DNA from: Reclinomonas americana ATCC 50394
Taxonomy: Eukaryota
Length of the DNA stretch: 38,695 nt
Reading direction: 5' to 3'
Assembly (NCBI GenBank): GCA_048213135.1
Contig: PS015545.1
Span: 41,465-80,159 of the forward strand
In this document: piece by piece, positions 1 to 38,695 of the stretch
Numbering within the stretch: position 1 is the stretch's first letter
Layout: each line of letters starts with the position of its first letter
The notes under the pieces: generated by a model
Told to the model about the DNA's origin: nothing
The model's input: only the letters and a program-made list of their open reading frames with translations
The model's database searches: none
Translations under genes and position numbers: made by a program

Positions 1-3000
1 CCCTGCTGGCCCGAAGGGAACCGACGGCAAGGTCTGACGATTTTTATGGTGGCTTTTGTTGGTGTGGTTGCTCACTCGCGTGTCTGCTCTTGCCTAGCCT
101 GGTCCCGCCGGTCCCAAGGGAACTGACGGCAAGGTCTGATCTGTGTTTTCTCATTACAAGTGCTGTTGCGTGTTGCGCTGGCCAACTTGTTGTCGCCGTT
201 TCACACAGCCTGGTCGTGATGGCAAGGACGGCAAGGACGGCAAGGTGAGACGTTTACAGTCTGCTATGCGATCGATCGTGCACTTTCTTTGAGAGGCGCA
301 CTCACGGTTTTACATCCATGCAGCCTGGCCCTGCGGGTCCCAAGGGAGTTGACGGCAAGGTCTGATTCGAGTTCACTGTATTTCAATTACATGTAGCGTT
401 TGCCAACCTGCTATTGCCCTGTTACGTAGCCTGGTCCCAAGGGAACTGACGGCAAGGACGGCAAGGTTCGGCAGTCTGTGTGTGCTATCGAACTTGCACT
501 TACTTTGAGGAGCTGACTCACGCTTTCACATCCATGCAGCCTGGCCCTGCTGGTCCCAAGGGAACTGACGGCAAGGTATGCCGTCTCACAACTGTTTGCA
601 TACCCGGTTCTGCAGTGTTTACATTTGGTCTTCCTCGCCTGCGNNNNNNNNNNNNNNNNNNNNNNNNNNNNNNNNNNNNNNNNNNNNNNNNNNNNNNNNN
701 NNNNNNNNNNNNNNNNNNNNNNNNNNNNNNNNNNNNNNNNNNNNNNNNNNNNNNNNNNNNNNNNNNNNNNNNNNNNNNNNNNNNNNNNNNNNNNNNNNNN
801 NNNNNNNNNNNNNNNNNNNNNNNNNNNNNNNNNNNNNNNNNNNNNNNNNNNNNNNNNNNNNNNNNNNNNNNNNNNNNNNNNNNNNNNNNNNNNNNNNNNN
901 NNNNNNNNNNNNNNNNNNNNNNNNNNNNNNNNNNNNNNNNNNNNNNNNNNNNNNNNNNNNNNNNNNNNNNNNNNNNNNNNNNNNNNNNNNNNNNNNNNNN
1001 NNNNNNNNNNNNNNNNNNNNNNNNNNNNNNNNNNNNNNNNNNNNNNNNNNNNNNNNNNNNNNNNNNNNNNNNNNNNNNNNNNNNNNNNNNNNNNNNNNNN
1101 NNNNNNNNNNNNNNNNNNNNNNNNNNNNNNNNNNNNNNNNNNNNNNNNNNNNNNNNNNNNNNNNNNNNNNNNNNNNNNNNNNNNNNNNNNNNNNNNAACA
1201 CGCAACAGCACTTGTAATGCGAAGCTAAACACAGATCAGACCTTGCCGTCAGCACCCTTGGGACCAGCGGGACCAGGCTATGCGAGAGCAAAACATGCAA
1301 GTGAGCAAACACACCAAAATAGGTCACTGCACAAGTCGTCAGACCTTGCCGTCAGTTCCCTTCGGGCCAGCAGGGCCAGGCTANNNNNNNNNNNNNNNNN
1401 NNNNNNNNNNNNNNNNNNNNNNNNNNNNNNNNNNNNNNNNNNNNNNNNNNNNNNNNNNNNNNNNNNNNNNNNNNNNNNNNNNNNNNNNNNNNNNNNNNNN
1501 NNNNNNNNNNNNNNNNNNNNNNNNNNNNNNNNNNNNNNNNNNNNNNNNNNNNNNNNNNNNNNNNNNNNNNNNNNNNNNNNNNNNNNNNNNNNNNNNNNNN
1601 NNNNNNNNNNNNNNNNNNNNNNNNNNNNNNNNNNNNNNNNNNNNNNNNNNNNNNNNNNNNNNNNNNNNNNNNNNNNNNNNNNNNNNNNNNNNNNNNNNNN
1701 NNNNNNNNNNNNNNNNNNNNNNNNNNNNNNNNNNNNNNNNNNNNNNNNNNNNNNNNNNNNNNNNNNNNNNNNNNNNNNNNNNNNNNNNNNNNNNNNNNNN
1801 NNNNNNNNNNNNNNNNNNNNNNNNNNNNNNNNNNNNNNNNNNNNNNNNNNNNNNNNNNNNNNNNNNNNNNNNNNNNNNNNNNNNNNNNNNNNNNNNNNNN
1901 NNNNNNNNNNNNNNNNNNNNNNNNNNNNNNNNNNNNNNNNNNNNNNNNNNNNNNNNNNNNNNNNNNNNNNNNNNNNNNNNNNNNNNNNNNNNNNNNNNNN
2001 NNNNNNNNNNNNNNNNNNNNNNNNNNNNNNNNACATCTTGCAAACGTTGTCCATGCATGCTGTTCAGTTCTGGCCGCTGACGCTCGTATCTGTCTCATTG
2101 CAGCCTGGTCCTGCTGGTCCCAAGGGAACTGACGGCAAGGTTAGGCAGTCTGCAAATTTTTTAATGCAAGGTCGCTCATTGAGAAGCTAACGCACGCTTT
2201 CACATCCAAACAGCCTGGTGCTGCTGGCCCTGCTGGTCCGAAGGGACCTGCCGGTCCTGCTGGCCCCAAGGGAACTGACGGCAAGGTCTGATCTTTGTCC
2301 ATCCAAAATGTCGTTCCGTGTTGCGTTTTGCCGACTCGCTATCGTGCAGCCTGGCCCCAAGGGCACTGACGGCAAGGACGGCAAGGTTCGGCAGTCTGCG
2401 TATGGCTATGAACGCGCACTTTCCTAGAGAAGCTGACTCACGGTATCACATCCATGCAGCCTGGTCCTGCTGGCCCCAAGGGAACCGACGGCAAGGTCTG
2501 ATGCTTAACACAATCGTTTGCGTAATTGGCTCTGCTGCTTACATTTGGTCTTCTTCGTCGACGTAGCCTGGCCCTGCTGGCCCGAAGGGAACCGACGGCA
2601 AGGTTTGATCAGTATTTCGCTTCTCGGTACAAGCGTTGTTCAAACAGTGTGTTGCGTTTTACCGACTCGTTGTCCATCTGTCACGCAGCCCGGTCGTGAT
2701 GGCAAGGACGGCAAGGACGGCAAGGTTAGACAGCTCGCTAGAGCTCGCAAGTGCACTCCAATACTCATATTATTTTGATCCATGGTGCAGCCTGGCCCTG
2801 CTGGCCCCAAGGGAACTGACGGCAAGGTTTGATCAGTGTTCTGGCTTCTCGTGACAATTATCGTTACTCGTTGCGTTTTGCCGACTCGTTGTCGTCCCAC
2901 CACGCAGCCTGGCCCCAAGGGAACTGACGGCAAGGACGGCAAGGTTCGGCATTCAGTGAATGCTTTCGATATGAATACAATCTTTGAGAAGCTGACGTAT

Positions 3001-6000
3001 GGTTTCGTTTGCATGCAGCCTGGCGCTCCTGGCCCTGCTGGCCCCAAGGGACCTGCTGGCCCCGCTGGCCCGAAGGGAACTGACGGCAAGGTTCGATCTG
3101 TGTTTCGCTTCTCGTTGTAAGTGTTGTTCAACAGCGTGTTGTGTTTTACCGACACTTTGTCGTCGTTCTGTCACGTAGCCTGGTCGTGATGGCAAGGACG
3201 GCAAGGACGGCAAGGTTAGACAGCTCGTCAGAGCTTGCATGCGCACTGCATTGCTCACATTAGCTTGATTCTGTTGTGTAGGCTGGCCCTGCTGGCCCCA
3301 AGGGAGCTGACGGCAAGGTTCGATCTGTGTTTCACTTTGCGTCACAAGGCCATGGGGCTCTGCTTTTCGCTCACTTGTTGTTGTTCCTCCACACAGCCGG
3401 GCCCCAAGGGTAGTGATGGCAAGGACGGCAAGGTCTGTCATTCAGCGAATGCTTTCGATGGGAATACAATCTTTGAGAGGCTGACACGTGGTTTCGTTTG
3501 CTTACAGCCTGGCGCTCCTGGCCCTGCTGGCCCGAAGGGACCTGCTGGCCCCGCTGGCCCGAAGGGAACTGATGGCAAGGTTCGATCTGTGTTTCGCTTC
3601 TCGCGTGTTGTGTTTTACCGACACTTTGTCGTCGTTCTGTCACGCAGCCTGGTCATGATGGCAAGGACGGCAAGGTAAGACTACTTATCAAAGCCTACAA
3701 CTGCACTCCAATACTTACACGAAGTTGGTTCTGTGGTGCAGGCTGGCCCTGCTGGCCCCAAGGGAGCCGACGGCAAGGTCTGATCTGTGTATTTTTTCAA
3801 GAGTCGCTTTGTGTTGTGTTTACCGACTTGCTGTCATTCTGTCGCACAGCCTGGACATGATGGCAAGGACGGCAAGGTAAGACAGCTTGTGAAAGCCTAC
3901 AGCTGCACTCCAATACTCACATGAAGTTGATTCTGTGGTGCAGGCTGGCCCTGCTGGCCCCAAGGGAGCCGACGGCAAGGAAGGCAAGGTTGGTAGTCTT
4001 ACGATTGTGTTCGACGTGTTCGTTTTTGAAGCTGACACTTGGTTCAATTTTTATAGACTGGTCCTGCTGGTCCCAAGGGAGCCGACGGCAAGGTGTGGCC
4101 TGCGTTCAGATTTCACAGCAGGTGTTCTCGTACGTGAGTTTGACATCTAGTTTCCGTTGTGCGAAATAGCCTGGCCATGATGGCAAGGACGGCAAGGTCA
4201 GGCAGCTCGCCAGAGCTTGTTGCTGTACTCCAGTACTCACGTGAGCTTGATTTGTGGTACAGGCTGGTCCTGCTGGCCCCAAGGGCGCTGATGGCAAGGA
4301 CGGCAAGGTTAGACAGCTCGCCAGAGCTTGCAGGCGCACTATTAGTACTCACATGGGCTTGATTTGTGGTACAGGCTGGTCCTGCTGGCCCAAGGGCGCT
4401 GATGGCAAGGACGGCAAGGTTGCCAGAGCTTGCAGGCGCACTATTAGTACTCACGTGAGCTTGATCTGTGGTACAGGCTGGTCCTGCTGGCCCCAAGGGA
4501 GCTGATGGCAAGGAGGGCAAGGTCTGAAGCTTATCAGTGGCTCGGTAGTGTGATGTTCTCTGAATTCACTCTCTCCTATTTTCTACTGTGTAGACTGGTC
4601 CTGCTGGCCCCAAGGGAGCCGACGGAAAGGTCAGACTACGCCTCAGCTTTCAAGAGGTGTCGTGTTAGTGTTCACCAACGGTTGTCTCTCTACCTCGCAG
4701 CCTGGCCCCAAGGGATCTCACGGCAAGGATGGTAAGGACGGCAAGGACGGCAAGGACGGCAAGGTTTGGCAGCTTGTGAAGGCTCTGGATCCGTGTTTCA
4801 CTCGGAGGCTGATACGAGGTTTTTACCCATGCAGCCTGGTCCTGCCGGTCCCGCTGGCCCCAAGGGAGCTGACGGTAAAGACGGCAAGGATGGGCAGGTG
4901 AGAGATACTGGAGTATGACTGTGCCTGATTATTTTCTGCGATGCCGTATCGGTGCTCACCGTCTCCGATTTCGACATCTAGCCTGGACAAAAGGGAGAGA
5001 AGGGCGACAAGGGAGCTGACGGACTGGTTTGCCGATCGCTGACTCGCTATCGTGTGTTTATATCCATTCTCGTTCTCATCGTGTGCAACAGACGGGACCT
5101 TCTGGACCCTCCGGACCTGCTGGTCCTTCTGGCCCTGCTGGCGAGAAGGGCGAGAAGGGCGATGTGAGTTCACAAACCGCTATGTATGATGCTTGGTTTC
5201 TTCAACCAGCAGTCTCATTCTTCGCGGTTCACAGCTTGGTCCTGCTGGCCCATCCGGCCCGGCTGGCCCTGCTGGCGAGAAGGGAGAGAAGGGCGATGTG
5301 AGTCCTTGTTGGCAAGCTGGTGCTCGAGGCCATGAGTCTCATTCTTTGTATTATGTACAGCTTGGTCCGGCTGGCCCATCTGGCCCATCTGGCCCTGCTG
5401 GCGACAAGGGCGAGAAGGGAGACAAGGGCGATGTGCGTTTGCTGACCAATCTAATGTCGTGCACATCCCGACGTTTTGATCCTCATATGCGCATGCTTTC
5501 ACAGAACGGCGCTCCTGGCGAGAAGGGCGATGTGAGTTCAACGTGGTATTGGGTGACTGTGACATCACCAATCTCATTCTCTGTATTTTGTACAGCTTGG
5601 TCCGGCTGGTCCGTCTGGCCCTGCTGGCGAGAAGGGCGAGAAGGGAGACAAGGGCGATGTGAGTTTGCTGAACAATCTAATGTGGTACACATCCCAACGT
5701 TTTGATCCTCATATGCGCATGCTTTCACAGAACGGCGCTCCTGGCGAGAAGGGCGATGTGAGTTCAACGTGGTACTGGGTGACTGTGACATCACCAATCT
5801 CATTCTCTGTATTATGTACAGCTCGGTCCGGCTGGTCCGTCTGGCCCTGCTGGCGAGAAGGGCGAGAAGGGAGACAAGGGCGATGTGAGTCTGCTCATCG
5901 TGTACGTGCCGTGCACATTCAGACGTTCTCATCTTGACATGCGCGTGGTTTAACCACACAGAACGGTGCTCCTGGCGAGAAGGGCGATGTGAGTTCAACG

Positions 6001-9000
6001 TGGTATTGGGTGACTGTGACATCACCAATCTCATTCTTTGTATTATGTACAGCTTGGTCCGGCTGGTCCGTCTGGTCCTGCTGGCGAGAAGGGAGACAAG
6101 GGAGACAAGGGCGATGTGAGTTGCTGATCAGCCAAACTGTTGTGCACCTCCCAACCTTTGATCCTGACATGAGCGTGCTTTCGTTAGAATGGCGCCCCTG
6201 GCGAGAAGGGAGAGGTGAGCTCGCAAACTCCTGTGCGTTGTGCTAGGTTGCTACAGCTTGCTCATCATTTGCCGTTTGTAGCTTGGTCCGGCTGGCCCAT
6301 CTGGCCCTGCTGGCGAGAAGGGAGAGAAGGGAGATGTGAGTCCTCCTGTGCAGCAGCGTGCTTAGAATGACTACAAAACCATCCATCTCATTCTTCTTCT
6401 GCAAACAGCTTGGCCCGGCTGGCCCATCTGGCCCTGCTGGCGAGAAGGGCGAGAAGGGAGACAAGGGCGACGTGAGTTTGCTGAGCAATCTAATGTTGTG
6501 CATGTGCAGCATTCAGACGTTTTGATCCTGACATGCGCGTGATTGCGTAGAATGGCGCTCCTGGCGAGAAGGGAGAGAAGGGAGATGTAAGTCATCATGA
6601 TGTGAGGGGGCGACTGCAGAACTATCAGTCTTATTCTTCTGTTAACAGCTCGGCCCGGCTGGTCCATCGGGCCCTGCGGGCGAGAAGGGCGAGAAGGGAG
6701 ATGTGCGTTTCATTTTTTACGCTGTGCTCAGCAGCAGTGGCGACAGTTGTTTTCTCACATTCTTCCGTTCACAGCTTGGTCCGGCTGGCCCGTCTGGCCC
6801 ATCTGGCCCTGCTGGCGAGAAGGGCGAGAAGGGAGACAAGGGCGATGTGAGTTCGCTGAACAGTCAAATGTCATGCACGCCCGAACGTTTTGATCCTGAC
6901 ATGCGCGCGTGTTTGCACAGAATGGAACTCCTGGCGAGAAGGGAGAGAAGGGCGATGTGCGTTCCCATTCACAACCTGTTGCTAGGGTGACCAATCTCAC
7001 TCTTCTATGATTTACAGCTTGGTCCTGCCGGCCCGTCTGGCCCTGCGGGCGAGAAGGGCGAGAAGGGAGATGTGCGTTGTTGTTCACACATTCAGGTGAA
7101 CTACAACATCGTTCTCATGTATATTTGATTGCAGCTTGGCCCCTCTGGTCCCGCCGGCCCTGCTGGCGAAAAGGGCGAGAAGGGAGATGTGCGTTACTAA
7201 ACTGCAGTGTGGGACTCTGAATAGACGGCAACATCTGTTCTCATGCGTGTGCGTTTGCAGCTTGGTCCTGCTGGCCCGGCTGGCGAGAAGGGCGAGAAGG
7301 GCGACGTGCGTGGTGCTTTCGTATTGTGCTGCGCAGCGACGATTGTTCTAATGTTTATTCGATATGCAGCTTGGTCCTGCTGGTCCAGGTGGCCCAGCTG
7401 GCGAAAAGGGCGAGAAGGGTGACAAGGGCGATAAGGGCGATGTGCGTTTTCCCTCACATGATTGGTTACGATGATAATTTTGTCTCATGTTAGTGTTTTA
7501 TCGCAGCTTGGTCCTGCCGGCCCTGCTGGCGAGAAAGGAGAGAAGGGAGATGTGCGTCACTTTGTGCAGTGCATTGCTTCGTCGTGATAGTGTATTTGTT
7601 CTCATCGACTTTCTGCATGCAGCTTGGTCCATCTGGCCCTGCTGGCGAGAAGGGAGAAAAGGGAGATGTGCGTTGATCTTGCGGCGGGCTTCTGCACGAT
7701 GACTGCAACAACGGTTCTCACGTTGCTTCTTTATAGCTTGGTCCCGCTGGCCCTGCTGGTCCTATCGGCGAGAAGGGCGAGAAGGGAGATGTGCGTTATT
7801 CACGAACGTGCGGTTGTTTGTTGCCTCGTTGGTAATAGTTCTCACGTGCATTCTCTTTGCAGCTTGGCCCCGCTGGTCCTGGTGGCCCTGCTGGTCCTTC
7901 TGGCGAAAAGGGCGAGAAGGGTGACAAGGGAGACGTGCGTTTATCTTCGTGCATCACAGCGATGATGATAGCGATTGTTCTCATCTTGTGTGCTTGTCCA
8001 CAGCTTGGTCCTGCTGGCCCTGCTGGCGAGAAGGGAGAGAAGGGAGACGTGCGTCACTCTGCAGCGCACTAGTTTACATTGATCTTGGCAATTGTTCTAA
8101 CGTGTATTCTGTGTGCAGCTTGGCCCCGCTGGCCCTGGTGGTCCAGCTGGCGAAAAGGGCGAGAAGGGTGACAAGGGCGACAAGGGCGATGTGAGTTTAT
8201 GTTATGTCCTTACCTTGAGTGACAGTGGTGTCACCAACATTGTCTTGCTGTTTGATTACAGAACGGCGCTCCTGGCGAGAAGGGCGAGAAGGGAGATGTG
8301 CGTTTGTTCATGAACATGTGGTTCTTTTTTGTAGCTTTGCTGGCAACATTTCTTACTTGCATGAGATCGCAGCTTGGCCCCGCTGGTCCTGGCGGCCCGG
8401 CTGGTGAAAAGGGCGAGAAGGGCGACAAGGGTGACAAGGGAGATGTACGTTATTCTTCGCGTCACAGCGAGGATGATACCAGTTGTTCTCATTTTGTTTG
8501 CTTGTCCACAGCTTGGTCCGTCCGGTCCTGCTGGCGAGAAGGGAGAAAAGGGAGATGTGAGTCAATCTTTGCAGTGCAGTACTTTGCAGCGATAGTGGTA
8601 TTTGTTCTCACGTGTATTGTGTTTGCAGCTTGGTCCCGTTGGTCCTGGTGGCCCTGCTGGTGAAAAGGGCGAGAAGGGAGACAAGGGCGACAAGGGCGAT
8701 GTGAGTTTATGTTCTCGCTCTCAGCTTGAGAGTGGCAGTGGTGTCACAAACATTGTCTTCATGCTTGCGTACAGAACGGCGCTCCGGGCGAGAAGGGCGA
8801 GGTTTGTAGTGTTTTCTGGTTTGCTTGTGCTATCTCTTTGTGATCGCTGAAAACCGGGTCCCGCACAGATTGGTCCTGGCGGACCTGCTGGCCCAGCTGG
8901 TCCTTCCGGTCCCGCTGGCGAGAAGGGAGAGAAGGGAGACGTGCGTGCGACTCTTTGTAGTGCAGTACTTTACAGTGACTGTGTGGCGTTTGTTCTCATG

Positions 9001-11450
9001 TGTATTCCGTTTGCAGCTTGGTCCCGCTGGCCCTGGTGGCCCTGCTGGTGAAAAGGGCGAGAAGGGTGACAAGGGTGACAAGGGCGACAAGGGCGATGTG
9101 AGTTTATGTTCTGGTACTTCACTTGAGAGTGACAGCGGAGTCACCAACATTGTCTTCCTGTTTGCGTTCAGAACGGCGCTCCTGGCGAGAAGGGCGAGAA
9201 GGGAGATGTGCGTAGTTCATGAACTTGTGTTTGTTGGTGGCTTCGTTGGCAATAGGCTTCTCACGTGCATTGACTCTCAGCTTGGCCCCGCTGGTCCTGG
9301 TGGCCCTGCTGGCCCTGCTGGCGAGAAGGGAGAGGTGAGTTTATCCTTTGCAGTACCTCTCTTTACGAAAACGCATGCTGAAGCTGCCTCGTCCACAGCT
9401 TGGTCCGGCTGGACCTGCTGGACCCATTGGCCCCGCTGGTACTCCTGGAGAGAAAGGCGAGAAGGGCGACAAGGGTGACAAGGGCGATGTAAGTGCTGCC
9501 AACAAATGCAGTTTTAACTGAACGGGGTATCGTGATTCTGACGGATGCATGCGCGAGCGCAGAATGGTACGCCGGGCGAGAAGGGCACTCCAGGCGACAA
9601 GGGCGACAAGGGAGATGTGCGTCGCCGTGTATAGTCGTCGTTGTTTCGATGTTGGGTAGATGCTGAACCACGCACTATTTAATCGCAGATTGGCCCGGGC
9701 GGCCCTGCCGGAGAGAAGGGCGAGAAGGGCGAGAAGGGTGACAAGGGAGATGTGAGTGTGCTTGACCCGGTACCGTTGCCGAATTCGTCTCTGTAACCTT
9801 AATGCTTTTGCTGTCACAGCTTGGTCCGGCTGGCCCTAACGGCCCCGCTGGCGACAAGGGCGAGAAGGGAGAGAAGGGCGACAAGGGAGATGTACGTCGT
9901 CCAAAACTGCGGATGACTGAATGGAGTATTGACTTGCTGTTGTTTTTCACAGAATGGCGCCCCTGGTGAGAAGGGCGAGAAGGGCGACAAGGGAGAAAAG
10001 GGCGACAGGGGAGACAAGGGAGACAACGGCATGCAGGTATGACGCTTGCACATGAAGTAGTTGTTTCCGTCGTGTAACATTTCTGGCGTCCCCATCGCAG
10101 CCGTTCGGCCTGCGTTGCATTACCGCGTCAATCTCGTTGAAGGAGCCGCGCAATGCGTCCACCATTGTCCAGTGCCCTGCTGGTACGCCGTGGTCTCACG
10201 CGCCATTAATTCGTTTCTCGTTCCTCGCCCTCATTGCGCTGCGATTCGGGTTGCAGGAACTGTGGTGACCGGTGGTGGTATCATCAATCACCTGCGCGAG
10301 TTTAGCGAGCGGTGCGTCGTACTGTTGTGTGTGTGTCCAAGTCTGCTGCATACTCATGTCAATCTACGTGCAGCTCTGTTCTGCGTGAGAGCAAGCCAGT
10401 GGAGAACGGCTGGCAGTGCCGAGTGTGCGTCTTCTCGTCTTTGCTGCCCTTTTTCAGCAGTGTCTCACTCCACCGCATGCTTCTGTAGTGGCCTGTCTGG
10501 CGGAAAGTGGTCATGCTTCGCGCGTTGCTGCAAACTGCCGAAGGACACTGTTGTGGTGACCGTCACTGGCGACAATGACGCGTACGGCAAGTCGACCGCG
10601 AGTTGCCCGGCTGACTATCAGGTCCGATCGCACCCTCCTCGTATCGTGCCATGCAAGGCGCAGTACTCATCCTCCTGTTCACGGTGAACGCAGGTTCTTG
10701 GTGGTGGTATTGCCATCGGCGGAGAGACTTGCCACGAGAAGGACCCTCTCGAGCGCTACGTCTACAGCGAGTCGCGACCGAACGACAACGCCACGAGCTG
10801 GCAGTGCCAGGCTGGCCTCCAGGGTGAGTTTTCTGCCACGCCTCTATACCTCTCAAAATATTGACGCTCGACTCTCTTCTTTGCCCCGTCGCAGGCTCGT
10901 CAATCGCTCCGTCGACGTGCTTTGCTCGCTGCGCCAAGTTCCCCACTTCGCGCAAGATTGAAATTGTAAGCCGTTGCTTGTCGCTGCGACACCCGTGAAT
11001 AATGACGCTCATCGTGCTTTGTGTGCCAGGTTACCATCTCGTCGCCGACAGCCGATGCGATTCGCGTCTCGTGCCCGTCCACTTCGACTTTGGTTGGCGG
11101 TGGCTCGCTGTACGATGCCGGAAGCGGCGGATCCTGCAACGGTACGTGTTTCTACACCGTTCAACAACGCCTTCTTTTCGTCTCGTACTTATCCCACCAC
11201 CCCTTCAGGAACCAATGTGTTTGAGGAGTCTTATCCCGACACCAATTCCTCGTGGCGCTGCGACATGTTGCGTCGACGTCCATCGCTCGTTCTTTGTTTG
11301 CGAGAGCACGCGATACTCACAAATGTGGCTTTCTTTCGCAGGGCGCTGGATTCTGGCCGTCCACTGGCGTGCTACGCTTCTTGCGTCCACCCGCCGGGCG
11401 CTCAACTGATCCCCGACGTTCTCTCACTGGTCAACGAGACGAGTGAGTGA
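1..11450 (+). CDS. Giant collagen-like protein, 5'-partial and multi-exon: about 395 visible Gly-X-Y triplets plus a triplicated Cys-containing C-terminal head
   Basis: Spliced GT-AG micro-exons give continuous Gly-X-Y. First block: <1-31, 98-133, 209-244, 324-359, 430-465, 540-575, [gaps], 2104-2139, 2214-2285, 2350-2385 ... 4835-4897, 4982-5026 (PGPAGPKGTDGK, PGRDGKDGKDGK types). Second block: 5092-5163, 5235-5297, 5361-5432, 5505-5531 ... 9820-9891, 9953-10036 (LGPAGPSGPAGEKGEKGD, NGAPGEKGD types). Non-collagenous exons 10101-10182, 10257-10311, 10374-10424, 10489-10621, 10694-10823, 10895-10965, 11030-11141, 11209-11266 and 11342-11450 join in frame to a TGA (...LVNETSE*). One exon (4375-4418) is 1 nt short. 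Confidence 0.93.
644..1196. other. Assembly gap (N run) inside the collagen repeat array
   Basis: Continuous Ns from 644 to 1196. Confidence 1.
1197..1383 (-). other. Inverted fragment with two collagen micro-exons, probably a mis-oriented contig
   Basis: On the minus strand, exons 1380-1345 (PGPAGPKGTDGK) and 1277-1242 (PGPAGPKGADGK) have tag|...|gtctga borders. The introns resemble those at 32-97 and 134-175. Gaps flank it on both sides. Confidence 0.85.
1384..2032. other. Assembly gap (N run) inside the collagen repeat array
   Basis: Continuous Ns from 1384 to 2032. Confidence 1.
2104..10036 (+). repeat. Tandem exon-intron cassette array (about 90-165 nt units) with 2-exon and 4-exon higher-order periodicity
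   Basis: Intron families recur. 'gtgagttcaacgtggta(t/c)tgggtgactgtgacatcaccaatctcattct' starts at 5532, 5758 and 5989. 'gtgagtttatgtt...gagtg(a/g)cag...tcac(c/a)aacattgtctt' follows 8190, 8700 and 9097. Confidence 0.9.
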
Positions 11451-11629
11451 GGCTGGCTGCTGTAACAGCAGCCCGCATTATGTATTCATGCAGAGAGCAA
11501 CAACAGCGTGCTTGTGATCAAACCGCTTGTAAACACACGAGAGCTCCATATTACCACACAACGTTGATCGTCCGCCACGCGCAATCGAATCGTCCTCCGT
11601 CACTCCGTGTTGACGCCGAGTAGAGTGCG

Positions 11630-12354
11630 ATGGGCGGGTGCTGCTCGTCGGCCAATCGCAGTGGGCACGGCTCGCGCCCACAGTCCGCGGGCTCTGGGTC
11701 CAGCTCGTCGGCCGGTGGAGCCGAGTCGCCCACCAGGCGGCGTGTGAGACACGCAAAGCTCAGTGAGGATCACGGCGCAAGAGGAGGTGAAGAGGAAGAG
11801 TGGGATCGACGAGCAGCTGCTGAGGCTGGAGTGCCGGGTGAGTGAGGGAGAGCGACAAGAGAGAATCACACGATTCTTTTTATGATGACACTTGTTGGTG
11901 TTTGAAGTGCGCATTCGACCTCCGCGACGGTGGATTGCGGATCCGCCAATCACACGAGGCTTTCTGATGGCTCAGCGTGAGGAAGTTTCGTTGATTTGGA
12001 GCGTGTGCGTGTGTGGTGAGAGTGTGTGTGTGACTCATGAGTGATGCGCGCGCGCGGGCGGTAGTTCTGGGACACGAGGGTCGAGGGCAAGAAGGAGGTG
12101 TGGCAGACGTTGCGGTTTGCGGCGGAGTGTGGAGACCCAGACTTGATGCAGACGATTGTGGCTTCGGCCGGTCTCATTGTGGAGGGGAAGACATTGGAGG
12201 TGTGCAAAAAAAAGTCGCTCTCTCTCGTGCTCTTTCGCTGGTGGTGATGATGGATGGATTGGTGGTTGGGGCGCAGGTGACGTACGATCAGACAGGTGTC
12301 AAGTACGAGGTGCCGAACTATGCGCTGTCGGATCCAGAAAACCTGCTGGATTGA
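11630..12354 (+). CDS. UBTD1/UBTD2 (DC-UbP)-family ubiquitin-binding domain protein, UBD only, with an N-terminal MGGCC lipidation motif
   Basis: Exons 11630-11837, 11908-11984, 12065-12199 and 12277-12354 give ...LMAQREEFWDTRVEGKKEVWQTLRFAAE...LMQTIVASAGL...TYDQTGVKYEVPNYALSDPENL*. This matches the UBTD N-domain pattern R.EFWDT...G..E.W..L...YD..G..Y..P.Y.L..P.N. Confidence 0.88.
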
Positions 12355-12403
12355 GGAGAAGCGATAGGCGGTCGACCGCAAATGTACATGGATCGCTTGC
12401 TGT

Positions 12404-14657
12404 TTACTCGAGGAGCACGCGCGGCATCAGTGTGTTCTGTATGCGAGTGGCCAGCGCGTGGTAGACGGCGGCATGTTCCGGACGCGGCGTGCACACCAGC
12501 TCGAGCCACTGGTGACCGAGCAAGGTGCTTGCGTGCTCGTTGCCGCGAATAACAGCAGCAGCGGCGCGAACACAGCCGCCGAGAGCGGTCAGGTTGTCAC
12601 TCACGGCGGCCTCGGAGGAGCGGTACACGGGCGAGTTGAAAGCGTCGGCAAGGATTTGGAGGAAGACGGTGGATTTGGACGCGCCGCCCGTGCACACCAG
12701 CCGGCCATCTTGCGGGCGGAGAGATAGATGGAGAGGCGGAGAGTGTGAATGCGCCGGCAGCACATAGCATAGTGGGGAAGGTAGCGTACCGGATTCGAGC
12801 AGCGGAAACCGAAATTGACGCGCTGCAATCAGCAGGGCGAGGGCACGGAACTCGAGCACGGCTCTCGCCTCTGTGTCGCAGGGGAATTCTTCGGCAATGG
12901 GTTCGTCAGAGTCGGCCACGAAGCGAAAAATCCCTGCACAGGCAACACGTGAGCGACAAGCGACGGGGCACGGCATGCGGCGGAAATTCTCCCCCGGCAA
13001 ACCATGAGCCCCGCTTGGGCACACTTCACGATCGACCCAGTACAATCCCACGCACCCGCCATTGCCCGGCGGTCTGCGGCTGACCAGCTCCTCAAAATGC
13101 GTCCACGACGGACTGCCGACACTCCTTCGGACGGACTCCCGGGCCAGAGAGCCATTCTTGAAGCAGATGAGCGGCAACCGTCGCGCAACGGGATGGCCGT
13201 ACAGTGGTGACGCTGCGCAGGAGCAGTGGCAGCAGACGATTGGCTAATGTGGGGCAAGGGAGGGAGGGGGAGAAGAAGGACAGGAGGGTAGGCTCACCGA
13301 GAAAGAGATGACCCAGTTGTGCGCACGCTTCGAGGTTGTCGGCAACGCAGGAGATGGTGTCGCTCGTGCCGAGACTCACCGTCAAATCGCCTTTTTGTTG
13401 ACAGGAGACGACAGCAGCACTGCACAGAGAGAGAGAGAGAGAAAGGAAGGTTGTCGGCACACATAGGGAAAGACTATCACTATCTCTTTCTCACCTTCCA
13501 TTATCGCCGGTGAACACAAAGACGGGAGTGTCGGGTCGAAATCCGAAGCGCTTGACGAAATACGCAGCGACGGAACCGACCGGTGCCGAGTCACCGTCGG
13601 TGGCCACGCGTGGCAGCCGACTCTGCAGCACGTCGTCGTCGGGGCCGGCACACACAACTCGCGCAATATCACGGTCCCACTCGAGCGCTGCAAGTGAGCT
13701 GAGCCGGAGGAGGCCATCGGGGGAGGAGACGCGCGAGTGGCAACGCACTGTGCAGGTTGAACAGATTCGTGCCGGAGGCCTCGTTGACGTCCAGCGGAGC
13801 CCACTCGCCCACGAGGACAGAACACAAGAGGGAGCTAATCAAGCACAGCCGTTCCACATGCGCCGCGAAACCAGCAGCGCCGCCCACTCGCCTCCAGAAT
13901 TTGCAGATCTGCGCCGCTGCAAAGCTGCGCCACGGTAGATGGTCAACAAGCTTGTCGCGTTTCAACGCGCAGAGTCACCGCCGCACCGCTGCACCGCGCG
14001 AGAGCCAGTGACAGCCGCAAGTCCCTCCGCACCGCCCTCCACTTGCTCCTCCAGCAGCCGACACTCCTCGTCGGTGGACGTGTCCATCCACACAGTCGCC
14101 TCGTGCGGAAAACAGTGCGACAGTGCCTCCAGCAGTGACTCTTCCGCGTCGCCACGCAGCGATGCCAGTGCCTGCTCAAACCCCGGTGCACACCACACAA
14201 CTCCATGCTGCTGCGCAGCGCCACTGACGCCCACAACCTGCAAAGCCACATGAGCATGAGCATGAGGAAAGAGACTGAGAGGCATCGGAGATGACAGTGC
14301 ACCTCACTCAGATCGACACCACTCTGCTTTACAGTCTCCAACAGTGCATCCAACGCGCACAGCCACAGTTGCGGTGGACAAGTCACCTCCTTCCCGTCAC
14401 TGCGATCGATCATGAGACACAAGACACGACACGCACACCTCCTTCTTGCGCATGCGCGTGTGGCATCACCTGTGAATGTGCACTCCAGAGTCGTCGACCA
14501 GCGAGGCCCACTCGCAGTGTGCATACTGCGACTTGATGTGGTCCAAACGCACGGAGAAAACGCGCACAGTTTCGGTGTTGGTGCCAGGCAGTGGCAGCAG
14601 CACTGCCTTGAGCGACTGCGTGCTGAGGTCCAACCCCAGTGTCCACTGTCCCGGCAT
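12404..14657 (-). CDS. XYLB: Xylulose kinase (FGGY family), multi-exon
   Basis: The N-terminus is MPGQWTLGLDLSTQSLKA. Internal motifs include VSGAAQQHGVVW, WMDTST, ASGTNL, FTGDN, VSLGTSDT, LICFKNGSLARE and CTGGAS...LQILADAFNSPVY, plus TALGG. These are characteristic of eukaryotic XYLB/XKS1. The stop is at 12404. Confidence 0.93.
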
Positions 14658-15124
14658 GGGTCGGTGCTCGCAGTGCTGCAGAGCGCGCGCTCCTCCTCGT
14701 TGCCGCGAGTGAGAGGATGCAGAATCACGAATATTGGATTCCAGTGGCAGCTTTTTTTCGCGCCCTTTGAAGCAGGTAACGCCTGTCGAAGCAGCTCACG
14801 TGGCTGCCAGCCGAGTGCTGTGATGAAGCAGTGTCCGCTCGAGTGGTGATGCACGGCCGCCTTGGTGATTTCAAGATTGATTGTACATCGAACGCGTTTG
14901 TTGTTGCAGAACTGTGTGACTTTGCGCTGCGCTCGTGCAGTGTTGTCGACCATCGACGCGCCACAGCACACTCTCTCCGCAAAACGTTCAATTAATGATC
15001 GCCACGGTGACAAAAAGGAAGAGAGTTGACTGAAGAAAGTTACAACGCCTACAAAGACACACAAAAGAAAACGCTTGCGCATGCGCTTGCTTGCACACAC
15101 AGAGAGAGGCCAGTGCTGCACACG

Positions 15125-15819
15125 TCACTGTGGGCCGCCAGGCGAGCCACTGCCAGGGGGCCTGCCCGAAGCGGGTTCGTGCTGTTGGCCATGGCGGGCG
15201 CCACTGTGCGCAGCTCCCTGCGGTGGTCTCCAGTCGGGGTGTTGGAAGAGCGCCTGCTCGACGGTTTCGCGATCCAGCATGACTCCACCTGCATGCAGAT
15301 GCACATCGCGCACTGAGTACACAACGCCGCAGCAACCAACAGCACCTCGGCCGCCACGGACGAGAAGGAAGGCACACCACACATTCATGTACACCTCCAA
15401 ACTGTCGCATACGTATACGATGACGCTCTGCAATGATCTCTCTCCTCACCAGCACTCGCCACTGCGCGCTCCAGCTGCGCCTGCACCTCCAGCACGGCGT
15501 TGACTGTTTCCATGCCGAGGATGTCCACCACAGATAAAGGATGGCCGCTCACGTCCGAGTCGGCCGCGGCCGCCGCCGCAGTCTCATCTCGAACTCGACT
15601 GGCGTCACCGCCCTCCAACGCCACCTGCGCGTGCGGGGGGCGTCACGAACGTCGGTCATCTCCCTCCCCGACACACCCTCCACACTCTGCCCCGACCCCA
15701 CAAGAGAGGAAAGAATCTTGGCACGCGAGGAGAGCAGCGCTCATATTTGATTGCTGCGCTAAAACCCCACTCACCTCTGGTCGAGGGCGTTGGGGCGGTG
15801 GTTGAATGTTTTCGCTCAT
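15125..15819 (-). CDS. Hypothetical protein, about 127 aa, 3 exons
   Basis: Exons 15819-15775, 15624-15450 and 15288-15125 have gtgag donors and gcag acceptors. They join in frame: MSENIQPPPQRPRPE|VALEGG...VLEVQAQLERAVASAG|GVMLDRETVEQALFQHPDW...GGPQ*. I recognise no family. Confidence 0.5.
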
Positions 15820-16511
15820 AACACGCAGTCGACAAGAGAGGTCTGCCGTTTGGCTGCGTGTTCGCGCTTCGCTCGAGAGAGATTGGAAAAGGGGTGAGAC
15901 AATTGCTTCCGAGTTTGGGTTGCGCTGCCCTTTCACACTTGCGCGCATGCAATAAACGTGGCCCTCGCTTTTGGTGCGACGAATGTACGCTGCGGTCGTG
16001 TGCACAGAAGATACTGCCACGTCGTCGCACAAGCGAGGACGTGAGACAGGGCAAAGCCGTGCGACATGGCGGTCATGCCGGTCATTTGCAATCAACAACG
16101 AGGCAGTGCGCAAAATGCACTCTCGAACGCATGCGCCGATGTCGATGTCCACAACTGCGCGGCGAGTGGTGCCGATGACCCTGCTGCCACTGTGTGTTAC
16201 GCTCTCCCACCAGTGATGGTCATCGCGCGCGGGGCGGTAAGCGGAGCGTGAGAGAAGTAGGAAGCTCCGACGAATCGCAGACTCCATATGCATCAGATTT
16301 TGTTCGAATTCGGAAAATTGGTCTGCTGCCTTGCTCTCACACCGTGGACGTGCAGCGACCTCTCGGTTGTGAGTGCAAGTGGTGGCGCACAGTGGTCTAG
16401 TGTCTCACTTTGAACTTTGTGCGCTGGGCAGTGCGTTTCACCATTTGTGTCATATGCGACAATTTGTGTTCAGTTCGAAGGTTTGCAGACATCCTCTTTC
16501 TCCACAACGCA

Positions 16512-16538
16512 AACAACAACAACAACAACAACAACAAC
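16512..16538. repeat. (AAC)9 microsatellite
   Basis: Read directly from the sequence. Confidence 0.95.
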
Positions 16539-17107
16539 TTTACTAATCCAAGCAGCAACATGTGCACAGCTGTATGATGATCACCATCTTGAGTGAGCAC
16601 CAGAAACACAGACATCACGGAAAAAGGCGAGAAAAAGAACGCCTTCATGATCAAGTCTCCTGTCAACGATGAGTTCTACATTGCGCGACGACACAATCTT
16701 CACTGCTCTGCTATTCGATCGTGGTCTGGTACTGGTTATTCATGTACAGAAACTCTAAGATCTGGTATGTCCTTTTGCAGGCAGTGCGTCTCTGTTCTAC
16801 GCCTCTCACGCAGTGATCCATCTCATGTGTGCCAAGGCACGTTGCAAGAAGCTCAGCTGTACGTGCGTGCGTGCGTGTGTGCGTGTGTGTGTGTCTCGGA
16901 CAAGCTGAGACAGGTATGGTATCGATACACGGCGACCGATAATCTCGATCACTGCGAGAATGGTGACACAACGCGCGACGATTGGGACTTTACTGCATCG
17001 TGCGCGACTCGCATAGCACGCAGTAGGCTGTACATGCGTGATGACACCGCGAAGAACAAGAAGAAGACTGGACTCAGATGGAAGAAAGATAGAGAGAGAG
17101 AAAGAAA

Positions 17108-19746
17108 CTAAAACATGTAAGGTGACACCGTGGTGGTGGCCACATGCACAGTCGAGTGCGACGGCAGGTGCGACGGTGGTGGAACGGACGGTGGTGGTGG
17201 TGGTGGTGGCGGCGGCGCCGTTGTCGACGAAGTACCTGTGTGTACAGTTGTCGCCGCTGCTGCTTGCGCTGCGCATGCTGTCGCATATGCAGGAGTGTGG
17301 TCGACGTGCACCGTTGTTGCCATAACAAACAGCGACAGGGACGGTTCGTACGGGTAGAGGATGCGACTGCCGGCGCAGGTCAGAGCCACAGGCTCCGACA
17401 GATCTCGAACATGCCACGACTCCGACTCTGCGTAACACACACACACACAGTGAGTCCTGCGAGGCGAGGCACGCCAGCACACATGCACGAATGAGCGCGC
17501 AACTCGTAATGCACTGTGTCACACTGCCACGCAGCAGCACTTGCGCACAAAAAGCCACCGTGTCTTGACACGGCAGCGACAGATCAAACAGCCTGCACAC
17601 GCACACGGCCATGAGGAGAGCGGCAGCGCTTCGCCAAGCACACTCATCGTGGAACGCAACGAGGGACAACCGGCACACTTGCCGTGCTGCGCCAAGAGTG
17701 CGTACGCCATCGGACTGCAATACAGCACTGCGCGCGCGCGGCAATCAGCACAGGGTCTCCTCCTGACACAAACACACGCACGCACACTTGCACTCACCTC
17801 GTCCTTCTGTGTTCAGCAAAAACACCATGCCAGGGTGGTGCTGGAATGTGTTCTGCACCAGCGAGCTGACGGCAGGCGCGAACATCTCGCGACTGCACAA
17901 CACTTGCGGTGGCAGACTGAGCAGGTGCGTCATCGGGAGCACGTGATCGCTGAGGTCGGGCCCACACCCGGCCGCTTGCCGTGCCCCCTCACAGCCAGAC
18001 TCTGCGCGCGTGCGTGTCATGATGAGTGCCAGCCACCGCCACCGCCACACCACCAAGTCAAGTTTTCGGACAAACCGAGTTGTTCTTCGAGTGCACCCAT
18101 GCCACCGCCCGCATTGTGTGGTGGCGGGAAGGTGTAGACAGGCGGCCATGCAGATGACGACGAGACAGGCGCGGGATGAACTGCCATCGGTGGCCACTAC
18201 ATGGCAACCAGTTGGCGGGTCAACAATGGCAAAAAACAGAAGACAAACACAACAAAGAGCGCGCGAGGACCGCGCCAGTGCACACACGACTAGTGAACAG
18301 GCAAGGGCAGTGCAACGCAGGAGAGGCAAAGGTGGGAGGGAGGGGCAGTCGTGCCGTTGAGTGATTGTGTCTCCTTCGCAACACATGCCAAAAGAAGAAA
18401 GAATATTCTCGCAGTCAGTCGCTCACCGAAACAAGCTCCGGCGACTGCTGTTGCTGCTGCTGCCACACGGTCGACGATGGTAGAACCGTGTTCTCCATCG
18501 GAAGCTGAACTCGCAGATTTGGGCGTTTGCGCGGTGGCGGACATACCGAGAGCGAAAGATTTTCGTCTTTCGCCTCCTCCTCCGCTTCATCCTCATCCTC
18601 CTCCTCCTCCTCCTCATCATCCTCATCGTCCACACTTCGCTTTCTCCGCCCACCTGTACGCCTCGTGTCTCGCGCACGTTTGCGACTCAATCGATTTCCA
18701 CCGGCCTTTGAGTGGTGCACTGCAGTGAGAGATATGGTTGGTTTTCCGAGATTGTCGACAAAAGAGGCAACTCGGCAAACCTTGCTCCTCCTCATGCCCT
18801 GCCCGCGCAGAAGCAAGGGTGTCGCAATCGTGGTCCGCCTCCATCTGCTGCTTGCGCGCTTGCAGTGCAGGACGACCCGTGACCAAAGGAGTATCCAGTG
18901 CCAACTTTGTCGGCGGCTGCATTCCGTGAGCCCTCATCTTGCGGCGTTCCTTGGCACGGCGGTTTTGGTACCAGATGTCAACGACTTTCCTGTGCACGAG
19001 CACGCAACGCACCAGCGAATGGTCAGCAGCATTCTCCGCAAGGCCATGAGAAGTACAGGATATATCGCCGGAAGGTGAAAAGACAGCACAGCGAGGGATA
19101 TGCAAAAAGAACGGCCACGATCGATTCTTCTCTCTTTTCTTAACTTCCCCTTGCTCTCTGTCTCCGCCGCACTGCACCTCAACTCTCACAACGACCGACA
19201 CAATTACAATATCTCGACAATGAGATCGCACCAGCACCCGCGGGGAGTACACAACAAACAGCAATAAAAAAACAACACAAAACAGAGAAATATATCCAGA
19301 CACGCATAGCATACGAGAGTGGCGACGCAACAGTGGCAGACCCAGCTGGCCAGCGACCGCGCTCTTGTCCTTGCGCGACGGGTACCGGTTGCTCACAAAC
19401 ACCGCCTCCAGAACCACTTTCTGTGCACACACACAGTGTCAAACACACAGGGAAAAGTCTGTCTCTCTCTCTCTTCTCTGCCACCAACCTCGGCCACTGT
19501 CAGTCGCCGTGGCACTGATGTGCGTTCAGGCCCGTCTTCGTCCTCCATCTCCTCCTCCTCCTCGTCTTCGTCCTCCTCCTCGTCGTCGTCTGCGTGTTGC
19601 TCACGGCGACCACCATGACGATGACCGATCGGGATGTGGTGTTGCTGCTGCTGTTCGAGTTCTGCTAGTGGGACAGTGGGTTCGTGATGCTGATCGGCAT
19701 GATCGTCGAGGAGGTACGTGAATGCTGATGGCGCCACGCGATACAT
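17108..19746 (-). CDS. Homeodomain transcription factor (non-TALE, Q50) with a C-terminal PAS-like domain, about 526 aa, 9 exons
   Basis: Exons 19746-19489, 19420-19332, 18989-18781, 18653-18427, 18196-18076, 18001-17798, 17727-17679, 17592-17489 and 17427-17108 are all phase-compatible (1581 nt). Homeodomain: RRLTVAE|KVVLEAVFVSNRYPSRKDKSAVAGQLGLPL|KVVDIWYQNRRAKERR. PAS-like segment: FQHHPGMVFLLNTEGR|VLYCSPMAYALL. The homeodomain call is secure. The PAS call is by pattern only. Confidence 0.8.
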
Positions 19747-20387
19747 TTGTCGTCGATGCAGACAAGTAACGCGCGCTCCACACAGGCGAAAGAAAAAGAA
19801 AGTGCGTGAAAAGCGACTGCAAATTGCGGCGATGACCATAAAGAGTAGTGAGCGCCTTTCAGTAATGTGCGAGGAGAGCGAAGCAAAGAAGGAGACAGAG
19901 AGCGAGAGAGACAGAGAAGCGTGTCCGTCTCCGCGTTCTCGGAGAGTACGCGCGTCTACCAGCACGTGTGTCAGTGGGGGACGGACGCCGACGCATTGTA
20001 CTGAAACTCTTGCGATGGTAAAATATATGTGCGTCGTCGTGTTCAGACAGACAGACGCACAACGCAAAAAAAGTGTGCACATTGCCACGCACCGCAGATG
20101 ACGACCGTGGTGGATTCCAGATTCCCTCTGCGCCAGCTGTGAACTTTATTGCACCTTCGACTGGCATCTGCCTAACACAGCAAGTGTGCGTGGGTGGCGA
20201 ACGCATCTCGTGGGCAGACACACGGGTAGATGCCACGACTATTCGCCCCGATAGCTCGTCACACCTACCGTCGGCATGCAACGCTGTGGAGGAGGGCGCT
20301 TAAGAAATTTGCGCATATGCTCAAACGACGAAAAAGGATAAAAACTGTGGCAGTTTGCGGGTAACTCACCTGTTGACCAGTCGGCGA

Positions 20388-23300
20388 TCACAACAGGAGT
20401 TTGTCGTCGCCGAGTAGCACCTCTGCCGCGGAGTGTGGATGCAGAGAGCAGAGATACGGCAGGCCAACAGGTCCGAGTCCAATAAGAAACTCCTGCACGC
20501 GATGTACGGTAAGTACATTGAGTGGTATTGCAGCAGTGTCCCACGCACACGCGTGACGCGGGAAGAGTGTGTGAGCAGATGTGACGAGTGACGCAACTCG
20601 ATAGGCACTCAGATAATCGTGCTTGGTCCACATCAGCGCCCGCAAGTGCGCACTCCACGCCGAGTGCAGCAGTGGCAAGCGATTGAGGAGAGTGAGACGC
20701 ACAGAGCCACACAGCGGATTGACACAGGCGCAAGCCAGCACCGCAAAGGCGGCGGAGAAGCGCGGCTGCATCCGTCCAGCCACCATCCGTGAGACCGGGA
20801 TTTGTGGAGGGAGGAATATTCTTTTTGCACGACAACGATTGATGTCAATCACGCAACGACATCGACGACTGTGGCCGTCACGTGCTGCACCATTCTCTGC
20901 AGCTGTGTGACTTGTCGGCCCCCCGCAGCTGCCACCGGTCCCACTGCACTGCCGCGCTCCACGCCGGCCACCCCGTCGACCGCCGGAAGTCGGCTATCGA
21001 GGTCCTCCAGCGACGACAACAACTTGCCGCCAACGTCGGCAAAGCTGCAACAGAATACGCGCGAAATCAGTCAATAGTCAGAAGAAAAAACGACAACAAC
21101 AACAACAGGGCAACTCTGAGAGTGCTACACTGACAGCGTCAGCCACTGACACGGAGGGCGCGACTGAAGATGCCGACGCGGCCACCGGCGCCGTCTAAGC
21201 ACACCGATACAGAAATCAATAATAATATATCGGTCCAACACAAATGCTGCCACACCCGCACCATCAAGGCGGCCACATCCTGCAGTGCTGTGCGCACCAG
21301 GAGGCGTGTGGCCAGCCGAAACATCTTCTTCGCCAGAGCTGCGAATATATTGATGGGTTTTTTTCTTGGCGCGCAGCCCACCAATCATCCAACGGCTGCC
21401 TTTCGCCGCTAACACACTCACCTCGTCCGTCTGCTGCACGGCTGGCGACCATGCAGTACACTTCGTAGGCCACAGTGCGCACCGCGGAGCTCAAATCACT
21501 TCGCTGATGGCGGGAGAAGTTGCGGTGAGTGTACCAAAGTGAATACCACAGTGGAACGGGTGTGCGCGTTCTTCTCAACTGTGGACTCGTCGACAGCCCG
21601 GCAAAAGGCCACCAACATCAGCGCAAAATCATTCAGGACAGACGGCAGTGGCACAGCTTGCATTCTGCTCGCAAGCGCAGCGCAGCACGTCAGGGAAAAA
21701 CAGGACCCACTCCTAGCAAAAGCAAACAAACGCAACAAATGGCCACACAGTCGCAACGCTGCTTCCACCTGCTGATTGCAGTGCGGCTGTGAGCTGCGCA
21801 GTCGCCATGCCACCACCGTCCGCAACAAGCTGCATCGCAATCTCGCCGTCTCTGGCGATCCTCGCGGCCGCTGCACTTCCGGTGTGAGAGACGCCGCCAG
21901 CCAGGCAATGGCGCTCGATTGTCGCTGCGTCGCCGAGAACGACGAGCCAGCAGCCGCGCCAATCACCGTTGACATGTGCCGCGACGATGCCTCCGCACTG
22001 CACACCGAAGAGAGAGATAAGAATGTGCGGCACACGGAATGTGCGAGAGCCGCACCTGTCGAGGACTCGCAGCACCACTCTGGCCAGCGTGCGACCAACA
22101 TATGGGTCCGTCGCAAACGAGAGTTGTGCGAGGCAGGCCAGCAGACTTGGCAGGTGTTGGCGAGCGAGCGACCTGTCGGGGTAGGGGTGAGGCACTCCCG
22201 CAAGACAACTGCAGCGCACGGCTGGAATCAACGCCACTCACTCGTCGGCATTCGGCGACAGGAAAAAGTGATCGAGCAGCCACGGCAGGAGACTGGTCGA
22301 AGAGGCCGGGCGGTATATCAACGGTGCGCACTGCTTGATCACACAGGCCACAACGTGCCACACAAACTGCTTGTGCTCCGCCGAAGACACCAGCAGAGTC
22401 TGCAAGTTGAAAAAGTACTTTTCCATGGCCGACTGCACAGAGACGGCCTCGTGAGGGGGCATTCCAGCCACCGTCTCGCGATACAAGCAGCCCATGTTGC
22501 GAAAGGTGTCTGCGGGCGGTCGAGTCAGGCACTGCTGCGCACCAGGCCACACACCTCTTGGATGCTACAAAAACCTTGCACCAGACGCAATCGCTCTGCG
22601 GCAAACTCGGCCTCCGTGCGATATCGCGACACAAACACTTCTGCGCCTGCCGCCGTACGTCGCGCGGTGACGACTCGTGGAAGGAGCCGCCGGAAGCCAG
22701 CACAGTTGGCACTGACCAAGGCAGTCGTCAAGCGCAGCTGCAACGCCGTGCTTCCTTCGCAGTCCAGCATCGCCTGCAGCCACATATTGATGTAGCTGCT
22801 TTCGTATTCCTGCACGCAAAATATAAATGAATCAGTGCAGACGGAGGAGGGCACAGACACGTCGACGAGAGAGCCACCTGCGCCAGCGATGGGAAGGCTG
22901 CCAGCATGGCGCACGCGTATCGCACCGGAAGCGAGCGCTGACGTGCGGAGGTGTTGGCGCGAGTCAGCCAGCGGCTGGCGTTGCCGTATTGCGCCAGCAA
23001 ATCATCCACTTTCTGCACACCACAGTAAGATCACTGTTTCTCGTTTGAGGCGTGCCATTGTCACAACGCACTTTGCGGTGCAGTCGCACGAGGAAGCAGT
23101 CCAGCTCGGCCATGCAGGCGACCAGCGCCTCGAATTGTGCCGCATCGCCCTCGACACTCCTGCACAGGTACGCACAGAACTGAGTCCCACAACAAGCAAG
23201 AAAACAATGACAAGTACGCACGCAGCGCTGGCCATCAGCGACGAGAGGTGGGGCTGCACCTGCAACGCCAGCACATCACAAACATCTGTGGCGAGTGGAT

Positions 23301-26300
23301 CCACTGGTGCTCGTGGCGGAGGAGGTGGAGGCGGTGCGCCACCGCGGGTGGCGGCCAGCTGCGCCAGACGCTGCAGCACGGCCGGATCGTCGTCAAAATC
23401 GTCAAAATCGTCAAACTCGGCGACCGCAGTTGCGGGCGACGGCTGTTTCGGCAGGAGCGCGGACAGACAAAAGGCACCAGCACGACAGGGACCAGACGAT
23501 GAGCTGCGCGGGATTGCGTTACAGGAAAAAGAAGCAACAATGAGCAGCAAAGCGTCACATACCTTGGAGCTGCACTGCGTGCGGCCAGCGGCAGCACTCT
23601 GTTGAGGGCAACACGAACAATCTCCAGACACTACAGCACTGCTGTGAGAAGGCAGACAGATGACACGGCTAACCAGTAAGCGTGCGTGATGCACCTGCGA
23701 GCGGAACTCGGATGAGGCAGCATGCGATGGATGCAACAGCTGGAGTACTGTGCGCGAGAGATACACGTGTCGCACCACGGCCCAGGTCACCTGAAGCACG
23801 CATTGAGCATTGCAGGCCAACAATTGAAGCGCATGGTATATCGACGCAACTTTTTCACGCGCCAGTGCATCGACATCACGAGGCGCGCGCTGTTCGAGTC
23901 GTGCCAACACAGAGCGACACGACACGATGCACGCAAGTATCGACAGACACAACCGACGCTCATCGTCCTTGCGAAAGGCGTCGGCTGGCGACGGTGGTGG
24001 TGGCGGCGGCGGCGGTGTGGGCGCAGCACCACTGCCGCCGCTTTTGCCACCGAGAATCTGTCGCATCGATACCGTCGACGTGGACGACGACGTGGTGGGT
24101 CGACTTGGTTGCTGCGTTGCAGCACTGCCTCCGGGAGGAGCAGATGGAACGGAACAGTGCAGTGGTGCGAGGAGCTCGGCAGCCGACTGCACCACAGATT
24201 CAGACGACGCTCTCTTTCTACGCCAGCATGAAAAGCATCGTGTAACTTGTACTTTCTCGGGCTCCCCACGAAATATTGCCACCGCCAGCAAGCAACGAAT
24301 GGCGTCGACCACTGTGTCACGCAGTTGCGAATCGAGCTGACCAGGCACGTACAGAGCTGCACCACAGTGTGAGATGCGTGGAGGTAGGCGCGGACGACAC
24401 ACACGAAGAACATGCCTTCCCATCGCTTCACCATGGTGCGCCACTGGCTGTCGGCAGCCGCCGAGGCCACCGACAGCAGCAGCGCCAAGCATGCGCGCAA
24501 ATGACCTCCGTGTGCCTGCATGCTGCTGTCAGTGACAGAAGCAAGCGACAGCACCATCGCGACTCGTGCGCGGGAGACGTACTCTACGCTGTGCGCCAAA
24601 CGGTGCCGACGGCAGCAGCTGGAACAACTGGGAAATCAGTCGATTGCCGAGTGTCGTAGCACGGCGACGACTCTCTTCATCTCTGTGGCGCACGAGTCAG
24701 CTGGCTGAAAACAAATCTCTGGAGACACCAGCATCTTCTTGTCACTCACCCACTAGCCGCTTGCGCATTGACCAGGCGCACGTTTGCATGCACAAGCTTG
24801 AGAAGAATGCATTCGAGCGAGTCAACGGGCTCCCGACAGCACGGCACAGTTCCATCGTAGTGATCCTGCCAGCGAGTGCTTATTAATCAGAAAAGAAGGG
24901 AGCAGCGACGCGAGAAACAAAATACACGAAACCAGGAACGGAGGAAACTTGCGCCCGGCAACACTCAGCGATGCATCAGCGGACACCATCGTCAGATGTT
25001 GCTTCCACAGTGCAGGCACCAGCGACGGCGGACAAGGACCCCAGAACCCAACCAGATCCAGCACGCGTGCAAGGAGGGTTTTGAGGAAATCGGCACGCAG
25101 ACTTACACGACTGCGGTTACCGGGCGTAGAAAGAAATGAGCCTAGTGCTCTCTCACACACACACGCACGAGGGAGACCACATTGCAAGTCAACAACAACA
25201 CACCGCAGAATATCGACGGAACCGAGGCGGGAGCAGCCGTGGTTGGAGTCAAAGGACGACAACTGTGGCGTGCATCTGTCGCTGGGCAAGAGTGCGACGT
25301 CCGGCGACGCGAGCAGCATCTCCACCAGTGGCCAGTTGGCGGCATCCGTCGTCGTGTGGCCCTCGTTGTCACACTTTATCGACTCGAGGATCTCCGCAAA
25401 CGTGAACAGTGCACACCAGCAGAATTCAAGAACGTCTGCACACGCGACATTACTCTCAGAAGGAGAGAGCACAAATGACATCAACGAGGCCATTATACCT
25501 TCGCGGAACGCCACACGGAGAGTCGAGGGCTTGAAAAGCGGCGCATTGGCGGGTAGAAGCGGATCTGAGACGGCCACCGGCTGATCGATCACCACTCGCG
25601 GCAAGCCGGGGATGTGTCGGAGAGTGGCACACACGGCATTGAGGACGCTCCACAGCGAATGCAGGCGACTGCCGTCGGCCTCGACAAAGTGCTGCGAGTG
25701 CCAAGTGAGCGAAAAAGAAAGCATCTACATTCTCTCACCGCCGCCACTCACCGGCAGCGCGAACGCCATGTGCGCCACCAAGTATGCACATGGTGCTTGT
25801 GCGAGCAGCGTCAGTGACGACACTCCTTCCGGCACCTTCATCTGCGCCGGAGCTGTGCACGCATCGTCAAGGAGCGGACGGAGGGATGATGGCGCGCACA
25901 CACAATCGCAGGGGGGGAAAAGAAGGATATCTGGTGATGACCACCATCAGCTGGCGCACGAGCTGCCGCGCATACGTCGGCGCATCTATCCACAGCATGC
26001 GTCGCAGTACCGGATGTCCGTGCAGCAGACGCAACCACTCGAGGCCGTGACAGTGCACCACGACGGCCAGCTGGCGAGCGGCATGCGACGCCTGCTCCGC
26101 CAACTCGCCGACAGAGACCAGCAGTGCGCGCCAACCTCGCTCCAGCCACTGCAACAGACGACAGGCGCGATCCAAGGCCGTCACCTGACTGTCATCATCA
26201 CCACTGCCGGCACACATGTCGACCACACGACACAGCCACGCTGTCACTTGTCGACACGTCGACTCGACCGCGTGCACCGTGTCGCCATCGGGCGCGGCGT

Positions 26301-26833
26301 TCCACCGAGCTGCACAGTGCGCCAGTAGACGATACACGCCCTGCTCGTCACTCTGCAAACACGCATGTCTGTCAGTTGCGTGGAGGTGGAGAAGGAGGAG
26401 GAGGAGACCCGAGGTCACGCCCGCACCAGCATCATCAACACTTTCACATCGGAGTTGGCCACTCCAATGACATTCTCCAGTGGCACAGGTGATGCACTGC
26501 ACGCGCACCTGAGAGAGAGCACAGAAGACGCACTTGTGTCTCTCACTCACTCACTCACCATTTCCGCAAGGCAAGTCGTCGCGGGAACACGTCACACACC
26601 GAGTGAAGTGCGGGTGAGGCGCCATCAGAGAGCACTTGTTCTGCGGCTCGCGAGTATGCTGAGTGCAGGTGCGACAGGAGGCCGTCACGTGTCAACTCGA
26701 CTGCGCTGGCAAAGGGCACTTGCAGGACTTCATCTTGGGCGGTCTCCGGCAAGTGCCCTGTGAGAGAAAAGAGAGAGAGAGAGAGTGAGGAGGAGAAAGG
26801 ACGCATGACTTGTGTTCTGAGCTCACCATACAT
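20388..26833 (-). CDS. MMS22L: MMS22-like DNA repair protein (MMS22L/Mus7 family), large multi-exon gene
   Basis: Segments resemble recalled MMS22L motifs in the right order: PFASAV; ALLVSVGELAE...HCHGLEW; APCAY...SLWSVLNAV; DVLEFCWCALFTF...ANWPLVEMLL; LDLVGFWGP...ALWKQH; C-terminal AYREFLIGLG. The likely first exon is ATG TAT G|gtgagc (26833-26827), and the stop is at 20388. I did not resolve every internal exon. Confidence 0.72.
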
Positions 26834-26882
26834 GTGATCATCGAGGAACAAAAGAGAGACGGACGAAGGACAACTCTTCTCT

Positions 26883-28611
26883 TCATTTCTCCTTTTTCTT
26901 GCCATCGGGCCACTGGCGGCGCGGTGCACGGCGCTTACGTGGCGGTTGCTGCTCCTCCTCCTCCTCTTCCTCCTCTTCTTCTTGATTCTCGACCTTTCCA
27001 TTCTCCTTTTCCTCGTCGTCAGCGTCGCGCTTGGCCTTGGTGACGTGCTGCAGTCGGTTTTCGATCCATGTGGCCTCCTCGTCGAGTCCGTGCGAGGCGT
27101 AGAATGCCAGCAGGCGGCGGTAGCGATCACCGAGGTCACATTGGAGCAGCGCGTGCAGCTTATGCAGGCAGACGGGGCACAGGAAAGCCGCCTGTGCGAA
27201 ATCCTCTTCCAAGTGTCCCGACCCGTTCATCAAGCTGCAGTCAGCGGGGGAGGTGGTGGTGGCGATGAGCGATCTCTACCACGGCATTGCTTGTGCATCA
27301 CACGACGCACCAGCAGAAATGAATGCAGTGGTCGAGCCCGAGCAGGTGCGCTGTCTCCCAACGAATCATGTTGGTCAAGGGACGACACAGGCAGCCTCCA
27401 CCACGCGACTCACCGAGTTCGTGTGCCAGCAGCTTGCAGGAGCGTGCCAGTAGCAGTGCCTTGCGAATGGACTCGGCCTCCTCTCGTCGAGCGCGGCTCG
27501 TTTTCTTCTTGTCGCAGATCTCCTGGTACTGCACGTCGCACGCAAAAGAAGTGAGAAAACGTGCACACTCTCCCTCCCAAGTGTCGCACAAGCCAACCTC
27601 CTCCGTGTACGACCGCTGGTGCCAGAACTCGCAGCTGAACTCGAGTGCCGGGTCGTACCGTGCAGTGCTGAACACCTGCAATGCATGTCAGTGTACGCGG
27701 CCTTCAATTTCCCCGTCATCTCTGCTCCCCCCCACGCAACAGCCACTCTACGCGCTCCGGCGGCCATGCCAGCCACAAACAGGTCGGTCTTGCACGAGAA
27801 GAGCTCCTCGGAGGTGAGCGCGACCAAGCACAGCGCATCGTCGGGCAGACACTCGCGCAGCGCCATCAACAGCGGATCGACATGAAACTGTCGCTGCTTG
27901 CCATGCCGCCGACACCGCAACACATGCGTCGTCCCATTCACCGCCATGCGCATGCTCACACTCTCCTCCCTCTCCTTCTCATCTTCGTCATCTTCCTCGT
28001 CGCGTTCCTCGACCAGAGAAGCCGGCGGCAGCAAGTGCACCGGCATGGTGTGATAAAACGCCTCCACAAACTCGCGCAACGCCGCAAACTCCATCAACGG
28101 ACACTCGCCAATCTGCAGCAGATACACGCGGCCTTCGGGGTACCTCTCCATCATCGACGCACCCTGCACACATGCGTAAGGGACAAGTCGCGAATGACGT
28201 GTGCGCGCGCGTGCGTGCGATGAAACCTCCGGGCGAAACGCCTGTCGCGTGGTGTACTTGACACGACGACCAGAGATCCACGGGCACTCGTCGACAAACT
28301 GCGCATACTTTTGACCCTCCTTTTCTCGCACCATGCATGAGCAACCATGAACACGCGCGAAAAAGTCGAACACACAGCACAACACACCTCGACATACTGC
28401 GCCAGCCAGTCGTCCTCACTGGTGGGCGCCGGCAGCGGAGCAAAGTGCGCGGCAGTCGGCTCATACCACCCACGCGGAGACGCGCCAATCGCGGCCACAC
28501 TTTCCGCGCGACTCGGTCTGCACAGTACAAAATAAGCAAGGGGTACGACAAAGAGTTAACAGTTGCAGGAGAAGAGCAGAACCGGCGGAACCCGCGCGCA
28601 AAGGGGATCAT
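26883..28611 (-). CDS. Archaemetzincin (peptidase M54, AMZ1/AMZ2-like zinc metalloprotease)
   Basis: Spliced motifs: DWLAQYVEEGQ, LREFVEAFY, DALCLVALT..ELF...FVAGMA, VFSTARY, RSCKLLAHEL|AHLLGLDHCIHFC|CLMNGSGHLEE...FLCPVCLHKL, and RYRRLLAFY. This is the HExxHxxGxxH site plus the M54 Cys4 motif. An intron at 27351-27413 splits the zinc motif. Confidence 0.92.
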
Positions 28612-28713
28612 GTGGGTGCAGTCGATTTCAATGTCGACATGTGGACAGTGGGTTGCACGCGAGCACGGCCGGCCATTGTCTCGCGCGCGTGTTTGTCCTT
28701 CGTTGTTGTGATA

Positions 28714-31164
28714 ATGAAGCGTAGCGCAACCGAGAGCATTGAGGACGGCGACGGCAGCGGTGGCGACAGCGGTGGCGGTGGCGAGAGCCCACCACAAAAG
28801 CGCAGCAAGAACGGCGGTGATGACGCTGGAGTGGCGGCGGCCTCTGCTGCTGCTGCTGCGGCTGCTGCGGCTGCTGCAAGTGGTGCAACGGGCGATGCAA
28901 CTGCGGCCGGTGGCAGTGCAAGTGCGGCGGCACCGGCGGCGGCCAAGCCTGCGGCGACATCGCAGGCATGTTTGGACTTGCACTCTGTCTCTCGCGCACT
29001 CTCAGTCCATGCGAGACCTGTTCGGCGTTTGTGTGTGTGCATAGAGAGAATTGTGTCTTTTTGTGTGTGCATCAAAGTGTGTGTGTGTGTTGTGCGCGTG
29101 TGATGGCGCGCGCGAGAGTGTTTGCCTTGTGTCGTCTGCGGACATGGCGCGCACACTCACTCAATTGCACTCTCTCTCTCTCTCTCTCCCACTCTCTGCA
29201 TGTTTGAGAGATAGAGTGATACTGCATGATTGCACTTGTCTCACACACGCTGTTTTGTTGTTTGTTGTTGACTGCGCGCAGACGTTCACTGCCAAGGACT
29301 ACTCGTCGTCGGCTGACATGCTGCTGAAGAACGGAAGGTGAGAGTGTCTGTGACATGCATTGTCGACTTTTTGGTCATATGTGACTGACTGATGGTGATG
29401 TGTTATTTGCATTTAGGGTCGATGATGCACTCAAGTATGCCGAGGTGGCTGTGCGAATGGACAAGGATATGGCTGACGTTGCGTGTTCTGTGTGTGTGAG
29501 AGAGAGAGAGAAAGAGAGACGACGTGCCTCTTGTTTCTCTGCATCCGTGTTTTGAGAGTGCGCCTTACAATGCGTGCGTGTAGGGCTGGCGCGCTCGCGG
29601 TGACGTGCTGATGAAGCTCGGGCAGCTGAGCGAGGCCGAAAAGTCGTACAGGGTCGGCTTGGCTCTCGAGCCTGGCAAGTTTCGTGGCATATTGACTCTT
29701 CCGTATGTTGGTTCGCTCGTTGCTCACTTGCCTGTCGTGCAGTGCGCACATGCAGGCGCAACTGCAGCAGATTGCTGCGGCTGAGCAAATCCGCGCTCCG
29801 ACGGCGGCTCCTTGTTGCGTTGTGTCGCTTTGTTTTTCCCCCGCCTCTTTTGTGGTCGTTCTCACTCCATGTCTCTTGATATGCGCAGACACGGTGGAGG
29901 ATGGCAAGTGCAGCTACGATGCTGGCTACGTGGAGCAGAATGTGTATGTGTGCCTGACCTGCAACGAGTTGTACGGACACGTGAGTTTTTCTGAATCCGC
30001 CTCGGTCCCTTGGTGTTTTGTGGGCTCACTGGTTGTGCACAGACGGCGGGAATCTGTGAAGAGTGCTCGACACAGTGCCACGAGGATGCCGGTCACGAGG
30101 TGGAGAATATCGGCATGCGCCGCAATTTCCGCTGCGACTGCGGCAACAGCAAATTCAAGAAGGGCAGCAAGCGGTGCGAATGCCAGCTCTACCCTTCGGA
30201 AAAGGATCACGCAAATCCGCTCAACGAATACGGTGTGCACCCTCACTCCCTTTCATTATTCGTTTTTGCCTCTCGCTGACCCTGTCGCCCCTCTCGATAG
30301 GCCCGTCATTCTCTGGTCGCTACTGCTTCTGCAATCGCGAAGACTCTGGCGACGAGGGCTACGTGCAGTGCACGCGCTGCCAAGAGTGGTTCCACTACGC
30401 TTGCTTGGGAATCGCTGGCGTGGTGCGTGTGTGTTTTTCCGATTTGCTTTTCTTCTCAGTGATCCTAACTCTGCGTGCCGGAACACAGGAACACTCGACG
30501 ATTGAATCCTCCGCCAATGCCTACCCGTTCCTGTGCCTCAACTGCATGAATACGTTTGCACCGTTTTTGCAACCGTACCCGCATCAGCGGTTCACCGAGG
30601 CCATCCAGCGCAACACGCTCACAATGAATGGTGAGGCGTGTGCCCGCTTCGCTCTCTCGCGCCACTATTAATTGATTTCCTCCCTTGGCGCGCAGGCGAC
30701 ATTGTGCACTGGACGACGCAACACGGCAGCTTTGTGCACCCGCTGCTGACCGATCGACTCGGCCCAAGGGAGCGCGACGAATTGCTGCGCACGATGCCGT
30801 TCTGGGAGACCCTGGAGGAGGTGCAGAATGCGCGCAAGCGTTTGCTGGTGGTGCGCGATCTAGGTGGCCAAGTGGACGCCCAAGTCGAGCATGTCAAGCA
30901 AATGAGGCAGGAGATGGCGCAGGTCACTGACGGTGACCGTCTGTCGTTCTTGTCGGTGGAGCTGCAAAAGAAGATGCAAGAGGCGGTGAACACGCATGCC
31001 AGGTTGCTCGCGGTGCAAGCCGGTCGCCGTCAAGTGTCGGAGCAGGTGCGTGTATCTTGTTTTTCCTCCCACGCTCCCCCTTTGTGAGTCGCTGACACAT
31101 GGTGGTGATGCAGGACGTGCAAAAGGCCGCCGAGGAAATCCACAAGCGGGCAGAACGCAAGTGA
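28714..31164 (+). CDS. UBR7: UBR7-like E3 ligase (UBR box + PHD) with N-terminal TPR repeats
   Basis: TPR-like exons 29282-29678 read ADMLLKNGRVDDALKYAEVAVRMDKDMADGWRARGDVLMKLGQLSEAEKSYRVGLALEPGN. The UBR box reads CSYDAGYVEQNVYVCLTC...GICEECSTQCH...HEVENIGMRRNFRCDCGNSKF. The PHD reads GRYCFCNR...VQCTRCQEWFHYACL...FLCLNCM. The TGA ends at 31164. Confidence 0.87.
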
Positions 31165-31182
31165 TTTGCTTCCTCTGCCATC

Positions 31183-31213
<31 letters not shown>

Positions 31214-31219
31214 TTGTTG
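31183..31219. repeat. (GCT)9(GTT)3 microsatellite just after the UBR7-like stop
   Basis: Read directly from the sequence. Confidence 0.9.
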
Positions 31220-31519
31220 ATGCTCCTGTGCCTCGTTCAGCTCTCGTGTAGTTTCACGTTGCATATGTTTGTGTCTGTGTGTCCGTCTGTCTCTGTCTGT
31301 GTGTGCATTTGCGGCGAGTGTGCCGGGCGAGCGTGCATCAATCTTCTCTTCGCCACGCCTGCTCCGGCGCCTCGTCGACTTTACTCTTCCCACTATTTTC
31401 CTTTGCTGTTCTCGATCCCCTCCGTTTGCATCGCCAACAAATGTATCACGTGAGAGAATCCGGGAATCTTGATCGATCGACGCACAACCACAGTTCACTG
31501 CAGCGCGAGGCAAAGCACA

Positions 31520-33396
31520 ATGGTTCTCTTTTGCTGCATCTCACGCATCCTCGCGCGCTCTGTACGCTCACTCACTCTCTTTCTCTCTCTGTGTGTCTGT
31601 GTGTGTGTGCGTGACATGCCCGAGCACAGTCGGACCCCGCTTCCTCTTCCTCCTCTTCCTCCTCAACTCCGGCCCCGCACCGCGAGCTGACCTACCGCTC
31701 GTACTTGAGCATCGACACGCTGCTGTCGATGCAGAACGGAGGCAGCAATGGGCATCTGCATTTCCACGAAGAGCATCTGTTCATGGTCGTGCACCAAGTT
31801 GCGAATCTCACTCTCTTCTCAGTGTGTCTTGTGTGTCTCTCACAGGGGGTATGAAATAGGCATTTGAGCTGTGGTTCAAGCAAGTGATTTTCGATTTGCG
31901 ACCTGTGCTGGATGCGGTGCATGAGGCGGTGTCGGCCTCGCCGCCGACTCTGATCAGCACCTCGCAGGCGAATGACTGTGCGGCCAAGCTGGAGCGCGTG
32001 AATATGGTCCTGCGCTTCACGATGGGGTCAGTAGGGGAGAAGGAGGGACAGAAAAAGGGTGGAAGACAAGTATCACTCCTTCCCTTGTCTTTCGCTCTCT
32101 CTCTCGCACACACACGCTGGAGTCAGTAGGAGGAGGGAGACAGCGGAGAGTGACAAGGGAGGGGAGGAGGCAGGGAGCCAAATATCCTTCTTTCTTCCGG
32201 AATTCCCTTCCTTCTTGACACAAGCAGGAGGGCGAGAGGAGTGTATCCTTCCATCTTTCGCTTCCCCTGATCTGATCTGACTTGCGCGGCAGACAATTCG
32301 ACCTGCTGGAGACCATGCATCCGTGCGAGTTCCACGAGTTCCGCGACTTTATCGGGCCGGCGTCGGGCTTCCAGAGCGAGCAGATGCGTGTCATTGAGAT
32401 CATGATGGGCCTCAGCGACTCGGAGCGCTTCATGTCGGGCACGTCGCCGTATTTGGAGAGCTTTGAGCCGGATCAGCGGGAGCGGCTGTTGACCTTGCAC
32501 CGCGGGCCCAACCTGCGCCGTGTGATGCAGCAGTTGTTGTCGCAGGTGCCGGTGCCGGCGCGCTTCCGACCGGCGTTTTTGGATGCCAAGCGGCGCAGTT
32601 TGATCGAGCAAAAGGTGTACTGGTTTGGCATCGAGCGCCGTCCAGAGATCGAAAAGGCCGCCAACCTCGGTTCGTTCACATACTTGCGCGCGCGCTCTTG
32701 TCGTACGTTCTCATCTTGCCTCCAGAAATCCGCAAGACTGAGATGATGATGGAGGGCAAGGATCTCGAGTTGGACACGGTGGATCGGTACGCAGACGTGC
32801 CGCGCGTGTGCAGATGGAACGAGGGTCTGCCAGCTGCTGCCGATGCCGGCAAGGATCGCGTCGACAAGCGCGCCGACCAGCACGAGCCGGCACCGGCTCC
32901 AGTCGCCGGCAATGGGTCACCAACGCTCACATCGGCCGCCGCCACTCTGGGCGCAGAACCTCTGGAGTGCCCTCATCACCGCCTGTCGCCGGCCGAGGTT
33001 CCGGCAGACGAGCGCGCGCAGCGGCTGCGAGCGCGTATGGGTGCTCTCTTTGTGCAGTCGTACCGGCACGAGTCGCAATGGGCGCCGTTCGCCAAAATGA
33101 TCGACATGTGTCTGGCCATTGAGGAGGCGACGCTGGTATGGCGCAACCGGCACGTTCGCATGGTGGAGCGGTTCATTGGCCGGCGTGTTGGCACGGGTTT
33201 GTTGTTGTTGTTGTCGTCGGAAAAATACACAGTACACAAGAGTGACATGGCTCACGGTCACGTGCATGCAGGAGGCTCGTCGGGAGTCGACTACCTCGAC
33301 GCCACGACCACGTATCGCGTCTTCCAGGACTTGTGGGCGGTGTGCACCATGCTGATGAAGAACTCGGCGTTGCCGCCGCTGAGCGAGCTTCAGTGA
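31520..33396 (+). CDS. TDO2: Tryptophan 2,3-dioxygenase (eukaryotic type)
   Basis: Spliced motifs: TYRSYLSIDTLLSMQ, HEEHLFMVVHQ|AFELWFKQVIFDL, LLETMHPCEFHEFRDFIGPASGFQSEQMRVIE, GALFVQSYR, WRNRHVRMVERFIG, GTG|GSSGVDYL and YRVFQDLW. The likely start is an ATG-only exon (31520-31522) spliced to 31630. Confidence 0.94.
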
Positions 33397-33829
33397 GCGA
33401 CCGCTGCGCGTTGCAATGTGTGTTAGACCCGGTTATATACACAACGGTGTGTATTCGCTCAGTGAATCAGGCTTGCCGGGGCTTTTGTTTTGTGGTTTGT
33501 GGTGGGCGGGGAGTGGTGAGAGAATGGAAGGGTGAGGGCGAGGGGTGAGAGAAAAAGAGGGTGCATTTTTAGCTCCTTATGTACAGTCCGTGACAGTAAT
33601 TTGACAAGTCTCGTTTAGAAGTGTTTTGCTGGCATGTTTTGAGGAGGTTAGATGATAGGCGCTGTCCGCACATCAGGGCGCGGCCTTTAGTACCGCAATT
33701 CGACACAGTCAAGTGTGCACTTGACATGCCGAGCATAAAAGCCGGTCTACAGTTGTCGTGTTTTTGTTTATTTTATCAGCCACTTGCGAGAGAGAACACA
33801 CAACGCAACACATAGCACAGTGAGCCGAC

Positions 33830-36800
33830 ATGGACGGCCGCGATGCGAATGCCGAGGTTTGTTTGTTTGTCTCTTTTCTTCTCCACTGCATTCTCCTCTT
33901 CTTCTGTCTTGTCTCACCTCTCCTGTCACCCTTTGCAGTGCGGCTTGGCATGCGCGGCAGAGTACGACCAGGTGCCCTTTTTCGCCTCCCCAGTCTTCGA
34001 CCTGGCGATCAGCGTGTCGGCTCCATTGTTTGCGGCCGACGATGAGGAGAGCGTCCAAGTTGAGTCTGGTTGCCTGCGTTTGATGTGTGATGGTGCCGGT
34101 GAGCGCTCACTCCTGTGCATACAGACACGCCCTGGCCTCGACCTTGTGGCCGTCATGGACACCAGCGGATCGATGAGTGGCCAGCCGATCCAGCTGGTGA
34201 TCGACGTGTTGACGTTCATCATTGAGCGGCTGGAGCCCAAGGACCGACTGAGTGTGGTGACCTTTACGACCTCTGCCACGCTAGTGTACGACCTCACGCC
34301 TGTGGGCCACACGGAGAAGCTCGCCATGTTCCGCCATGTGGCAGCCATTCGCGCGGGTGGCGGCACCAACGTCGGTGCCGGCCTCCTCAAGGCCTTTGAT
34401 GTGCTGGAGAAACGCTCGCGAGTCAACGACGTGGGCTGCATCTTGCTGCTGACCGACGGCATGACGGCTGGTGAGCTGCGCACGGCTGACCAGTTCAGTG
34501 CGCGGATTGGCCAGCAGATGAAGCTGCTGTCGCAGCCAGTTACCATTCACACCATTGGCGTGTCGGAGTCGCACGACGCACCGCTGCTCATGGGCATTGC
34601 GGGTGCGGGTGCGGGCTCGTACAACTTTGTCGCCGACGCTGTTGGTGAGTGGCGTCGTGTTTTTTCCGCTGCTCTCTGTAACTGCTCACCACCACACTGA
34701 ATTCTCTCACAGCCATTCCCGAAGCGTTTGCCAACTGCATCGGCGGCATGGTCAGCGTTGTGGCCACGCGACTGGAGCTCACGATCGAGGTATGCTGTGC
34801 TATTCTTCTTGACACCTCTTATGCACGCCTCTCACTCCCTCTCTCCGATGCAGTGCGCTGCCGGTGTGACCATCACCTCCGTATCCACCGAACTGCGGCA
34901 GACTATCAGCGACGACCGCACGGTTGCCACTGTCAGTGTCGGCACGCTCTCAGCCGGCGAATCACGTGACCTCCCCGTCCGTGTGCAACTGCCTCGGTGC
35001 GAGGTGCCCACTGGTGAGCACAGTCGCTCTCCCATCGCCTTTTCTCCCTACCTCTCCCTCACACCCCCGCTTCCGTTGCAGACGCCTTTAATGTCGTTCG
35101 CGTGCATCTGCGTGGCGCGAACATGGTCGAGCGACGTGACGAAGTGCAAGTTCGCGTGTGCACCATCCGACGACCGGAGAACGTGCCAGCCATTCGCGCC
35201 ATCAACCTCGCCGTGGATCGCCAGCGCAACCGTGTCATTGCCAGCGAGGCGCTTCAAAAGGTGCCGTGCAGAGTGCCGTTCTTTTTTCCCTCTCCTGTTT
35301 GTGTTCATGGTGCTGACATTTCGAGTGCGCATGCGCTCCGCAGGCCGTATCGCTGTCGCAGTCGAATCGAGCTCGCATGGCGCGCGAGAGCCTCCGAAGC
35401 GCCATGGAGCGTATCCGTATCTCCGCCTCGGGTGACGAGACGTACTGCCGCGGCCTGCTGCAGGACCTTGCGCTGGCCGTGGACACTGTCAACGAGGCCG
35501 AGGAGCAGAACCAGAAATCGCTGTCGGCGGCCGGCGCTGGCCTGCTGATGGCGATTGCCATGTCACACCGATCGCAACGCGCCAGTGCGGCCAGTGGCGG
35601 TGCAGAGAAGCCCAAGTCGCGCTACGCCACCGCCTGCATGAAGGAGACACTCGAGGCGTACCAGGCCAGTCGTAAGGGCACCTCTTCTGCGTCCAGTGCG
35701 GCGGTGGAGGTCGAGGCCGAGGAGCTGCACCCGTGGACATGCGAACTGCACTTGGATCCGGCAGCCGTGGCCATGGATGCTGATGGTTTGTGTGGGTGAT
35801 TGTGTGTGTGTGTACGTGTGCTCTGTGGTCTCATCATGGTGCTTGCTGAATCACAGCTCCCACGGAAGTGGAACTGGCACTGCGGCAGCGATCGTTGTCA
35901 CCCGAGTGGTCGTGCTTCATCTCGCTGGCCAACTGGCAGGAGGACCTGATTGGCATTGGCCTTGCTGTCGAGCGACGGAAGAAGTTTGAGCGCCACCGCG
36001 GTCTTCTTCCCGACATGATTATCACCAACGACTACATCAGCGCCGCCGCCTTCAACCAGGGTGCTCGCACGCTGGTGGCTGGCGTTGCGGATCGTGAAGT
36101 CGACGAGGTTTGTTGCTGTCTCTATCTGTGTGCATTTTTCTTTTTTCCTTACCACTGCTTGCGTGCAGTCATTTGCCGTGTTGCCGGGATCGATTCCTGG
36201 AGACCGCATCAACGCCGGCCTGCTGCTGTACATTCACCCTGAACGTGAGTCCCTTTTGCTCTTCTCCCTCCTCCTTCTCCTTCTCCTTTTCCCTCAATAT
36301 CCATCCCTCTGCAGACTGGCGTGTGGCGCGCACGGTTGTGCCCAGCTGCATCTCGGTCATCGCCACCGGCCGAAACGACAAGTTCTCCCCCACCATGGTG
36401 TGTTTGTACAGTGCCTTTGCCCCTTTCCCCTCCTCGAGTGCTCACATTGATTCTCTGCGTGTGCGTGCAGGCGTTGGACGTGTGCTGCCATTTGCTGGCG
36501 CAGTCGATTGTGCGCTTCATCACCAAGAAGACGCACGTGTCGGATCGTGCCCTGCAACAGTTTGCCCACATTCACCGCGTGGGCCTCGCTCTTGCCGACG
36601 AGTATCCCAGCATTCGCAGCGGCGCAGAGCACCGGCTGCGGACGTTTATTGACAAGCCAGAGACCCGCGGGCGAGCCGGGACCCCTTCACTGGGTGATCT
36701 CGTGCAGTGCCTGCTGTTTACCGACGCAGTCTCGTGGAGTGGTGAGTGGTGGTGGTGGTGATGTGTGTGTTGATACGATGCAGTTTGTGCTGTGTCTCAC

Positions 36801-37999
36801 TTGCTGTCTGTGCAGATCTCGTCGCCCCGCTGCTGGTGCAATCTGCTGTGCGGCAGGCGCGGTACGACCTTGATGGTTTGCCGTGGCCGTCGTGGATTGT
36901 GGAGAAGCAGCGCTTGTGGGCGGAGAAGAATCCGTCGGCGAGTCCCTGGGCACCCACCTTCCACGACGACTCACACCTCGAGCTGCCGGAGGTGCCGTTG
37001 CCGGCCGATGCCGCCGAGCAGAAGCGACTCTTTGTGCAGTACTGGTACGAGGCCAAGGCCACTTCGGCCTCCTTCATGCGCTTCTTCTTGATCATCATGC
37101 GGTGCATGGCGCGTCCCGACGACCGCACGCTGCACCAAGTCAAGGAGCAATACGACCGCTGCTTTGGCCTGGTGTCGGATGCGACTCTGGCCGAGATCAC
37201 CGAGTGGGCCCGCGTGAAGCCGGATCCGCGCACTATGCAGGAGATGTTTGAGTTCTTTGGATGCCCGGCCACGGTCGACTACCTGTTCGACCTGCTGGTG
37301 GCCGCCTACCGCAAGGAGCGTCTGCGCATGTCCCGCCGTGTCGGCAGCCGTGTTCACCCGTTGGTGGGTGACGCGGCAGAGGCCGCGGCCAAGCGTCGTG
37401 CCGCTCGTCGCCAGCGTCGTCGTTGCGCATTCCGCAACTTTTTCGAGGACGACGCCGACGCGATGCCGCGGTCGATGCTGGTGCAGTGCTGGCGCGACGT
37501 CATGGACTCGGACACCGACAGCGACGATGATGACGACGACGACGTGGAGGAGATGGTCGACGCGGTGCGCGCGGAAGAAGAGGAGGCGGCGGCGATCGTG
37601 GCACCGGTGGTGGTGGTGGCGGCAGAGCGCACCATCATGTTCGGCAACCGCGTGTTCGTGCCGGCTGCCCGCTACCTGCCACACGGCTCGCTGCCACTGG
37701 ACGCTCGCTCGCTTCGCAAGCATCGTAACGAACCACCACCATCGCGCCCATACGTGCCGGTGCCTCGCGATCTCGACCTCGCAGAGACCGACACGCCCAT
37801 GGCCGATACTACTACTACACCTGCCACTGCCACTGCCAGTGCTGCTGCTGCTGCCGCCGGCGACAGCGACAGCGAGGCCGGTGGCATGGAGGAGAAGACC
37901 GCAGACGCTGTGCGCACAAACGCCCGGCGTCGTCGCCGACACCGTCGCCGTCCGTCGACAACGACGACGACGACGATGACGGAGACAGCAAAGACGTAG
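33830..37999 (+). CDS. VWA + Vwaint-like protein with a large additional C-terminal domain and a low-complexity tail
   Basis: MIDAS VWA: LDLVAVMDTSGSMSG, DRLSVVTF, GGGTNVGAGL, ILLLTDG, IHTIG. Vwaint-like: QRNRVIASEAL...SHRSQRA...YATACM. In-frame spliced exons continue from about 35857 through 36816-37999 to TAG. Start exon MDGRDANAE|gtttgt. Confidence 0.8.
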
Positions 38000-38129
38000 G
38001 TTTCAACTCACATTCCCCAACACACATCCACTAATGAATAATAGTAACCACAAGCCCTAGTGCGACTTCCGAAGACGTCCTTCATGCATAGCTTCGTTGT
38101 CCCTTTGTCCATCATCGTTTTCCGTCTCA

Positions 38130-38357
38130 ATGAGTGCTGCGGCGAGTGCCAGTGACTCCTCAGAGGAGCGCGACCACGATGTGCGACCGATGTTTGGAGA
38201 CGGGCGGCGAGTGGTGCAAGCTGGCGATCGGGTGATTGTGTATGAGCGCATGGACCAGATGAGTGGGGTGATTGTCGACCCGAAGGGCGGCCACTTCCAG
38301 TCCAAGTACGGCGCCTATCCGCACTCGGAGTGGGTCGGCGTGCCGTATGGAACGCAG
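38130..38357 (+). CDS. TRM61: tRNA (adenine58-N1)-methyltransferase catalytic subunit, first exon only (3'-partial)
   Basis: GDRVIVYERMDQMSGVIVDPKGGHFQSKYGAYPHSEWVGVPYGTQ|gtgggt matches the TRM61/GCD14 N-terminal pattern GD.VIVYE...G.FQ..YG...HS.W.G.P.G..V. Confidence 0.85.
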
Positions 38358-38367
38358 GTGGGTGGTG

Positions 38368-38445
38368 TGAGAGAGGAGAGAGGGAGAGGGAGAGGAGAGA
38401 GAGAGAGAGGGAGAGGGAGAGGGAGAGGGAGAGGGAGGAGCGAAG

Positions 38446-38492
<47 letters not shown>

Positions 38493-38571
38493 GAGAGCGA
38501 GAGGGGCACACGCACACACACGCACGCATCGTGGCTGTGATAAATGTCAGTGACTGCATCCTGCATCTCAA

Positions 38572-38609
<38 letters not shown>

Positions 38610-38621
38610 GTCCTCTCTCTC
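38368..38621. repeat. Intronic GA/GAGAGG, (GT)n and (CT)n microsatellite cluster
   Basis: Read directly from the sequence. It lies in the TRM61 first intron. Confidence 0.9.
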
Positions 38622-38695
38622 TAACGTCTCGTAACTCGCTACGTCGTACTCTCGTCTACGTCGTACGTCTCGTCGTTACGTCCTACCGTACGTAC

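Follow-up and report, generated by a model that had tools for sequence, protein, structure and literature searches.

A long collagen-type rod apparently assembled from short exon cassettes cut between the X and Y residues of the triplet

According to the classic argument, animal collagen genes lengthened through amplification of a single small exon unit, an argument that rests on one lineage. It goes back to the model of Yamada et al. 1980, in which a 54-bp exon was amplified and which is reviewed in PMC2852846; the sections of that review on which we draw also describe triple-helical motifs in viruses, bacteria, fungi and choanoflagellates. The first quarter of the window, by which we mean the whole stretch of 38,695 nucleotides that was analysed, carries a long series of short exons encoding Gly-X-Y triplets, with introns that fall between X and Y. 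The locus raises the question of whether these exons form one genuine gene and, if so, how a rod of this length was put together.

The + strand of positions 1-10100 was scanned for the cassette pattern AG + Y codon + (GGN NNN NNN)n + GGN NNN + GT. The scan returned 70 entries, of which 69 are clean cassettes; the other, a 9-nt entry at 4410-4418, is an artefact within the 44-nt exon described below and was dropped. When the edge-cut first exon, the 44-nt exon and the last helix exon are added, the collagen exons at 1-10036 number 72, which reproduces the count given by the first-pass annotation. Every clean cassette is a multiple of 9 nt (27-90 nt), begins with the codon of a Y residue (P, A, T, L, N or I) and ends in G-X (GK, GD, GE, GQ or GL), and the claim that all introns are in phase 0 and follow X is thus borne out in 69/69 clean exons. 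No Gly codon is split by any of the 71 junctions, the commonest being GD/L (24), GK/P (22) and GD/N (11), and none of the 71 complete exons opens with a Gly codon. Lengths of 36 nt (22 exons) and 72 nt (13) are the most frequent among these 71, followed by 45 nt (9), 27 and 63 nt (8 each) and 54 nt (7), with one exon each of 81, 90, 44 and 84 nt. The earlier statement that all exons except the 44-nt copy are multiples of 9 therefore stands for the clean cassettes but not for the last helix exon, whose 84 nt are a multiple of 3 and not of 9 because the helix ends there after a Y residue (GMQ).

Together the exons amount to 3561 nt (395.7 triplets), of which 2104-10036 alone supplies 3350 nt (372.2 triplets), in agreement with the roughly 395 and 372 triplets estimated beforehand. 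In the spliced sequence of 2104-10036 with the 44-nt exon omitted, Gly occupies 367 of 367 Gly positions and the helix has no interruption. A gene model in the Gly-first register was rejected; later AG sites lead to G-K-G breaks, and the boundaries in Table 1 are therefore the only ones that give an uninterrupted helix. The pattern is also confined to this part of the window: the + strand of 1-10100 has 69 cassettes of 27 nt or more, that of 10101-38695 (28.6 kb) has none, and the entire - strand has two, both within the island at 1197-1383. Shuffling the mononucleotides of 2033-10100 200 times yielded a mean of 0.03 cassettes and a maximum of 1.

The sequences between the exons have the properties of introns. 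The gap-free introns (n = 70, junctions spanning the two N gaps being outside the intron counts) are 58-88 nt long with a median of 71, so that the earlier range of about 55-80 nt was right as to their shortness but too low at its upper end. Donors have GT in 70/70 and G at +5 in 69/70, and acceptors have AG in 70/70 once the boundary of the 44-nt exon is corrected by one base. A branch-like motif, CT[ACG]A[CT], is present in 47/70 introns and lies 16-24 nt from the 3' end in 45 of these 47; at least 15 AG-free bases precede the acceptor in 64/70. The three classes of intron length modulo 3 are about equally filled (24/23/23), a stop in the exon frame occurs in 40/70, and only 8/70 combine a length divisible by 3 with the absence of a stop. 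The introns of the non-repetitive C-terminal part match those of the rod in size and signals. By these signals the rod introns are genuine spliceosomal introns. We propose that introns of ~70 nt would be removed constitutively, by intron definition, and exons down to 27 nt may be tolerated because short introns are spliced in this way.

Table 1. Positions of the exons, gaps and domains of the collagen-type gene in the window
Feature	Position	Strand	Details
First visible block	1..575	+	edge-cut exon 1-31 and five 36-nt exons
First-block exons	98-133, 209-244, 324-359, 430-465, 540-575	+	36 nt each
Two assembly gaps	644..2032	.	N runs 644-1196 and 1384-2032, flanking a 187-nt island 1197-1383
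Two 36-nt collagen cassettes	1242..1380	-	1345-1380 PGPAGPKGTDGK; 1242-1277 PGPAGPKGADGK; 67-nt intron between
Helix segment A, basic, Lys-rich	2104..4897	+	24 clean exons and the 44-nt exon
Segment A exons, 1st part	2104-2139, 2214-2285, 2350-2385, 2460-2495, 2567-2602, 2689-2724, 2791-2826, 2908-2943, 3019-3090	+	
Segment A exons, 2nd part	3179-3214, 3282-3317, 3397-3432, 3508-3579, 3648-3674, 3742-3777, 3850-3876, 3944-3988	+	
Segment A exons, 3rd part	4057-4092, 4170-4196, 4263-4307, (4375-4418), 4477-4521, 4594-4629, 4701-4763, 4835-4897	+	
Defective 44-nt cassette	4375..4418	+	1-nt deletion in GGCCCCAAG
Helix segment B, acidic, GEKGEKGDKGD-type	4982..10036	+	41 exons
Segment B exons, 1st part	4982-5026, 5092-5163, 5235-5297, 5361-5432, 5505-5531, 5596-5658, 5731-5757, 5822-5884, 5962-5988, 6053-6115	+	
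Segment B exons, 2nd part	6188-6214, 6282-6335, 6409-6471, 6551-6586, 6649-6702, 6775-6846, 6921-6956, 7018-7071, 7135-7188, 7261-7305	+	
Segment B exons, 3rd part	7370-7441, 7507-7551, 7623-7667, 7737-7790, 7863-7934, 8004-8048, 8119-8190, 8262-8297, 8373-8444, 8512-8556	+	
Segment B exons, 4th part	8629-8700, 8775-8801, 8869-8940, 9017-9097, 9172-9207, 9281-9334, 9399-9488, 9563-9616, 9689-9751, 9820-9891, 9953-10036	+	
C-terminal non-collagen domain	10101..11450	+	nine exons; stop TGA 11448-11450
C-terminal exons	10101-10182, 10257-10311, 10374-10424, 10489-10621, 10694-10823, 10895-10965, 11030-11141, 11209-11266, 11342-11450	+	

As listed in Table 1, the gene occupies at least 81 exons and 80 junctions in the window, with 72 rod exons, or 74 if the inverted island is counted. 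The first block encodes the peptides PGPAGPKGTDGK, PGRDGKDGKDGK, PGPAGPKGVDGK and PGPKGTDGKDGK, and its introns, of 66-79 nt, have GT..AG ends. The window opens inside an exon; the 5' end of the gene, together with any signal peptide or anchor, falls before position 1. Each cassette of the island has TAG before it and GTCTGA after it, and the intron between them is 76% identical to the intron at 32-97; the island most probably represents a contig of this collagen gene placed in the wrong orientation. Exon number and order are not secure, because the array was difficult to assemble, as the two gaps and the inverted island show. Segment A (342 aa, net charge +24) has exons that start with CCT, GCT or ACT and end in GGC AAG followed by GT, and segment B (760 aa, net charge -40) has exons that start with a Leu, Asn or Ile codon and end in GA(T/C/G) followed by GTGAGT or GTGCGT. 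Rfam and tRNA scans of the window gave no match.

One cassette of segment A departs from these rules. In addition to the 1-nt deletion in the 44-nt exon, 9 nt have been lost at the 5' end of its intron, so that its donor (GTTGCC), alone among the 70, does not have G at +5. If this exon is included, the frame shifts and a stop follows 98 codons downstream; if it is skipped, both frame and helix are kept. It lies inside a tandem array of 102-111 nt with 87-94% matches, and an assembly error is a possible source of this copy.

The relationships between the copies indicate how the rod was made. Tandem Repeats Finder (TRF) reported seven rows of multi-exon tandem arrays, with periods of 489, 202 and 111/102 nt in segment A and 226, 256 and 397 nt in segment B. 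Many introns have paralogues at 80-97% identity, and identity to the best paralogue ranges from about 66% to 97%. Judged from these paralogies, the rod arose as exon-plus-intron cassettes that go back to a small number of founder units were duplicated in tandem again and again by unequal crossing-over, and exon lengths were evidently altered further by 9-nt steps within exons. Because the cassettes are phase 0-0, are multiples of 9 and are cut between X and Y, any such recombination yields a product that is in frame and preserves the helix. The first-pass annotation had proposed that any internal exon could be skipped or duplicated with frame and helix left intact and that recombination could change the length of the rod; the symmetry and lengths of all 69 clean exons support the former, and the multi-exon arrays with paralogous introns up to 97% identical support the latter. 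We read the uniform register between X and Y as inherited from the founder cassette and not as selected at each junction, and it needs no special explanation because all cassettes descend from a few founder units.

The same paralogues provide a measure of selection. In 11 reciprocal-best intron pairs, 682/806 positions (84.6%) are identical, compared with 442/477 (92.7%) in the flanking exon pairs of equal length (11/22), so that the introns have diverged twice as much as the exons. Of the 35 differences between paired exons, 29 are at third codon positions, and the codon changes comprise 24 synonymous and 6 non-synonymous. The differences being mostly third-position and synonymous, the exons therefore behave as those of a selected coding gene.

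The rod is followed by a head of 266 residues, encoded by a non-repetitive 801-nt reading frame that is intact across nine introns. These introns are 62-75 nt long and have G at +5 in 8/9 donors; the exceptional donor, GTTGCG at 11267, probably opens a 75-nt intron that is in frame and stop-free. The head consists of three tandem modules of about 85 residues each, which share the pattern C-P-x4-V/L-x-G-G-G ... E-S-x-P ... W-x-C ... C-[FY]-A-[RS]-C and may resemble the resistin-like modules of the PCSK9 C-terminal domain. Its 16 Cys and 5 N-x-S/T sequons hint at secretion, and the head is probably glycosylated. A Pfam scan of the head exons one at a time, which reduces sensitivity, found no family at E up to 0.1-1 and no COLFI, C4, C1q or lectin domain. 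Searches of the PDB with three head exons returned nothing significant (best E 5.9 for Toxoplasma MIC1 and 0.73 for a peroxidase), and the ESM Atlas gave no usable match for a head exon or for an exon of the neighbouring tryptophan 2,3-dioxygenase (TDO) gene. An exhaustive HMMER search of a 44-aa head exon against 1.84 billion representatives yielded one match (E 1.7e-5), to a 648-aa protein whose repeats each contain one Cys; we judged this match to be probably spurious. A metagenome scan with a degenerate 18-nt motif of exon end plus donor found at least 118 loci with a single match each; among the matches listed, 0/118 had a collagen cassette or a Gly-X-Y run of at least 8 triplets, and we therefore regard them as chance. 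The head might nucleate and register the trimer and/or bind a ligand.

Taken as a whole, the sequence points, with a probability of roughly 0.7, to one real, selectively maintained, cassette-built collagen-type gene of a compact, GC-rich, intron-rich eukaryote, with a cysteine-rich head. Were the locus instead a decaying or never-expressed repeat, the frame shift and stop caused by the 44-nt exon would be expected, the lack of relatives in the HMMER search of one head exon and among the listed metagenome matches would be natural, and the position of the 5' end beyond the window would leave room for a pseudogene; however, 367 unbroken triplets, introns that all start with GT and have G at +5 in 69/70, the intact C-terminal frame and the strong bias of the exon differences towards synonymous third positions make this very unlikely. 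The two N gaps, the inverted island and the combined 1-nt and 9-nt deletion in one copy of the 102-111-nt array could similarly be taken to mean that mis-assembly of a shorter array has inflated the number of cassettes or distorted their structure. Yet the copies differ, as 41 distinct peptides among the 70 in-frame exons and the range of best-paralogue intron identities show, so that each position has its own sequence, and the order of cassettes forms a basic-to-acidic gradient; we consider such a distortion improbable.

A diverged animal-type collagen (fibrillar, type IV/spongin-like or defence) whose introns slid or were replaced would require no independent invention. An uninterrupted helix of fibrillar length (at least 367 triplets, compared with about 338 in the main helix of metazoan fibrillar collagens) agrees with that origin, as do a non-collagen domain at the C-terminus, which fibrillar, type IV and C1q-type proteins also have, and neighbouring genes for a homeodomain, MMS22L_C, TDO and VWA, families well known from animals and their relatives. 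The best matches of these neighbours, however, are only 36-44% identical and not animal: TDO is closest, at 44%, to the jakobid Andalucia godoyi (EukProt), and VWA, at 36% at best, matches plant and metagenome proteins. The 71 complete exons neither open with Gly nor split its codon, the singly scanned C-terminal exons gave no COLFI, C4, C1q or lectin domain, the head exon has no relative beyond the one probably spurious match, and Pro is mainly at X with no GPP triplet; we regard descent from an animal-type collagen as a minor prospect. The cassettes could also serve as alternative exons, with regulated skipping producing rods of varied length and charge, since every skip of the 69 symmetric internal exons would be in frame and keep Gly-X-Y, and since a working gene in a correctly assembled sequence would have to skip the 44-nt cassette with its non-consensus donor, which would amount to one tolerated skip. 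Against this, the short, uniform introns with strong signals have an intron-definition architecture, the duplication history fully accounts for the symmetry, and unequal chains in one trimer do harm in the best-studied case; in the part of PMC6831832 used here, natural in-frame exon skipping in human COL7A1 is frequently dominant-negative. Intron retention is believed to prevail in non-animal eukaryotes and exon skipping to be an animal speciality, according to portions of PMC6142364 and PMC2397502, and regulated skipping seems to us a slim possibility.

How the selected, cassette-built gene relates to known collagens is best seen by comparison. The fibrillar exons described in the relevant part of PMC2852846 are of 54, 45, 99 or 108 bp, with an intact Gly codon first and a Yaa codon last. 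Fibrillar (COL1A1-type) genes and this gene share a long uninterrupted helix, many short phase-0 exons with sizes in multiples of 9 nt, growth of the helix by exon-plus-intron duplication and unequal crossing-over, and a non-collagen C-terminal domain after it. In contrast, the exons here have Yaa first and Xaa last, and against that source the claim of a different register from metazoan fibrillar collagens holds. The modal sizes are 36 and 72 nt, with only 7/71 exons of 54 nt and 9/71 of 45 nt, which is not the fibrillar size pattern; introns are ~70 nt, no COLFI was found in single-exon scans, Pro is mostly at X and ~1/3 of residues are charged. Type IV genes, including the ctenophore ones, are likewise multi-exon and end in a globular domain of tandem modules (C4-C4). 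As far as the consulted part of PMC5395295 goes, type IV genes have split Gly codons and irregular exon sizes, and nearly all collagenous exons in the first of the two parts of its supplementary exon table start with G; by contrast, 0/71 junctions split Gly here and single-exon scans gave no C4 match. COL7A1 is similar in having very many very small exons, most of them skippable on paper: the portion of PMC6831832 drawn on lists 118 exons, with the helix in exons 29-112, exon sizes of 27-201 bp (mean 54), 107 exons in frame, and 19 helix interruptions. The gene analysed here has no interruption in 367 triplets, and the large NC-1 and NC-2 domains of COL7A1 belong to known families. Defence collagens (C1q, collectins) have a short stalk and a C1q or C-type lectin head, whereas the helix here exceeds 1100 residues and no such Pfam match was found with single exons.

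Genes of the streptococcal Scl1/Scl2 type lack introns, encode shorter helices and place the head at the N-terminus. The bacterial and viral collagen-like proteins of this type would resemble the present one in stabilisation by charge pairs, not hydroxyproline, and in a globular trimerisation domain at one end, but the gene here has 70 verifiable GT..AG introns in the rod and nine in the C-terminal part. Schistosome micro-exon genes, which are alternatively spliced and not collagen-coding, contain runs of very short symmetric exons that would, like those here, allow free combination. A limited search of the open-access literature found no description of a register between X and Y or of a micro-exon collagen outside animals.

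The lack of a COLFI, C4 or C1q match in the single-exon scans fits an origin separate from those families, and the gene looks like an independent re-run of animal collagen gene assembly. More specifically, we suggest tentatively, at somewhat less than even odds, that a non-animal eukaryote independently built an uninterrupted rod of more than 1100 residues, the length of an animal fibrillar collagen, by cassette amplification from a founder cut between X and Y, and capped it with a three-module head of no described family. Cassette amplification is visible here at several ages, from intron pairs that are 97% identical down to unrecognisable ones, and the idea of recombination-safe cassettes becomes testable outside animals, with another register and an unrelated head. 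If the suggestion is true, lineages would in general converge on long collagens by amplifying cassettes, and the head would represent a novel type of domain for trimerising collagen or for recognition.

The composition of the rod bears on how its product might be stabilised. Scanned as single exons of at most 30 aa, the rod matched PF01391 (Collagen) with 25.5 and 24.3 bits (E 1.1e-5 and 2.7e-5) for exons of 30 and 28 aa, and these scores fall below the gathering score of 27.2 because of that single-exon scan. In the spliced rod, 135 triplets have Pro at X and 32 have it at Y, with 0 GPP triplets; ~1/3 of residues are charged, there are 103 K-G-[ED] pairs, and the cassettes are ordered along a gradient from basic to acidic types. 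Pairs of the K-G-E/K-G-D type stabilise collagen helices, as is known from collagen peptides. The product would be a secreted homotrimeric collagen-like rod, poor in Y-proline and rich in such pairs, with a basic N-terminal and an acidic C-terminal segment, and might be used in a cell coat, wall, stalk or adhesive fibre. With the usual collagen rise of 0.286 nm per residue, its 367-395 triplets at least would extend over about 315-340 nm. For biophysics, the rod is of use as a long collagen sequence that is poor in proline, presumably stabilised by charge, and naturally polar from its basic to its acidic segment.

All Gly-X-Y runs in positions 1-10036 of the + strand lie within short blocks that are preceded by AG and followed by GT, in a window of eukaryotic DNA with a G+C content of about 55-60%. 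Scanning for cassettes, that is, exons of the pattern AG + Y codon + (GGN NNN NNN)n + GGN NNN + GT, gave 70 entries, from which 4410-4418 was removed as an artefact inside a defective 44-nt exon. All 69 clean cassettes fall in positions 1-10100 of the + strand; the same scan found none in the remaining 28.6 kb of that strand, two on the whole minus strand and, averaged over 200 mononucleotide shuffles, 0.03. Scan and shuffles together exclude a chance origin of the array. With the exon cut by the window start, the 44-nt copy and the last helix exon added to the scan set, we recover the 72 exons counted in the first-pass annotation. Their total of 3561 nt (395.7 triplets), with 3350 nt (372.2 triplets) within 2104-10036, likewise reproduces its estimates of about 395 and about 372. 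Complete exons (n = 71) measure 36 nt (22), 72 nt (13), 45 nt (9), 27 nt (8), 63 nt (8) or 54 nt (7), with 81, 90, 44 and 84 nt occurring once each. As the annotation had also claimed, introns are of phase 0 and separate the X from the Y codon: in all clean cassettes the first codon is Y and the last two encode Gly-X, and among the 71 junctions (slash, intron) GD/L (24), GK/P (22) and GD/N (11) are the most frequent. Spliced without the 44-nt copy, 2104-10036 encodes 1102 residues with Gly at 367 of 367 Gly positions. Other boundaries, such as later AG sites, were rejected because G-K-G breaks result, and the listed exon model is the only one that gives an uninterrupted helix. The first-pass exon description thus holds almost to the digit in exon number, triplet totals and register; it departs in the 84-nt last exon and in intron length, which is 58-88 nt (median 71, n = 70) rather than about 55-80.

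The collagen-gene introns are real introns. Among the 70 that do not span a gap, all donors are GT (most often GTGAGT, 17, and GTGCGT, 16), G stands at +5 in 69, the exception being the donor after the 44-nt exon, and AG ends all 70 corrected introns. A branch-like CT[ACG]A[CT] motif is present in 47 of the 70, lying 16-24 nt from the 3' end in 45 of these and followed by the annotated acceptor as the first AG in 39; in 64 of the 70 the acceptor has no AG within at least the 15 bases before it. Lengths are spread about equally over the three classes modulo 3 (24/23/23, counted before a one-base correction of the 44-nt exon that shifts two introns to other classes), and 40 introns contain a stop in the exon frame. 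Because only 8 of 70 are at once a multiple of 3 and stop-free, they are not coding spacers.

The gene was built by cassette amplification, with all cassettes derived from a few founders. Tandem Repeats Finder (TRF) detected multi-exon tandem arrays with periods of 489, 202, 111/102, 226, 256 and 397 nt, and numerous introns match a paralogous intron of the same gene at 80-97% identity, others having decayed to the background of about 66-70% by the scoring used. Two cassette groups make the rod polar in charge: a basic, Lys-rich upstream group (2104-4897, +; 24 exons, 342 residues, net charge +24) whose exons end in GGC AAG, and an acidic downstream group (4982-10036, +; 41 exons, 760 residues, net charge -40) whose exons open with Leu, Asn or Ile and close with GA(T/C/G). 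Within one type, exon length varies in steps of 9 nt, as in exons with one to four GDK repeats. Rod length was thus changed at two levels, by triplet slippage within exons and by unequal crossing-over between cassettes. Given the descent of every cassette from a small set of founders, the uniform X/Y register was inherited and is not the product of 70 independent events.

Eleven intron pairs that are reciprocal best matches at 75% identity or more were used; of the 22 exon pairs flanking them, 11 agree in length and entered the comparison, and the rest, which differ by 9-nt units, were left out. The paired introns are identical at 682 of 806 positions (84.6%) and the compared exons at 442 of 477 (92.7%), with 29 of the 35 exon differences at third codon positions and 24 synonymous against 6 non-synonymous codon changes. 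The collagen gene looks real, and these paralogues show it to be under selection as coding sequence.

The X/Y register is unlike that of the animal collagen genes that could be documented. Fibrillar collagen genes consist of 54-bp exons and derivatives with an intact Gly codon at the start and Yaa at the end, and are thought to be products of primordial-unit duplication and unequal crossing-over (PMC2852846; PMC4450265), whereas the R. americana exons begin with Y and end with Gly-X. Split Gly codons are characteristic of type IV genes (PMC5395295), in contrast to the unsplit codons of the clean cassettes; in part 1 of the two-part Mnemiopsis exon table nearly all collagenous exons are G-first, with isolated exceptions only (PMC5395295). 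Collagen-type motifs are known from viruses, bacteria, fungi and choanoflagellates (PMC2852846), and the filasterean Ministeria is reported to have a canonical type IV collagen (PMC5560861). Searches of open-access text found neither an X/Y register of cassettes nor a non-animal micro-exon collagen described.

Features of the collagen gene and of the downstream neighbourhood
Feature	Position	Strand	Remark
Collagen exon cut by window start	1-31	+	added to scan set
N gaps	644-1196; 1384-2032
Island, 187 nt	1197-1383	-	between the gaps
Two-lesion site around 44-nt exon	4308-4476		1-nt exon deletion and 9-nt intron deletion
44-nt copy	4375-4418	+	added to scan set
Last helix exon, 84 nt	9953-10036	+	added to scan set
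UBD	12.0-12.4 kb	+	ORF family match
FGGY_C (FGGY kinase)	12.4-13.2 kb	-	ORF family match
Homeodomain	18.6-19.4 kb	-	ORF family match
MMS22L_C	22.2-22.6 kb	-	ORF family match
PHD	30.1-30.7 kb	+	ORF family match
Tryptophan 2,3-dioxygenase (TDO)	32.3-33.4 kb	+	ORF family match
VWA	33.8-34.7 kb	+	ORF family match

The 5' end of the gene lies beyond the window. Two further cassettes built in the same way lie on the minus strand of the island between the gaps (1345-1380 and 1242-1277). The intron that separates them shares 76% identity with intron 32-97, and the island is probably a contig of this collagen gene placed in the wrong orientation. The 44-nt exon, which sits in the 102-111-nt array with 87-94% matches (TRF), has lost one C, and the intron after it has lost 9 nt at its 5' end, leaving the only donor without G at +5. 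Its inclusion leads to a stop 98 codons on, and its skipping is harmless because its neighbours are symmetric. An assembly error and a dead cassette explain it equally well.

The first-pass annotation had proposed that the rod could be tuned by splicing or recombination. The tandem arrays and the introns with 80-97% identical paralogues bear out recombination; splicing found no such support. COL7A1 is described with 107 of 118 exons in frame and with natural in-frame skips in the helix that are often dominant-negative (PMC6831832), and regulated exon skipping as a tuning device therefore has a low probability. Against it also stands the architecture of the gene, since exons down to 27 nt, flanked by introns of about 70 nt, agree with intron definition. 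Retained introns have been tied to that mode and set against cassette exons (PMC2397502).

The reading frame runs on past GMQ through nine more exons (10101-11450, TGA at 11448-11450), separated by introns of 62-75 nt with the same signals as those of the helix. The encoded head, a C-terminal non-collagen domain of 266 residues, has 16 Cys, five N-x-S/T sequons and three tandem modules of about 85 residues with the common pattern C-P-x4-[VL]-x-G-G-G ... E-S-x-P ... W-x-C ... C-[FY]-A-[RS]-C; intron positions are not alike among the modules. The pattern may resemble that of the PCSK9 C-terminal domain, whose modules are resistin-like. All family searches were run on single exons. Pfam, applied exon by exon, assigned no family to any single exon, a PDB sequence search with single exons gave no significant match, and the ESM Atlas returned no relative of a single exon. 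One match, which is probably spurious, came from an exhaustive HMMER search of 1.84 billion representatives with a 44-aa exon. At the single-exon level the head is an orphan of three modules with no family assigned. The PDB similarity of exon 10694-10825 (+) to the Toxoplasma micronemal adhesive repeat protein MIC1 is weak and not significant (E 5.9); the two share C-x-E-K ... Y-x-E ... W-x-C-x-x-G. In the last module, 11267-11341 (+) is a probable 75-nt intron, in frame and stop-free, with the atypical donor GTTGCG; if retained, it would add 25 residues, including one Cys.

Within the helix, Pro occupies X in 135 triplets and Y in only 32, and GPP triplets are absent from spliced 2104-10036. 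About one third of the helix residues are charged, and K-G-[ED] pairs number 103; pairs of this type stabilise hydroxyproline-poor helices in collagen peptides and bacterial collagens. For a GC-rich gene, 2104-10036 shows a strong skew in codon usage (GCT 93 against GCC 12, CCT 92 against CCC 35, AAG 166 against AAA 3). With its cysteines and glycosylation sequons, the head points to a product that may enter the secretory pathway. A role like that of COLFI, NC1, C1q and the Scl V domain is proposed for the head, which would nucleate and register a trimer and may bind a ligand. The change from basic to acidic along the rod could drive a putative staggered or antiparallel association.

Downstream, genes are compactly arranged, at roughly one per 3 kb. 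The best database matches of the VWA and TDO ORFs have 36% and 44% identity, the latter to the jakobid Andalucia godoyi, low values that point to a lineage whose annotated relatives are missing from the collections searched. Window scans detected no Rfam families or tRNA. A metagenome scan with the exon-end motif found a cassette in 0 of 118 loci among the matches listed, which are chance matches. On the minus strand, ORF translations of 26886-27687 gave no Pfam match; they contain a metal-binding-like H-x-x-G-L-D-H-C followed by further Cys, presumably reminiscent of archaemetzincins. Long ORFs without a family include 23005-24528 (-) and 36746-37996 (+), and dinucleotide repeats produce THTHTH, SLSLSL and ERERER runs in ORF translations, for example at 38.2-38.6 kb.

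Follow-up and report, generated by a model that had tools for sequence, protein, structure and literature searches.

The homeobox gene on the minus strand of the window, by which we mean the whole 38.7 kb stretch of DNA analysed here, raises the question of whether a homeodomain and a PAS-type module are encoded in one polypeptide. A sequence-only reading of the region had proposed that they are, in the form of a homeobox-PAS one-component transcription factor. The present analysis points to a lineage-specific Q50 homeodomain factor gene, whose transcript may continue into an orphan and very divergent PAS-like (or PAS-sized alpha/beta) tail; this is the reading that we prefer, with somewhat less than even confidence.

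Gene model and genomic context

The DNA of the window is eukaryotic, with a GC content of ~58%, one gap of 1202 Ns, and short introns of the GT..AG type. Splicing was re-done on the sequence, giving a homeobox gene on the minus strand (19746-17108) with nine exons and a product of 548 aa (Table 1). The spliced segments add up to 1647 nt, which correspond to 548 codons plus the stop, and contain no internal stops. The nine-exon, phase-consistent structure of the sequence-only reading was thus reproduced exactly, with GT..AG borders throughout, and every peptide string quoted from it, including those of the C-terminal region, was found in the spliced translation. The eight introns are 61-342 nt long and all of them start with GT, while the acceptors are CAG in seven cases and TAG in one. 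Phase consistency by itself lends weak support to this model, since 132 other GT..AG pairs for intron 6 also leave the frame open. The window contains 194 six-frame ORFs of at least 100 aa, and a search of the opposite strand and the remaining frames across the gene brought up no noteworthy Pfam family.

The acidic tracts and basic clusters that had been described around the homeodomain, two of each, were located in the translation. In hydropathy, residues ~340-485 stand out as an ordered island with Pro/Ala/Ser-rich linkers on both sides. The C-terminal region had also been called Cys-rich, and residues 324-480 were measured at 5.7% Cys. The DNA of this region is TG-rich. A Cys content of this size together with TG-rich DNA could also have its source in non-coding or misframed sequence.

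Table 1. Features of the homeobox gene model, in order of transcription. Positions are those of the window, and residues are numbered along the spliced translation.
Feature	Position	Strand	Remarks
Exon 1	19489..19746	-	86 codons; start codon 19746-19744
Acidic tract 1 (exon 1)	19590-19534	-	residues 53-71
Homeodomain start (exon 1)	from 19524	-	first 12 residues of the homeodomain; spacing correct into the Pfam-matched exon 2
Exon 2	19332..19420	-	homeodomain helix 1-2 part; PF00046 match
Exon 3	18781..18989	-	recognition helix with W48, Y49, Q50, N51 and R53; PF00046 match
Homeodomain end (exon 3)	18935	-	followed by a proline-containing linker without heptad zipper
Exon 4	18427..18719	-	basic and acidic tracts; Pfam gave low-complexity noise alone
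Basic cluster (exon 4)	18684-18637	-	residues 198-213; NLS-like, by inspection only
Acidic tract 2 (exon 4)	18630-18562	-	residues 216-238
Second basic motif (exon 4)	18534-18520	-	residues 248-252; NLS-like, by inspection only
Intron 4	18197..18426	-	230 nt; GTGAG-type donor, long T-rich tract, TAG acceptor
Exon 5	18076..18196	-	Pro/Ala/Ser-rich linker, 22% Pro
Exon 6	17798..18001	-	ordered island begins here, with strand 1 of the PAS-like motif
Putative PAS-like domain	17294..17852	-	residues 374-487; exons 6 to 9, split by introns 6, 7 and 8
Significant local PAS-profile match	17843-17690	-	residues 377-404
Exon 7	17679..17727	-	strand 2 and helix 1 of the PAS-like motif; 15 aa
Exon 8	17489..17592	-	putative helical middle of the PAS-like domain
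Exon 9	17108..17427	-	first ~50 codons (to 17294) form the putative beta-strand half
Exon 9 tail	stop 17110-17108	-	Ala/Thr/Pro-rich

A typical Q50 homeodomain split across three exons

The gene encodes a typical (non-TALE) Q50 homeodomain, which is split across exons 1 to 3. Exons 2 and 3 were scanned separately against Pfam, and each matched PF00046, and not the TALE model, at a score slightly below the cut-off of 22.9 bits (22.0 bits, E 1.4e-4 and profile positions 14-40 for exon 2; 21.6 bits, E 1.9e-4 and profile positions 42-57 for exon 3). The two matches adjoin in the profile and lie on consecutive exons, and splicing places them in the 60-residue spacing of a homeodomain, at residues 75-134. 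The core residues L16, F20, W48, N51 and R53 are present, the three-residue TALE loop is absent, and position 50 is Gln, in agreement with the assignment made by the sequence-only reading. In its PF00046 match, its 60-residue spacing and these residues, Q50 included, the domain resembles other typical Q50 homeodomains. It differs from them in the Tyr at position 49, where Phe is usual, and also in that no class-defining flanking domain was recognised and no close relative was found.

The claim that the protein has neither a leucine zipper nor a START domain also held. A zipper of the HD-ZIP type is excluded by four prolines, at residues 141, 142, 150 and 156, which fall within 22 residues C-terminal of the homeodomain, and START was absent from the Pfam matches on all the exon pieces scanned. 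A word-index protein search, limited to longer proteins, found no relatives of exon 3, and a PDB sequence search with exon 2 gave no homeodomain match. The homeobox gene in itself is an ordinary, lineage-specific one.

Coding potential and splicing of the C-terminal exons

A plus-strand collagen-like gene in the window, with 55 mini-exons and a Gly-X-Y phase that is kept through 55 GT..AG introns, served as the internal standard for splicing. The intron sizes of the homeobox gene resemble those of this gene and those of the homology-supported introns of the tryptophan dioxygenase (TDO) gene, a further internal standard from the window. A splice matrix was trained on the 55 collagen-like introns, and the sites of the homeobox gene were ranked against 165 AG and 229 GT in the region. 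All eight acceptors were found between the 88th and 98th percentiles. From intron 4 to intron 8, the donors fall between the 69th and 95th percentiles and score no worse than those of introns 1 and 2 (60th and 22nd), two introns that are validated by the homeodomain itself. The exon 6 donor stands at the 95th percentile, the donor of intron 8 is atypical (69th), and intron 4 combines a donor at the 81st percentile with an acceptor at the 91st.

For codon-position composition, the training set was 1335 nt from exons with Pfam matches. The frame of the gene model was the best of the three in exons 6, 7 and 8 and in the opening 150 nt of exon 9, with a lead over the other frames of at least 28 bits in exon 6. 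It was not the best in exon 5, which is the least certain of the exons in the model, and it ranked worst of the three in the final 170 nt of exon 9. The statistic is a weak one, since a positive coding score is also obtained for intron 7.

Searches for relatives with a word index, limited to longer proteins, found none for exon 6 or for residues 1-55 of exon 9. Conservation is therefore unusable as support for exons 3, 6 and 9, which are without found relatives. A full HMMER search with exon 6 against 1.84 billion representatives returned two matches, both to repeat proteins (HEAT/NACHT and PKD-like), which were rejected as spurious because they reached significance only through the sum of five stretches. 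A scan of metagenome contigs with the same exon gave two loci whose common sequence was the seeding 8-mer only, and these were also rejected. Four RNA runs with the same species label placed 0, 1, 0 and 0 reads on positions 15500-21500, a stretch that also includes neighbouring ORFs, which is too low a yield to speak for or against the exons.

Taken at the level of the gene model, splice sites and codon positions are both consistent with a coding role for exons 6 to 8 and the first part of exon 9, and a transcript shared with the homeodomain exons is plausible. We predict that these exons are probably coding and joined to those of the homeodomain.

A PAS-like signature in the spliced core

The spliced core (residues 361-488) was compared by local hhalign with PAS profiles that were home-made from bacterial and archaeal loci, which had been retrieved by the Pfam models PAS_9, PAS_4, PAS_3 and PAS, and that are less sensitive than curated libraries. 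The best match was to the PAS_9-type profile (54 sequences), with a probability of 60-67%, P values of 5e-5 to 9e-5 and scores of 27.5-27.7. Residues 377-404 align on columns 3-30 of this profile, the part that holds the first two strands and the first helix. The same register was found with the PAS_4-type profile (34 sequences; probability 47%, P 2e-4, 26 columns) and the PF00989-type profile (31 sequences; probability 46%, P 2e-4, 47 columns), so that the A-beta/B-beta/C-alpha signature is in register against three profile types (P 5e-5 to 2e-4). The PAS_3-type profile (30 sequences) gave a probability of 1.6% and a P of 0.03.

None of 369 decoys reached the PAS score of the core. These were 181 shuffles, with a maximum of 16.2, and 188 random 128-residue pieces taken from other ORFs of the window, with a maximum of 15.3. 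The reversed core sequence scored 8.3 against the PAS_9-type profile. By hmmsearch the core obtained merely 5.5 bits, yet it came first when compared with 2000 shuffles and 788 six-frame ORFs.

The signal depends on splicing. Exon 6 alone had a hhalign PAS score of 16.3 and exon 7 alone of ~9, and the two spliced together scored 28.6; adding exon 8 lengthened the alignment to 47-49 columns without raising the score. The exon 6/7 junction of the model gave the top PAS score against the 132 alternatives that preserve the ORF, the next two reaching 21.3 and 18.8, although the P value would need a factor of up to 132 if this junction had been picked for its PAS look. In the ESM Atlas, the matches of exon 6 included PAS clusters in second and twelfth place, with scores of 0.80 and 0.75 that lie below the 0.9 level and can be taken as a lead only, and a TyrR-family cluster at 0.84, also below that level.

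Extent of the PAS match

The PAS assignment of the sequence-only reading found support in the N-terminal ~30-50 residues of the domain alone, which are in register and unmatched by any decoy; the remaining two thirds gave no local signal and a weak global one. Exons 8 and 9 alone gave P values of 0.24-0.55 against the PAS profile and added nothing to the score, and the local alignment spans 28-49 of ~110 columns. The core scored 27.9 over 49 columns. Each of the 23 true PAS domains run as controls, of which 11 came from E. coli and had been withheld from the profile and 12 were PAS_3 domains, reached 41-96 over 88-115 columns. Pfam, at E values up to 10, returned no PAS family on the pieces from exons 5, 6, 8 and 9 scanned singly, which is less stringent than scanning the entire spliced domain would be and did not include the 15-residue exon 7. 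Searches of the PDB by phmmer with exons 6, 9 and 8 separately found no PAS match, and the ESM Atlas gave no usable match for exon 9.

The PAC-like strands that had been read after the signature were likewise not found locally, and are represented by a weak global fit. In a global alignment, a 117-residue stretch fitted the PAS profile with few gaps and a score of 21.3, which was reached by 11 of 319 decoys in which only the C-terminal 78 residues had been shuffled (p ~0.03). This fit hints weakly that the second half, too, is compatible with a PAS domain. If the exons are real, we put a true PAS-type fold at about one half.

Weighing the rival explanations

The in-frame stop that the sequence-only reading had placed near 18415 lies at 18417-18415 and is reached when intron 4 is retained, which leads to a homeodomain-only protein of about 286 aa. 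The downstream "exons" would then be 3' UTR or intergenic DNA threaded into frame. Such threading would be easy here, open frames being cheap, as seen in the 132 alternatives at one junction and the 194 long ORFs; exons 6 and 9 are without relatives in the searches made, exon 5 and the tail of exon 9 look non-coding in codon-position composition, and the coding-positive intron 7 makes that statistic weak. However, the donor of intron 4 is of the GTGAG type, its T-rich tract is long and its acceptor ranks at the 91st percentile, and exons 6, 7, 8 and the first part of exon 9 each favour the model frame. The downstream sequence also forms an ordered island in hydropathy, and its PAS match, which emerges only upon splicing, is reached by none of the 369 decoys and tops the 788 ORFs of the window. 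We consider a homeodomain-only product somewhat unlikely. The same stop could instead close a homeodomain gene at 18415, with a separate small gene downstream that is made of exons 5 or 6 to 9 and codes for a stand-alone PAS-like protein started at an internal ATG. Stand-alone PAS proteins are common, which speaks for this arrangement, and methionine codons are present in both exon 5 and exon 6. It appears very improbable, given that the ~230 nt between the stop and exon 5 have the anatomy of an intron and not of a promoter, and that both parts lie on one strand in compatible phases.

The nine-exon transcript could also be right and the island something other than PAS, such as another small alpha/beta domain or a Cys-rich or partly disordered region in which a beta-hairpin-helix motif arose by chance or convergence. 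The short alignment, covering merely 28-49 of ~110 columns, would agree with this, as would the silence of exons 8 and 9, the absence of Pfam and PDB matches on the pieces, a score well under that of every true PAS control, and an Atlas search in which scores stayed below 0.9 and exon 9 had no usable match. Against it, the register of the motif is correct across PAS profiles, the length of the island and the placement of its hydrophobic segments fit PAS globally (p ~0.03 against decoys shuffled in the C-terminal half), and exon 6 alone drew PAS clusters at Atlas ranks 2 and 12, as a lead only. We regard this combination of a correct transcript and a non-PAS island as unlikely. A PAS-like tail is a reasonable reading and an unproven one, the interesting part of which rests on a predicted gene model and a partial profile match.

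A model for the homeobox gene product

According to the preferred reading of a homeodomain factor with a PAS-like tail, the gene would belong to an intron-rich and poorly sampled protist. Helix 3 of its homeodomain would be expected to bind TAAT-core DNA, as established for homeodomains, and the acidic tracts and basic clusters, judged by inspection only, could serve in activation and nuclear import, respectively. The transcript most likely loses intron 4 and runs on through five further exons, which would supply a linker rich in Pro and an ordered, orphan island of ~110-140 residues (about 340-487), whose first third appears to carry the A-beta/B-beta/C-alpha signature of PAS. By analogy with the MEKHLA domain of plant HD-ZIP III proteins, the PAS-like module probably exerts control over the homeodomain protein, through its dimerisation or its activity. 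That a ligand, light or redox state feeds into the tail is purely conjectural.

A stronger version takes up the ligand- or redox-gated regulator of the sequence-only reading. The gene product would then be a direct homeodomain-PAS one-component regulator, with a Q50 homeodomain connected through disordered linkers to a Cys-rich, highly divergent PAS sensor, and with neither zipper nor START; small molecules or the redox state would act on the sensor, which would gate dimerisation or the binding of DNA. We find this version improbable.

Homeodomain proteins are normally regulated via partners, and among the well-known ones only plant HD-ZIP III proteins carry, to our knowledge, a PAS-related module of their own. 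If true, the present gene would add a second such fusion, much simpler and of independent origin, from an unrelated protist. Sensor-gated homeobox factors would then have arisen repeatedly, and the gene would offer a compact system in which to study the control of a homeodomain by a PAS module. A literature search by name, across 8.4 million papers, found no mention of a homeodomain-PAS fusion under four obvious names.

Comparison with known systems

Compared with canonical PAS domains (PAS, PAS_3, PAS_4, PAS_8 and PAS_9), the island shares the N-terminal strand-turn-strand-helix in register and a size of ~110 residues, but it has a lower score, a shorter alignment and undetected C-terminal strands, and Pfam is silent on its exon pieces.

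Among eukaryotic transcription factors, bHLH-PAS proteins, the bZIP-LOV aureochromes and the GATA-PAS White Collar proteins combine a DNA-binding domain and a PAS-type module in one chain. The product of the homeobox gene would do the same, with the difference that its DNA-binding domain is a homeodomain. The sequence-only reading had noted that the cysteine motif of LOV domains is missing, and a check of the spliced translation confirmed that this flavin-adduct motif is absent from it.

The C-terminal MEKHLA domain of HD-ZIP III proteins is related to PAS and regulates activity by way of dimerisation, as described in the passage of PMC4901127 that cites Mukherjee and Burglin (2006). No Pfam match to MEKHLA (PF08670) was obtained on the exon pieces, and the core did not match a home-made profile covering 26 MEKHLA domains, all of them cyanobacterial (P 0.38), although this profile does recover the PAS profile (93.7%). 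The homeobox gene also differs from plant HD-ZIP III genes in having no leucine zipper, START or HD-SAD. It is not a member of HD-ZIP III, and at most it may function like one. The likeness, with regard to HD-ZIP III as described in that passage, is in the layout, with a homeodomain that is N-terminal and a PAS-related module, putative in the present case, at the C-terminal end. If confirmed, the PAS-like tail would extend this theme of sensor-coupled homeodomains.

C-terminus of the homeobox gene model and RNA reads

Codon-position composition, a frame statistic trained on 1335 nt of Pfam-matched exons, favored an alternative frame far over the model frame in the final 170 nt of exon 9 (17108-17277, minus strand) of the homeobox gene. 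The true C-terminus may differ from that of the nine-exon model, through an additional intron or a different stop, or the Ala/Thr/Pro repeat in this exon may just be written in atypical codons.

The 6 kb surrounding the gene (15500-21500) collected a single read in total from four RNA-seq runs carrying the same species label as the DNA. This scarcity may indicate that the organism of the DNA is not the labelled species, or that it is missing from those libraries.

Gene content of the window

The features identified in the window are listed below. For the majority of the remaining long ORFs in the window no Pfam family was found, an example being the 508 aa ORF at 23005-24528 (minus strand).

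Features identified in the window
Feature	Position	Strand	Remarks
Collagen-like gene	2107-10036	+	Gly-X-Y mini-exons; Pfam Collagen matches slightly below cut-off
FGGY-kinase C-terminal exon	12407-13243	-	neighbor of homeobox gene
PHD-finger ORF	30060-30668	+	neighbor of homeobox gene
Tryptophan 2,3-dioxygenase	31615-33396	+	neighbor of homeobox gene; intron-split; three exons with Pfam match
VWA-domain ORF	33816-34697	+	neighbor of homeobox gene

CA/CACG-type simple repeats are frequent in introns and spacers (e.g. 16860-16900), and a (GA)n microsatellite of ~70 copies lies at 38369-38503. An assembly gap lies within positions ~1-2200 (1202 N in total), and the GC content of the 1001-2000 bin is 0.10.

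The collagen-like gene has at least 55 mini-exons, each 36-90 nt long. They are separated by short GT..AG introns across which the Gly-X-Y phase is preserved, and entire exon-intron units are tandemly duplicated with periods of 102-489 nt.
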